A DNA stretch of 64,000 nucleotides from Amphiscolops sp. MND2022. Its lineage: Eukaryota. Shown here in pieces: positions 1 to 64,000 of the stretch. The translations under genes were made by a program, and so were the position numbers. The stretch lies in NCBI GenBank assembly GCA_964187785.1, contig OZ076409.1, forward strand, positions 59,522,001 through 59,586,000. The letters are read 5' to 3'. The number at the start of each line of letters is the position of its first letter. The first letter of the stretch is position 1. The notes beneath the pieces are model-generated. The model did not search any database, was not told where the DNA came from, and saw only the letters and a program-made list of their open reading frames with translations.

Positions 1-103
1 ATTCATTTTTTGAAACAAGTTAGGGGAGGGTATTGGAAAAGAGCTGCTAACTTGGTCGATGGTGACGATATAGATTGGTTGCAGAAACACACAGCAACTC
101 TCT

Positions 104-743
104 TTTTTAGTCGGCGCTTTTCTAGAAAAAAGAGTTGACTATAGTCATGGCTTTTCGTCGGTGTTTTTAGTCGGCGCTTCATGAAGTGAAACGCGACTAT
201 TATAGTGACTCTTTCTATCCACACATAGTGACTTTCTATCCACACGAACTGACCAAAATAGTTCTTAAAAGTTCTACCAAATATTATTGCACCAAATAGC
301 ACCATTTGGCCTAGCGAACTGAACCAAAAAAGTTCTTCCTGTTTTTCCGCGTAACATAACATACCGGGCGCGACCAAAGGGTCCCCTTTTCATTTTTTTT
401 GGCACTGCGACTTTTTTTTCGGAAAATTTTTTCCCCAAAGGGTCCCCCTTCAATTTTTATGCTGTTTTGCGTCAGAATGGATGTTGGAAAATCCCAAAGG
501 GTCCCCCTTTCAGTTTTTCGGCATTGTGAAATTTTTTTTCGAAAATTTGTTTTTTCTACAAAGGGTCCCACCTTCAACTGCGACAAAAATGTTGACAATA
601 TCGGAAGTGTCCCCTTTTTAGCGCGCCACTCGGTCCATTTTTTGGTTTTTCGATTTTCGAGTACTGTAAATTTACACTTGGAAGTCCTTTTGCTATTTTT
701 GAGCCTTGGATATGGCGCCCACTTGGGCCGGTCCCGGCTTGTT
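104..743 (-). mobile_element. Non-autonomous Helentron/DINE-1-like element, family A (3' end duplicated at about 104-175)
   Basis: On the minus strand it begins AACAAG..AAGTGGGCGCCATATC and ends ..GCGCCGACTAAAAA. It contains internal AAGGGGGACCCTTT subrepeats, and the same ends recur more than 10 times in the window. A partial second copy follows at about 760-1140. Confidence 0.6.
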
Positions 744-2584
744 AAAATATTTTTAAAAATTTCGTTTTCGATACACCTGAAGTGACCAAAATAGTTCTAC
801 CAAAAGTTCCACAAAATTTTAAAATGCCATTGTTGGCCCAGGAAATTGAACCAAGAAGGTTTCCCGTGTAAAATACAATACCGGACGAGACCAAAGGGTC
901 CCCTTTCAGTTTTTTTTCGGCATTGCGACTTTTTTTCGGAAAAAATTTCCCCAAAGGGCCCCCTTCAATTTTTTGGAGTTTTGCGACAGAATGAATGTTG
1001 AAAAATGCGAAAGGTCCCTCCTTTCAATTTTTTTGGCATTGTGAGACTTTTTCAAAAAAAATTCGGATGCTGTAGATATACTTTGAAACTTTGAAGTCCT
1101 TTTGCTATTTTTGAGCCTGAGATATGGCGCCGACTTGTTTCCTTATTTCAACACTAACTAGAAACCAAGTCATTAAAAGAAGGAAGGACTAAAAGTTTCT
1201 AAGAAATTATATCTTCGTTTAGGCAAGCTCCAATCGAAATCTGAAATGAACCAAATGATTACCATTTTTGCGCATACTCCAAGTGGGATGGGAAAATAAA
1301 TCACCCAACAGCGTCAAATTGAATTATGAGGAAAATTTCACGGAAGGAAAAACTTTTTTAGTGTGGACGGTTCCTCTTTGGTGTGTTTATGACATTGCAC
1401 GACTTTTGTAGTTTGAGTTGGGTTTTCACCAATTAGCCCCAGGTCGGGTGTTAGCATCTAACCACTGTCGAAAACCTGTATCTTTTCAAATTGAACGTTG
1501 ATGACACCGTTTCGATAAATCCCAGTATTGAATGAATGATTGATGAATCCCAGTATCCCAGGTGTCCCAGCTATTACCAAGAGTCGGATATGGCCAGTGT
1601 TGAATTTTTGTGTCTTATCAGTTCAATCAATAAGATTACCACTTTTTGTTATAAAACATATAGTGACGGTAATTTCAATTATTAACGTTTTTCCAGGAAT
1701 ATCTTGCGAAGGCGAAGGCATGGGAAATACTTTCTTTCGAGTTGCCATTTTGAACCTTTTTGTGCAGATTTACAAGACTGTTTTTCAGATCTCTAGATAC
1801 TTTTTAAAGTTCAAATTCGGATGTTTTTGCCAAATAATTTGAGGCTGAAAGTCGTCTGTTTTTAGAAAGACGTATTAGCATAATATACGAAAAAACCGCA
1901 GTGCTACTGCGCTTCTTGTAATAACTATTCTATCATAGCTGATATTCGTTGCAAGTTCCTATTTTTGTTTTTTTTTCAGTTTTTGATTTCGTAATTGAAA
2001 TGTAGTTAGAAAAGTTGGCGACTTTTTTTCCAGTAATATATAGCTTGAAAACCAGAATGATGGAAAAGTATAGTTGTAATATATATATTTTTTTGAAATT
2101 CAAATCATTTGAAATGTCGACACCTTCAAGATTCCAAAATTTGAAGATCAAAAGTTTCTGTTTATTCCGAATAGTAACCACGACATGAACTACTGCGTGC
2201 TGAAAAACAGTAGATTCTTTCCTCTATCACTCACAATCAACGAGATAACAAATGTCGATATTTGCACGGCAGGCTACAGCTTTTTTTTCCATGAAGCAAA
2301 ACTTTGAACTTAAAAAACCCATCTCGTTGAGTCCATAGGAAAATGATTCGCTCGAAACGACCCTAACCTATAAGCTTAAGTGTCTCCCAAATTGAAACTT
2401 TTCCAGAAATTTCAATATTGATTCCCATTTCTTTCTCGGGGATTTTCAATTGTTTCTCAATGTTGAATACTTTTCTAATACTACTTCGTATTACTATAAA
2501 TGGATGCCTAGCTTGTAGAAATCAGTCAATGAAAGTGAATTATACGGACTTTTTCCATCATCAACTTGCAAATTATATGGTTAG

Positions 2585-2789
2585 AAAAGCGCGGTAGAAG
2601 CACAACAGGCGCTTTCTGAGTTGGGGAGTTGTGAATTATGGACCTCTGATTGCGACATATATGACTCATCTGTACCCAATATGGGCAGAGTGGACAGTGA
2701 TTTGACGTCATCCCAATTCACACAGATCAACCCAAAATGGTCACCTAATTTTAATAAAGTTGCTGAAAAACACGATGACAATTCAAAAA
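2585..2789 (+). CDS. Penultimate exon of an unidentified gene (KSAVEAQQALSELGSC...HDDNSK)
   Basis: TTAG acceptor ends at 2584, 205-nt open frame, phase-1 donor GTCAGT at 2790 that fits the next exon. Confidence 0.5.
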
Positions 2790-3105
2790 GTCAGTGCTCG
2801 TTTATCTTCATATTATTCGGTAATTAAAATTAGTCAAATGATTAGTTTTTTATGGTTTGGAAATTTTGAAATAGCTTTCAAAATCGGTTTTTCGATGGAA
2901 ACTTACTTCCATGAGATGGTTTGACATTGAATAACGCGCAAACTATTTTTCGATGAAAACCTGTGATAAAATTGTGACAAGCAGAATAATTGAGATTGGA
3001 GAAATATGAAAGATTTTTTTCATCAACTTTGAAAAATTGTCTTACAGGAACTTTTTTCACGAATAGAAACTCGTCAGTCCCAGCACTCTCTTTTTCAATG
3101 CACAG

Positions 3106-3497
3106 GAAATAAACCCGTGGGATCTGGAAAAGTGACCTCTTCACGACCTAACTTCCCCTCCGTGATCTCAAAAATGAACTCGAAAATGAACTCTGATAAT
3201 TTGGAGGAGTCAACTACAACCCATACATATACATATACGTCTAACCTGGCATCAAGTAGATCTCATGGATCATCTTTAAGCTCACCTTTCCGAATAACCA
3301 ATTCAAACTCTGTCACTTTAACCCGAAAAAGAAGAGAAAAAAAGGGCAAAATTAAATCACACAAACACAAAAAACACGGAGAAAGCTACAGTTCCGAGCG
3401 AAGTGGATCGTTTCAAACGCGAAAGGAAAGACGGAAGAGAAGGAAACGAAAAAAGAAATTAAAGAGAAGCGTTTTTTCTCTAAATGAAATTTATTGA
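3106..3497 (+). CDS. Last exon of the same unidentified gene; Ser/Thr-rich then Lys/Arg-rich C-terminus
   Basis: Pyrimidine-rich tract plus CAG ending at 3105; A+GA junction is in frame with ORF 3117-3497; stop at 3497; AATAAA at 3509-3514. Confidence 0.55.
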
Positions 3498-5781
3498 GTT
3501 TGGATTATAATAAATTAAAAAATTGAAAGTTGTTTTCACAATCGACGCGCGAAATTGTCTTGTGATATCTTTGCAAGGTTGTTACAATAATGCGAAAACA
3601 TCATCGATTCGGAAAAGAAAAGTTGAAGCCCCGATGATCTGAAAACTAAATTTCCAAAAACGATATAACTTCATTCGACGTTTTTGAAAAGTTTTTCTGA
3701 ACCTCGCATGGAAAAGACCAATATATTGTTTAAACGTATTCAACTTTGTTATTGGTTCCATTTCAATGTCGAGCCAATCCAAAATGCATCTAGAACTATT
3801 TTACAAGGCTAGACGGTAGAACGAGATCCCTTATGGGACTTTTTTGGCACTGTGATTTTTTCCATTTCATTCAAAGGTTTTCATTTTGAATTTTTCTGTT
3901 TCCGGTCAAAGATAAGCCTCCGGTTGCCTGGAAGTAACTTTCGTGAAGTAATCATTACGATACACTCCATTACACTCATTGACACAGCTACACCTTCCAA
4001 GGGTAGACCGTTTGGACTGAACGGCGATGAATGAACATTTTACGGATTAACCAGATTACTCTGCGTGCCTGAAATCCATTTTACCGGGATGTGTATCGAA
4101 AAATACTTTTCCCCCAACTGGGAACAGCAAAAAACCTATCTTGCTCAACCGGAAAACCTCTCGAAAAATGAAAAATTGAAAAAAAAATTCGCAAATTTTG
4201 AAGGTCTCCGGTAAGTCACAGTGTCGAAAACTCTATCGAACATTTCGATCATTTTTCACATATACAGGTGTCATTATAGAAAGACATCACTCGAGAAAGA
4301 GTTCTCTATGGCACGCAAAACGCTTCGTAACAATGAGAGGGGCTTCGTAAAAAACGAGTTACAAAACAGTCGTATAGCACCGAAAAAACGACAGTCTTAA
4401 ACAACTTCGTAAAGTATTGAAAAAAGTTGTTGGTGGATATGTATTGAGAAAATCTAATATCAGACAAAAAATGAGAAATTGGAACAGTCTCTTAGTACCA
4501 AAAAATTTGAAAAGGGACCCTTTGACACTTTTAACATCCATTCTGTTGCAAAATATTTTAAAACCTGAAGGGGGACCCTATAGAGAGGTTAAAAAATTAT
4601 CCAGAAAAAAAACAGAATTTTGAACAATCTCAGTTTTGGAAAATGCCCTTTGGGAGTTTTAACATCCATTCTTTCAAACTATCAAAAAATTGAAGGGGAG
4701 ACATTGGAAACCTTTATCTCCCCTAAATAAAACGAGATTTTGAAAAATTGAAAAATGAGAACTTTGAACAGTTTCATAGTGCCCCAAAAAATCTGAAAGG
4801 TAGATCCTTTGGATTTTTAAACATCCATTGTGCTGCAAAATATGAAAAAATTGGTGAACTTTGGGAGACATTAAAAATTTTTCTAGAAAAAATCTCATAA
4901 AACCAAAAAAGAGAAATTTCTGCTGTGGAATAGTTTTGCATTTCATGTTAGAGGCTTTGGATGCGTTCAAAATCAAGTACAAAGTACTCATGGTAAAAGT
5001 GCACAGTGCACAAAAAGTAAACCGATTGCGTTGAACTGACGAAAAAAATCAATCGTGAAAAAGGTCAAATTCTCAGTCAACTTGCTGGGAAGTGCTTAGG
5101 TTGGCGCCCTGCTGAACGCTAATGAAGAGCAAGGCCTAGTAAACATGCTCAGACTCAGATTTTTTCGAAATTTCTCTTTAACCCCCAGTGCCAATTGGAG
5201 CCCTGTAGTGAAAAAAATGGAAAGTGTACCGTGCTAAACAAAACCCAAAAGGGGCCCGGAAAACGCTTCTCAACTGAAAATAACAGACAAATCAAAAGAA
5301 TTTTTTTGGAACCCAAACTTATTGACCCTTCATTGTTTTTCGTACACTGATTTTATGTTTTTCATAAAAAAACGCTTCAGAATTATCTGGAAAAAAATAG
5401 CCATTGCAGGATTCAAGTTTGTTTCGTTAATTTTTTGTCTTCGTTTTCACAGTAAAAATGCAGTCCGTGTAACAAGTTAATTCTCTGAATTTTAATGGAC
5501 AATTTATGAAATAAAACGTGACTTTTAGTGTTTTTTCGTGGTTTTTTCTTATTTAATCTATTTGATCGAAGTGGCCATTTCGAACAGAATACCGAAATTT
5601 TGCAAATTTTACAAAAATTCTACAAAATAGAAAATTGTTCGGAAGGTCCTTCCGTCAAATTTTGACGATGTTATTTGGATAAAAGAGGTTTAAAAACAGT
5701 ATATTCGATACTGAAAGCAACAAATTTTCAACTTTCCAAAAAGTCCCACTTTAGTTTTTTTCTTTGGTGCTTTTAATTGCG

Positions 5782-6277
5782 AACCAGAGCCGCATGAGCG
5801 GTAAAGGAGTCGGATTAGGACTTTTTCCTCTTGACGCGCTCGGTCAAGGAATATCAGTTATGCGTTTTTGGTGTAAAAATGGTCGTTTTTTGGTCATTTT
5901 TGGATACATTTTGCTTTGTTTCTCAAATCCCAGTAATACGATTTTGATGCCATTGCACACATAAGACCCCATAATGGTGTAGATTTGACTGTAGAAAATT
6001 TCGTTGGGATCGTATGGAGTTTTTGAGAAAATTGAGAAAAAGTCCTAAATTGGCAGCTTTTCCGCAATTTTTGGGCTAATTTTGGCTGTTTCTCACATCC
6101 CACTAATACGATTTTGGTGCCATAGCGCACGCAGGACAGACAACTTTTGGGCGTAGAATGACTGCAAAATTTATAAAAATCGTATGGACAGTTTTCGAGA
6201 AGTTTGCAATTTTCATTGAAAGGTCGGGAGAAAAAAGGTACTTCACAAGCAGTCAAAAATTTTTCCCGACTCCTAAA
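5782..6277 (+). mobile_element. Non-autonomous element family B (Helentron-like; GGAGTCGG ... CCGACTCC subterminal inverted repeats)
   Basis: Starts GAACCAGAGCCGCATG..GGAGTCGG and ends GGTCGGGAGAAAAAA..TTTTTCCCGACTCCTAAAA, with internal subrepeats of about 140 bp. Related copies at 6381-6540 and 30546-31125. Confidence 0.5.
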
Positions 6278-7653
6278 ATTTTTAACTCAAGAGGATTTCG
6301 CATTGGTTTTTTGATGTTTCTGGTGGGAAAAGAAGCAGCAGAGCTTTCATTTTTGTTGTTTCTGGAAAGAATAGGAGCAAAACCAGAGCCGCATGACTCG
6401 TATTAGGACTTTTTCCTTCTCACTCGCTCGAATCCCAGTCAATCCATAATGATGCCATTGGACACATAGGATCCTAATATGGTGTAGAATTTCGTTCGAA
6501 TCGTATGGACAGTTTTGAGAAAATTTCAATATTTCTTTCATTCTGAAAGTTATGCAGACCATATCAGAGACTATTTGTCGTCATTTTTTAACATTGGTGA
6601 ATTTCGAAGTGAACAAACTATTTCAATATAAATATCAAAACGTCAATTCTTTTCTTTAAAAAGACTTCCAAAAAAGGGCGATGTATTGGCACTGGTATTC
6701 TCCTAAAACTTGCCCTCAAAACCACAACTGGTAAATAGACTTTCAATGAAGTTTTCTTATTTCTTTGAATCGAGGTTTTTGAAAATAAAGGTGGGTTTTT
6801 ATCATCTCTAATCTGAAGGCGAGCAAGCTTTTGCATATATCACCTTGTTTGTATTGAGCTCAATTGATCAATTTCTAAAAGTATTAAAATCATCCACCTC
6901 AACCAATTGTGAAATGAAAATCCAAGCAACACTTGCAAAACTTTCGACAATTTTTACGGATTTTTCTTACTGGTTATCTTTATTACATTTCATTATTTCA
7001 TTGATATCATATTGTCACGTCATCACGGTTGTAAAGTATGTCGGGGTTTCACCTTATGCCCTTCACAACTCAATTAACCTTTGCAAAACCCGTTTCAGAT
7101 GCTATTATCGACCTCTGTACTGAACGACCATATTTTACCTATAGTTTCTCATTGCTTATTGTTTCCAATTCCCGCCCACAGCGAGTCAATTTGCGAGTCT
7201 TCGTGGGCAGTCTAAACTTCCTTTGTTTCAACTCGGAGGCTGAATTAATGGCAAGTTTTAAAACAACGCGCTTCTTAAAGCCTCACTGTAAAAAAAAATT
7301 AAGCGACAGCTGATTTTCAGCGTTTGAATTTCTGCGAATTAATGCCAACCATTGTCAAAACGTTAAAAATGTAATTGAATTGGACTTTTTCAATGGTTTG
7401 GTCGACTGAAACGTCAGGAGATTGACGTAAACGCATTGTAAGCGTTTTACAGCGCGTTTTATGCTTTTCACTGCTCATTTAACCAGCTGATGCAGAAATA
7501 CTAATTAAATATTTCGAGTAAGATTAAAACTAGTTTGCTAAGATTGATAGAAAACTTATCATAAATCAATTTGTATTCCTTATAGCAACAAATACCAGAA
7601 CAGGCCGTTCTTCCGCAGAACCTCGAATTGCAATGAAAAAATGCATTTGTACA

Positions 7654-8222
7654 TTACAAAGTTTTATACAAAGCATCGATGTTCTGAAACAATTCGACTG
7701 CACGTTTCAAAATACGTTCAGAGCTTGAGTCGTCTGTAGAACAAAGTTTATATTTTTGTTTCAATTTATCAGGGTGCCATCTTACTAGTTCCTTCTTCAA
7801 AATCTTTTTCGCTTCTTGAGGGTCTTTTTTTGACTCCACGTAACTTTTAATAATCTTGAAATCCAAAGCCGGATCATGAACACCAGGAAAATAAATTTTC
7901 TGAAACTGGCAGTTTTCTATTTCTTCTTTCAGAATAGAATTTCTCCGCATTTCCTGGATTCTCAGACCTTGTTGGTACTTCATATAGAGTTTTTGTAGCC
8001 TCAAAGTTGAATTAACTTTGGCTTTGGTCAAAAACGTTTGCGAGAGTTTGATCCGGTTTGCAGAATCATAGCTAGATTGAGATTTTGGTTTTTGCAGATG
8101 AGAAATTCGTTTGGTTTCAGCAGGGTCCTTCTTCCTAATCTTTTCGTGATATTCCTTTCCGATTCTGTCGCTCCAGGATGAATAGGTTTCAAATTGAGTC
8201 TCCGAAAAGGAAGATAGGTTTT
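7654..8222 (-). CDS. NFKBIL1: Last exon of an NF-kappa-B inhibitor-like protein 1 (NFKBIL1/IkBL)-like gene
   Basis: ETYSSWSDRIGKEYHEK resembles NFKBIL1 ESFSAWSDRLAREHAQK, and LKKELVRWHPDKLKQKY resembles the C-terminal VRWHPD motif. The acceptor TTTCAG is phase 1 and matches the donor at 9691. Confidence 0.75.
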
Positions 8223-9691
8223 CTGAAAGCAAAAGTTGAGAAACAAAAGAAACCAAGCTATTTCAAAAAGTTGATGATTTTTATCAAATAAAAATGCAGA
8301 AGTAACGTCATTTTAGGAAAACTAAGATTTACATTGACAATGAGGTTCGGTACTAAGAAAGCTTTCCAAAACTATTTGCATGGACACGGTCAAAAAACCA
8401 GTGGATTTTAAAAGTTTTATTTTCAGTTTGATATATTTCATCTTGAATGCTCGAACACATCATCCAAATAAATTTTGTCGCAATTCGCAATATAGTAAAA
8501 CACTGTATAGGACCCTAAAAAGAGAAAAAATGTTTTGGAAAAAATCCGATTTGTCACAAAGCAATTTTCGTATTTAGGGTCTTAACAGTGTTTCGATATA
8601 ATGCGATAAAATATATTTAAATAATGTTTTTTCGAAAATTCAAAATATAATATTTTTTTATAGCAACAAGTATCCAATATTTTCAGTGTCTGCTTTCGGG
8701 TCGTAGAATGGCTACTTTAGGATAGTAGTAGAACATACATAGTAGAACAAGAATTTAGCCAGTCGAAAATATTGTTCGAAACCATCGGAAAACTAGATAG
8801 CCTGTTATTTTGGAGGAATTCGTTTCCTTCTTCGTAATGAAATCGTTTTTGGGCGAAATACTTGTTATAGAAGTCGTTCAGCTGCGTTACATTGTCTCTT
8901 TTGGTTGTTGGTATTCAGCAATATAATTTCAATATACAATCATTTGTTTTTAACATGAAATAAAACATTCATTTCTGACTCAACATATATACATTATTTA
9001 CATCACTGGTCTTATAGCATCAGGTTGGGTCGTTTTAGGGATTCCAAGATTTTCTTTTGGTCTCTTTTATGAGACCTGAAAATATTCGAAAAACTTTTCA
9101 CCTTCAAATTGATGCGAGTTTCTGTGATTGAACAAAGAATCAGTGACCTCTTCTATTTGCAGCGGTCATTATGAAAACATCTTCATAAACTGAGTCTAAT
9201 TAGAAACTGATCGCGTAGTTATAGAACGATAAGGCTATGTGCTATGCGAGTTAATGATACATTTTGAGTAGAGATGTAATAGCAGCTATCGCAGCTTCCT
9301 TCAATTAGCGAGGAACTTGAAACTAACGAGGCAAATTGAAGTTCGAGATTAAAAGTTCATAGCTCTAAAATGAATCAAATCTTTCATGTATATTTTTACG
9401 CAGCTGATAGAAAAAATTCAATAACCGATGTGAAGAAAACCATTCTTTTGTAAGCAAAAGATACCGCAGGATAAAACTATCAACTTATTAACAATTGAAA
9501 TCTTTTTAACTGTATTATTCGACTGCATCAAATATATATTTTTTTCGCTGCTACTGAAAAATTTAGTCCAATTGTCCGAAAGACTCAAAAAAAGTTTTTT
9601 CTTGATAAATTAAATGATTTATTCAGAAAAACTAGCATGCAACTTTTGATACAAAAAGCGAATTGTTTGAATCAGGTCTTCTCTGACTTAC

Positions 9692-9773
9692 CATATTTTC
9701 CTTCTTTGAAGAAATGTTCATTATCTGCTTCCGTTCCAAGTTTTTCTCGCCAACATCTCTCGTCAGTTGTTTC
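9692..9773 (-). CDS. NFKBIL1: Internal exon of the NFKBIL1-like gene (ETTDERCWREKLGTEADNEHFFKEGKY)
   Basis: Resembles NFKBIL1 EREWRQKLQGELEDE. The strong GTAAGT donor (phase 1) joins in frame to 8222. The 5' boundary is uncertain. Confidence 0.6.
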
Positions 9774-10111
9774 CTCAAACAAGTACATTTACTTCCATTG
9801 GCACATGATGCGAAACCATCAAGAAAGCTTCTTAACGCTAAAAAGACTAGCGGTACTTTAGAGCAACCTACCTTTTTGTCAGTACCCCAGATTCTTTAGC
9901 AGTTTTTTTCAACACTTTGTTGATACGAAGTTTGATTTGAACGGCATTAGAAAAAATTAGTTCGTCTTCAAAACGGAGAAAAAGGGTTATACTTTGCCAA
10001 AATTCCCATTTTGGCAAAATCCAATGTTCTAATAAGTCTTTGACCCATAAAGAAAGATAACCCATACCTTTCCACAACAAAACTTTGAGCTATTAACTAA
10101 ATAAAATGCTG

Positions 10112-10664
10112 TTTTTAGTCGGCGCATTTTAACAAAATGTGCCCGACTAATACAGTGGCAAGTTTTTTTTCGTCAGACCACAGAATGTATGCGTAGTGGA
10201 CACTTTTTATACAGAACTACTAAAGTACTGGACCGGCAGGCGGAATCGCATCTAAGTCAGTGCAAAGGGTCCCCCCTTTCGTGCACTCAATTTTTAACGT
10301 AAGATACAAAACCGGACGGGACCCTTTGATTTGTTTTCGGCACTGAGACTTTTTCGAAATTTTCTTCGTCGCCAAAGGGTCCCCCTTCAAGTTTTTTGAT
10401 ATTTTGCAGCAAACTGAAGTTTCAAAAAGCTCAAAGAGTCCCATTTCTAGTTTTCGGCACTGTGAGACTTTCAAAATTCTTTTTTTTTTCCGAAAATTTT
10501 TTTCAAAAAAATTTTTGAATTTTTTTAATGTCTCCAAAGAGTCCCCCCTTCAATTTTTTGATATTCTGCAACAGACTGGATTATCAAAAAATCGCAAGGG
10601 TCCCCTTTTTACTAGTTTGAAAACTTTGCGCTTTTTCGCCTACTTTAGACGTTCCCGTCTTGTT
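10112..10664 (-). mobile_element. Family A Helentron-like copy
   Basis: AACAAGACGGGAACGTCTAAAG start and GCGCCGACTAAAAA end on the minus strand; very similar to the plus-strand copy at 40462-41027. Confidence 0.6.
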
Positions 10665-10955
10665 ATTACAAGCCCACGCGGCGGGCCGCAGGAAATGCAG
10701 AATGGCCGCGAAGCGGCGGTACTGAAAAAGAGAAACTAAAATTCTGAAGAATGGGGCGCGCGGCGGCAGGGGCTCACCTAATCAAAATGAAAGCCAGTAC
10801 CAGACCTTTCAAACGTACTATAGTTCATTTTTCTGGCATGCGTAGATGTGGATGATTGAAAATTTTGGTATTCGGAAAACTCGTCGAAAACAACTCGTCG
10901 AAAATAAAGGGCAGAAAAAACTGGTCGAAAATTAACTCGCCGAATAACAATTCAG

Positions 10956-12331
10956 TGCAAACTCGTCGAAATACTACAGAGTACAAACAAGGATTATTCA
11001 GTGCTAATTGTGCTAATTATGGATTTCCTTAATTGATTTTCGGTTTCGCGCATATATAGCTTCTCTGGTTATAAAATTGCTTGAAATATTTCACTTTTAT
11101 AGTTAACAGTGTAGTACTTCATAATAAGTTGGAACTTAATAACACAGTACGATCACAAAGTTAGCGCTATATTTGTCTGAGATTATTTTCTGTTCTTGAG
11201 ACGAGTTTTTTGCCGGAGAATTTTAGGCGAGTTGTTTTTCGACGAGTTTTCAGCCCAGTATTTTCGACGAGTTCTCCTATATTCTAAAATTTCAAATCCG
11301 ATTTTTCGAAAATTTGCAAAAACGGCCAAGTCAATTAGGATTAAGCCTCGGAGGAGCTCACAAATTTTAATCGAAGCTCGAGACAAAATCGAAACAAGTA
11401 GGCATAAGTACGAAAATCAAATTAGTTCAGCGAAACTTCAAGAAATCATGAAGTTTCGGGGAATCATGATTGATTTCGTTTTTATTGGGATAGTAAAAAC
11501 CGCGCCCAAGAAGCGGCAAACTTCTAGAAACCTTTAACCATTATTACCTGACAGAGTAAACTCTGATTAATAGAGTCTATGATACAATAGTTAGCTCGGT
11601 TAACAAGCTTATTCGTATTCAGTAATTTGAATACTGAATACTGAAAAGTTTGCAAACTCGTCGAAATACTACAGAGTACAAACAAGGATTATTCAGTGCT
11701 AATTGTGCTAATTATGGATTTACTTTCCTTAATTGATTTTCGGTTTCGCGCATATATAGCTTCTCTGGTTATGAAATTGCTTGAAATATTTCACTTTTAT
11801 AGTTAACAGTGTAGTACTTCATAATAAGTTGGAACTTAATAACACAGTACGATCACAAAGTTAGCGCTATATTTGTCTGAGATTATTTTCTGTTCTTGAG
11901 ACGAGTTTTTTGCCGGAGAATTTTAGGCGAGTTGTTTTTCGACGAGTTTTCAGCCCAGTATTTTCGACGAGTTCTCCTATATTCTAAAATTTCAAATCCG
12001 ATTTTTCGAAAATTTGCAAAAACGGCCAAGTCAATTAGGATTAAGCCTCGGAGGAGCTCACAAATTTTAATCGAAGCTCGAGACAAAATCGAAACAAGTA
12101 GGCATAAGTACGAAAATCAAATTAGTTCAGCGAAACTTCAAGAAATCATGAAGTTTCGGGGAATCATGATTGATTTCGTTTTTATTGGGATAGTAACAAC
12201 CGCGCCCAAGAAGCGGCAAACTTCTAGAAACCTTTAACCATTATTACCTGACAGAGTAAACTCTGATTAATAGAGTCTATGATACAATAGTTAGCTCGGT
12301 TAACAAGCTTATTCGTATTCAGTAATTTGAA
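10956..12331. repeat. Near-identical direct tandem duplication (units about 10956-11631 and 11651-12331)
   Basis: Units are identical by eye except for a 5-nt indel and two substitutions; ORFs are duplicated (11196/11896 and 11183/11883). Confidence 0.9.
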
Positions 12332-12900
12332 GGCTTCCGAGAGCCCCTGATGATGTATAATCAGAGCAATGATGTAACGTAAACAGGACACAGCTTCCGT
12401 TTCTTATTTCTTGCCAGGCAAAAATGCGAGTTGGAAAGTAGCAAACGTTGAATCTACACCATCAGTTATTTTTTTGCTTCAACTTCATTTTTGAATGCTT
12501 CAATAGTTTCTGGGCTGTTTTAAGCTTTCAAAGATCCCATTTGATGGTTTTCGGCGTTGCGAGACCGACAAATTCGAAGGAAACCTAAATTTACTTATTT
12601 TGAATTGATTTTACTCATTTTCGCATCCTGACAATGTTTTTCGTTGCTTGGTGGGCGTGAGGATAATTTTGACAGATGAATCTCAATTGTCATAAACGAA
12701 TAATTTAACATTGAAACAACGAGACAAAAATAAATTTTCGTTTCCATTCAATTTTATTATTTCACAGACAGACTACTGCTACACAGTGCTTTCCCTCAGT
12801 TCGTAAGAAAACCTAAAAACGTGTCTCCCATGCCAAGTTTTGTTTTGTTCGACGGAATTTAACAAATGCTCAGCTTGAATTATTTTCCCTGGGCTCCCAG

Positions 12901-13152
12901 CTAAATGTCTAATATTTGCCTACAAAATGGTCGCGATATTTTCGAAACTTCTTACCTTACAAGAACATTCAACGTTTTATAGTCAGCGCTTTTAATCAAG
13001 ACTAAAATCGCCTAAATTTCAACATGATGTTGATAGTTAGGCGATTTTAGTCTTGATTAAAAGCGCTGACTATAAAACGTTGAATGTTCTTGTAAGGTAA
13101 GAAGTTTCGAAAATATCGCGACCATTTTTGTAGGCAAATATTAGACATTTAG
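12901..13152. repeat. Near-perfect palindrome of about 250 bp (foldback/MITE-like)
   Basis: CTAAATGTCT...AATCGCCTAA arm is mirrored by TTAGGCGATT...AGACATTTAG; the central TCAACATGATGTTGA is also self-complementary. Confidence 0.85.
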
Positions 13153-13307
13153 TCCTGTTTAGCGACCTGTTTTTGTCGCATTCGTGTCTGTCTTGAAAAA
13201 AAGTGATGATCACCTTTAGCGACCTGTTTTCGTCGCATTCGTGTCTGTCTTGAAAAAAGGTATGATCACCTTTTTTCAAGACAGACACGAATGCGACAAA
13301 AACAGGT

Positions 13308-13420
13308 AGGGTGGCCGATATGGCAGTTGTGGTATAGTTGTTGGAGCGCTGGTTTCTGGAGCAGGAGGACTGGGTTCGATTCTCACAAGAGTCCAAGAAA
13401 TTACTGACTGCACCGCGTTT
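13308..13420 (+). mobile_element. tRNA-derived SINE head (degenerate)
   Basis: A-box-like TGGTATAGTTG and B-box GGTTCGATTC at tRNA-like spacing, with no complete cloverleaf. Confidence 0.45.
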
Positions 13421-14380
13421 TTTCCCCAAAAATAGCCATGTTCCAATGTCATGCCCAAATTAAAGGGGTTCTCCCATAAAACTCAACTCCCTAAACTTAG
13501 TTTCATGCGATAGGTACTTGTAGTTGGTTTTGAACTTTTCTGGTTAGGACCAAAATGACACCAGAAGTGGTTTGCAAAATTTTGAATTTGCAAAATTTTC
13601 ACCTTTTCATGCAATTTTTATGCAGTCTTCGTGGGTTAGAATATTCAAAACGTCCCGAAATGAAAGGAAGCAGCTATCAAGAGAGCTGCTTGCAAGTGAA
13701 ATCAAATGTTTTGGGAAAAGAGTATTTCAAATGACCACAAACTTCCATAAATGCAAAGCTTTCCAATTTCTTTTAAAAAACCTTTTCTGTAGATTTTGGT
13801 ACAGGATTAGAACTTTTTGGTGGAATTAAACATACGAAAAGTTCCGTGACGAACAAACCAGCTATCCAAGACGCTTTTTAAAAGAGATATCTGAGTTGTT
13901 TCTTCAAAAGTGACTCTCAAAAAGGTCCCAATTTATTTTAAAAGTTTGTTTTCCAATTTCTGACAATTTCAAGAAAATTTTCAATTAGTTTTCGGACGTT
14001 TCGAAGGATACGATCATTCTGATAGTTCAACGACGAAGAACTTATTTATCCCGTACGCTGTTACAAAGAATAATCCGATGTTTTTCGCAGGCTAAAAAAT
14101 AATCCGAAAATGTTAGAAAACAATTTTGTGACTACTTTGGGCAATTTTTGTAACTTTGGGTAATGTTTCGTTTTCGAATATTTCGAGCAATTCAAATGCC
14201 CAAAGAGTTCGTCCACGAAACAAACCGTACGCTTTTACGACGAGTAATCGTATTTGACAAATAAGTCACCTTTTCGAAATTTTTGAAAGTGTTAGAATGT
14301 CTATAATTCCACATCGACACACGCAGCTATCGAACATACTTCCATGCTTTTTGTTCAAAAAATACAAAGAGACGTCCAAA

Positions 14381-14969
14381 AAAGCCGGGAACGGCATAAG
14401 TCGGCGCCCCGCTTTAAAATAGCGTCAAGTGTTTTCTTCTACCCAAAAATCCCAGAGAGGGACCAATTTGGCGCACCGGGGACGGCTAGCGCGGGCCGCT
14501 GGCGCGCTAGTTTTTTTTACACGGAGTCCCACCTTTAATGAAAGGCAACTTACTTCGAATACAACTTCAAAAGTTCGATGTAACGTGCTGGACCACCACC
14601 TAATTTCAAGACGAAAAATCATAATTTAATAAATTTCACAAAGTCAAAAAATGTAAAATGGGGGACCTTTTCGGTTTTTCTAATACCCAACTTGTCGCAA
14701 AATATCAAAGAAATGAATGGAGACAGTAAAAAATTTTCTTAGAAAAGTCCCACAGGGCCGAAAAAATCCCAATGGCACCGAAAAAAAGTCTAATATACAA
14801 TATTAGACTCAAAAAGGAACAACTATTATAGTTCAGTTCCCTGGGCCAAATGGTACAATTTGGCTCCTTAAAATTTTGTAGAACTTTTAGAACTATTTGG
14901 GTCAGTTTGTGTGGATTGAAAAAAGTCACTATTATAGTCGCGCTTCAATTCATGAAGAGCCGACTAAAA
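14381..14969 (+). mobile_element. Family A Helentron-like copy
   Basis: AAGCCGGGAACGGCATAAGTCGGCGCC start; TATAGTCGCG..GAGCCGACTAAAA end. Confidence 0.55.
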
Positions 14970-16039
14970 TTCAATAATACTTTCAGATTCCAACCGTTTC
15001 GAGCAATATCAGTACAATTTTTGTCTGGGTATGAACGAATGCAGAGTTCAAAAGCAAAACATTCATTGATTTATGAGAGCTTTCATTAGAGAAATCAGAA
15101 GTGAATTAATTTAAAAAGCCTTTACACCTTTCTTTCTTTCTTTTGATGAATGCATTTTATTCAATTTGACACCTTGATGCAATTTCAGCCCAACTTCTGG
15201 ATATTTTAGAGGGTCTTACTTTAGAGGGAAGACAGATTCCAGATATGAAATGAGTATCTATTTAGCAAGATCTTTCGAAGAGAAACCCGAGGTTCGTAAT
15301 TTAAAAGAAGCCTTTCGATGACCCCAAAAAGCAAAAAAAGCGAATGTTCCAATTTTTGACGAATTAGTGATCTATGGGACGAACATTGGGAACGATTGTT
15401 CAGTGCATTCTTGAAAAATCTCTAATAAAATGGTTATCGCTAAATAAATTCGCTAATAAAATCTTTCCCAGTCGCTAATTAACGATATTACTGTGTCCAA
15501 GATACAACAAGCCAGGATCGGCCCAAGTCGGCGCTCAAATATGCAAAGGACACTATCTTCAAACTTTTTCAAATTTATCAGTGCCGAAAAATACCCCAAG
15601 GAATACGCATAAGACTCGGAAATAACTTTTTCCTCAACTGGAAACACAAAAAACCCATTGCTGAAAATTAATTTTCTGTCAATTTTTTCCGTGAGTCGCA
15701 TAGTGCCGAAAACTTTATAAAAACATATAGGCTCCCAAAAGCTGTTGTTTCTGCTGAAAATCGAGGGAGGGAGTTTAGGTTTGGAAAAAAATCTGAAAAA
15801 AATCGCGTAGTGCCAAAAAATTCTAGGGGACCCTTTGGTCTCCCCCTACTTTTGCAAACATAATATCCGGTATACGTTATATCCAGTTTGCGGTAAATCT
15901 GGCATGGGTTGCGTTATTGTCGAAGGGGACTCCTTAGCACTTTTTACAGCTCAAATGTAGTATGTAGATGGCCAAAAGGGACTTTGCCAAAATTGAAGAA
16001 CTTTTCATAGAACTATTTTGGACAGATCAGGTGTATCGA

Positions 16040-16445
16040 AGAAAACTGACGAAAAGCCATGACTATAGTCGCTCTTTTCAAAAGAAAAGGACCGACTAAA
16101 AATACACCATAGCCACTGTGAAAAAAAACTGACGAAAAGCCATGACACTATAGTAGCTCTTTTCAAAAGAAAAGCGCTGACTTAAAAAAAGCGCTGACAA
16201 AAGAAAAGGACCGACTAAAAATACACCATAGCCACTGTGAAAAAAAACTGACGAAAAGCCATGACACTATAGTAGCTCTTTTCAAAAGAAAAGCGCTGAC
16301 TTAAAAAAAGCGCTGACAAAAGAAAAGGACCGACTAAAAATACACCATAGCCACTGTGAAAAAAACTGACGAAAAGCCATGACACTATAGTAGCTCTTTT
16401 CAAAAGAAAAGCGCTGACTTAAAAAATACACCAAAGCCACTGTGG
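16040..16445 (+). repeat. Tandem repeat (about 119-bp unit, about 3.4 copies) built from the 3' end of a family A element
   Basis: The unit AAAACTGACGAAAAGCCATGAC..GGACCGACTAAAAATACACCATAGCCACTGTG is repeated. Confidence 0.8.
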
Positions 16446-17189
16446 CTCTTGATTGTTACTTTTATCCGATATCTGGCACTGCTAAGTATGCAGATTCCAC
16501 ATTAATTCCCTGTACACCATAATGGGGAGACTTAGAAAATATCAATTGAGAACTAACTTGTGAACCAGTTGTGGAGGGCTTCATCTGTTCCAAGTGATCA
16601 ACTAGCTGTATGGCAGTCACCCCACATTTGCTGGATTGACTCAACAACTGCGGAAGCAGCCGTACCAGAGGAACAACCAACGAAGAAAACTCTGCAACAT
16701 ACACACAACATACTTCACGGCTCAATTTTTCTTGAGTCTTTGTTTCAGTGGGGCTCCATAAAAAACAATGCGTCGACTCGGACTTCTTACACCCACGTAA
16801 AACATGTGTAAGTCATAAAAAAATTCGGTATCTGAATTAGGTCGGGCTGTCTCTCAGATGAGAGGTCAAATGTTCGATAATTGCCTCATTTGTACTTTCC
16901 GAGATGTGACGTTGTTGTAGCATACAACCCGCCCAAAAAGTAGCTATTTAAAAAAGGTATCGAAATGAAAACACCGGAAAGGGGCAAGTCAGTTGATGGG
17001 TATGAATAGTGTCAATAGGTGGATACGAGCTGCACGGCCTCTTGGCAGTACAAATGACAGTCCAGCGGAACTAGAATTGAAACAGAACGAAACGCAAAGC
17101 TGCAGAGTGGATGCTCATTTGATGAAGCAATATCGCAGTTTTATCGCTTGTAATTGAATCATTGAGGGCTCCAACATCTCTCCTTTTGT

Positions 17190-17440
17190 ATAATAGCGCT
17201 CATGGATGTCTCAACCTGAGTGACCACGCGTTTCAGAATTGTTACGTAGAATCGAGCCCCAGCGCGCAAAGTAGTGCGAAGCCTACTTTCGTCCTGATAT
17301 ATCCGAAAACCTCAGCATTTGGTTCTGAGGTTTTCTCACACAGTTTAGGCGCAAGTCTTGATAAAATTGTTGAAGCGGATGGTCCGGCTCCTTTAGTCGC
17401 TAAGACGAGCTGGATATCTTTCAATACTTATCAAGAGTGA
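17190..17440 (-). pseudogene. C-terminal (restriction-like endonuclease) fragment of a CRE-type non-LTR retrotransposon, inverted relative to the RT fragment
   Basis: LVLATKGAGPSASTILSRLAPKLCEKTSEPNAEVFGYIRTKVGFALL resembles the PLVxxTxGGxGxxAxxFLxRLA..IRxRLSFALL tail of CRE-clade ORFs. Confidence 0.55.
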
Positions 17441-17617
17441 GGTACTTGCGTTTTTACTTGAACTGAATGGCTAGGAGACATTCTGGACTCAATGGCTATG
17501 GCTAGTTTCTTGGTTTGTTGCTGGAAAAGTCTGTCCTGCACCTGTCGGATTCGTTAAGCAACTCGTACAAATCACATTCCCGGCTGTTTGTTAATGGGAA
17601 AAGTTTTATCTCAGAGG

Positions 17618-18759
17618 CAGGGATGGACGATATCTATCCATGATATATATCATTGATATATATCACGATATCTATCCGATATTTATTTAATAAATATCAT
17701 GATATATATCAGAATTAACCGTTACAGAAAAGTTTCAGGTAGAAATGGGACGAAAACAGGCTGATGTTTGGGAAAAATTTGAACGAACTTAGAAAACAAG
17801 GCAACAGTGGGACTTGGGCTGTTTGCAAAACTTGTAGAGCAGGAATGCAGGGTATTCCCGAAAGAAAGTCAAAGCACATTGACGCATGCGAAAGTGAATG
17901 TCCTCCAAAGGTGCCCAAGAAAACAAACATGACAATGTGTGGATTCGTGTCTTCGACCAAACTATCTGAAAAACAACAAATTGACCAAGCTATTGCGGAG
18001 TACTTTTATGCAACTAACACTCCATTTCAAAGAGTGGAGCACCCGAGTTTTCGAAAATTGATCAAATTATTACGTCCGAGCTACAATCCACCTAATCGCA
18101 AGTATCTTTTAAATTAGTTATCAAACGAAATTCATGCTAAATGCCAAGAAAAAACTAAAAAATTGTTAGAAAAGGAGCAGGTGACTGTGAGTTTAGCCGA
18201 AAATGAAATCAATAAGGGTGTGAGCGACTTTGGGTTTAAAGTTGTGGGCTTTGTGACCGACAACACCGGAAATGTTGCTAAATTGCGACCAAATTTGAGT
18301 ATGGAAGAAAATTACAAAGACGTGCAAGATCCTCGCCTTCTGACAGTGATTGCACAATACAGGGGCAAGGCAGCTCCTTTCTTGAAGCCATTCTATGATA
18401 CTGCAAAAAGTGTTTCTGCGAAAGACTGGTGGAATATCGTGGACATTGACCAGGATTTGAAGGAGATTATTCAAGGTTTTCTGACATGCAATCCATCGAC
18501 AGCACCATTGGAGAGACTATTTTCAACTTACGGATGGATCCACGACGAACATCGAAATCGAATGGGCAACGAATAGGCGTCCAAACTATTGTTTTGTTTT
18601 AAGACATTGAATAAAACGATTGAATCATTACTGAAAAAAAAATAATTCGTTTTTGAAATGAAACACTCTTTTTAAAAAATATCAAAAATATCAAGCAAAA
18701 AAGGAAAATATCCGATATTTTTGATATTTATATAAATATCGGATATTTTTCCATCCCTG
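17618..18759 (+). mobile_element. hAT DNA transposon, internally deleted (1142 bp)
   Basis: TIRs CAGGGATGGA/TCCATCCCTG (Ac-like); 8-bp TSD CTCAGAGG/CTCAGAGA; GATAT/ATATC subterminal repeats. Transposase remnants include a BED-finger-like DVWEKF..CKTC, FQRVEHPSFRKLIKLLRPSY, and the C-terminal dimerisation region WW..PSTAPLERLFS..HRNRM. Confidence 0.9.
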
Positions 18760-19602
18760 CTCAGAGAGTACACCTCAGGGACACCCCTTGCAAAGGTAAT
18801 GTACGGAGTTGCAAGCATGCCACAAATCAAATCGGTCGCAGATGGTGCTACTCGCCAGAAATTCCCGATGACGGTAATGCACTAGGAAAAGTAAATCGAA
18901 AGATATCGGAATTGTTTCTAGACACCGAGTACTAGTGTCAACGATTGCAATAGCATCCGCTGAAGCATGTAACGCTCATAAAAAACCATGGAAGAATTCC
19001 AACACAAAATCGAAAAGTTGGCACTCCACTCTAAACAGTACCCACAAAACGGTTATCACACGTTCACTAAAGGTATTCAAAACATCTTTTTAATCTCGAA
19101 CAACACCAGAGATGATACCCTTCCTTCATGAAGCAGAGATGTCGTTTTCAGAAAGTTTGCTACCAGTGCTGATCGGCGGAAGAAGGTACTGGAAACATGA
19201 GACTTCGCTTCAGCCAACCACCAAGAAACGGTGACATGAATCTAATAACTCCCGAAGATCGCAAAAGAAAAAAATGAGAAACCCAAAATAGTCAGTGCCT
19301 CGCAAATGAATATCCAGTCACCGCTGAAAACAAATCATGCGAGCTCATTTTCACACTTACGAAATCCGTATTAAGAAACGGTTTGGTCCTCTGTTATGGA
19401 TGGGAGCCACAAAACATCAAAAAAACATCCTAGTATTATGCAAGTTGCTGAGGCGGTCAGATCGTCTTGTAGAATCATCCATGGGCGCAATGGTTGAGGA
19501 ACGGAACCTCTCCTCTAATTAAGTGACGAACATTGGCACTTTTCAAAGTGCAAGAAAACTACACATTTTCGTGACTTAGAGTGGGCACGGCCCTTTTCGA
19601 AG

Positions 19603-22600
19603 TGTTCTATCTTATCGGAAGGGAAAGAAAGAGGAATGTATTCAATGGCATTTGAATCAACTTCTGTGGTTGGTGTTATGTCTTGTTGTATGTCTTCTGT
19701 CTCATTCGTCTTTTCCAGGTACATTTGCAGGCTGATTCGTCCAGGTGATTTTTGTTCGGATCTGTTTCTTATCAGCTTCTTTTTCCCCGTCCGTATACAG
19801 GGCTTACTTCAGTGGGGATTTGTAGTGTTGTCTCCAGCATGCTCTCTTCTAGAATTGGAGTGGTCTCTTATTGGTTGTTCCGAGTCCGTTGTCGGCTCTG
19901 ATTTGTTAAGCATTATTGGTGTAAATCGGCCGTCCGACCAACGCGGGTTTTCTCCTCGTCTGGAAAGTGGATTCTGAAATGTAGATTCCAACGGTTTGCT
20001 TACTGTTTTCCTGTGTATTATTTTCTTTTTGTCCATCGTAACTGTGCGTTTCGTTGGGGCTACTGCTATTTCTGGTTTAGTGTCGCATGCCCTTTCAAAT
20101 TTGTTTTTGTTTACTTTCTTTTCAAGAAAGAGATATGGAAATTCATCACTAAAGTCCTCTTTGAGTTTGCGGGGTCCCTTCACCAGTTGATCGTGGTGTC
20201 CTTCGCTGTTCGAGAATGTGTACCTGCAGTGTTTCTGGCTTTGCTGAAATAACATTTGTGTTAGCGTTTGGGGACTGATTTAAATAGTTGGTTGTTCCCT
20301 TCTAAGTTTTCTTCCGTACTGTCGTTAGAAGCAGGGCAAGGTTTTTAATAGTTAGTCATTTGTTGTCTTCGTGGCGATTATTTTCAAATCTGTGGAGAAT
20401 TTTTGTTCGACCTGTCACACCGTATCCTCCAAATTTTACTCCTTGTTTTCTTGGACGTGGCTTGCCTGTCCCATTTGTATGTATCTGACTCCCGTGGTTC
20501 CAAGATACTTCTTAAAGTTAATTGCCGGTACGTCCATTGAGTCGTTTGAATTGGCGGATGTGGTTTCTTCGCTGTGGTCATCCGTTTCTTTCATTGGTGC
20601 TTTATTACTGGTCCCTTGCTCGTTCTTGTTTTGGATGGGTGTGTTTATTTTCTCTATCACTCTGAACATTTCTTCTCGTCTGCTTTTTTCCTCCGGGGTC
20701 TCTTGATTTTGTTGTTCCATTCTTTTCCAAATCAGTTTGTTGATCTTTTGGTGTAATTCTATTTCAATCCGTTTGATTTCCATTTGGTGAAATCTTGGTG
20801 GGTAGTATTTCTTCCAAACTCCAATTGTCATTTTGTAATCATGTGGTTTCATCAATTCTTTCCATCTATATGTTAGAGCAAGTTTTTCTGCTGAGGGGTC
20901 TTCTCTTTCTAATTGTTCGATCTATTTGTAATCCATTTTTTTGTAATCCTGAATTTTTTGTACGTGAGTGGTAACGTCTGAAACTTTCTGTTGAGTTAGT
21001 AACAACGAACTGCGATCGTTCGGTTTACTGTCCCTTGACATTGGTTTGCCTTGGTAGTTGGTTTGTGATTGGTCGATTTTCGGTTGACACTTCTTTGAAC
21101 GGTCCGTTCGCGTTTCTTTCATCTTTGACTCGTTGATGCTGCCTTGATTGTTGATGACCTGAAATAATGGTATTATGCAAGTAATTACGTACTCTTCGTC
21201 GTAATTTCCCATTGGCTCTGGTTCTGACACTGGATTTCTGCTCAAGAAATATGTTAATCCTAGGTGTTTGCCTGCGATATGTTTTATCTTGATGTCAAAG
21301 TTTGCCAATCTGTCTAGCCATAGTGTTAGTCTTGCGCTGTATGTTTTATTTGATCTGTTTCATTTTATTAGTGGTTTTAGCGCTTGATGGTCTGTTAGTT
21401 ATTCAATTGGTCGTCCATGTGTATGGAGCCTGAAATGTTTCAGTCCCCGTACTACCGTGAGTAGCACCTGTTCGTTTATTGCAAACTTCTTCTCAGTGTC
21501 GGATAAAAATCTACTTACGTATCCGACCGGTTTTAAATTACCATCTTTCTGTCGTTGCCACAGTGTTGCTCTCAATCCTTTTGTACTGGCGTCCGTTGTT
21601 AGAATGTTTTCGTTGTTTGCGTTATAGTGAGCTAGGCATGGAATATTTGAATATTTATTGAATGCGTTGGTATGTTCTTTTGTCCAGTTCCATTCGTTTT
21701 GTATATTCAACAGCTTTCTCAGGATTTCAGTGTTAGCAGATAAATTTTCGATATATTTTGACAGGTACTGGATCGCTACTGGGAAGGGTTTTAATTCCCT
21801 TTCGTTTTTCGGTGTGGTTATTTTTGGTATTGCTTCAAATTTATCTTGCAGTGGTCGTATTCCTGGTTGGTCAAATTCATCGCCCACCGATTCAATTTCT
21901 TTTTGAAGAATTCGCACTTTATTGGGTTTAGTCTGTACCCAGCATCTAATTTTAACTTCGTTTCTCTAACATCTGCTTCGTGTTTCTTTACATTTCCTTT
22001 CGTTACTATTATTGTCATCGAGCCATGCCTGGTGTTTGTTTTCCAAAGTTTTATCAATCCGTTCCTGGAAGATTGTTGGAATATCTGTCACTCCGTAGAA
22101 TCCTTTCAAGAAGCGATAATATCCAGTGAATTCTCCGCCTGTGACAGTAAATATGCGTAGAGTTCTTGTCTTTTAATCTAGTTTGATTTGTCCATATGCA
22201 ATATCGAAGTATAATTTTGTCGCCAGGATATTGCCGTCTACTCCTTCTGATATTTTTCTCGAAATTCTTGAAATTAATTTTCCATGTTAGGCATTTGTGC
22301 TTTCGTTTTATTATTGTTACTTCGTTCAATTTTCCTGAGTCTAATGCTATTTTGATTGATTTGTCTTTCTTTACTGTTATTACTGCGGGGCTCACAAAGC
22401 AATCTTCAGTTATTTCGGTTGATCGTTCCAGGTATCCACTTTCAATCAATCGTTTTAATTCTTTTGCGACTTGTTCTTGTAGGTGCATTAGTCGTCCTTT
22501 TTGTTGTACTATTTGTGCCCCTTTCAGGTTGATTTTCACTGATAGATACTTGAGTTCTTTGTTATTGTAGAATATATCCTTGAATTCCTTTTTGAGTTGG

Positions 22601-24291
22601 GCCAATTTCTTTCGGCATCATTCATTTTGAAGTTGAGTATTATTGGTGTCGCTGTTATTGGTGTTGAGATGTATTCCCAACCGTTGCATCCAATTTAATC
22701 CCATCAACGGATGTTGTTGCTTCTGTTATAAACAGTGGTAATTCTAGCGTTTTGTTGTTTGTTTTCACTGTCGCTTTCGTTTGTTCAACGAATTCAATTC
22801 TTTGGTTGTTTACATATTTATAAGTGGTAATTAATGGTTTCACTTTAATTGTTTTTTTGAATAAGCAATTTGGGATTAATGTAACTGGTGATCCGCTGTC
22901 ATAATGAATTTGATTGGTCTCTCATTAACCAATAGCGTTGTATTATACAATACTCTCTCATCGTTACCATCTACCTTCTGTATTTTGTTGTAATCCCAGT
23001 TGTCTTCTGCTGATGCCTTTCTTTCGATGTGTTGTATTTTCTTCAGTGATCTGCACATTCTCTCGTAGTGTCCCCTTTTGCAGTTACGACACTCTGCAGA
23101 TTTTGCTGGGCAGTTGTGCATTCTGAACCAATTTGGCGCACCGCACTGTCCGCACCGGTTGTCTTTGTATTTTTGTTTTTGGCTGTCCGGTTTTTTTATA
23201 GGTCTTTCGTAACTGGATTTATCAGACCATTTTCGTTTGTATTGTCGTTCTTGGATGTGTTGTATCTCCCTGCCATCGTTTGAATTATTTGAATCGTTTA
23301 ACCTGTCATGCATGTACTCGTGTATCAGGTCCGTAATTCTTTCAATGGTCATGTTGCTCTTTATTTTCTTCTTTAGCTCAATCACCCGTTGATCTTCCAA
23401 TTAATGATAAAAATTTTGAGGCTAAGAATTCTGCAGGGGTCACATTTTCAAATTCACAAATCTTTTCTACTAGCAAAATTCTTGTCCAGACGTCTTCGGC
23501 TGTTTCACATTTCTCTCGTGTGATTCCGAAGAAGTCCGCGGCTTTGAAATTTTTTGTTTTGGAATAAAATGTAGTCTGAACAACGAATATACTTGGTTTA
23601 TATCCATTCTGTTCGGATCGTTGTCTCTAACGGTTCTCGTCATCTCAGTGATGGCGGATTCGCCCAGTGCCCATATGAAGAGGTCTTTGATCCGTTGTTC
23701 CAGTTCGTCTCGATATTGATCAAGTATTTCTATGTCTGTAGTCATAATGTTCAGATCGATATTTTGGGTCATTTTTATGTACTGTGTGAATCTACGCCAC
23801 CACAGTTTGGCTTCTTGTATTCCTCTTTTCTTGATGGTGGGTAGGGTTATCTTCTTATGGTTTTTTTCGTTTTTTTTGTGGTTCCCTGTTATGAAGTTTC
23901 TCCATTTGAGGAACTTGTACTTTCCGAATTTTTGTTGCTTTCCATTTCGTTCATTTTGACTGCGCCATGCTGTATCTTATCGGAAGGGTAAGATAAAGGA
24001 AAGTATAGCTTGTAACAATGTTTTGTTATTCGTATTGTATTCAACTGAATTTCATACGAATATGATCACTCTGGTAATAAGATACACATGTACAAGCGTA
24101 TATGGTGAACATAAAAGTTGACAGGTACTTAACTGTCTAGAAGTATTGTGACCTCTATGGTGTAACTCAAGTATCACATAATACATGATGCCACACGAAG
24201 AAAGTAGAGAGAGACGAATGGAGAATGGTATATATATGTTACAAACGTTTAAAATGAAAATCAGCAAATATGTGCAGTCACACTTGTTACA
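19603..24291 (-). mobile_element. Degenerate Ty3/Gypsy (Mag-like) LTR retrotransposon with deleted integrase core
   Basis: 5' LTR 23968-24291; PBS TGGCGCAGTC at 23958-23967 (tRNA-Ser-like); gag with two Cys knuckles (CGQC..., CRNC..HYERMC); protease KFI.DSGSPVTLIP across a frameshift; RT (FVSPAVITVKKDKSIKIALDS); RNase H (TTDAS). Flanks CGAAG/GGAAG match at 4 of 5 positions. Confidence 0.8.
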
Positions 24292-24579
24292 GGAAGTTCA
24301 AACTTGCCGACTTCTTCAATGAGACTTTTACCCCTGAACTTTCATAAGAGAAAGGAAAATCATTTTTAAAAAGTAAATGTTTTTGTTTCTGCTTAAGGGT
24401 TTTGGTATTGTTTGACACGGGAGACTTTCAAAATCTGAAAACAAACAAGTCAAAATTGAATAACAAAATGGATATTTTTCTAACATTTTTGACATTTAGT
24501 TATTAACAGCGATTTATGCAAATGTTGAAGTTTTTAAGCATAACAACTTCGGTAAAACTAGCGTTCAAATCTAACTGAC

Positions 24580-24753
24580 CTACTTTTCTCGTCGTTAAGA
24601 GCAGCTTTGCAGACAACATGAAGCAAATTTTCGCCTCTGAAATTGTGCAGACTGCTCAGATTGAAACTTGACTCGTTCAAGAGTTCGATTCCCACGTAAA
24701 AATCGGTCTCAGAAAACACTTGAAGCATCTTCTCAGCTTTTTCTGCTTCAAAT
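24580..24753 (-). CDS. Probable 5' ankyrin-repeat exon of the NFKBIL1-like gene
   Basis: NFRGENLLHVVCKAA is ankyrin-like; TTTCAG acceptor and GTCAGT donor (phase 2/2); same strand as, and upstream of, the NFKBIL1-like exons. Confidence 0.45.
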
Positions 24754-26889
24754 CTGAAACCATGCAAGCAAACTGGGCCATTTTCAATTCATCACATGAT
24801 ACACGTTTGTGAATTCCAGACTCAAGGTCAAATAGTGAAGCCATCTTGGAGCCGTTTTTACACTATAAGACCTTTATATACTATTGAAATCACATTAGCA
24901 GGTTTTCACTCAATTTATGAGAATTTAAAAATTCAAGAGTTTCACTAGCCGTGGAAGTCGATGTTTTCAACAGCCGAAATTTTTCTTTGGTCTCAAGAAA
25001 ACTCTAGGTGAAAAATTACGATCATCTCGATGTCGTTATTATTCGTAAAATCACTTTCAATTTAAGCTTGCGTGCGAGTGTTGGCCACATGAGTATGCTG
25101 TTTTTACAGCAAAAAAAATTGAGACGTTTCTAATTAAACGTACACGTCCACCTACAGTAAATGTAAAGGAACTCCACTTTGCAAAATGCATAACCTAATG
25201 CAAAACTAACCTCAAGAGAGGAAGATCTTTGGCGTATTTCCGACAAAACTTTTTCAGCTTGGAGTAGTTGCGATCTAAGAAGTACCGCTCGATGCGTTTT
25301 ACTGCACTTTCAGTTTTCATGCGTCACCAAATTTCTAAAATTAAATGAATGGACTAAAAACTCTGATCACCAATCTCCATTATATATTAGAAATTGACCA
25401 GAAGGGTTACAAGTCTACAGTAGATAGATATCTGAGTAGTTCACTCGCTATTTGGAATTTGTGTCTAATCAGACTTGAATTTTAGTGTGCGTTCATTTCA
25501 TCCCACATAGCAATTATACATACTAAAGAGTCTCGCCTTAATTAACCAATTAAAGACTAAACTTTAATGCCTACAATGTAATTTGCCAAGTTCTGATCAT
25601 ACGTTTGTAATAAGAAGGAACACGTGAATTTTTGCTCAAGATTCGAAGCATCCATAGTTGAAAATTCTATTACGCAACGCGGGCTCCTTTTTAAAAGATT
25701 GACAGAAAAGTGATTTTTTTCAGCGCCTTGTTCAGAAGTATTACAATTCCAACGAGTGATACTTCAGGGTTCCGTTTTCGTGGTTCACATTGGTGATTAG
25801 ACTCAAGACGTTTTTCGTTTTGCGCTAAGATTGAAATTGTGCGGCAGTAGTCTTTAATCTGAGACACAGTTGATAATTTAAATCTGGGGTGAAATGACAG
25901 TGGATCTTAGATTTTTGACACTGCGAATTAAGTATACACAATGTGAAGAGTCAACGGCCCTGTGTAATTACCGAATCCAAGTTACCATTTTAACTAGAAA
26001 CATACTCGAGTGAATTCTCGAATTAGACGGCTCGCAATCATCTAGCAAAAATGAGAAGTCAAAACCCCAATCGAACAAAATTTTGTATGAATACGAATCT
26101 ATAATGTCTATATTGTTTCAAAAATTGGTATTTCAATTTAAAAAGCGTATTTTAAACTTTCTGAATCATTAGGAGCGCGAATAAAGTCGAAAAGTGTTTC
26201 CGGAATATCATCCGAAGAAATAACGTCTACAATTCAATGTTTTAAAATAGGGAATGAGCATTTCTTGGTTTTAGACGTTATTCCCGTTTTAGATGTTATT
26301 CCCGCTTGCCACGATAATAGCGCATAGAACACTGTTGTGAAACGCATGATGGTAGAATTTCAGAGTCAGAATACAATACCACACAATTTAATGGGCTCCT
26401 CGCTAAATAACTTGCTCACTGTTTCTTGGAAACGTCTTTATCCGAAATGCTGTCATGTTTTCTGATACTAGAACTGTTTTACAATTAAACAAATTCAGAC
26501 CGGTATAAAGTCGACACGGTGCTCACCAGTTAAGGAAATCCTTGGCAGATTTTAATATTCGAATACAAACTTCGTGGATTATTTGAGGCTTAGCAAAATA
26601 GGTTTTTAATTCCGGTATAATCAAAGTATATTTACGCAATGTTGCATATGCGACTTCATTCTCATTTTGAACAGTTTCATTTAGTTGTTGCATTTCTTGA
26701 AATTGTTTCATATTCTCATTTTCGGTTGACGTTCATGAAGCATGAAAACTTCTGAATTTTGATTGTATTTCACAAGTTATCATAAAACTTCCCGGGCAAG
26801 TGTCAACTTCTGCTTCTGGAAATAAAGCATTTCTTCACTGGAAACAAAGGTGAAAATGTCACCACAAGATACAGACTATGGTAAAAGAA

Positions 26890-28078
26890 AACAAGCCGGG
26901 AACGGCATAAGTCGGCGCCATATCTAAGGCTCAAAAATAGCAAAAGGACTTCAAAGTGTTAAGTATTCGTTTACAGTACCTGAAAAACCCAGAAGTTGGA
27001 GCGAATTGGAGGTAGCGGGCCCCCGGCGCGCGAAAAGTGGGACCCTTTCGGAATTTTTAACATCCATTGCTGCAAAGCACCAAAAAATTGAAGGGGGACA
27101 CTTTGGGGATTTTTTTTTCAAAAAAAGTCCCAATCCCGAAAAAAACTAATAGACCCTTTGGGATGTTGAAAGACCCTTTGAGATTTTTCAACATCCATTC
27201 TGACGCCAAACATTGAAGTCTGTGCCTCTCTCAAGGTTAAAAAACAAGTTTTCAAATAAACAGAGGGGCAGTATTGTGAAAATTTTTTTACCGAATTTAC
27301 AGCACCAAAAAAGAACCGAAGGACTGGAACCGATACCCTTAGGACTGGAGAAACGTTTACCTTGGCTCGAAACATCAAAAACCCCATTTTTTGAAAAAAA
27401 TGTCGATTTTTTTGCCGAAGAAGTCTCAATGCCGAAAATCCAAGTGGGAGACCCTTCAAGTTCGCAAAACGAGCCAAAAAGATCTTCAAAAGTGAAGGGG
27501 TAGGTAACCTTTGACAAAACAAATTTTTGAAGAAAAGTAGCACAGCGTCGATAAACCGTAGATCCTTCTCACAGGTATTGAGAAACCTCTCAGTCCCACA
27601 TGACCTAAAAATAATCTAAGATTGTACTTTTATTACTTGAGAAACGGTTTCAATTTTTTTTCGAGAAAAATTCAATTTTTTTTCAAAAAGAATGCTTCAA
27701 AAAGTCGCAAAGTGTCGAAAACTACTATTTGAACCTCTATGCTCGCAACACGCTCCGTTTCTGTCGGAAAGCAGAGGGATGCTTTCCAGTTGAAAAAATA
27801 TCTGAAAAATATTCGCATAGTGCCGAAAAACCCAAAGGGGGATACATTGGTCTCCTCCCTACTTTTGCAAGCACATAAAATTTCGGTTTAGTGCGAGACT
27901 CAAACTCGCGGACTCCTGCTTTTCAGGCATTCTTAGAAATCTTACTTAACTTCTATGCCAAGTGAAGTTACAATACTTCTATGGCAGTCAGACAGCTTAT
28001 AGAAATCTGTCAGTTCGCCGGTCTTGAAAAAAAAACCACTGCTATAGCCGGGCTCTCTTTGAGAAGCGCCGACTAAAA
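26890..28078 (+). mobile_element. Long family A Helentron-like copy
   Basis: AACAAGCCGGGAACGGCATAAGTCGGCGCCATATC start; TAGCCGGGC..GCGCCGACTAAAA end. Confidence 0.6.
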
Positions 28079-29006
28079 TAAGAGACGTTCACGTCAATAT
28101 ATTGTCGTATAGCGAGTTCCTCTTATAACGTGTAATCGTATAATCGAAGAATTCGTATATCCTCCATTTTAGGATGCATTTCTTTGAAATTCGTCACAAA
28201 ACTTCCTAATTTCCGAAAACTTTAGCCCGTTATGGGAAAATCGACGCAAAATGGCTGAAAAGCGATTCTCCGTAAAACTCATCATAATGGCATCTTCGTA
28301 TAACGTAATTCGTATAACAAATTGCGGATTTCGTATAATTTTTAGTATAATCGTATATCGCGTACAATACACTGGTTCACGTGTGACGGACGAATTCGCA
28401 GAACGATCAGGAAAATCAGATTTTATAAAAACGATTTGATTTCATTGCAATTACATTCGATTGAATTTGAAACGTTTTCTATAATTTTAGGTGACCTTCT
28501 TCATTCAGGGGAGCAAAAATCAGGAGATGGAAAAATAAATTATGAGTATAAAGTTATAATTAAAGATGTGAAAACAAAAAATACAACGATATTTCATTCT
28601 AGGATTAAAGTTGTGAAAACGACAAAATAATTTAAAAATTTCATTCGGATATAAATTAGCAAATGGCACCAGCGTATTAAGGGACCTTCAATGATCCAAC
28701 TTTGTTCTTGAATTAGAAATTTTCGAATTTGAAATTCAATACCGTACAGACAGTCAAGGAAAATAGGCATCAATAAGTAACAAAAAGAGTCACAGATATT
28801 AGTTGCTTCTAAGTTCAATGACTTTTGAACAAATTTTTCCAAGAACTGACCAAAAAACCATATGCAAGTTGTTTTGCTCAAAATTCAACTTTCAAGACAA
28901 AATATTCGTTTTTTTTTTTCAAAAAGCAAGGCAAAGTCAGTAACATTATCGAAAGACTTGGAGGTCTGGATAATTGAGAGGTTGTCAGTCTACTTTATTC
29001 TATTGA

Positions 29007-32000
29007 CTACATTTTGCGGTTGAATTCTTCTTGTAGTTCCTTGACAGTATGGAAGTACTGTCTCTGTTTGTCGAGCAGGTCCATAAGCTGGCCATTTAGC
29101 TCATCTCTGGTCTTCTTGGCTCCTGATTGGCCCATCAACACCTTGTCTTTAGCCAATCCCGTGCTCTCAGTCACTGACTCCATATGCGACAAGAAGTTCT
29201 TCTTACCTGAAAAAAGTTCATAGGCTCTTCATGAGCTGTCTATTCATAAAACAAATAAACAAATTGATCATACGGGAAAAACTTTAGAACCAAGGCTATG
29301 TAATTAATTCGGTGATGAAAACTGTTAGGCCCGCAACTGATTTATTCAGGTTCTCGAATGGGAATTCTAGTAATACCTGGTTGTGAGAATTTTACCGGTT
29401 ACATTTCTGTTGCTTGCGGTGTTTCGATACAAAAACTGTCAAAAAATCTAAATAGTATTTTTAAACGATTGTTTAGGATTTCAGAACCAATGACTGCTAA
29501 AAAATAACAGTTAACTGATTCTATATAAGTCGTGATTCCGATGACAATTAAAAGAGAAATTGGGGCTCTAAAGGATACCATTTCCAAAAAGTTGTTTCAT
29601 TGACGTCACGGTAGGTTTCCAGCAGTGTTTTCATTCCTTGTTAAATTGAAGTGTATTTAGTTGAAAGGCTTCCTTCATCGAATAGTTGCAAATACCATAA
29701 CTTTTCTCGAGAACATAATTACATTGAAAGTCAAAAGGATGTAAGATTACTAGCAGTGTTCTTTCTCTCAGCTGCAACTTGCTGAAAACTACCTTGACCA
29801 TTATTTGCAAACCATAAACGCCATGTTTTGGATATTGAGACTTGAAAAATAGCTGACGGTTGAAAATTTGCTGTGGTAAATCTTTCGATTACGAACTGAT
29901 ATCTCGAAACAATTTTAATTTTAGAATATTTAGAATTGTGCAAAAGAAGTGAAAATTGGGTCACTCGCACTGAAACTATTGAATTAATCTTGTTTATCTA
30001 CCAATAGAGTTAAGTAAATGGAAACAAGCCGGGAACGACCCAAGTCGGCGCCATATCTAAGGCTCAAAAATAGCAAAAGGACTTCAAAGTGTCAAAGTAT
30101 TCCCTTCTACAGTACCGAAAAACCCACAAGTTGGACCGAATTGGCGCGCCTTCTACAGTACACGCATGATGAAAAAATTGAAAAAAATCCGAAACTTTTT
30201 TTTCGATTTTTTTTGGTTCTCTGGTAAGTCGCATAGTGCCAAAAATGTAAAAGGGGGCCCTTTGGGAGTTTTTGAACATCCATTCTTTTGCTAAATAGAA
30301 AAAAAATTGAAGGGGGACCCTTTGAAGACATTTAAAAAATTTGCGAAAAAAGTCTCACAAAGCCGAAATAATCTGCACAAAAAGTTTTTGGTCAAGGGTG
30401 GGACTCGAACCCACTTCCTTCTGTTTGACAGACCTCAAAAAAGCCTAATTAACTTCTATACCAAGTGCCAGTAGAAGTAGTGTGGCAGTTAGTGTTTGTG
30501 CAAGTCCGCTTATAAAACTGTCACTTCGTTGGTCTTAAAAAAAAAGAAACCAGAGCCGCATATGCGGTAAAGGAGTCGGCTAAGGTCTTTTTCCTTCTGA
30601 CTCGCTCGAATCCCAGTCATACGAATTTGATGAAATTGCACACAAAAGACCATAATATGGTGTAGAATGACTGCACAAAATTTCGTTCGAATCGTATGGA
30701 CAGTTTTTGCGAAAATCAGAAAAGTCTAAAAAGGCTGTTCTTGGCCATTTTGGCTATGTTTCTTACATCGCAGCCATACGATTTTGATGCTATTGCACAT
30801 ATAGGACTCTAATATGGTGTAGAATGACTAGAAAATTTCGTTCGAATCGTACGGACAGTTTTTAAGAAAATCAAAAAAGTCGAAAATGGCTGTTTTTTGG
30901 CCATTTTTGTGCTAATTTTTTGCTGTTTCTCACATTCCATTCATAGGATTTTGATGCCATTTCGCAGGCAGGGCCCCCTTTGGCTGTAGAATGACTGTGC
31001 AAAATTTCATGAAAATCGTATGGACAGTTTTTGAGAAATTTAAAATTTCCATGAAAGGTCGGGAGAAAAAACAAAAAACAACACGATTGCATAAGTATTC
31101 GATATTTTTTTCCGATTCCTAAAAAAGAAAAGTCACTGCTATAGTCTGCGTTTTTTCCGAAAAGCGCCGACTAAAAATTGGAGAATTGTAAGGATATTCT
31201 TATCTCAAAAGATATTATCTGCTTACGCAAAAATATTAAGTAATCAATCAATCAATAGTGTAGAGGCACGTCGCTCCGCTTCGCTTGGCTCCGGTATTGA
31301 GGGCATGTGGCCGCGGCAAATCATGATTGCCTTCTTTGGACGTTATTTACTACCAAGACTTTTGGACGTTATTTACCGTGCCCGAAAAGAATGCAGAAAA
31401 TTCATAATGTTGGCACGTTATAGGAACGAGGTATGTCTGTGAACGAGTATGGACAATGATGGTCTCGTTTTACACATAATGAAGCTAGTTTTATAATTGC
31501 TTGAAATGACGTACCTTTATAGTTTAATCTAATATTGTCCTTCGTAATACAGTACGATCACAAAATTAACCCAATACTTGGTCGAGAAAATTAACTGTAA
31601 CTTGCAACAAGTTTTCCGGCGATTTCGTTTCGACGAGTTTTCCTAGATTCAGCAAAATGCAATAGGGCAACGGTCGAAATTGAATATGGGAGGAAATGTC
31701 CTTACACCTTCGATTGGGTCTACGTTTTGAATTTATTTGGCGAGAAGTGGAGCGCTTACTTTCGGTACTAGCTTTGATGGCAGCCTCGTATCCATCGTGG
31801 ATAGAGTTCAACAGACTGATTTCCTTCTCCATGTAGCTCTTGGTATCACTCAGCGTGTTGTACAGCGCATACTGATGCTTAGTCTCCGTGTACTTGAACG
31901 ACATCTGGTTATACAACTCCACGAATCGCTTCTGGTACTGAATCAACTCCGCTTTACTCGGAATGTCATCCAATAAACGCTGGTAGCCCGCCATTTCACG

Positions 32001-35000
32001 CATCTTTCGGCCTAAAAATAGTTTCTTGAAATTGATCAGGCACCATGCATGGAACAAGAAACCAAACAAGATACATGTTTCACATTGGGACTAGGCATTG
32101 CAGCACTTTAAAGTATTTAAATTTTCGATGAATATACGAAATTATTAATGGCTCAATATATAAACATCCTACAATTTGTAAACTTCCATGTGTATTCCAT
32201 GCAAACATGATTCCCCTTTTGGGACAAAATCTTATTCTGTCTTTCAAAATTAGCATGGTCTTGAAACATTTTTGATGGAGGGACGAAAACAGAAAACAAC
32301 GGCAATCTCTCATACGAACATTCTGAATCTTCTTATGACTTTAAAGTAATACAAGAGGTGCATATATACAAGTGTATACAAGAGAAGCTATTTATTAAAT
32401 ATTCAAATTGACCTTCAAGTCATTCTTGACCTTTATCTTGGAGTATTCTCATTGTTAGTCGGCGGCGCTGTTCGATTAAGCAAAAGTGCCCGACTATTAC
32501 AGTGACTAGTTTTTTGACAGTCTCACTCTGAATGGTCCACGTTTTGTGCACGGTGCACTTTCACGGTAAGTCTTCAGTACTTGATTTTAAACGCATCTAA
32601 AGCCTCTAACATGAAAAACAAAACCATTCCAGAACATTCCATTGCACTTCATTTGTTTTCTAATTCTTTTTTCAGGTACGTTCTTTGCCTTTTGCCCAAA
32701 AACCGGCCAGGCAGTCTGAGTTTTGACTGTTGATTGTGACTCCTGAATTTGTCAAACACTTTGCCCTTTTTGAGCCTTGAGCGCCGACTTGGGCCGTTCC
32801 CGGCTTGTAATTTCATATCTCAACTCACAGAAAATGAATAAAGTAACCAAGCTACATCATTGGTTCAATTCGTTTCATGAACGTAAATCGGTTGAACTTT
32901 TTCTGTTGAATATCGTATCAGATCAGTCTTTTATTTTAAATAACTCGTCGAAACTGAAATCCATGACTAACCAATAAGGGCTTCGGCTTTGGCCACGCGG
33001 CTTTTAAGGTCCTCATGTGCTTCCAGTATCTCGGCTGGAACCGAAGTTTGGTTTCCACTAGTTGCGTCCGCCAATTGTTGTTTCAATTCCTCTACCTGCT
33101 TGGCAACTAATTCGGCGTCTTCTTTGCATTTGGCTTTAAACGCCGACTCCTTCTGTTTTACAGTTTCGTGTTGTTTAACCAGAGATTTAAGCGTTTCTAG
33201 AGCCGCTTTGTTTTCGTCAGTTTCCAATTGTTTCAGTTCGTCCAACAAATTGTCGATCGTTTCTGTTTTCTGTTGAAGGTCTATCAGTTCAGCTTTTTTG
33301 ACTTTGTAGGCTTCGTTCATCTGTTGATATGTTTTGGCTTTTTCGATAATCATTTTCTCTGTTTCTGATATTCGACTTTGCAACTGGGCAACCTGAAAAG
33401 CTACAAGTTTGAAACTGGGTTCCTGAAATGATAACAACACAGTATAAAACTACTTCGGCAATACTCTCTAAAGTATACTCAAAAAGTAGAGCTTTAACGA
33501 CAGGGTTGTTAAATTTTTGCATTATATCAAAAAAATTCGAATTATTCATGAAATATTCCGAATAAAACAGGAAGGTATGAAATTACTATATATCCCCTTT
33601 TTAACTCTGCACCTATGCGCCAAAAGTACGTACACACAGTGAACTTGGTATATGGTAACGCTTTACAATTTTATTGCATTTATCATCGAATATATCACTG
33701 AATAACTCGTGAATTATTCAGTCTTGAATTATTATTCCTCAACAACTTTGCTTAATTGTTGACAGAATCTAACTACAAAAATTAGTTTTGTGACCTGTGC
33801 CTATGGATATAACTAAACATTTTAAAACGAAAGATCCTAAAAACAAAAAAAAGCCACCAAAAAATGTCACTTCAATTTTTCAACTTTGAACGATTTTTTA
33901 AATCTATGTTGCTAAAATAGCCCAGGGCGTAAAATATGCATGTGCGTCTAGTTCAACTCGTATTGCGTACATACAAGAACAAATTAGATACATGTACTAA
34001 GTTACCACTGACTTGTTTGGCATGTTGTTGAGCGGGAGAGTTTTCCGCTTCTGACTTCTTCACATCGAACTGTGCCTGAAGTTGAGTCACTTGGTCAACC
34101 TTCTCACTGAGGAGAGAGCCAACCACTGCAGATGACAGCTTCATTGCACCCCCAGAAGAGGATCCCCCTGAGGCCGATGACGTCATCGAACCCAGCATCT
34201 GGTCCACCACGTTGGCCGCATCGTCTTGGCTGGTGTCGGTGCTTCCTAGAGATAAAGTTTATCTACAGTAGCGTTCTAACAAACGCGACTCCATTGCTTA
34301 AAAATTCTTTCAAAACCAAATATCTTAAAAATGGCCACAGATATAGAAAACTTCCTTTGTTAGCTTCAAAAGTTTCTTAGTTTCACAAAAACGTTTGTTT
34401 GAAAATTCTTGTAAAAATTGGAATTGGTATTGTATAGGAAAGTTGAATTTGACAGTTTTCAAGAAATTTGGATTTGAACTTTTCAAGGGAGTCGCGTTAT
34501 TTCAGAAGGCTTCTGTACGATTAGGACAAATTTAAACATCGTTTGAACCATTCAGTCACACATAATTAACAATCATTAACACACAAACCAGTTAACGTCC
34601 ATGATTATATAAAGAAAATGAACGCCAAAACTCAGAGTGAAAAGTTTTTTTATGAGAGGAAAACTCACAAATGCTAGAGAGATATCGTAGATTTGTTTTC
34701 AGATGTTGAAGAAGCATACGAATTTCATTGCTAAGGTAGTAATTTTAGGGAAAGCCCAATACTAGGGCCCCTAGTATTTCAGATCAAGTGAAGAATCATG
34801 CTCACTGCGAAATTGGGGAAAACAAATCATCATATTCAAAAAGCATCCGTTTGTTAGCTTTACAAACGTTTAGAAAACATGAATAGAAGTCAGTTAGGTG
34901 CACATAGTTTGAAGCTATTTGTTAAATTCACGCCACACTTTGAATAGATTCAAATCTTACCGAGAAATTTGTTCGTTCGGTTGCTACCTAAAATGTCTTC

Positions 35001-38000
35001 CTGACTACTTTAAGATAACAACCACACTGTTTAGAGAATGTGTACCAGTTCAGAACGGAACTTCAAAAAATTGACCGCATCTAAGATTTCTATCGTGCCA
35101 GGATATCTGTAACAAGGGAGCTTTCAATTATTTTTTCGATCAGAAACATCGCACCGAGAATCAATACAAGTAAAACATTCTTGGCGTGAGTTGTTTCTTT
35201 TGCTCTAGTACAATTCTCAATTCAGGATACTGTTGAAAGTGTTTGCTTGAATTGCAGTTGCAAAAAGTATGTTTATGCCCAAAACTTAATAACCTAATAA
35301 CGCGAACAGTAACTCAAAACAAATTAGCGTTTTGTGAGCCTAAAAATTCAAAGATTCTGAATGCTTAGTAAGAAAAACCGCTACATCTAATTCCAAGAAG
35401 ATTAAAACTAAAAGTAAAATGGGACCTTCGGATAGAAGTTGTAAAATATCTCCTTTCTTTCCGAACTCAAGAAGTGTACATTGGATGAGTGCCTGTTCTG
35501 ACTTGAGTTTCTTGTTGGAGGATCTCTTGAAGCAGCGAGACGGCAAATTCTCTTTCCGCAGAGCAACAGCGTTGTTTTTTGCAGCTACAGAGGACAATTG
35601 GAGTTGCGTGGTTTTGGGCAATTCGTGTCTTTTGCAAAAGTTGAATACACTTTGGGCCTTGTTCTGATCACCCATGGCTTCTCGATGGATGATCACCTAA
35701 AAATGAATGAGATGGCAAAACTGGCATAGCAACAACTCAGGTTTGTCGTAAAAAACAAGTACCCAACAAGAACTTATAATTAGCAGCAATTAGAATTCTT
35801 CTCAAGTTTCAAGCCCTTCTCTAACTGAAAACGTGGGAAAAATGGAAGAGGACCATTCTGTGAAAAGTTGAAAATTTCGAAGAAAAAAAAACGTTGCAAG
35901 AAAAAGCCTAAGAGTTTCTCAGTTTTGGTCCCAGATAGTTTAGTTTCGAGGATACGGTAAACACTATTAAAAAAACCCTAGGAGATTACCCTTCAACCCT
36001 CCCTTTAGAACTTAGGCGTAGTCTCAAAAGTGGACCATTCAGTGTGAGGTCTCTGGTCTGACGAAAAAAAATTGTCTTCAAGTATCTGGCACTTTCTTAC
36101 AAAAAGCGCCAACTGAAGGTGGCTTTAAAAAGGACAGCGAAACAAACATTCTAGAGGACAATAAATATGCCGCCCAATTGAGAAAGTTTCGGCGAAGAAG
36201 AATCACAACATGTGGGATGGGGCTTACCTTTTCCTTACACATGATATTCGTGATACTACAATTATCAACGACACCTAAAACTCTTCAAAGTAGATAAATA
36301 AATTGTGGTTACCAGCTGACCTGTTTGACTAGCCATTGGATGATGGGGTAAATGGCGATGTAGTTGAATCCCTGGATCTCGTGGGGTTGGATGGCGTGGG
36401 GGCACTTCATGCGGGGCAGAACAGACACTATCTTCTCCACAAGACTGATCTTCTCTCCCACGTTGGCGTTCTCTTGGAACAGGATGTCCACATCCACGTT
36501 GAAGTTGCAGATGGTAATGCACCACACAATGCCACCCACTACTTGGTCGAACGGAGACAGACCCTAAACACGTTTCATCACTTTTACGAGTTACCTCTCC
36601 TGCGTCTAATTATTTACAATCGAAAATGATATTTTCAATATAAATCTAGGGGAGCATGGCGTAGTGGTTGGGGAGCATGGCGTAGAGGTTGGGGAACATG
36701 GCGTAGTGGTCGGGGAGCATGGCGTAGTGGTCGGGAAGCATGACGTAGTGGTCGGGGAGCATGGCGTAGTGGTCGGGGAGCATGGCGTAGTGGTTGGGGG
36801 GCACGGCGTAGTGGTTGGGGAGCATGGCGTAGTGGTTGGGAAGCATGGCGTAGTGGTCGAGGAGCATGGCGCAGTGGTCGAAGAGCATGGCGTAGTGGTT
36901 GGGGAGCATGGCGTAGTGGCCGGGGAGCATGGCGTAGTGGTTGGGGAGCATGGCGTAGTGGTTGGGGAGCATGGCGTAGTGGTTGGGGGCATGGCGCAGT
37001 GGTCGGGGAGCATGGCGTAGTGGTTGGGGAGCATGGCGTAGTGGTTGGGGAGCATGGCGTAGTGGTTGGGGGCATGGCGCAGTGGTTGGGGGCATGGCGC
37101 AGTGGTTGGGGAGCATGGCGTAGTGGTTGGGGAGCATGGCGTAGTGGTTGGGGGCATGGCGCAGTGGTTGGGGAGCATGGCGTAGTGGTTGGGGAGCATG
37201 GCGTAGTGGTTGGGGAGCATGGCGTAGTGGTTGGGGAGCATGGTGTAGTGGTCGGGGAGCATGGCGTAGTGGTCGGGGAGCATGGCGTAGTGGTTGGGGA
37301 GCATTGCGTAGTGGTCGGGGAGCATGGCGTAGAGGATGGGAAGCATGGCGTAGTGGTTAGAGCATTTGGCCTGTACTGGGACGGTATCAGGTTCGAATCT
37401 CTCTCAACTTACCATTGTTGGGCCTTAAGCCTTCCATCCCTAGCTTGGTGGTATGGTCAGTGACAAAAAATAACGCATTTGGCAGCGATATAAAGCAATA
37501 TACAAAGAGCAACGGTGAGCAGTCAGACCTTTGTGACCTTGAGCAAGTCACTCTGAAACCACAGCTTTAAGTCCACCATTGCTTGACTATTGGGCTGCAA
37601 ATATGGTACCATAGCTAGCTGTGGGGAGACAGTATCCGAAAGGGCGCCGACTTAGAAAAACAGAACTGCTTATTCGGCGTCCACCTCGCGGAATTGTGGA
37701 AATAAACTTTGTTTTGTAGGAAAATAGATTTGTGTAGTTTGAATTGGGGAAATTTTTCTCAAGGTTCATTATTTTTTAAGCTTGCCAATATTTGCAACGC
37801 AATATAAGGAAGATATCATTTCCTAACGAAAACGCAAAAACCATTGGTTTTCATCACCATTGAAACTTGTACACATACACAATCAGGGATACATCCGACA
37901 AATACATTTTCAAACTGAAAAAATCAGACTCGACGGACAAGATTTGAGAAAAAATCGGACGAAAGAATATGCTTGTAGTTTATATTTAAGTTTGTAAACT

Positions 38001-41000
38001 ATAAAGAATATGCAACCGATTCTACTTTCTTCGGCTTTCCGTTTTTGATCCAAATGTAGTTTCATTATTTAGACAATGCCACGTAACCACATTTAAACTT
38101 GTATAGTAGCAGAGTTCTAATGACTATACAAACATGTATTTTTAATTTAAAAGTTTTATATTCAGAAAAACCACAGTCGTGAAATTACTTTGAAACCACT
38201 CATCCGATGAATTATGTTTAATGTGGCATAATTTTTGACACTAATTGTCGCACTTACTACACTTTAAGGTGCATTTTATAGACTAATGTAAAGGTCCAAT
38301 TATCTCTTGTAAATTTAAGTTGTAAGTATTTGTTAGATAAGTAGAACGAATAAAACATACACACTGACTGCAAAAATGCACCGAATGCACTATGACTCCT
38401 CCTACTGAATGATTGTTATGAAGATCGGCCGAAACTGCAATTCCAAAAAAAGTCAACAATGATTTTTTTTCGGGATTAAATATTTGAATGAATCTACGGA
38501 AGTAAATCTTTCAATTCGACACGTATTTCTCAATAGAATCTCAACTTTAAATTTTGAACAAGACGGGATCGTCTCAAGTCGGCGCCATATCTAAGGCTCA
38601 AAAATATTCAAAGAACAACTATTGGAAACATTTGGAAAAATTATTTTTTTTTCAAAAAAAATTTTGAATTTTTTTTTTCGAAAAAAAGTATTTTTTAGAA
38701 AGTCGCACAATGCCGAAAAACTCAAAAAGAGGCCATTCAGGCTCATTAAACGTTTTTACAAACCGAAAACTTCAAAAAAATGCAAGGTGTTACCCTTTGA
38801 TAGAATCCGAAAATTTTCGAAAAAAAAGTCGCATAGTGCCGAAAAAAACCCAAAGGGGGGACCCTTTGGTCTCACTTGCTGTACTTTTGGAAGCATAAAA
38901 ATATTATGGTTTAGTGCGAGAATCGAACCCCCGCTCTCTGGCTTCAGAAATTTAGTCGAAGATGAACAACAGAACAGATGAACAAATTGTAAAAAGTGGA
39001 CCATTCAGAGTGAGATTGTAGGCTGAAAAAAAACTACCCACTGTAATAGTCGGGCTTTTTTCCTTAAGGGAAAAGGCGCCGACTAAAAAGAGGTGCAGAT
39101 CCAATGAATTCCACTTTTCCACCGCTAAAAGGTTTTTCAAGAAATAAGTATTCCAGCGTGTGTTGTAAACTCCCATGCTGAAGAAACTATTTGGTGAGAA
39201 ACAATTTTTGAAAATCAGTCAAATGACGAAAAACTTGAAAGGGGGAAATTCAAGGTGAACAAGCCGAGAACGGCCAAAGTCGGCGCCATATCTTAGGCTC
39301 AAAATTTAAAAGGGGGACCCTTCGGGCTTTGTGAAACTCCAGCTGGTTGCAAAAAATTTTTAAAAAATTGAAGGGGGGACCCTTTGGAGACATGAAAAAA
39401 TTTTGGGAGATTTTTGAACAGTGTCACAGTGCCGAAAAATGTAAAAGGGGGGACCCTTTGCGATTTTTTGACATCCATTGTGTTGCAAAATATCGAAACA
39501 AATGAAGGGGGGACCCTCTTCTGAGGTTGGAGTTGTTGAGGTTTGAAGTTGTTGAGGTTGTTGAACAAATGAACAAAAAAGTGGACCTTTCGTGTCTAAA
39601 AAAAACTACCCACTGTAATAGTCGGGCACATTTTCTACTAAAATGCGCCGACTAAAAACACTGAAAATAGCAAAAACGTACTTTGTGATTTGTCGAACGC
39701 TTGTTATTCGAATTTAAATCACACAGTGACCGAATTATTAAAATAGGCCCCTGCGGGACACAGTATTATTTCTGCTTTTAGGCTTTCATGTTCAATAATA
39801 AAAGCATATCTTAATCATTTATATAGCGCTCCTATATAGTCCTCTCGGACTAATGAAAATATAACTAGAGAGTAGACGAAGTTTCGCAGTCGCATTTGAA
39901 TGCAGGCGAAGCTCTCGGCGAACAAATGATTAACACTCGTTCGCTACATCTCAAAGAATTCGGCGTACGAATACATATTTACCACTCGCTCGTTTCATCG
40001 CACGAGAAACGAATTGTTGTCGGCAGCTTGAGAAATGTACATCTCACCCTTATACTCACTGCCAAACAAAAGATATGAATTCTTCAGTAGGTACTCGGAT
40101 GGCTACCAAAACGTCGACTGAAGACAAGTTGTATAATCCAGGTTTCCATGTTATTCCTGCTATCGCAGGAATAATCGAAAAGTGCGACCCTTTAGACGGG
40201 AAAACGCGTTTTTACACGTGAAAACACACAAGACGCCCACTGAGCAACGGGAAATTTTCCGCTTCAACTGAGCCAAAGCTATTTTATTTACTTGACTGTT
40301 TTAGTTACAAGTAACTATTACTTGGTTTATTTTAGTTACTAGTAACTAAAAGTCAAGTGGATGGAGATCGTCACGATCTCCACGGTGTAGATTTGGCAAT
40401 TTGGAAAAAAAAACGCAACACAGATTATGATTTTCCTCCCTATTATATATAGATATAAATAAACAAGACGGGAACGTCTAAAGTCGGCGCTATATCGAAG
40501 GCTCAAAAGGCCCAAAGTTTTTAAAATTGTGAAGGGGGACCCTTTAGACTTTTTCAAATCTAGTTTGTTGCAAAATATCAAAAAAGTTGAAGGGGAGACC
40601 CTTTGGAGACATTTAAAAAATTTTGAAAAAATTTTCGAAAACGAAAAATGAGAATTTTGAAACAGTCCCATAGTGCCGAAAAACTAGAAATGGGAGACCC
40701 TTTGGGCTTTTTGAAACTTCAGTTTGCTGCAAAATATCAATAAACTTGAAGGGGGCCCTTTGGCAACAAAAGAAATTGAAAAAAAGTCGCACAGTGCCGG
40801 AAAAAATTCAAAGGGGGGACCCTGTAGTCCCGTCCCGTTTTGTAACTTACGTTAAAAATTGAATACACGGAAGGGGGACTCTTTGCACTAACTTAGATGC
40901 GTTTCCGCTTGCCGGTCCAGTAGCTCAGTAGAAAAAGTGTCCACTACGCATACATTCTGTGGTCTGACGAAAAAAACTTGCCACTGTAATAGTCGGGCTC

Positions 41001-44000
41001 ATTTTGATAAAATGCGCCGACTAAAAAACAAGCTAAGTACAAGTGAAAACAAGCTGTGAACGAGTCGGCGCCCGCTCAAGGTTAAAAAAAGTGTTTCGAA
41101 TAGAATACACAGCGCCAAAAAACACTGGAAGCATCAAAAAATTCTATTTTTGAATACAAAATATCGATAATTTTGTCTTCCAGGAAAAAAATCATAGTGC
41201 CGAAAATCCTCTAAGGGAGACCCTCCAAGTTCGCAAAACGCTTTTTGAAAAGTGAGGGGGTTCCCTTTGATCAAATGATTTTTCACAAAGTGGCACAGTA
41301 CCGACAAAACAGTATGTCTCCTCCACGGGTAATGAAAAAACTCATCAGTCCCAAAAGACCGAAACATAACCAAAGAGGTCACCCCTAAGATTCGGAAATC
41401 GGTTGCCCTTAACAGAAAACTACGAATAAATCAAAAAAATGTATAAAAAAACTTATTGAGCTTTGGTATCAAAATTTTGAAATTGTTTTCGATAAGTCGA
41501 CCGTGCCGAAAAAACCCAAGGTGAACCCCTATGATCGCCAAACGCTTTGTTACAAATCAAGGGGGCACTTCGGTTCAAAAAACTTTCTGCTGAAAATCGA
41601 GGGAGGGAGTTTAGATTTTGAAAAAATCTGAAAAGTCGCACAGTGCCGAAAAAACCTAAAGGGGGACGCTTTTGTCTCCCCTCTACTTCTGCAAGCATAA
41701 ATTATTTGGTTTGGTTTAGTGCGAGACTCGAACCTACTCACTCCTCCATATTTCAAATCGCAATAAAAATTTACGTAAGCATTTGACCTGGAGTAAAACT
41801 TTCTCAAAATTGATCAGAAATACAGGGGCAATTTTTCAAAAAATCAAACGAGCTACGAAAGTTATAACACTTAGCTTAATTTTGACTTTCTGCATTTGCC
41901 GAAATCTATCAGTGTTCGTAAGAAAACATGCTTGGGAAAAACTTTATGTGTTTGATTCTGATCTCCAACTGTTGACTTTAAAAACTTTTTCTGAAATCTT
42001 TAAAAATTTACCACGCAAATTGATCATAAAATGGGAATACTTCATTTTTACCTCTTGAAAAATGATTTTGGCGGAATTACAACAGTTTTTGGCAGTTCAT
42101 TTTTCAAGAAAGCATTCTCAGAAAACGGTGAAGTTGAAGTGAAAAAAAGTTGAAAAATGGTGTCAAAGCACAAGAATGATCGAAAGGTCTTGTGCTTCTG
42201 AGATTTTTTTGCGAAATGAATGTTGCGCTTCGAAAAGCCAAATCGATTGTCTTTAGTTTTTTGCCCTAGTGTATTTGATTTTAGGCGAAGCTCTCGGTGT
42301 ATAGGTCGTTTCGCATTCGTATTTGAATTCAGGCAAAGCTCTTGACGTACCAATAATCAACTCTAGTTCATCTCAATAAAGCGCTTCCTCGCTGCTACCA
42401 GATTCGGTAACGAAATTGAACAGAAGTTTGAAAAAAACGAAAGTGTCTGGTTACAATAACATTTCAGCTCACGAAGAAAAATTAACAACAAACAGACGAT
42501 TGGCTCAGACAACCGCGACTGAAAAAGTTCAATCATCCACTTGAATATATTTGTTTAAAAAGGGTTCAGTACTTTTGGGTGCGAAAAATGGAATTGACCT
42601 TCTTACAGAATTATAATGTGTTACACAATTAGTGTTACAGAATAGAACGAAATGCATATTAGGCCATGTCGACATACTTAGGGAAATCACATGTTCGGGT
42701 ACAATTACAAGCGTCATCTAACAACTGGCCGGCATTTCGAAGCGTTTTTCTATGGCATATCCAATTAATTTGTACTGGTAATGCAACTGGCGCTTATACG
42801 AATTTTACTTGATTTGAATTTCAAATCTAAGCTAGTCTTCTGCCTTACCATCGTGGGGGTGATAAATTTTTATACTTTACAACTGGTGATTTCAGTACGA
42901 AGTATTATTCGACCACCAAAATGAGAAAATTAACAACAGTTGAAGCATTCCTCGTAATGGAAGAAACACCTTAAAGCATTTTGCCTTCCTTCCGTTCAAA
43001 GTGAAAACAAAATTTGGACTTGTGCAGAATTCTCCGGATGAAGATTTAACCACTAGGCCATCGGCCTTTACGTCTAACACAATTCGGTACAAAATGGTCA
43101 CTTCGACCGGATGGAAAAAAGACGACGAAAAATCACTATAATAGTCGCATTTTGTTTCATAAGGCGCGGACTAAAAAATCGAATAAGAGAGTTTCTTTTA
43201 CTAGCGATGTTTGACAATGAGTGAATCACAGAAAACTTTCCTTCACACGCAATATGCTAAAACATTGAAAATTATCATCAATTAATTTGTATGAATTTAT
43301 GTGACGCTATGAAAAGGGTGTGGGTTTGAGTATGTTAAGAATTGTAAAAATTTTTTTTTTAGTATAACTCATTAGGTTAAAAATTAGTTTTTAATACTAA
43401 TTTGTGGCAATGGCAAAATTTTACTTATTTTAAGTAAAATAACACGTTTTGAACGTTGAACATCACTTGTAATTAAATTTTAACGTTTCAACTGCACCAT
43501 CACTTAGTGCTATAGCCAAAATTTGTTCCAGAAGTTTTGCCAGTGGAATTTCCACCAATATCGGTCCGATGAGAGAATGACCAATATTCATACTTTCACT
43601 TCTCCGTTATTTCGTCGTCAAATGCCAACCGCTCCATTTGATCCTGGCTACCGCTACTCAACCTTGCCTCTCAACCATCCATGCTCTGATCCGGATGTAA
43701 CCAATTTTTTTTCAAACGGAAATTGAATCAGAGATATGGAATCATTGGAAATTTTCTCTAAAAACCAAGAATAAAGAAAACAGCGAAAGGACGTCGCAAT
43801 TGTTTTAACACACGAAGACTTTACAACACCTTGACAAATGAAAAATATAAATTACTACGCGGAAATTGAATTTTGTGAAACCAAAGTTATAACGGTACTA
43901 GATAGGCAGTGTAGGAAGAAAATGAAGAAACGTTTGACCTGACCTAACCTGTATTCTGGCCCTGAAGTATCCGGCAGCGACCAAAAGGTCAATGATTTCC

Positions 44001-44197
44001 TTGTACCTCTGGGTCTGCTCGCTGTCCTCCCTGGCCTCGACTATGACCTCGTGACCTCTGTCGTCGGTGACCACATCCAACCGCCCCACAGTTTTGACCC
44101 CCGCAAATAGCTTCGTGTTGGCCACACTGCCTCTTTGTCTCATACTGGGCGTGTGAGACAATCTCCTGGCACCACCACCTTCTTCTGCAGTGCCCAT
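29007..44197 (-). CDS. CCDC93: CCDC93 (CCC/Commander complex subunit), 7 exons: 44197-43949, 36563-36321, 35696-35426, 34245-34013, 33392-32972, 32011-31760, 29206-29007; 1869 nt, 622 aa
   Basis: Diagnostic motifs [67 protein letters not shown]...[11 protein letters not shown] and KQRQYF.TVKE. All six introns are GT-AG with compatible phases (0,0,1,0,1,1). Confidence 0.95.
30023..31177 (+). mobile_element. Family A copy with a family B element (30546-31125) inserted near its 3' end; in CCDC93 intron 6
   Basis: The family A start is at 30023 and its 3' terminus (AAAGTCACTGCTATAGTC..GCGCCGACTAAAAA) resumes at about 31126 after the family B block. Confidence 0.6.
34264..34517. mobile_element. 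Tc1/mariner-type MITE in CCDC93 intron 3
   Basis: Imperfect TIRs: TACAGTAGCGTTCTAACAAACGCGACTCC versus the reverse complement of GGAGTCGCGTTATTTCAGAAGGCTTCTGTA; TA-flanked. Confidence 0.45.
36649..37358 (+). repeat. 21-bp minisatellite (GGGGAGCATGGCGTAGTGGTT)n, about 34 units
   Basis: Directly visible tandem array with occasional 20-bp variants, in CCDC93 intron 1. Confidence 0.95.
37338..37620 (+). mobile_element. tRNA-derived SINE with CORE-like motif
   Basis: The last array unit continues as TGGCGTAGTGGTTAGAGC (A box) ... GGTTCGAATC (B box, 37390-37399). TGTGACCTTGAGCAAGTCACT at 37532-37552 resembles the MIR/CORE-SINE motif. Confidence 0.65.
38557..39089 (+). mobile_element. Family A Helentron-like copy
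   Basis: AACAAGACGGG..AAGTCGGCGCCATATC start; TAGTCGGGC..GGCGCCGACTAAAAA end. Confidence 0.6.
39258..39658 (+). mobile_element. Family A Helentron-like copy
   Basis: Same terminal motifs as the other family A copies. Confidence 0.6.
40462..41027 (+). mobile_element. Family A Helentron-like copy
   Basis: Same terminal motifs; a further partial copy follows at about 41050-41750. Confidence 0.6.
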
Positions 44198-44713
44198 AAC
44201 TAACTATTCTGGAACGATGAACTAATTTATTTTTTGATTATTTTATTTTCATTCATTGACTCAGTTATTTCTAATGGAATAAACTTTTTCTAATATGTCT
44301 GCGCTGAAAAAAACGTAAACCATTACCACTTTAGTGAAATAATTCAATTGGTTGACGAAATTATTATCCGCCGATACTTCCTGTAAAGATTGCGAAAAAC
44401 TAACATTTTCTCACTTATCACGCGGTTATCCAATTTTATACTTAACCAGACGAGAACGACGCCCTGCTTAAAGCTCAACATAATTTTATAAATATGATAG
44501 ATAAGACCCTTTAGGCTCTACAACTCAAAGGATGGGCCCTTTGGTGAAACAATTTTTTTTAAAAAAAGTTGCACAGTGTCGCAAAAAAACCCAAAGATGT
44601 AAAAAAGGAAAATTTAAAGGAAGGACCTTTTAGCACCTGTCAGTATATTTTAGTTCTTAGGCCAAACGATTGCAAAAGAGGACCTTTCAGAGTAGAAATT
44701 GCCGTTTTACGTA

Positions 44714-45227
44714 AAACAAGCCGGGACCGACCCAAGTCGGCGCCATATCCAAGGCTCAAAAATAGCAAAAGGACTTCCAAGTGTCAATTTACAGTACTCG
44801 AAAATCGAAAAACCAAAACAATGGACCGAGTGGCGCGCCGGGGCCCGCTAGCGCGAGCACCTGGCGCGCTAAAGAGAAAAAATTTTAGAAAAAAAGTCTC
44901 ACAATGCCGAAAAACTGAAAGGGGGGACCCTTTGGGGTTTTTCAACATCCATTCTGTCGCAAAACAGCAAAAAAATTGAAGGGGGGACCCTTTGGAGAAA
45001 TTTTTTTTCCGAAAAAGTCTCTCAGTGCCGAAAAAATTGAAAGCGGGTCTCGCCCGGTATGGTATGCTACGCGGGAAAACAGGAAAAACCTTTTTGGTTC
45101 AGTTCGCTAGGCCAAATGGTGCAATAATATTTTGTAGAACTTTTAAGAACTATTTTGGTCAGTTCGCGTGGATTAAAAAAAAAGTCACTATAAGTCGCGT
45201 TTCACTTCATGAAGCGCCGACTAAAAA
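44714..45227 (+). mobile_element. Family A Helentron-like copy upstream of CCDC93
   Basis: Same terminal motifs; closely resembles the minus-strand copy at 104-743. An opposite-strand copy lies at about 45308-45870. Confidence 0.6.
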
Positions 45228-46065
45228 CAATGTACGAGTCAGACATTTTTTGGCCTGACAATTAGGGTGCGTGCTTCGCAAGAGGGTTGAGGGTCCGCGC
45301 TGGATTGTTTTAGTAGGCGCGTTTTGTAACAAAAAGTGCCCGACTCTTACGGTGGCAAGTTTCTTCTGTCAGACCACAGACCTCACACTGACTGGTCCAC
45401 TTCTTACAGACTTTACACCCAAGTTATAAAGGATATCCAAGAAAACGAAAAGGTACTGCCTATGACTTTTTCATAGTTTTACCGTATCCTCGTAACTATA
45501 TGGGACCGTTAGGCTTGTTTCATGAAACGTTTTTTTTTCGAAATTATCAATTTTTCACAGAAGGGTCCCCTTCAATTTTTTCCATGTTTCCAGTTAGAGA
45601 ATGGTGTTTTCCGAACACTTTCAATTTTCAGGAAAGGGTCTCATTTTCTTCATGTTTACGGTTAGAGCAATACATTGCAGAAGCGTAAAGGGGCCGTCCT
45701 TCAGCCCTTCGGCAATGTTCGATTTTTTCCATTGGTACGAAAGGGTCCTACTGGGTATTTTCGGCACCCATATTTTAGATATTCCTTAAAAACGCCTTGA
45801 GCATATTTTAATAATTTTGCGCTTTTTGAGACTTGAGCAAGGCGCCGACTTGAGGCGCTCCCGTCTTGTTCATTATTGCAAGACTGGGCTAAACCCTTTC
45901 AAACATTTGTTACCTTTTTATCTCCGAAAATGAAATTTAACCACACATGTAAAAGCACGGTAGTAAAAGTACGTGGATTGTGTTTGGTTCATTGTGTATT
46001 ATTTTGACTGTTTCTCATCGTCATTAAAATTTACGAGATTTTGTCAGTGGACAAAAAATCAAAAA

Positions 46066-46205
46066 GACAAGATGCTCGCTGAGCACCCGGACATTTTCCG
46101 ATATGGACTATTTTAGCGACATTTTCTCAAGGCTTGAGTGTATACACTGTCGTCGCTAAAATATTCCAGAGCGGAAAATGTCCCGGTGCTCAGCGAGCAG
46201 CTGTC
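46066..46205. mobile_element. Small inverted-repeat MITE
   Basis: TGCTCGCTGAGCACCCGGACATTTTCCG..TTTAGCGAC is mirrored by GTCGCTAAAA..CGGAAAATGTCCCGGTGCTCAGCGAGCA. Confidence 0.6.
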
Positions 46206-46235
46206 ATTTGTAATTTGAACTTTTCTAATTTTGTA

Positions 46236-47680
46236 AAAATAGGCCCCTCTGGGGCACACTATCATTTCGGCTTTAATCTTTCATTAATAATAGAATCATA
46301 TCTGGAATACCAATACACTCCTGTTTAATCATTATTTAGAATAAAATTAATAACTGTACCAGTTTATACCGTCTTTAAATCTCGGACTAAAGCAATTATA
46401 ACTACTAAACGTAGACGAAGTTTCATAAGCAAAATTACGAAAATTCGCTCGCTTCATCTCAATGACGTCAGCGTACGAATGCACAATTACCACTCGCTCG
46501 TTCCATCGCACGAGAATTGAATTGTCGTCGGCAGCTTGAGAAATTTAATTCTCACGCTTACAGTCACTGTCGAACAAAATATCTGAATTATTCAGTATCG
46601 TGCGAAGAATTTTACTAAACAAAAAAGTAGACATTTTGAGGTTTCAATAATATTCCTGCTATCGCAGAAATAATAAAAATAGGCCTCTCCGGGGCTCAGT
46701 ACTATTTCTGCTTTAATCTTTATTTTTTTTGAAACAAAAAAATCATTAATAAAAGAATCATATCTGGAATACCAATACACTCTTGTTCAATCATTATTTA
46801 GCGCACAATTACATGTAATCACTGTACAAGTTTACACCGCCTTTAATTCTTCTCGGACTAGAGAAAATATAACTACTAAGCGTAGACGAAGTTTCGCATT
46901 CGCATTTGAATGCAGGCGAAGCTCTCAACGAACGAATAATTAACACTCATTCGCTTCATCTCAATAACTCGGGGCAACGAAAGCACAATTACGAACATTC
47001 GCTCGCTTCATCTCAATGACGTCAGCATACGAATGGATAATTACCACTCGCTCGTTCCATCGCACTAGAATTGAATTGTTGTCGGCAGCTTTCCCACGCT
47101 TACAGTCACTGCCGAACAAAATATCTGAATTATTCAGTATCACGACAAAAATTGTTCTGAAAAAAAATAAGTAGAAAGTTTGAGGTTACAATAATATTCC
47201 TGCTAAAGCAGAAATATTTAAAAATAGGCCCTCCGGGGCACACTATTATTTCTACTTTAATCTTTCATTAATAATAGAATCATATCTGGAATACCAATAC
47301 ACTTCTGTTTAATCATTGTTTAGCGCACCATTAATCACTGTACCAGTTTATACCGCCTGTAAATCTGTTGTTAAAAAAATTGTACATGTAACTATCATCA
47401 AGTATTTCTTTTTTGGTGACTAGAATCAATTCAGTCTTTTAGTAGTAATAGTAGTAAATCTCGGACTAAAGCAAATATATATTTGAGTGCAGGCGAAGCT
47501 CTCCGCGAAAAAAATAATTAACACTAATTCGCTTCATCTCAATAACTCGGCGCAAAGAAAGCACAATTACGAATATTCGCTCGCTTCATCTCAATGACGT
47601 AATGACGTCAGCGTACGAATGCATAATTACCACTCGCTCGTTCCATCGCAATTGTCGTCACAGCTTGAGAAGCCGAGTCT
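46236..47680 (+). repeat. Three diverged tandem units (about 440-540 bp) of repeat family C; single copy at about 39740-40180
   Basis: The unit start AAAATAGGCC(C/T)CT recurs at about 46236, 46677 and 47221; units share CTCGGACTA and CGCTTCATCTCAATGACGTCAGC motifs. Confidence 0.75.
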
Positions 47681-49883
47681 ACTTCAACTGGCCGACTGAT
47701 CAACTGAACGAAAGCGCAACTGACCGACTGATTGAATGATGAAATTGAATTTGATTGGTTAATGGAAATACGAGACGGTTTCGGTAATTTCATCATCTTG
47801 TCGGAGAATTTGATTGGTTAATGGAAATACGAGACGGTTTCGGAAATTTCGTAATCTTGTCGGAAAATAAACTACGTTCGAAAAACGCGTCGAAAAATTC
47901 CATATCAGCGATTATTTCAGGTTGTTATTTGAAGTGGTTAGCATATTTGTTGTATGGCTCGGTCGCTTCGCTCCCTTCGCCAAGTAGCAACACTGAGGCA
48001 TGGCCACATGGCACGTCGCTCCGCTTCGCTTCGCTCCTGCATTTAGGGCACTAGGAGTATGTGAACATATCTGACTACGTTATCGTAATTTTCTATTCAC
48101 GCATTCGGCTAGTTGCACATTCTTCCAATTGAACAGTCGGCCAATTGCACGGTACCCTGAGAACCCAATATCGAATATTACGAAATTAGAAATGTTCATA
48201 TTTCTCTATGCAAATTTCCATTGCTAAATAGCTAATTTCATTGTTGAATTCTGTGGACACTTACACCTACGAGAATTCTCAAAAACTTAAATAAATTGCA
48301 TAAAAACTCAAAAACTGAAAAAATGGCAATTTTGGGTCGTTCTGGGAAACATTTATTTCAACCATTTGTTCCAAAAAAGTTCCACAAAAACATATGCTAT
48401 GTACTTAACTTTATGATGTTGAATTTTGACAAAAAAACGTCTACCATTTGGGTATAAATTTGGAGCATGGGAAAATTGAGCAAAAAAGAGCTGTTGAAGT
48501 AATAACTTTCCTTTCCCACATATGAAGTTAAATAGAATTAACATTGGACGCGAGGGAGTTTTTTCATCGTGAAGTGTATTGTAGATGCACTTTCTTTGAA
48601 ATCAAGAAAATAGATTGTGGCGCCACAAAACCTTCCATAACTATCACGGTACCTATAAATGTACATAGTCTCCACCCGTGTAGAGTCACGATTTCTATAG
48701 GCGGAGCAAAGTGTCGACGAAACTGATCTCCTGTTAAATTCAGCGGTTCTGACAGATTCAAGAGCCAGAATGACGTAATTGTTTGAAAAATACATGTGAG
48801 AACAGGTTCTCGCGTGGTATAAAATCAATTTCAGCTGAATACAAAATATTTCCAACAATGATTTTCATGTTCTCTCTCGAAAATGGCAAAGTATTTTTAG
48901 CGTGAGCGCAAACTCGCATACCCAACATTTGTCAGTTCAAGCGAATTACTATTCATAGCCCTCGAGTATATTGAATTTCTACCCAGGAGAGTCGACAGGC
49001 TCTCGATAAAAGGCGAGATTAGCGACTCCTGGGCCGCTGGTTTCCAACTCCAACGGGATAGCCCTGTTCAAAAGTGTAAGACGTACTGCAACTTTACTGA
49101 AGTAGATTTTTAAAGAATTGAGATAAGCGAAACTTTTTCCATTCAATCCAAGCTAAAACTTCGCCATGTTTTCAGATCGAAACAAACCATGCGCATTTCA
49201 CATTCTTTAGTCCTGAAAATACGTCCTCGATTCAAGCCGCACTTTCGTTATGATAAACAATCAGCCCTATTATGATTCCCGATCCATAGGCGAAAACGCC
49301 AACACCTAGCAATGCACTTTAATGAACATTGTACCCAAGACCAGACATCAGAGATGGCGGTTTTATGCGTTCGGATATTCTTGCATACTCGCATACATCT
49401 TTTTCGCATATTCGGCAATCAAACAAATTGCGCGCTAAAGAGATACCGGGTCCAACAATCGCATTGATATACATGCTCGTTTGAAACACTTCAATTTCGT
49501 TTTTTTTTTTAAAAATAAACAGTCGAAATGGACACTCGAAATTTATCCAGGGACGCAAAAAACACTGAACCAGCGATGCAAAAAATAGGTTCAAGCTCTT
49601 AAGAGATGTTCGATGTTGATTAAAGTTGTTTTCAGAGGACCGTCAATTATTGACACCTGAGTCGTCTTATGCAACGGAACATATGGTTCTCATTGGAAAT
49701 AGCGGTAAAAGTTAGTTTTTTTGAGATTAAAATGACACTTTTTATCAGCATCTTAAAGCACATTTTTTGACAAAATTCATGGTATCTTGCATCGTAACTT
49801 TTACTATTTGTTCCGCCATAAAACTGTCATGCTTGTAGCCGACTTATTCAAATATATTTCTACACATGATCTTGTTAATCGAA

Positions 49884-50296
49884 TGTCATAGATCAAAAAG
49901 TTTAGGCAGAGCTGTGGAAAAGTTTTATTCATTTTGGCAATTCTTCTAGGAGCTGAAGGGTTCTCTCCTATAGAGATTCTCCGGAAAGTGAGAGTTGATG
50001 TTTTGAATAATTAATTAGAGTGTTTCAGAGAGATGAAGGTATTTACAAAATGTAAGAAGGAGTTTAGCATAGTTGAAGATATACTTGAAATATCGAAAAG
50101 AAATGATAGAGGTTCTGGTTGAACGTGTTTATAGTTCGTTAGTTCTCTCAGTTGTGTGTTGGGTCCACTTCCAGTGCTACAGAGGCTTTCTCATCGTATT
50201 CGTGTTGATCTGTGATTGGCTGCCACATCTGATTAGTCCACGTCTGTCCTGTGAATACTTGAACGAAATTTTGTACATGATTCTTGAATCATGACA
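49884..50296 (-). repeat. 3' LTR (413 bp)
   Basis: Matches 62219-62631 except for one substitution seen by eye (GAGCTGTGG versus GAGCGGTGG). Confidence 0.97.
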
Positions 50297-51387
50297 CTAC
50301 CCACAATTGAGAAGTGTGGAATGTCCAGGTGAAGACAGACGGGGTTTGCAGCAGCGTCAGGCGATGAAGAAGAGCGTGAAACACAGAAGGAACCATTATT
50401 ACTGGGATAGCCGACACAAAAACCCGGGGAAAGGAAAAAGGAAAAATGAAGAAAGTTGAGGAAAAGGGGGTGCCTCAAAAAATGAAATGAAAGAGCCTCT
50501 TAAAGAAAAGCATGAAAAGTAGAAAAGAGTGGCCAAAAGAGCCAAATTGAACTATGCGATTAGTTGAATAAAGCTGCTAGTTTGTTTATAAAATGTTTGT
50601 CGTTTTAATTTATAAATTTTGATAGTAAAGAAAATGTTTACGTTGTGTGATGTTTTATCACCGAATTTAGGGGACGTGCGGCGGCACGTGCCTGAAAGTA
50701 GCTTTGCTTTATCAGTCAGTTTCCTGTACGAACTAACTGGGCTTATCTCAGTTATAAGATTACCATATTTGTTTTGTTCGCGTAATTTCTGTTCTTCAGT
50801 TACTTATGTTTACAAACTGAAGTGTACGCGATGAAGGTGTCAACAAAGTTGAGCAGTCAGCTAGAGAGAAAAAGCTATTCAAAGTCCAAAAGAGTATATT
50901 ATGAAAGCGGACTATGATTGGATAAATACAACAACCAATGAAGATGTGAACAATTTTCATCAGTTGAATAGTTTCAAGACAAAAATGGAGTATAAGGAAG
51001 TGTCTTAAAAATTCAATAACTGGGTGAGAAATGTATATCTCAATGAGCTGGATGACAAAACAACAGCGATGTTCAGAGGCCAAAGTTTACAGTAACAAAT
51101 AAAGGAGTCTGTTAAATAGAAAACAGCAGTTGATGGGAGAAGTTTGAAAACTTCCAAAGAAGCAATGAAGAAAATCTTGATACTGATGTATAGCAGAGTC
51201 ACGACAAATAAATAGAAGAAAGTATTACATGCAAAATTAGAAGAGAAGCAGTAGGCTCTTCTAATCTGAATGAAAGCGCTGGAATAAAGTTTCGCAATAT
51301 GGAAATGAAAAACAACAAAGAAAGTGTTGCAATCACAGCACTGACATTAATCCCAAAAGGGAGGTTTTGAACTTCTCAGGGAAGATC

Positions 51388-52713
51388 TTAAAAGAAGGGG
51401 CGCGAGGAACCAATACACATGTCCAATTGATTCCTGGAGATAAGGGCTGTTTCTCGACCATCTTCCGATACAGCCAGGTACTCAGATTCAATCTCCCATT
51501 GAATCGCTTCAACATCATCCACCTGGGGCATGGGAAGTGGGAGAGCCTGGTAGGTGGTCATAACAGTCCTTCGGGAGGCCAGAGGTATGGACATTGTCAG
51601 CATTAATCCATGTGGCAGAGTCAAGACATCTTGCAGTAATTGAGCTTCGTAATAGGATAGTAACTCCTGAATCGGAATGGCAAGAGTCAGACGGTCCAAA
51701 GCACGGATTTGTTGAATGGCAACTTTATTTAGAACAATTTCGAGAGATTCCTTGCTTAAAAGTGACATAGGGACGTACCTGCTGAGAAGAGCTGGAATAC
51801 TATTCAGCAAGTTTATTCTGTACGCAAAGAGAGCAGCTCGGTAGCTCTTTATGTTCGAATAAAACAATGAAAGCAAAGAAGAAACCGTATCGAAGTTGAT
51901 CTGCTGTCTGGAGTACAGCATCTGATCGCAGTTTCTCATGAGGTGCATGTCCTGTTTGAAAGTATCCATTTGGGTTGCCATTACTTCCCAGTTTGCATTC
52001 TGTATAGATCGCATTTGTTCCTGAAGATCATGCAGTTGGTGTAGTTCTTTACTGACGATATAGAACTTGTCATTCGTTTCTTCATTAAGTTCTTGGACAC
52101 TGTCAGACAATGAAGAAGCTACATCAAACAAGCGGTTAATGTTTGCAGCATTTTTGTTGAATTGACAGCTACCAAAGATTCCACTAAGCCTGCAACTGCC
52201 TGGACCCATTGTTATTCCAGCACCGAAAAGTCCAATTGCACCCAGTGCGGCGGCAGCAACTGGTACAGCTCTCTTGGTGCGGTCAGCAGAATCGGGAGAA
52301 ATGGGCTTCAAGAATGAGGCAGTTTCATGTTGCATGGATTGGAGCTCGGCAGTGGCAGCATCTATCTCGTTCTGTACTTCCTTCCTTAGCCAGTCAACAT
52401 TGAACCCTTCCATGGACAGATTGGTAAATTTCAAATTGCAGTTATACGATGGCATTTTCCAAAGTGTTTCCAAAACAGATGTTAGATGACTTAATTCCTT
52501 TTGAATTTGCACATCGAATTGAGGAAATGGCAATAGAAACTGGATATTCACAAATTTTTCGGCTAACAAGATCTTCTTGTCTTCATGAAAGATTATCCCT
52601 TTTTTAAGGGGACCATCAGAGGTGTCATATGGTAACACCGGAGATTGTAGGGGTACCATTGACATAAGAGAAAGAAAAACAAGAACTTTAAAGGTGATGA
52701 GGCGAAAGTCCAT
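51388..52713 (-). CDS. env: Envelope-like class I fusion glycoprotein (F-type), apparently C-terminally truncated
   Basis: Kozak context CCACCATGG; N-terminal signal peptide; furin site RTKR followed by the hydrophobic fusion peptide AVPVAAAALGAIGLFGAGITMG; heptad-rich helix after it; no C-terminal transmembrane segment before the stop. Confidence 0.85.
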   Translation of the reverse strand: MDFRLITFKVLVFLSLMSMVPLQSPVLPYDTSDGPLKKGIIFHEDKKILLAEKFVNIQFLLPFPQFDVQIQKELSHLTSVLETLWKMPSYNCNLKFTNLSMEGFNVDWLRKEVQNEIDAATAELQSMQHETASFLKPISPDSADRTKRAVPVAAAALGAIGLFGAGITMGPGSCRLSGIFGSCQFNKNAANINRLFDVASSLSDSVQELNEETNDKFYIVSKELHQLHDLQEQMRSIQNANWEVMATQMDTFKQDMHLMRNCDQMLYSRQQINFDTVSSLLSLFYSNIKSYRAALFAYRINLLNSIPALLSRYVPMSLLSKESLEIVLNKVAIQQIRALDRLTLAIPIQELLSYYEAQLLQDVLTLPHGLMLTMSIPLASRRTVMTTYQALPLPMPQVDDVEAIQWEIESEYLAVSEDGRETALISRNQLDMCIGSSRPFF

Positions 52714-53301
52714 GGTGGTGTGATCGGGTGATCAACTAAATTTGGTTCTTTTGTACAAATTTGGAACTTTTGGTGGTATCTTGGAAAAAGTTTAACTTTC
52801 AATGATACTTGTTTCTAGATCGGTTCGCAAAGAAGTGAGGCGTGGTAATGTTTACATCCGGAGATGAGGAAGTTCGGTCATTTCAATATTTGAACCAAAC
52901 ATTTGTTCATTTGCGATTATATCGAGTAGTTTGTTTCAACTCTTGAAGTTCCTGCTTTCTTTTAAACAGTCTGTTTATTTGTTTGAGTCTTCTACTTTAG
53001 TTTCACAAGTGAGTACACATGTTTGAGTAGTTTTCGAGTTTTTCAGAGTCTGTGTGTTGTCTTAAGACAACATTAAAGCTAATCTAAAAGGGAAGTCTTC
53101 CAGAGTCAAAGTTTGCTAAACTAAACAGTCACAGTCTTCTAAAGTTTTGTCTAATTTAAACAGTCAAAAGTCAGTATGTGTGACATCGTGTCGTTCCTCA
53201 AATTTGTCCTTTTGTGTTGCCCTGAAGGGACTTACGTAAAAGAAGGAGATCGTATGATCTCTTTTAAACGAGAAAGGGACAGCAGGTGCCCTCCTATCAT
53301 T

Positions 53302-53427
53302 ATGCAGTCGGAGTCAAAAGTTGACATGGAGTCAGTGGTTGTCATCTTTGTCATCATAGGGATGATCAGTCTCTTGCTAATGTATTATATGTACAAAGTG
53401 TATAAAGCTTTTGGACGTCAGCGTTAG
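53302..53427 (+). CDS. Putative 41-aa single-pass membrane micro-protein, antisense within the LTR element (possibly starting at 53176)
   Basis: MQSESKVDMES-VVVIFVIIGMISLLLMYYMY-KVYKAFGRQR: one hydrophobic helix followed by a basic tail. Confidence 0.35.
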   Translation: MQSESKVDMESVVVIFVIIGMISLLLMYYMYKVYKAFGRQR

Positions 53428-53721
53428 TGGACAGTTAGAGAGTCAAGTCAGATGTCAGTCAGTTAGAAACTAAACTAATTCTAAACTATAGATGTATCTA
53501 GTGTATAACTGTAGTTAGTTGTATTTTTATAGTTTTATATAGTTTTGTAGAGTTTTGTATAGTTAGTTTTTGTATATAAGTGTAGAGTTGTATAATCGAG
53601 TTTGTATATAGTCGCGAAATTCAGTATTTCGTGAAGAAAGAGTTTTCTATAGGATCTAATAGTCATAGTTAAGTTTTTGGCTTGATTTTCGTCAGTGTTG
53701 CTCATTTAGGAATTGTAAATC

Positions 53722-55113
53722 ATGGATATGTATCTGCGGGAAGCTATTATGAAATATCTTGACACTCAAGAAGTCAACGATGTTGTCTTGGCTACCGCAG
53801 AGAAAAGGAAGAATTTTCGTCGGTTCTGTGATACCCTTATCTTGAAAGACAACAAATTGCTGTGCAAGGGAAGGTCTGGTGAAGAACCGAAGGTGATCCC
53901 TACCCCTCAACAAGTGGACGAATGTCTATTTGAACGTCATGTGGGGCTTCTGGGTAACCACCTAACGGACAGACAAACCCTTGTGAAGGCATTGTCGAAT
54001 GCAGGTTATGGGTATCCGGTCCGGTTTGGAAGGCGCGCAGCTCTTGTGGACGAGTGAGTAAAAACGCGAATTTTGCACATTGTTGGACAGCAGGCAAGTA
54101 GAAATGGCATGATCATTTACAGGTTTCTCCGGAATTGTCAAACCTGTTTCTTCTCCGGGGTCGCAAGACCTAGGGAAAGAATGTTTCCTGTGTCAGTGGC
54201 TAGGCGAATTGAGCTTTGTGCGAAATTCAACTTTACCTGTCAATGGGAAGAGGTTGGATCCTCTAGGACAGGCGAGACAACGATGGAGTTAGACAGTCCA
54301 CGGAAGAAAGAGCCTATTGGAAAACTAGCGGAAGTCGGAGGGGAGTGTTTCTTCTCCATTTATTACCTACTAGTCGGGCGAAAGTCTGGTAAGAGAATAT
54401 CACATAGATGGGAAAAAAACTAAGATTTTTTGTTTGTTTGTTTTTTTCATGTTAAAAAGTGAAAGCGACTAATATAAATGTGTGTGCAGATCGACATAGC
54501 ACCAACGAGACCAAGAAGTGTCGTGGTATTCGGATAGCGGCCATGGAAATAGCGAAAGACGCCGCGTTCAAGAAGTTCTGCAAAGAAACTCTTGGAACGG
54601 CAATTAGCGACTTCATGACTCAGGAATGTGCCAAAGCGACAGTAGCCGTCACTGAGCACGGGGTTAGGAAAAATATGGTCAAAATGAAAAGTAGTAGAGT
54701 ACATAGAGGCGAAATGTGTAAAAAATGCAACATTTTCACAGATGCTGGCCACAGCAACACTCCTGCAGACTGACATTGCAGTATACTGGCAGTATCAGAA
54801 TGGAGGGGGGTGGGTCAGATACCGTTATGGAGAGGAGTCAAAGGGCCGAACTGGAGTATTCCTGCTTCAGTGCATTCAGGGCGGTCGAGGCCACTATGGT
54901 GCATTCCATTGTGAACCCCTATGGGACTATCCTGAAGCTTAGTGAGTGAAATCACAAAAAAAAAACGAAAAAAGCAGAAATTGGTTGTTCGGAGAACATT
55001 GTGTATTTTTTCGCAGTGTAATGCCTTTAAAACGACATCGGGGGCTCACGCAGGAACCCTGGGACAGCGACGAAGCTGAGGGAGCGGTGGGAGGGAGTTC
55101 CACGGCTATTTGA
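53722..55113 (+). CDS. Antisense five-exon accessory gene: integrase-type HHCC zinc finger plus OTU-like cysteine protease, 355 aa (exons 53722-54053, 54123-54388, 54490-54662, 54742-54941, 55017-55113)
   Basis: Four GT-AG introns (69, 101, 79 and 75 nt; donors GTGAGT, GTAAGA, GTTAGG, GTGAGT) with phases 2,1,0,2 give one open 1068-nt frame. Splicing completes H..H..CQTC and the OTU-like GGECFF..YLLVG / TEHGMLATATLLQTDIAVY / GHY motifs. AATAAA at 55189-55194. Confidence 0.8.
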
Positions 55114-55711
55114 CGACAAAAAATTTAAGTTAAAATCATCCAAAAATTTGAAAAGCATGTATAAGGTCAGTTGTTTGACGGAAAAATCAATAAAGATAAA
55201 ATTGTACCAAATATAGGGTTATAGGGTACCATTAGACGCGTATTGAAGAGAGGAATCCACTGGAGCCATTTGCAAGGGTCTACGACCAACCAATGTGGAG
55301 AAATAGGCAAAAAACTGAAATTTTCCAAGTTTGGGTCAAAAATGGGACGTAAGACAAGAATTTAAAAATTTTTGTCTCCGATTTTCGATTTTTATGGCTT
55401 AATCGGTCTATGGGGTCAAAATATGTCGATTGGGCAAAAACCAGAGGTATCCAAAGTGATTTGGTGAAGTTAGAGACCAAAATGTGCGGCTAATCTGAGG
55501 TATTTTTCGTAAGCAAACTTTTGATCAAATTTTCACTATGGAAAAGTACGGGGGGGTCAAAAGGACGGTAGGAATGGATTCTCCTGGGGCTAACGAAGAT
55601 AACGGTACCAAAATTATGCAGCTCGGATAAGTATTTGTGGAGAAAATTTAAAAAATTACGAAAAATGTCACTTTTTTGGTCAAAAATGGTCGATTTTTGG
55701 GATTTTGTGGA

Positions 55712-58700
55712 CTATTTCCACGGAGGATTGTGGAAAAATGAAGTTTTTTTCGGTTTTTGGCGTAATCTGGTAACACGCTGAGTCGATTGTGAGGATTGTT
55801 GGGGCGTACGATCATATATTGATGGTATTATCACACTTGGATAGCGTTCTTGAAGTGTTAATTCAGCATTTGGAGTTTGGGCTGAGGAGTCACAAAGTGA
55901 GCTTCTAGGCGGTTGAGGGGGGTAAAACGGTGATTGGGCCTCAAATTGAGGGTGGCTAAGATGAAGCGGAGTGCTAGAAGCCATGTGGGAGGTCTGAGTC
56001 AAAATTCGAGGTCTAGGTGACATAGTACGTGATATAGGGGAAACCGGTCTAGGTATTCTAGATTGGAAAGAAGGTGGTGGTGACACCATAGTCGGTAAAG
56101 GGGCACTCGGAAGGGTGCTCGGGTGGGTATAGGTTACAGTGGTGTGTGTTGAACCACCTTGAGGGCTATAAGATGGTCTATTAAGACAACGGTCCGCTCG
56201 GGACAAAGTCTGACTATCAAAACCCAAAAATGTTGAATTTGATGAATTTATGTCTGATGAAGAATATATACGGGAAGGTGTTCGAGATCTGGTCAAAATG
56301 CTAGAGGAAGGGTCACACAGCGGTGGAGTTGCATGTGAAACCACAAAAGCATCAGAATTGTCGGTAGACGACGAATACTGAGCATTATCATCACTAGAAC
56401 TGGTGTCTAAAGCGACATCATCTAGTGTGAAATTGGGGTTTACCGGGAGTTCATTAAGATCATCCTGTGGCGGTGCCTGGTTCAAAGGCGGAGCCATGGG
56501 AGGCTGGGGTGCCAAAGGAGGCGCGGGAGGTGCAGCTGGGGGTGCTACACGACGCGGAGTGTAATAAAATAAAACACTCGGAGCATCAGTAATTTCGTCT
56601 GTAGGTGTAAACGACTTGTCAGTTAAAAGATCAGGTAATGTACTATCAAAAAGGGACGGTTCCGACGTGTGTCTAGTGGACGGATCCGGAACGAAGTTAT
56701 TTTGATGGATTTGGGCTAAATCTTCAATCTGATACTGAGGGTTGACGGGTCTAAGTCGGATACGGTGTACACATTGTGTGTAGTTCGTACCAACTTTTCG
56801 GACAATATAGTATGAGTTTGTCAAAACTTGTTCTACTCGGTATAGAGGAAGCCATTTGGCTAAAGATTTTCCCATATGGTCGTTAACATTGGATAATTTG
56901 GGATTTAAAAGTAGACAGTAACGGTGTTTTGTCAAAGGGGCGGCGTTCGCTTTTCTATCGTAGAAGTGTCTATATTTGTTATATGCGGTGATAGTGGCAT
57001 CACGCGCAGCAGAGAACACTTCATTCATCCGATCTTGCATCGAACTAGTGAATTCGTATCTGGTTTCAAGGTTCTGGAGCGTTCGTAAATTAAAACGGAC
57101 ATCTAGCGGTTTTACCGGTTCACGGCCATGGAAAAGATAAGTTGGAGTACAACCTATTGATACATGGTATGACGTATTGTGAACAAAAGTCGCTAAGTCA
57201 ACGTACGTGTGCCAGTCCTTTTTGATTTTGTTTTCATAAATTCCGAGATACTGCTTGAGAGACGCATGAGTGCGCTCGACGGAGCCAACTGTTTGTGGAT
57301 GTTTTACAGTGGCGTATTGCATTGTTATTTCAAGTAGTTTTGACAATTCAGTCATTACTTTAGCAGTAAAAGCAGTTCCCATGTCAGAGAGTACAGTTTT
57401 GGGTATGTATGATGTTCGCATAAAAACGTGAAAAAGCTGTTTGGCAACATTTGGGGCACTTGCATTTCGTAGAGGTATCGCAAAAAGATATTTTGGAAAA
57501 ACATCCTTAGCAGTCAAAATATGAGTAAAGCAACCTGAATCTGGCAATTTCCCAACAATATCGACTTGAAGCAAGTCTCCTGGGAAATGCTGGTCCACAG
57601 CTAGGGACAAAAGCGGAGGCTTCAATGTAGCATGTTTGACTGGTTTGACTTGCAAACACGAAGAGCAGTTCTTGATATAGTTTGTCAAAAATTCTACGAA
57701 ATTCGGAAAATAAAATTTTTGTCTAAAAATCTGAGCGATTTTTGTGATACCAATGTGTCCTGCTGTTTTACTGTTGTGAACACGGTACAGAAGTTCTGTA
57801 CGTAAGTGAGCAGGGACAACATATTGGCGGGTGATTGTTTTTCCAGTATCATCAAAAAACTTTCGGTATAACACACCTTGGTAATTTTTTAATCGATTAA
57901 AGTGTTTAAGGTATTTACGTAGTTCTGAACTCAAGTATGGAGATGGGTCTGGAGGATGGGTTTCCATCCAATGTAACACTAGTTTGATGTTAGCATCTTT
58001 TTGTTGTTCTTCTCGGAGATTTAGAGAAGTCATCTTGTCAGTTAAATCAAATTCATCAAGAGGATTGGGAGCATGCAAAGCGTTCAGTGATTCAAAGGCT
58101 TTTGAGCAAGTGTTTCCATCTTTGAACGGCATGCAATCGTAGCGGATTGCGTTCACTGAATTATCTGGTACTTGCATTCCCATTTTTAGTGTTACGTTTT
58201 TGACAGGTATTTGAGAATTAAAGCGAAGTTCAAGCTTTGTATGGGGGTGGACATGAATCCTAGACAAGTAATCCGCGGCAGCATTGGCTTTGCCCGGAAT
58301 GTGTCCAAGGACAAAATTAAAATTCAATACGTGGTCCACACAGGTCCAAAGACTAGATGGTATGGTCTTAGCTTGAAAGAAGCGTGTTAAACTACGGTTA
58401 TCAGTTAAGACTAATACTGGTTTAGTGCTACCCCACAAAATGTGTGCAACAGTGTCAAGAGCAAAATGCACGGCCAAAAATTCTTTAGCGTAAATAGACA
58501 GTTTCAGGTACGTAGGCGTGAAAATTTTCGATCCAAAAGAAACGGGTACGTAAGTTTTATAGGTTTTACCTGATTGGTCAGTAATGTAATCTTCTATCAT
58601 TAGTACATAACCGGCAGCATAGAAACTTGCATCGGTTAGGATTACATACTATGCGTTAGCTTTTGGTAATCTAAGAGACAATGTACAAGCTTGTTCAAGA

Positions 58701-60760
58701 TCTTTTCGCAAGGTTTCAATTTGTTTATGGTGTTCGTCTGTAAGAACAGTTTCGTTTTCTTGGCGTAAAAGTTTGTAAAAAGGTAGAAGTTTTTCTCCTA
58801 ACTTAGGTATGAAGGCTCGAAAATATTGGAAAAACCCAATAAATCGGCGAATTTGTTTAGGCGTTTTTGGAACTTTGAGCGTAGACAAAAAGTCGGTTAC
58901 TTTTTTCTTGTCTGGTTGCATACCTTCGTTGGTGATTGTGTTACCTAGAAAGGTCATTTCTTTCAATCCAAATTCACATTTACTTGGAGTAAACTTCAAA
59001 TCTGCCTTCTCTATGCAAACAAAAATTGCTTGCAAGTTGTTAATGAATTCGTCAAAGGTGTTAGCAGCGGTGCCTAAGTCATCTACGTATTGAAAGCATT
59101 GGTCAGCTACAATACAAGGGTAGAGATATTTACGCATAAAAGAGCTAAAAGCACTAACTGAGCGACTAAGTCCTTGTGCTAAGCGTAAATAGGCAAAAGT
59201 ACGCGACAAAAGTTAAAAGAAAGAAGCTGCACTGACAGAGGATCTGCCATTTGCAGTACGTGATATGCTTGGCTACAGTCAAGCTTTGCAAAGAATTTCT
59301 TTCCTGCTAAGTGTGCGCTTACGTCTGCTAACGTTGCAATCGGAAAATTATGGTTATCATAGTCATGTCGAATAAGGTGATTTATTCGACGAAGATCTAC
59401 CAAAAGACGGAGTTTACCAGAAGGTTTTCGAACTGCAAAGATGGGGCCAGAGTATTTCGAATACTTCAATGTGGTTATCACACCCCAATACTGTAACAAG
59501 GCTAGTTCTACTAACACTTCATCACGGTAATGAATCGGTGTAGGCGGCCAAAGAGTGTACATAGGTTCGTCATGTTCTGGCGTTAGTTTAACTTTAAAAT
59601 CATCGTTTTTTCCAATGTCTAACCTATGTCTAGCAAAAATGTGGTGGTAGTCTAAGAGAAGGTTTTCGACTGCACGTCTTTGTTCACTATTAAACACGGA
59701 ATTTTTCCACGGAAATTGAGCTAAGAATTTCTGTTTGTCTAAGGCGTTTGAGATAGGATCTAGTTTCTCTTCTTTTTTCAGTTGAACAATTTCATCGTAA
59801 ATGCGTTTTTCAATTCCAGTCAATGTTCCGGGATTAGAACAATTTTCGGGAGTTGGAAACCAAAGCTCATCTGTCGACGGTGAAACTTTGATCTCCGAAT
59901 CCTGGATAAGCGCATTAATGTTCTGGTTAAAGTAATTCGACAGAAGTTGTGGGTTTATAGGCTGTAGGTATTCGGCTTGTTTCGGTGTTAGTATCGTGAT
60001 TCGTGCAATAACAGAATTTTTCTGAACGGTAACTTTATGAGGCAAAACATTCAAAATGGCAAGTGAAACATCTTGTTTTGCTTTAAGAGTTATGAGTGCA
60101 CTAGTGACACAAAGTCCTGTTTGGTTTTCAAATTTAGCATGAGGTTCAATAATGGCTACGGTTCCATCTGGGTAGGAACAGTTTGGAAAAGAACATTGAA
60201 CTATTTCAGTAGTGTTCGGGTTTATCGATAAGGAACTGTTATTTCTCAAAAAATGGTTTTTTCGAAGAAACAGCACTAATTTTTCCATTTGTGTGGATTT
60301 TTTCGGTGAGTTGAAGAGTTAAATTGGGCAGTTTAAGAGTGCGACTCTTTGGGTGTATAGAAATGTCGTTTTTCTCAAAAAATGGGAGTCCAAGAATCGT
60401 TTGATTCATTGTCTTCAGTAGTAAGAAAGTATCTGTAAATTTTTCGTTTGCAATGTTGAAAGTGGCTTTAAATGTGCCATACGTAGGTACAAGTGATCCA
60501 TTTGCTACTTTAATGGAGCTTGGTGTTGGATCGAAATTGGTTATACTGGTTGGGCTTTCTTTTTTAAGTTTTTTGAAAATGTTTAGAGGCATAGCGCTAC
60601 AAAATGCGCCTGTATCAATAAGAGCTTTAATAGAAAAGGTAAAGTTAATAGGTACTGAGAAAAGTGAAGTGCGAGGCTTTGAGGATAAAACATTAATAGA
60701 GGAAAAAGATGAAGGATTAGGTGAGGCAGAAAAAGAACGGGTTATGTGTGGCTTACCTAG
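55712..60760 (-). pseudogene. pol: pol polyprotein (protease - dUTPase-like spacer - RT - RNase H - integrase - Pro/Ser tail), interrupted in this assembly
   Basis: LIDTGAF protease motif (about 60600-60625); RT FQYVDD; RNase H LTDAS; integrase HNSKTAGH..CSSC, VDIVG, SDMG and VERTH. Breaks: frameshifts near 60255 and 59208, in-frame TAG at 58649-58651. Confidence 0.93.
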
Positions 60761-61964
60761 TTTTTTTGGTTCTGTGCCATATTGGCATCATAGTAGGGTG
60801 ACCAAGGTTGGGTCATCGGGTTGTATTGTGGCATCATCGGTGTAGTCATCTGAGGTTGAGAGAATGACGGTTGGGAAAACGACGGTTGGGGTTGGTAGTT
60901 GGAAAATTGTTGATAAGGTAATTGAGGCGGTTGGCGATTTTGTGGGCGAAACCAACATTGGGCAATTGTATGTCCAAATTTATTGCAGTGACTACAATGG
61001 CGTTGAGAAGATTGAGCATTTCGATTGTTCTGGTTATCTCGTCCATTTTGCCAATTGTTATTGTTGCGTTTCCCATTATTGTTGTTGTTGCGATTGTTAT
61101 TGTTTTGGTGATTATTCCAGTTATTATTTCGCTTCTGGTTGTTCCAATTCTGATTATTACGTTGCTTGTTTTGTTGCTGATTTTGATTTTGAAATTTTTG
61201 CTCATTATTTTTCTGCTGGCTTTGATTTTGATTTTGCTGCATCAGCTGATTTATTGTAGGCTGGATGGTTTTAATTAAATCTCTGATTTCTTCAGAAATT
61301 TTTGCAGTCTCTTGTTTCAAAGTATCATGAGCAACAGAGAGTGCTTGCAATCCTGACAAAAGTTCTTTATTTGAAGCTGGACTTACTTCATTGAATGCCG
61401 TATCATCATCCTCTGGATAGAGGCGATCAACGATCATTCTACTGGCAGCTTTTGCGCAGAGATCCTCGATTGTCGTGTCTTCTGGCTGTGTCATCAGAAA
61501 TCTTCTGAGTTTGATTGGCATTCCGTTTATGAATGCTTCTCGTACTCGTCTCGCTCTCTCGAGTGCTCTATTTTCAGCAGCAACTGCGGGTCGTCCTCCT
61601 GCAGCAGCTCTGGCAACGACGTTTGGGTAAGCCTCCAATGCCAAACGTTGGAGGTCAGTGAGGAAGTCTTGGGCACTTTCCTCGGACGATTTCAATTTTC
61701 TGGCTGAGAAGATGAGTTTCTGCAATTGAACGCGCTGGTCGTTCTGGTATCTCTCACGAAGTGCAGCTACGGCGAGATCATAATCAACTCTCGCGGCTTC
61801 GGGCAGTTGATCGAAGAATGTTAATGCACCACCCTTGAGGTGCAAATGCAGATACTGATGACAATTTGGATGCAGCTTGCATGTTGTCTGAGGAACTCAT
61901 TTAAATTTTCTTTTTCTGTACCCTTAAAGGGTTGAAGATTTACAAAAGGTTGAATTGCGGCCAT
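60757..61964 (-). pseudogene. gag: gag with CCHC zinc knuckle and N/Q-rich region; frame break near 61860
   Basis: Likely start MAAIQPFVNLQPFKGTEKENLNEFLRQ at 61964; continues in ORF 60757-61845 with CSHCNKFGHTIAQC. Confidence 0.85.
60760..60766 (-). promoter_or_regulatory. -1 programmed ribosomal frameshift heptamer A AAA AAC at the gag-pol junction
   Basis: CAA AAA AAC TAG ends gag. The -1 frame (CTA GGT AAG...) stays open through the protease DTG motif. Confidence 0.8.
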
Positions 61965-62200
61965 TTAGAAAGAAGCATTGTTTTTGTTTTCAAGTACGAT
62001 TTGAATTTCTTAGGAGAAAGCAATGATATTTTGTTGAAATGAATTGTATTATTCAGTCAGCAGCGGAAGTGAAGAGAAAAGGTATTGTCAGCATTATCAG
62101 CAGTCTGAGATGTTATTGTTAGTGAAGTGAGTTTATTGTAGAGAGAGTGGCACTTGAGCATTGTTATATTTTAAGTGATTTTGGTTTCTGGAGAAAAGGA

Positions 62201-62218
62201 GAATAGCTCCTGTCACCA
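62201..62218 (-). promoter_or_regulatory. Primer-binding site TGGTGACAGGAG (tRNA-Leu-like)
   Basis: Immediately follows the 5' LTR and begins TGG; 11/12 match to the complement of the tRNA-Leu(CAG) 3' end as recalled (TGGTGTCAGGAG). Confidence 0.7.
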
Positions 62219-62631
62219 TGTCATAGATCAAAAAGTTTAGGCAGAGCGGTGGAAAAGTTTTATTCATTTTGGCAATTCTTCTAGGAGCTGAAGGGTTCTC
62301 TCCTATAGAGATTCTCCGGAAAGTGAGAGTTGATGTTTTGAATAATTAATTAGAGTGTTTCAGAGAGATGAAGGTATTTACAAAATGTAAGAAGGAGTTT
62401 AGCATAGTTGAAGATATACTTGAAATATCGAAAAGAAATGATAGAGGTTCTGGTTGAACGTGTTTATAGTTCGTTAGTTCTCTCAGTTGTGTGTTGGGTC
62501 CACTTCCAGTGCTACAGAGGCTTTCTCATCGTATTCGTGTTGATCTGTGATTGGCTGCCACATCTGATTAGTCCACGTCTGTCCTGTGAATACTTGAACG
62601 AAATTTTGTACATGATTCTTGAATCATGACA
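62219..62631 (-). repeat. 5' LTR (413 bp)
   Basis: TG...CA ends; adjacent PBS; followed by TSD TCGAA. Confidence 0.97.
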
Positions 62632-64000
62632 TCGAAAGATTGAAATTGAGCAGTAACAATTTCATTATCCTTGTAACTAATTTTTTATAATCGTTCTACC
62701 AATAAATGCTAAACCAAAAGCTGTTCAAAATCAAGACCCTGTTATTTCAACAATCAAACACAAAATTAAGTATTTTAATAAGTTGGGTCTCAGATATTTT
62801 CTAAAAAAGTCACATTAAATACATAAAATAATTCTGTCGGTGTCACCTTCAATCTCGGTCCACTTCACTGGAAAACATTATCGAAACGCGAAGAAAATTC
62901 CCCACAACAATGCATCGCTCATTGATCCTCCTATTGAACATGCGCAATAGACTGCAGTTTCTTTCAGCAGGTCCAATTACGACAGCAGGTATCATGAATC
63001 GCAGGATTTTTGAGATTGAAAACACTTCTAGGACAAAATCATAATTTCATTACCTTTTTTATTGGGCTTCCTGTTTTCGTATCACCGGTGAATTCACACT
63101 ACTCCCGACAATTATCACAGCTTTCATGAAGATTTTTAAGAACTTTTGAAAATTTTAAGATTCATTAGCAGCGAGAAACCATCAATACTGAAAATTCGCA
63201 ATTGGTAATCGCTATATGGACTTACAAGTTACCAGAGAAACATGTGTATTTCAGACCCCCTTTCTCAATGGCTATCGACTTTCTCTAAATATAACACCAA
63301 TAAACAACAATTAAGCGAGCTTTCGCATCAATTTTTTAGTCCGCGTTTTCGGAGAAAATGCAAGGCTGTCACAAAGACTAGTTTTTTTTCTCCAGTAGCT
63401 AGGATCCGTCTACTTTCACGAATCATAGATGGAGCAACGATAAAGTAAAAGGCCAATTTGTCTAGCCAGCACGCTATATCCAATTTTTAGATGTTATATA
63501 CGAAGTAAGTTGCGTTTCAGGAAAGAGGCTCAAAAAGCACTCCCACGTGACCCAGCACGCTATATCCGAACCTTTAACCTTATATCCGAAGTAAGTTGCA
63601 TTCTACTAAAGTGGAGGTTCGAAAATATTGCGATATAACCCATTTTTTTAAGACCACAAGCGTTTGCGAGCTTGAAGCTTCTTTTTCGGCACTATGAAAC
63701 TTTTTCCCGACAAAAACTTTCAAAAAATAATTTTGAGAAAATGGTTTTGTTTTCAGTTGGGAGCTGGTTTTCGAATCTTATTCGCATCCTTTCAGGTATT
63801 TTTCGGCACTGAGAAATTCATAAATTTTTAACAATAGTGTCAATAATAAAGGCATTTGCATAATTAAGAGACTTGGTTTTTTGAAACTCGAGCGGGGCGC
63901 CGACTTGGGCTGTGCCCAGCTTGTTCTAGTTTAAGAAAGTGAAATTGTTCGAACCAAAATATTCGAAGCACAAATCAGGAAAATCCATGCAGGTTTTTAT

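Follow-up and report, generated by a model that had tools for sequence, protein, structure and literature searches.

The env-like open reading frame (ORF) on the minus strand at 52713–51388 of the 64-kb stretch analysed here (the window) encodes 441 aa and ends abruptly at ...CIGSSRPFF, which raises the question of whether it is the remnant of a damaged retrovirus-like envelope gene or encodes a secreted protein with a function of its own. It is held by a 12.7-kb Ty3/gypsy LTR element (49884–62631), where it is located 3 kb downstream of pol and between the two LTRs. The parts of the element and its flanks are as follows.

62632–62636, other copy at 49879–49883: 5-bp target-site duplication, identical five bases outside both LTRs
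62219–62631, minus strand: 5′ LTR, 413 bp, TG...CA ends, 1 mismatch to the 3′ LTR
62206–62218, minus strand: probable tRNA primer-binding site (PBS), with a TGG start directly after the 5′ LTR
60757–61896, minus strand: gag-like ORF with an Asn/Gln-rich stretch and a zinc-knuckle-like motif (zf E 0.016, weak)
60239–60787, minus strand: aspartyl protease part of pol (Pfam gag-asp_proteas, E 3.8e-4)
58649–60318, minus strand: reverse transcriptase and a weak dUTPase-like spacer (RVT_1 E 5e-11; dUTPase E 0.096)
55712–58648, minus strand: RNase H, integrase (H2C2 and rve) and a long Pro/Ser-rich tail (Pfam E 4e-13, 2e-14 and 1e-9)
52714–55711: pol-env spacer, 3.0 kb, with short antisense ORFs at 53176–53427, 53722–54057 and 54688–54942 on the plus strand
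51388–52713, minus strand: truncated F-type env, 441 aa, with signal peptide, RTKR, fusion peptide, HRA-like helices and the first part of a beta-rich head
51395–51403, minus strand: deletion junction, env codon 438 fused to the start of the family 3′ UTR
50297–51399, minus strand: family 3′ UTR, T-rich; first ~130 nt shown, remainder presumed
49884–50296, minus strand: 3′ LTR, 413 bp

The pol domains are in the order PR-RT-RNaseH-IN (Pfam), which is of the Ty3/gypsy type, and the best PDB match of a sister Pol protein is Ty3-G (E 9.5e-42), the next being a PR/RT/RNase H chain (E 1.7e-22). The likely ATG of the gag-like ORF, judged by eye, is at ~61964 in another frame, and a weakly dUTPase-like region lies between protease and reverse transcriptase (60239–60318 and 59980–60230, minus strand; Pfam E 0.096). 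The probable PBS was not found in the PBS table in supplement 1 of Chary and Hayashi (eLife RP108449, PMC13524379). By comparison with sister Pol proteins the pol of this copy is broken in three places, by frameshifts near 60250 and 59210 and by a stop codon at 58651–58649, and so the copy cannot transpose alone.

An earlier note, made from the letters of this DNA, had described the env product as having a signal peptide, an RTKR furin site, an Ala/Gly-rich fusion peptide, a heptad helix and the CIGSSRPFF end, and the observation is confirmed. The N-terminus is hydrophobic at residues 3–28 (Kyte-Doolittle window-19 mean 1.8), RTKR occupies residues 145–148, the Ala/Gly-rich hydrophobic stretch follows at 149–170 (window-19 mean 1.96), and modelled helices span 187–212 and 221–310; the same window-19 profile gives no hydrophobic segment after residue 170. 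This protein (P0001) has 128 relatives at E≤0.001 among 8000 scored candidates, the best of them 97% identical, and thus the ORF is not a chance one.

That the element carries an F-type env, as the earlier note held, is supported by fold searches with a natural full-length sister, P0128, and by Ty3-G as the best PDB match of pol. A profile search is negative for P0001 itself, which has no Fusion_gly or Baculo_F match in Pfam at E≤1, and positive in part for its relatives, with Baculo_F matched by 4 of 57 aligned family members (best E 2.8e-6) and Fusion_gly by none of the 57. The truncated Env is assigned to the F type through its relatives and the fold. The AlphaFold model of the 760-aa P0128 (pLDDT 75.2) has the F proteins of RSV, Nipah, NDV and PIV5 as its top Foldseek matches among PDB entries, of which 111 match at E≤0.001 (best E 4.7e-7), and in BFVD it matches baculovirus F (E 5.7e-17) and also chuvirus-like glycoproteins, with E down to 1e-19. 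VIA-align places P0128 residues 33–549 onto NDV F 35–439 (Z 8.6, rmsd 5.9, 315 aligned) and residues 34–553 onto the RSV F head (Z 7.8, rmsd 5.2, 245 aligned). These Z-scores are middling (8–9), and TM-scores stay low since the comparison uses single chains of what is a metastable trimer; coronavirus S2 scores equally high, but only on the N-terminal half of P0128 (residues ~52–386). A sequence-profile search of the PDB gives weak influenza HA2 fusion-peptide/helix matches alone (best E 0.002), which we read as generic class I resemblance. A furin motif lies ahead of the fusion peptide in 20 of the 23 proteins tested. The similarity to class I fusion folds whose absence would have refuted the earlier note is thus present in the sister protein. 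Support for the 760-aa Env of the family as a class I fusion protein, of the F type known from paramyxoviruses and baculoviruses, is consistent, if not overwhelming.

Full-length sisters show what P0001 is missing. P0128, P0132 and P0133, all in the closest cluster (31 members, 15 of them listed), are each 760 aa long, and P0001 is 96.8% identical to P0128 across its residues 1–438 and then diverges immediately. A C-terminal hydrophobic segment, which forms the helix 643–670 in the P0128 model, is present in 20 of 23 proteins tested, namely all 20 of at least 688 aa, and is absent from P0001 and from two proteins of ~605 aa. The earlier note had asked whether siblings have a longer env with a transmembrane (TM) segment, and the three 760-aa sisters with their TM helix are just that. 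No trace of sister residues 441–707 was found by tblastn anywhere in the window. The DNA beyond codon 438 is identified through P0146, a frameshifted relative from a subfamily only ~84% identical, in which, near the end, the stretch that encodes the sister C-terminus is translated in the +1 frame (compatible at 32 of 35 positions, where ~8 are expected by chance and the best of 17 other offsets gives 12) and which then continues for 43 residues past the position of the env stop. A frameshift-tolerant alignment sets these 43 residues against window positions from the junction down to 51268 with a score of 116; the next best place in the window scores 41, and 100 shuffles gave a mean of 42.7 and a maximum of 56. 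Thus, what follows codon 438 in this copy is where the family 3′ UTR begins, and the env frame runs three codons into it, from which the last three residues of the 441-aa Env are encoded, because the last 320 codons and the stop have been removed.

Loss of the 3′ part of env by deletion, which was one of the two explanations offered in the earlier note, is therefore supported by the 760-aa sisters and P0146, and the junction as mapped from these proteins puts the loss at about 960 nt, made up of 320 codons plus the stop. By the alignment of P0128 with NDV F, the cut (sister residue 440) is not at the membrane but inside the F head, about 110 residues in; the deletion takes 7 of the 12 ectodomain cysteines, and several of these show almost no variation across the family; the HR2-like helices, the anchor and the tail are lost as well. 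The absence of HR2 and of a TM segment thus stands as it was first described, but the missing part is larger than was thought: 320 residues out of the 760 that the sisters have. On its right side the deletion ends no more than about two codons away from where the sisters have their env stop, a place at which a random deletion would rarely end; this counts against random deletion and keeps a splice-derived origin alive.

Of 391 proteins compared, 365 are env-like, and 34 of these are at least 88% identical to P0128 (the close relatives). At position 440, 18 close relatives read through, 2 start after it and 13 end earlier at scattered places; this copy is the only one of the 34 that ends there. 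The closest cluster has 16 members beyond the 15 listed, and some of these could be copies with the same junction. Two 441-aa proteins of a more distant subfamily, P0370 and P0376, stop close to this point, but their tails differ, and they are not counted as having this break. In sister P0002, residues 708–743 correspond at 94% identity to the env piece at window positions 51952–51851 read in another frame; that sister copy has a rearrangement of its own. The family comprises 354 clusters at 50% identity with E≤1e-30, and no related locus was confirmed among 291 pattern matches in metagenome contigs or 34 in viral contigs.

Over 438 env positions this copy differs privately by 10 substitutions and a 2-residue gap, where five sisters have 2–4 private changes each; the pol of this copy, at 19 such changes over 1539 codons, is within the sisters' range of 0.7–5.1%. 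If all 29 private substitutions post-dated insertion, 5–6 LTR mismatches would be expected in 413 positions and only one is seen (P about 0.03). This shortfall gives weak support to the idea that the element was already partly damaged before its last reverse transcription and was mobilised in trans by a helper. Env loss and trans-mobilisation are common in such element families, and truncated copies are the usual fate of env-carrying gypsy elements.

Several other origins of the junction were weighed. The element might stem from reverse transcription of a spliced RNA that lacked the 3′ third of env, as would fit a right border about two codons from the sisters' stop and LTRs that are almost identical despite the damaged interior. 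The last shared codon, however, varies in amino acid in P0133, which makes a poor fit to a canonical donor (in this one sequence), and no second copy with the junction is present among the 34 close relatives; we regard such a processed copy as unlikely. A repeat family of many near-identical copies is also one in which an assembler might drop 960 nt, with the frameshifts then being read errors, but the LTRs, target duplication and primer site are coherent and other copies are truncated or interrupted by stops in many different ways, the pattern of real decay, which makes an artefact highly improbable. The earlier note had allowed that a spliced exon in 50300–51380 could supply the TM segment, and no exon homologous to the sisters' anchor was found in the window. 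As for a substitute anchor from a downstream exon, 39 AG sites yield 14 combinations of AG and phase that lead into a stretch free of stops and containing a hydrophobic window of at least 1.8, two of the 14 have a YAG with a pyrimidine tract of at least 75%, and two of 20 GT sites in env codons 301–440 fit the donor consensus at 5/7 or better. T-rich DNA does this by chance, however (79 of 200 shuffles reach the observed maximum of 2.33 and 195 reach 1.8), the window lacks homology to sister residues 441–707, and the product would still be without the rest of the head and HR2, so that a downstream anchor is extremely improbable.

The second explanation in the earlier note was that the ORF encodes a secreted ectodomain acting as a decoy or restriction factor. 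By analogy with Refrex-1, a co-opted remnant might block infection by its own family through receptor occupancy or by poisoning Env trimers, the latter perhaps through its retained fusion peptide and HRA helices. The 441-aa frame is indeed open and has a signal peptide and furin site, its N-terminal part models well, and Refrex-1, which acts against feline ERVs, provides a mammalian precedent (PMC9245640). But a frame of 438 open codons is unremarkable at ~1% divergence, the truncated form is found in one of 34 close relatives with the other ends scattered, and the env has more private changes than its sisters, some within conserved motifs. The cut, moreover, lies inside the head and parts Cys433 from downstream cysteines that hardly vary across the family, the insertion is young (LTR mismatch 1 of 413) and has had little time for co-option, and pol of the same copy is broken. 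With its break unique among the 34, its mid-head cut, its excess of private changes and its broken pol, the locus gives the decoy or restriction-factor idea no support, and we think it very unlikely. There is likewise only a very slim chance of a combination, in which the element was copied from an RNA that lacked the 3′ third of env up to the stop and its secreted F fragment, with fusion peptide and trimer-forming helices, would serve as a dominant-negative poison or decoy against the sisters' 760-aa Env. Such a combination would make the locus a newborn equivalent of Refrex-1, of the F type and in an invertebrate.

The locus is very probably a single, recently inserted, defective copy of an F-type env-carrying Ty3/gypsy LTR retrotransposon whose env has lost ~960 nt, and the damage is most likely no more than the usual decay that befalls elements of this known kind. 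A further point against decay is that the model of the truncated Env has a mean pLDDT of 75.8, similar to that of full-length P0128, with a drop only in the last ~10 residues, and so does not indicate misfolding. By analogy with Drosophila errantiviruses, the intact family Env would be furin-cleaved and membrane-anchored and would let virus-like particles enter cells such as those of the germline. In this copy the internal deletion of ~960 nt probably arose by template switching during reverse transcription or by end-joining repair, and some of the lesions may be older than the last transposition, with a helper acting in trans. With no anchor, no HR2 and half a head, the remnant would be incapable of membrane fusion and is most likely an unselected by-product. 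Intact sister env ORFs make it plausible that the family is, or was, an infectious lineage.

The pol-env spacer and the 3′ UTR contain ORFs antisense to the element. A language-model comparison likens one of 111 aa in the spacer (53722–54057, plus strand) to the zinc-binding H2C2 domain of integrases (score 0.94, 22 of 30 matches), with no Pfam match at E≤0.05; two other copies, 96% identical, make it common to part of the family. At 54456–54942 (plus strand) are two overlapping antisense frames, the second of which, 84 aa at 54688–54942, resembles the C-terminal half of an OTU-type protease at atlas scores of 0.85–0.90, an assignment that is a lead only and finds no support in Pfam or the PDB. 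The H2C2-like ORF and the OTU-like frames may together be a captured and decayed DNA-transposon or host fragment. A third antisense ORF (53176–53427, plus strand; 83 aa) ends in a hydrophobic helix and a basic tail, and has one other copy, of 57 aa and 96% identity, on a contig whose length equals that of one with a sister env. Antisense in the 3′ UTR, a stop-riddled Lys/Asn/Glu-rich ORF-like stretch (50830–51370, plus strand) converges on the env stop; it has no relative among proteins of 204–2000 aa (83 candidates).

Elsewhere the window contains a second, older and fragmented gypsy-like element (20436–23976, minus strand; RNase H E 3e-22), in which no env ORF or LTR pair was noticed, two exons of the host CCDC93 gene (31566–33449, minus strand; Pfam E 7e-36 and 2e-12), from which the host is taken to be an animal, and a decayed hAT-like transposase fragment (17743–18576, plus strand; Dimer_Tnp_hAT E 0.017). 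There is also a GC-rich tandem array with a 21-bp unit that is open in several frames (36566–37441), and a non-coding repeat family with many dispersed direct and inverted copies (233–1144, 26881–27145, 30010–30329, 38545–40761 and 44706–45178), which probably represents non-autonomous DNA transposons.

Comparison with elements and proteins described elsewhere places this family more exactly. Chary and Hayashi (PMC13524379) report 1512 intact env-carrying Ty3/gypsy elements across animals, with F-type and gB-type Env, and by their account those with F-type Env are known from most animal phyla, the mechanism of errantivirus infection outside Drosophila being unknown. The family described here resembles their "errantiviruses", including the non-insect "ancient" group, in its LTRs, PBS, gag-pol-env order and Ty3/gypsy pol, in an Env with signal peptide, furin site, fusion peptide and F-like head and stalk, in the TM of the sister Envs and in its many near-identical copies. 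It is unlike their intact elements in that this copy is defective and its Env lacks a TM anchor, and the family's 3.0-kb pol-env spacer and length of >12.7 kb fall outside what that paper gives as its first prefilter (a gap of ≤1000 nt and ≤10 kb). The repeats suggest that the host may be an acoel worm; no acoel term occurs in the available text or seven supplements of that paper, and six family motifs were not found in those supplements, a weak negative in that table cells are visible to 400 characters; a literature search on the envelope of acoel gypsy LTR retrotransposons returned nothing relevant. In the operational sense of that study, the family is an F-type errantivirus by virtue of its sister Envs, with this copy as a defective member.

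In its modelled overall fold P0128 appears similar to paramyxovirus/pneumovirus F and to baculovirus F (Ld130), but identity is 9–15%, the protein is ~200 residues longer than paramyxovirus F, and it is encoded by a retrotransposon. The lokiretroviruses (PMC7947760) are likewise LTR elements with an F-like Env and an RXKR site, but they have a tether and a second RNase H and vertebrate hosts; sister Pol P0329 has one Ty3-type RNase H region (558–685) and, with Pfam profiles only, none before the integrase at E≤0.05. Refrex-1 and other restriction factors derived from truncated ERV Envs also kept the signal peptide and lost the anchor (PMC9245640), but they keep the receptor-binding part of a gamma-type SU and have tested activity, whereas the Env here is of the non-homologous F type, cut mid-domain and with no sign of selection. 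If the decoy idea were nevertheless true, invertebrates too would be shown to use a broken Env as a defence against the retrovirus-like elements in their own genomes. As found, the copy matters little, since by the account in PMC13524379 F-type env gypsy elements are already known from most animal phyla; its modest value lies in the family to which it belongs, an F-type env lineage that is large, has been active recently and has antisense ORFs in a pol-env spacer of unusual length.

Follow-up and report, generated by a model that had tools for sequence, protein, structure and literature searches.

Whether animal retrotransposons encode enzymes that counteract silencing is an open question. The locus described here raises it in a concrete form: an env-bearing LTR element contains, on the strand opposite to its own genes, a set of reading frames which could be joined by splicing into a single gene. 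We have asked whether this gene is real, what its product would be, in which elements it is found and what it could do for them. We consider it a candidate for such an enzyme.

The gene and the element which carries it

The main features are collected in Table 1. Positions refer to the window, the whole stretch of 64,000 nucleotides that was analyzed, unless another locus is named. The gene is antisense to gag-pol-env and lies between pol and env. Its five exons add up to 1068 nt, which correspond to 355 codons and a stop, with no internal stop codons. A preliminary description of the window had proposed this spliced frame, followed by an AATAAA; the coordinates are correct, with splicing as a prediction, and the AATAAA is also present. 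All four predicted introns are GT...AG, with sizes of 69, 101, 79 and 75 nt, and their GC content is lower than that of the exons (0.28–0.41 vs 0.47–0.58). In our opinion, it is almost certain that this spliced antisense gene is real.

Other signals around the gene are more variable. The AATAAA is retained at the same distance in the close subfamily and not in the more divergent copies L027–L030. In 21 of 29 divergent loci a TTYYAG sequence precedes the ATG by 4–13 nt, compared with 4 of 288 background windows; from its sequence, it is a candidate acceptor for an intron in the 5' UTR or for trans-splicing. No match to exon 5 was found in clade B, one of the two Gypsy clades (A and B) which contain the gene. 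The window copy is one codon short near position 54354, right after the Cys codon and within a helix, compared with 28 of 29 other copies; given this missing codon, the window copy itself may be inactive.

The element around the gene is assigned to Ty3/Gypsy by its paired LTRs, its target-site duplication and the order protease, RT, RNase H, integrase, all of which are present. Its env frame stops early (447 aa, compared with up to 766 aa in close siblings) and its pol is in four pieces, so it is a young but defective copy. A search of env against the PDB gave a sole match, paramyxovirus F0, with an E value of 0.86. The second antisense ORF is conserved in the close family, in clade B and in one of the JmjC-like lineages described below. 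A weak dUTPase match (E 0.096) lies between protease and RT (window 59179–60318, minus strand), and PF00692 is present in some related Pol proteins.

Table 1. Positions of the gene, of the element which carries it and of related genes in other loci.
Feature	Position	Strand	Remarks
LTR element carrying the gene		-	12.7 kb, env-bearing Ty3/Gypsy
5' LTR	62219..62631	-	One mismatch relative to the 3' LTR; target-site duplication 62632-62636
gag-like ORF	60757..61896	-	Assigned by position; only a weak Zn-finger match
pol	55712..60787	-	Protease, RT, RNase H, integrase; four ORF pieces in the window copy
env-like ORF	51388..52731	-	Basic site resembling a cleavage site, and a hydrophobic peptide, both seen by eye
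3' LTR (TG...CA)	49884..50296	-	5-nt target-site duplication 49879-49883
Second antisense ORF	53155..53427	+	About 83 aa from ATG 53176; C-terminal hydrophobic segment, Cys-Cys motif
Candidate splice acceptor	53704..53709	+	12 nt before the ATG; weak in the window copy
Exon 1	53722..54053	+	Integrase-type N-terminal extension; two finger His, codons 53938 and 53959
Intron 1	54054..54122	+	GT-AG, phase 2
Exon 2	54123..54388	+	Finger CxxC (54136, 54145), linker, putative catalytic Cys 54346-54348 at helix start
Intron 2	54389..54489	+	GT-AG, phase 1
Exon 3	54490..54662	+	Helical part of the OTU fold; invariant Glu near the end (27/27)
Intron 3	54663..54741	+	GT-AG, phase 0
Exon 4	54742..54941	+	OTU beta-sheet; putative catalytic His 54907-54909, third residue Glu 54913-54915
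Intron 4	54942..55016	+	GT-AG, phase 2; in Gypsy clade A and Polinton-like copies
Exon 5	55017..55113	+	Short acidic tail, stop
Candidate polyadenylation signal AATAAA	55189..55194	+	
BEL/Pao homolog	L059:2206-3249		Intronless finger-OTU gene
BEL/Pao homolog	L061:3916-4950		Intronless finger-OTU gene
BEL/Pao homolog	L062:3052-4083		Intronless finger-OTU gene
BEL/Pao homolog	L063:2603-3583		Intronless finger-OTU gene
Polinton-like loci	L033, L040-L042, L089-L091		C8:48174210-48192334 and others
JmjC-like ORF	L064:1386-2285	+	Pfam E 6.5e-4, below cut-off
JmjC-like ORF	L065:2360-3439	-	Motif by eye only

Copies of the gene and selection

All genome-wide searches were made on the 1.07-Gb assembly, a eukaryotic genome which, judging from the kinds of elements in it, is probably that of an invertebrate animal. 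A DNA search gave at least 42 matches (40 scored of 62 candidates), and 30 loci were fetched. In these loci env is found upstream in 27 cases and the end of pol downstream in 29, both on the strand opposite to the gene. Among the 29 other copies, 226 of the 231 splice dinucleotides covered are intact. The subfamily L027–L030, which has 74% nucleotide identity to the window copy, shows zero frame-shifting indels in exons, against 14–16 intron indels per copy. Comparison with this subfamily gives a dN/dS of 0.076–0.084, at a dS of about 1.1; exon by exon, omega for L027 is 0.05–0.21, with about 0.05 in exon 1. Four of the five alternative frames give values of 1.7–4.3 against L027–L030; the fifth, which is antisense and shares third positions, gives about 0.15 and has 16 stops. 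Three further divergent pairs, from clades A and B, have an omega of 0.055–0.107. Near-identical pairs give uninformative values (1.6 for L037/L056, 1.5 for the BEL pair L059/L063 and 0.19–0.28 for three others), and the dN/dS support for purifying selection refers to Gypsy clades A and B only.

Protein searches extend the family further, with at least 150 genomic matches each for exon 1 (down to about 30% identity) and exon 4 (about 44%), from which 28 divergent loci were fetched. Of the 31 evaluable loci among L027–L058, 28 have GT...AG borders for intron 3 at the corresponding position. The exceptions are two loci which are one base off, where the extension is approximate, and one decayed copy without the AG. 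Introns 1 and 2 show by inspection the same kept pattern, with variable lengths. The positions and phases of introns 1–3 are homologous in lineages which are only about 30% identical in exon 1. The gene and its splice sites are conserved family-wide, with omega of 0.05–0.11 between divergent subfamilies, in agreement with the accessory gene that had been suggested and not with a one-off nested insertion, since there are copies throughout the family and no terminal inverted repeats around the gene. Several copies besides that of the window carry defects.

The relatives found outside this genome are ENA fragments, with two proteins for exon 1 and 15 for exon 4. A pattern scan with exon 4 of JGI metagenome and IMG/VR contigs gave zero confirmed matches. 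We should also note that tandem duplications of the gene, or of its first exons, are found inside single elements (C9:30826287-30829780, C4:3833997-3837740 and C8:46827309-46830926).

The integrase-derived N-terminus

Removal of intron 1 had been said to complete an integrase-type HHCC finger, and several comparisons agree with this. A profile alignment (hhalign) to the N-terminus of the element's own integrase has an E value of 5.5e-5 over 100 columns, with the His and CxxC in register, compared with 0.3–0.5 for the RNase H and integrase-core controls. In the structural model described in the next section, that of the copy L030, the N-terminus matches foamy-virus integrase 8–96 (Z 6.0, 87 aligned) and Ty3 integrase 26–131 (Z 5.2). 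The best Atlas matches are Integrase_H2C2 clusters, at 0.94 with 151–155 shared features, below the 170 which are typical of the same family. Conservation was measured in 27 copies, which are the 32 loci L027–L058 without five that are mixed, incomplete or have frame shifts. Of these copies 26–27 keep the finger residues, and all 27 keep the His/His/Cys. PF17921 gives no match on exon 1 or on the read-through copies, and E 0.1 for the BEL homolog described below.

No DDE core is present, as had also been noted. Only about 65 residues separate the CxxC of the finger from the OTU Cys, there is no rve match, and an integrase-core profile aligned to the N-terminal part gives an E value of 0.33.

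The OTU-fold domain

The copy L030 was folded with its introns read through, because exons 1–4 are in one genomic frame there; the alignment contained 78 further rows. The model has a pLDDT of 75, and its low parts are the three intron-encoded inserts. In a structure search of 48,161 chains the top 20 matches are all OTU proteins, two of which are identified as such by their titles; the first non-OTU match has a Z of 6.0. The best match, in a search which was repeated, is OTUD1, with Z 8.7, rmsd 3.3 and 123 aligned residues. Z scores of 6–9 are middling. A Foldseek list is also dominated by OTU proteins, with no match at E <= 0.001. A profile of the Gypsy protein alignment gave zero matches against PDB sequences, and PF02338 does not match the Gypsy protein, its single exons or the read-through copies. 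The preliminary description had suggested an OTU-like C-terminus after an Integrase_H2C2 finger, to be checked by structure and by Pfam. The structural matches stand for both parts; the Pfam matches do not appear for either PF02338 or PF17921. We consider it very probable that the C-terminal domain has an OTU fold.

The putative catalytic Cys is found in 25 of the 27 copies, the His at 54907 in 26 and the Glu which follows in 26. This His-x-Glu (54907, 54913) is invariant in 20/20 and lies on the last strand of the model. The Cys is kept after a Gly-rich loop, and a helix of the model begins at the next residue. In structural alignments to OTUD1, OTUB1 and the CCHFV OTU, the alignment ends put the conserved His in register with the catalytic His of these proteins. 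The catalytic His had been placed at codon 54892, which must be corrected: it is present in only 8 of the 27 divergent copies, in a variable loop, against 26 of 27 for 54907. From this conservation we infer a Cys-His-Glu triad, and intact copies probably encode an active protease.

Some features are unusual. OTU proteases generally have an Asp three residues before the catalytic Cys, while the Gypsy protein has a Gly there. The loop of the Cys departs from the canonical form, and that preceding the His is unusually long. The His is also adjoined by an additional conserved Cys, which could be part of a metal site. We also considered a loss of the Cys in the Polinton-like lineage (group D), which was rejected: only L033 is changed, and its siblings L040–L042 keep the Cys. 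The second exception is a decayed copy, L048.

Related genes in BEL/Pao and Polinton-like elements

A genome scan with PF02338 led to an intronless, full-length homolog, which is antisense and tail-to-tail with a BEL/Pao pol in the four of four loci opened. The carrier has Peptidase_A17, DUF1759, DUF5641 and rve in one polyprotein, and an element end which begins with TG is shared beyond the gene in L061 and L062. The homolog has 122 genomic matches, including fragments, and about 13 of the copies, nearly identical to each other, make up a young family; outside this genome, five ENA protein fragments are related to it. L059 passes PF02338 (27.2 bits, cut-off 23.3) and L061 is below the cut-off. 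The BEL homologs keep a canonical Cys...His-x-Asp. An hhalign comparison with the Gypsy protein gives a probability of 96 and an E value of 2e-9 over 252 columns, collinear through finger, linker and OTU, with a score of 70.7, whereas the highest score among 30 column shuffles is 26.3. Finger, linker and OTU parts, each alone, give E values from 1e-4 to 5e-3. This collinear full-length alignment points to one DDE-less ancestor, rather than to separate trimmings. An Atlas search with the BEL homolog gave no usable match, and its single-sequence fold had a pLDDT of 43.

Other OTU domains are found in ORFs of 2200–2700 aa (L060:1-2448 on the minus strand, C2:103743429 and C2:103635724). L060 is Helitron-like, with a DUF6570 match; in comparisons with the Gypsy OTU, its domain comes second to that of the BEL homolog (E 1e-3). 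L066 and L067, on the small contigs C1676 and C1381, have OTU-bearing ORFs which are unlike the rest by eye, and they are possibly not host DNA.

The intron-containing gene is also found in seven copies of an 18-kb DNA element, which are 96–100% identical over the region. All four introns are kept, and these copies group with Gypsy clade A. In L033, the one long locus tested, there is no env or pol match. The gene is near one end of the element, and an array of repeats of about 700 nt each separates it from PolB. The distance between the inverted termini is 17–18 kb in three copies and 25 kb in another. An rve integrase and a Pox_A32 ATPase are above the Pfam cut-off; an ORF of more than 1200 aa has PolB motifs by pattern only, with no Pfam PolB match. 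With its inverted termini, integrase, packaging ATPase and PolB-like ORF, the carrier may be placed in the Polinton/Maverick type, and we call it Polinton-like. Among the matches listed, other elements with the same termini have no close copy of the gene. A terminus of this element holds a tRNA-like sequence with A and B boxes.

JmjC-like genes in the same slot and possible transfers

Two env-bearing sister Gypsy lineages have no trace of the OTU gene in the slot between pol and env; they have instead an intronless antisense ORF which resembles JmjC, an identity which is weak (Table 1). The Pol of L064 ends in a macrodomain (L064:3224-4300, minus strand, Pfam Macro above cut-off), and a macrodomain is seen by eye in the Pol of L065 (L065:2-847, plus strand); the Pol of the window element has no Pfam Macro match. 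The L064 JmjC-like protein has 119 genomic matches. Many of the distant ones are paired on one strand at a spacing of about 7 kb, which would be expected if the gene were inside both LTRs of another family, for example C2:42980661/42987734, C4:45366879/45373956 and C6:66824004/66831087.

In an env tree of 13 rows the OTU-bearing elements do not form one clade (AU p 5e-5), with at least two changes. This tree is based on env only, with a midpoint root, and two of its four non-OTU rows are labelled by a nearby JmjC-like match. Since the gene is found in Polinton-like and BEL/Pao elements, its immediate donor may be another mobile element. A DNA element would be a natural source of an intron-containing gene, which would explain two gains in Gypsy; the fact that a single Polinton-like subfamily was found with the gene fits a reverse transfer equally.

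Comparison with known systems

HBZ of HTLV-1 is a spliced antisense accessory gene of a complex retrovirus, which encodes a bZIP regulator. The present gene is also antisense, predicted to be spliced and located in an LTR element with env, but HBZ is not known to have an enzyme or integrase-derived part. Antisense extra ORFs are known in plant and fungal LTR retrotransposons (Grande gene23, RIRE2, Retand, Boty), without clear similarity or known function (PMC7264820). These are likewise family-wide, lie between pol and the 3' LTR and have been proposed as regulatory; the present gene differs in its four introns, its enzyme fold, its position between pol and env and its presence in two other element classes. 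The ORF3s of rotifer LTR retrotransposons (GDSL, DEDDy), as presented in the main text of PMC5408684, are enzymatic, family-specific, gained more than once and shared among diverse retroelements, all of which resembles our case. They are other enzymes, and that main text never uses the words OTU, ubiquitin or intron; the sharing described here reaches a DNA element.

Closer in domain content are the Ginger1 DNA transposases, which, in the accessible text of PMC2836005, have a YPYY/H2C2 integrase N-terminus, a C-terminal OTU and GT-AG introns. The Gypsy gene has an integrase-type N-terminus, an OTU C-terminus and GT-AG introns too. As to the YPYY region, a homologous stretch is present, with Tyr...Tyr-Pro in the BEL homolog and not clearly in the Gypsy version. 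In the same text, Ginger1 has a DDE core, a GPY/F, terminal inverted repeats of 40–270 bp and a 4-bp CCGG/CCGT duplication; our gene lacks all of these and stands alone inside other elements. In a search of 52750–55720, the longest inverted pair has 28 nt at 75%, and both of its arms are within introns. Since the gene is not flanked by terminal inverted repeats, a nested Ginger insertion was rejected. Of the 17 genomic PF02338 matches 6 were opened, and none of these is Ginger-like. With no DDE core and no terminal inverted repeats, the gene is not a member of Ginger1. Judging by its sequence, it appears to be built like Ginger1 minus the core, and it would work like an OTU protease.

Helitrons/Helentrons and Polinton/adintovirus PolB carry an OTU fused to a replication protein, as described in the accessible parts of PMC6431247 and PMC8502044. 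The present OTU differs from those in being a separate gene with an integrase finger, and the Polinton-like carrier has it besides PolB. Metazoan env-carrying Ty3/Gypsy elements have the same LTR-gag-pol-env layout, their F-like env features may also be present in the window element, and the accessible text of PMC13524379 mentions no OTU or antisense gene. The present family would be filtered from that survey, because its gap between pol and env is about 3 kb and the limit given there is 1000 nt.

Each of the ingredients is known; their combination is new as far as the literature was searched. No description of such a gene arrangement was found there; supplements, Repbase and most subscription papers, which are outside this scope, may mention it.

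Proposed function

Our preferred explanation is that the gene encodes an accessory deubiquitinase which is targeted to the element; as a whole, we give it a probability of roughly 0.55. The gene would be transcribed opposite to gag-pol-env and then spliced. The packaged genomic RNA would hold the introns as reverse complements, which should be invisible to the spliceosome, and for this reason they would survive reverse transcription. In the product, an integrase N-terminal module (extension and HHCC zinc finger) would be joined to a cysteine protease of the OTU fold, with no DDE core. Most likely, the module would bring the protease to the DNA or chromatin of the element, or to the integration complex, and the protease would strip ubiquitin, or a ubiquitin-like tag, which the host uses for silencing the element or destroying its proteins. 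The cassette is also found in Polinton-like and BEL/Pao elements, and in Gypsy it alternates with the JmjC-like gene in one antisense slot. Targeting to the element is favored for three reasons: the constraint on the module equals that on the protease, the module persists in three element classes that all depend on a DDE integrase, and the gene with which it alternates resembles a chromatin eraser. For a nuclear counter-defence role of this kind we would put the chances at about even.

Among other readings, an active OTU protease might be a cytoplasmic antagonist of ubiquitin-dependent immune or stress signalling, the finger being a structural leftover or a dimerisation domain. Nairovirus and arterivirus OTUs antagonise ubiquitin-based immunity, viral OTUs in complex with ubiquitin or ISG15 are frequent among the best structural matches, and some of the carriers are env-bearing elements or a virus-like Polinton. 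However, cellular OTUs are structurally just as similar as viral OTUs, the integrase module shows conservation as strong as that of the protease (exon 1 omega about 0.05) and is kept in the BEL homolog, and the alternative cargo of the slot resembles a chromatin enzyme, so that we find this not very likely. The domain might also be a pseudo-enzyme or a ubiquitin-binding scaffold, which could for example regulate the element's own integrase through the HHCC, as a dominant-negative or a chaperone; the non-canonical Cys loop, the longer loop before the His, the extra conserved Cys and the lack of a Pfam OTU match would all fit. This is unlikely, since clades A and B and the Polinton-like copies all retain the Cys, His and Glu, with the Cys missing only through a change in a single copy (L033) and in a decayed copy (L048), and the BEL homologs have a canonical Cys...His-x-Asp.

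It is improbable that an active protease matures the proteins of the element itself (Pol, Env or the small membrane ORF), instead of acting on host tags. Viral OTU-fold proteases can double as polyprotein proteases, and the gene is linked to env and the small membrane ORF, but an aspartic protease is already encoded by these elements, a JmjC-like gene takes its place in sister lineages which replicate all the same, and three element classes that are not related to each other make use of the gene. The selection data largely refute a passive relic, in which a truncated Ginger-like transposon nested in the element would be copied without function: omega is 0.05–0.11 at a dS of about 0.6–2, splice sites are kept while intron interiors drift, and terminal inverted repeats are lacking. 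The domain order, which is that of Ginger1 minus the DDE core (PMC2836005), and the defects of the window copy and several others would agree with a relic, to which we nevertheless give almost no probability.

Returning to the element-targeted deubiquitinase, its relatives in two other kinds of mobile elements suggest a shared tool against host defences. A wider proposal, which is possible but rather doubtful, is that three unrelated classes trade a finger-targeted deubiquitinase and that this, with the JmjC-like gene and the macrodomain Pol, would form an "eraser" kit for ubiquitin, methyl and ADP-ribose, the antisense orientation retaining the introns. If true, this kit would be an anti-silencing system of animal transposons, and the antisense orientation a device which lets a retroelement keep intron-containing genes. 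In any case, a retroelement retains predicted spliceosomal introns across deep divergence, and elements based on RNA and on DNA have a gene in common. For the antisense extra ORFs of LTR elements no function could be assigned (PMC7264820), and one with a recognisable enzyme fold is found here. This gene is under strong purifying selection, has more than 100 matches per exon and comes with natural controls, the lineages with a different cargo in the slot.

Other repeats in the window

A dispersed repeat family extends across the whole window. A perfect direct repeat of 300 nt, with copies 700 nt apart, is found at 11024–12023, a 102-nt hairpin at 12924–13128, a 119-nt tandem repeat at 16079–16434 and a tandem array with a 21-nt repeat at 36566–37441.
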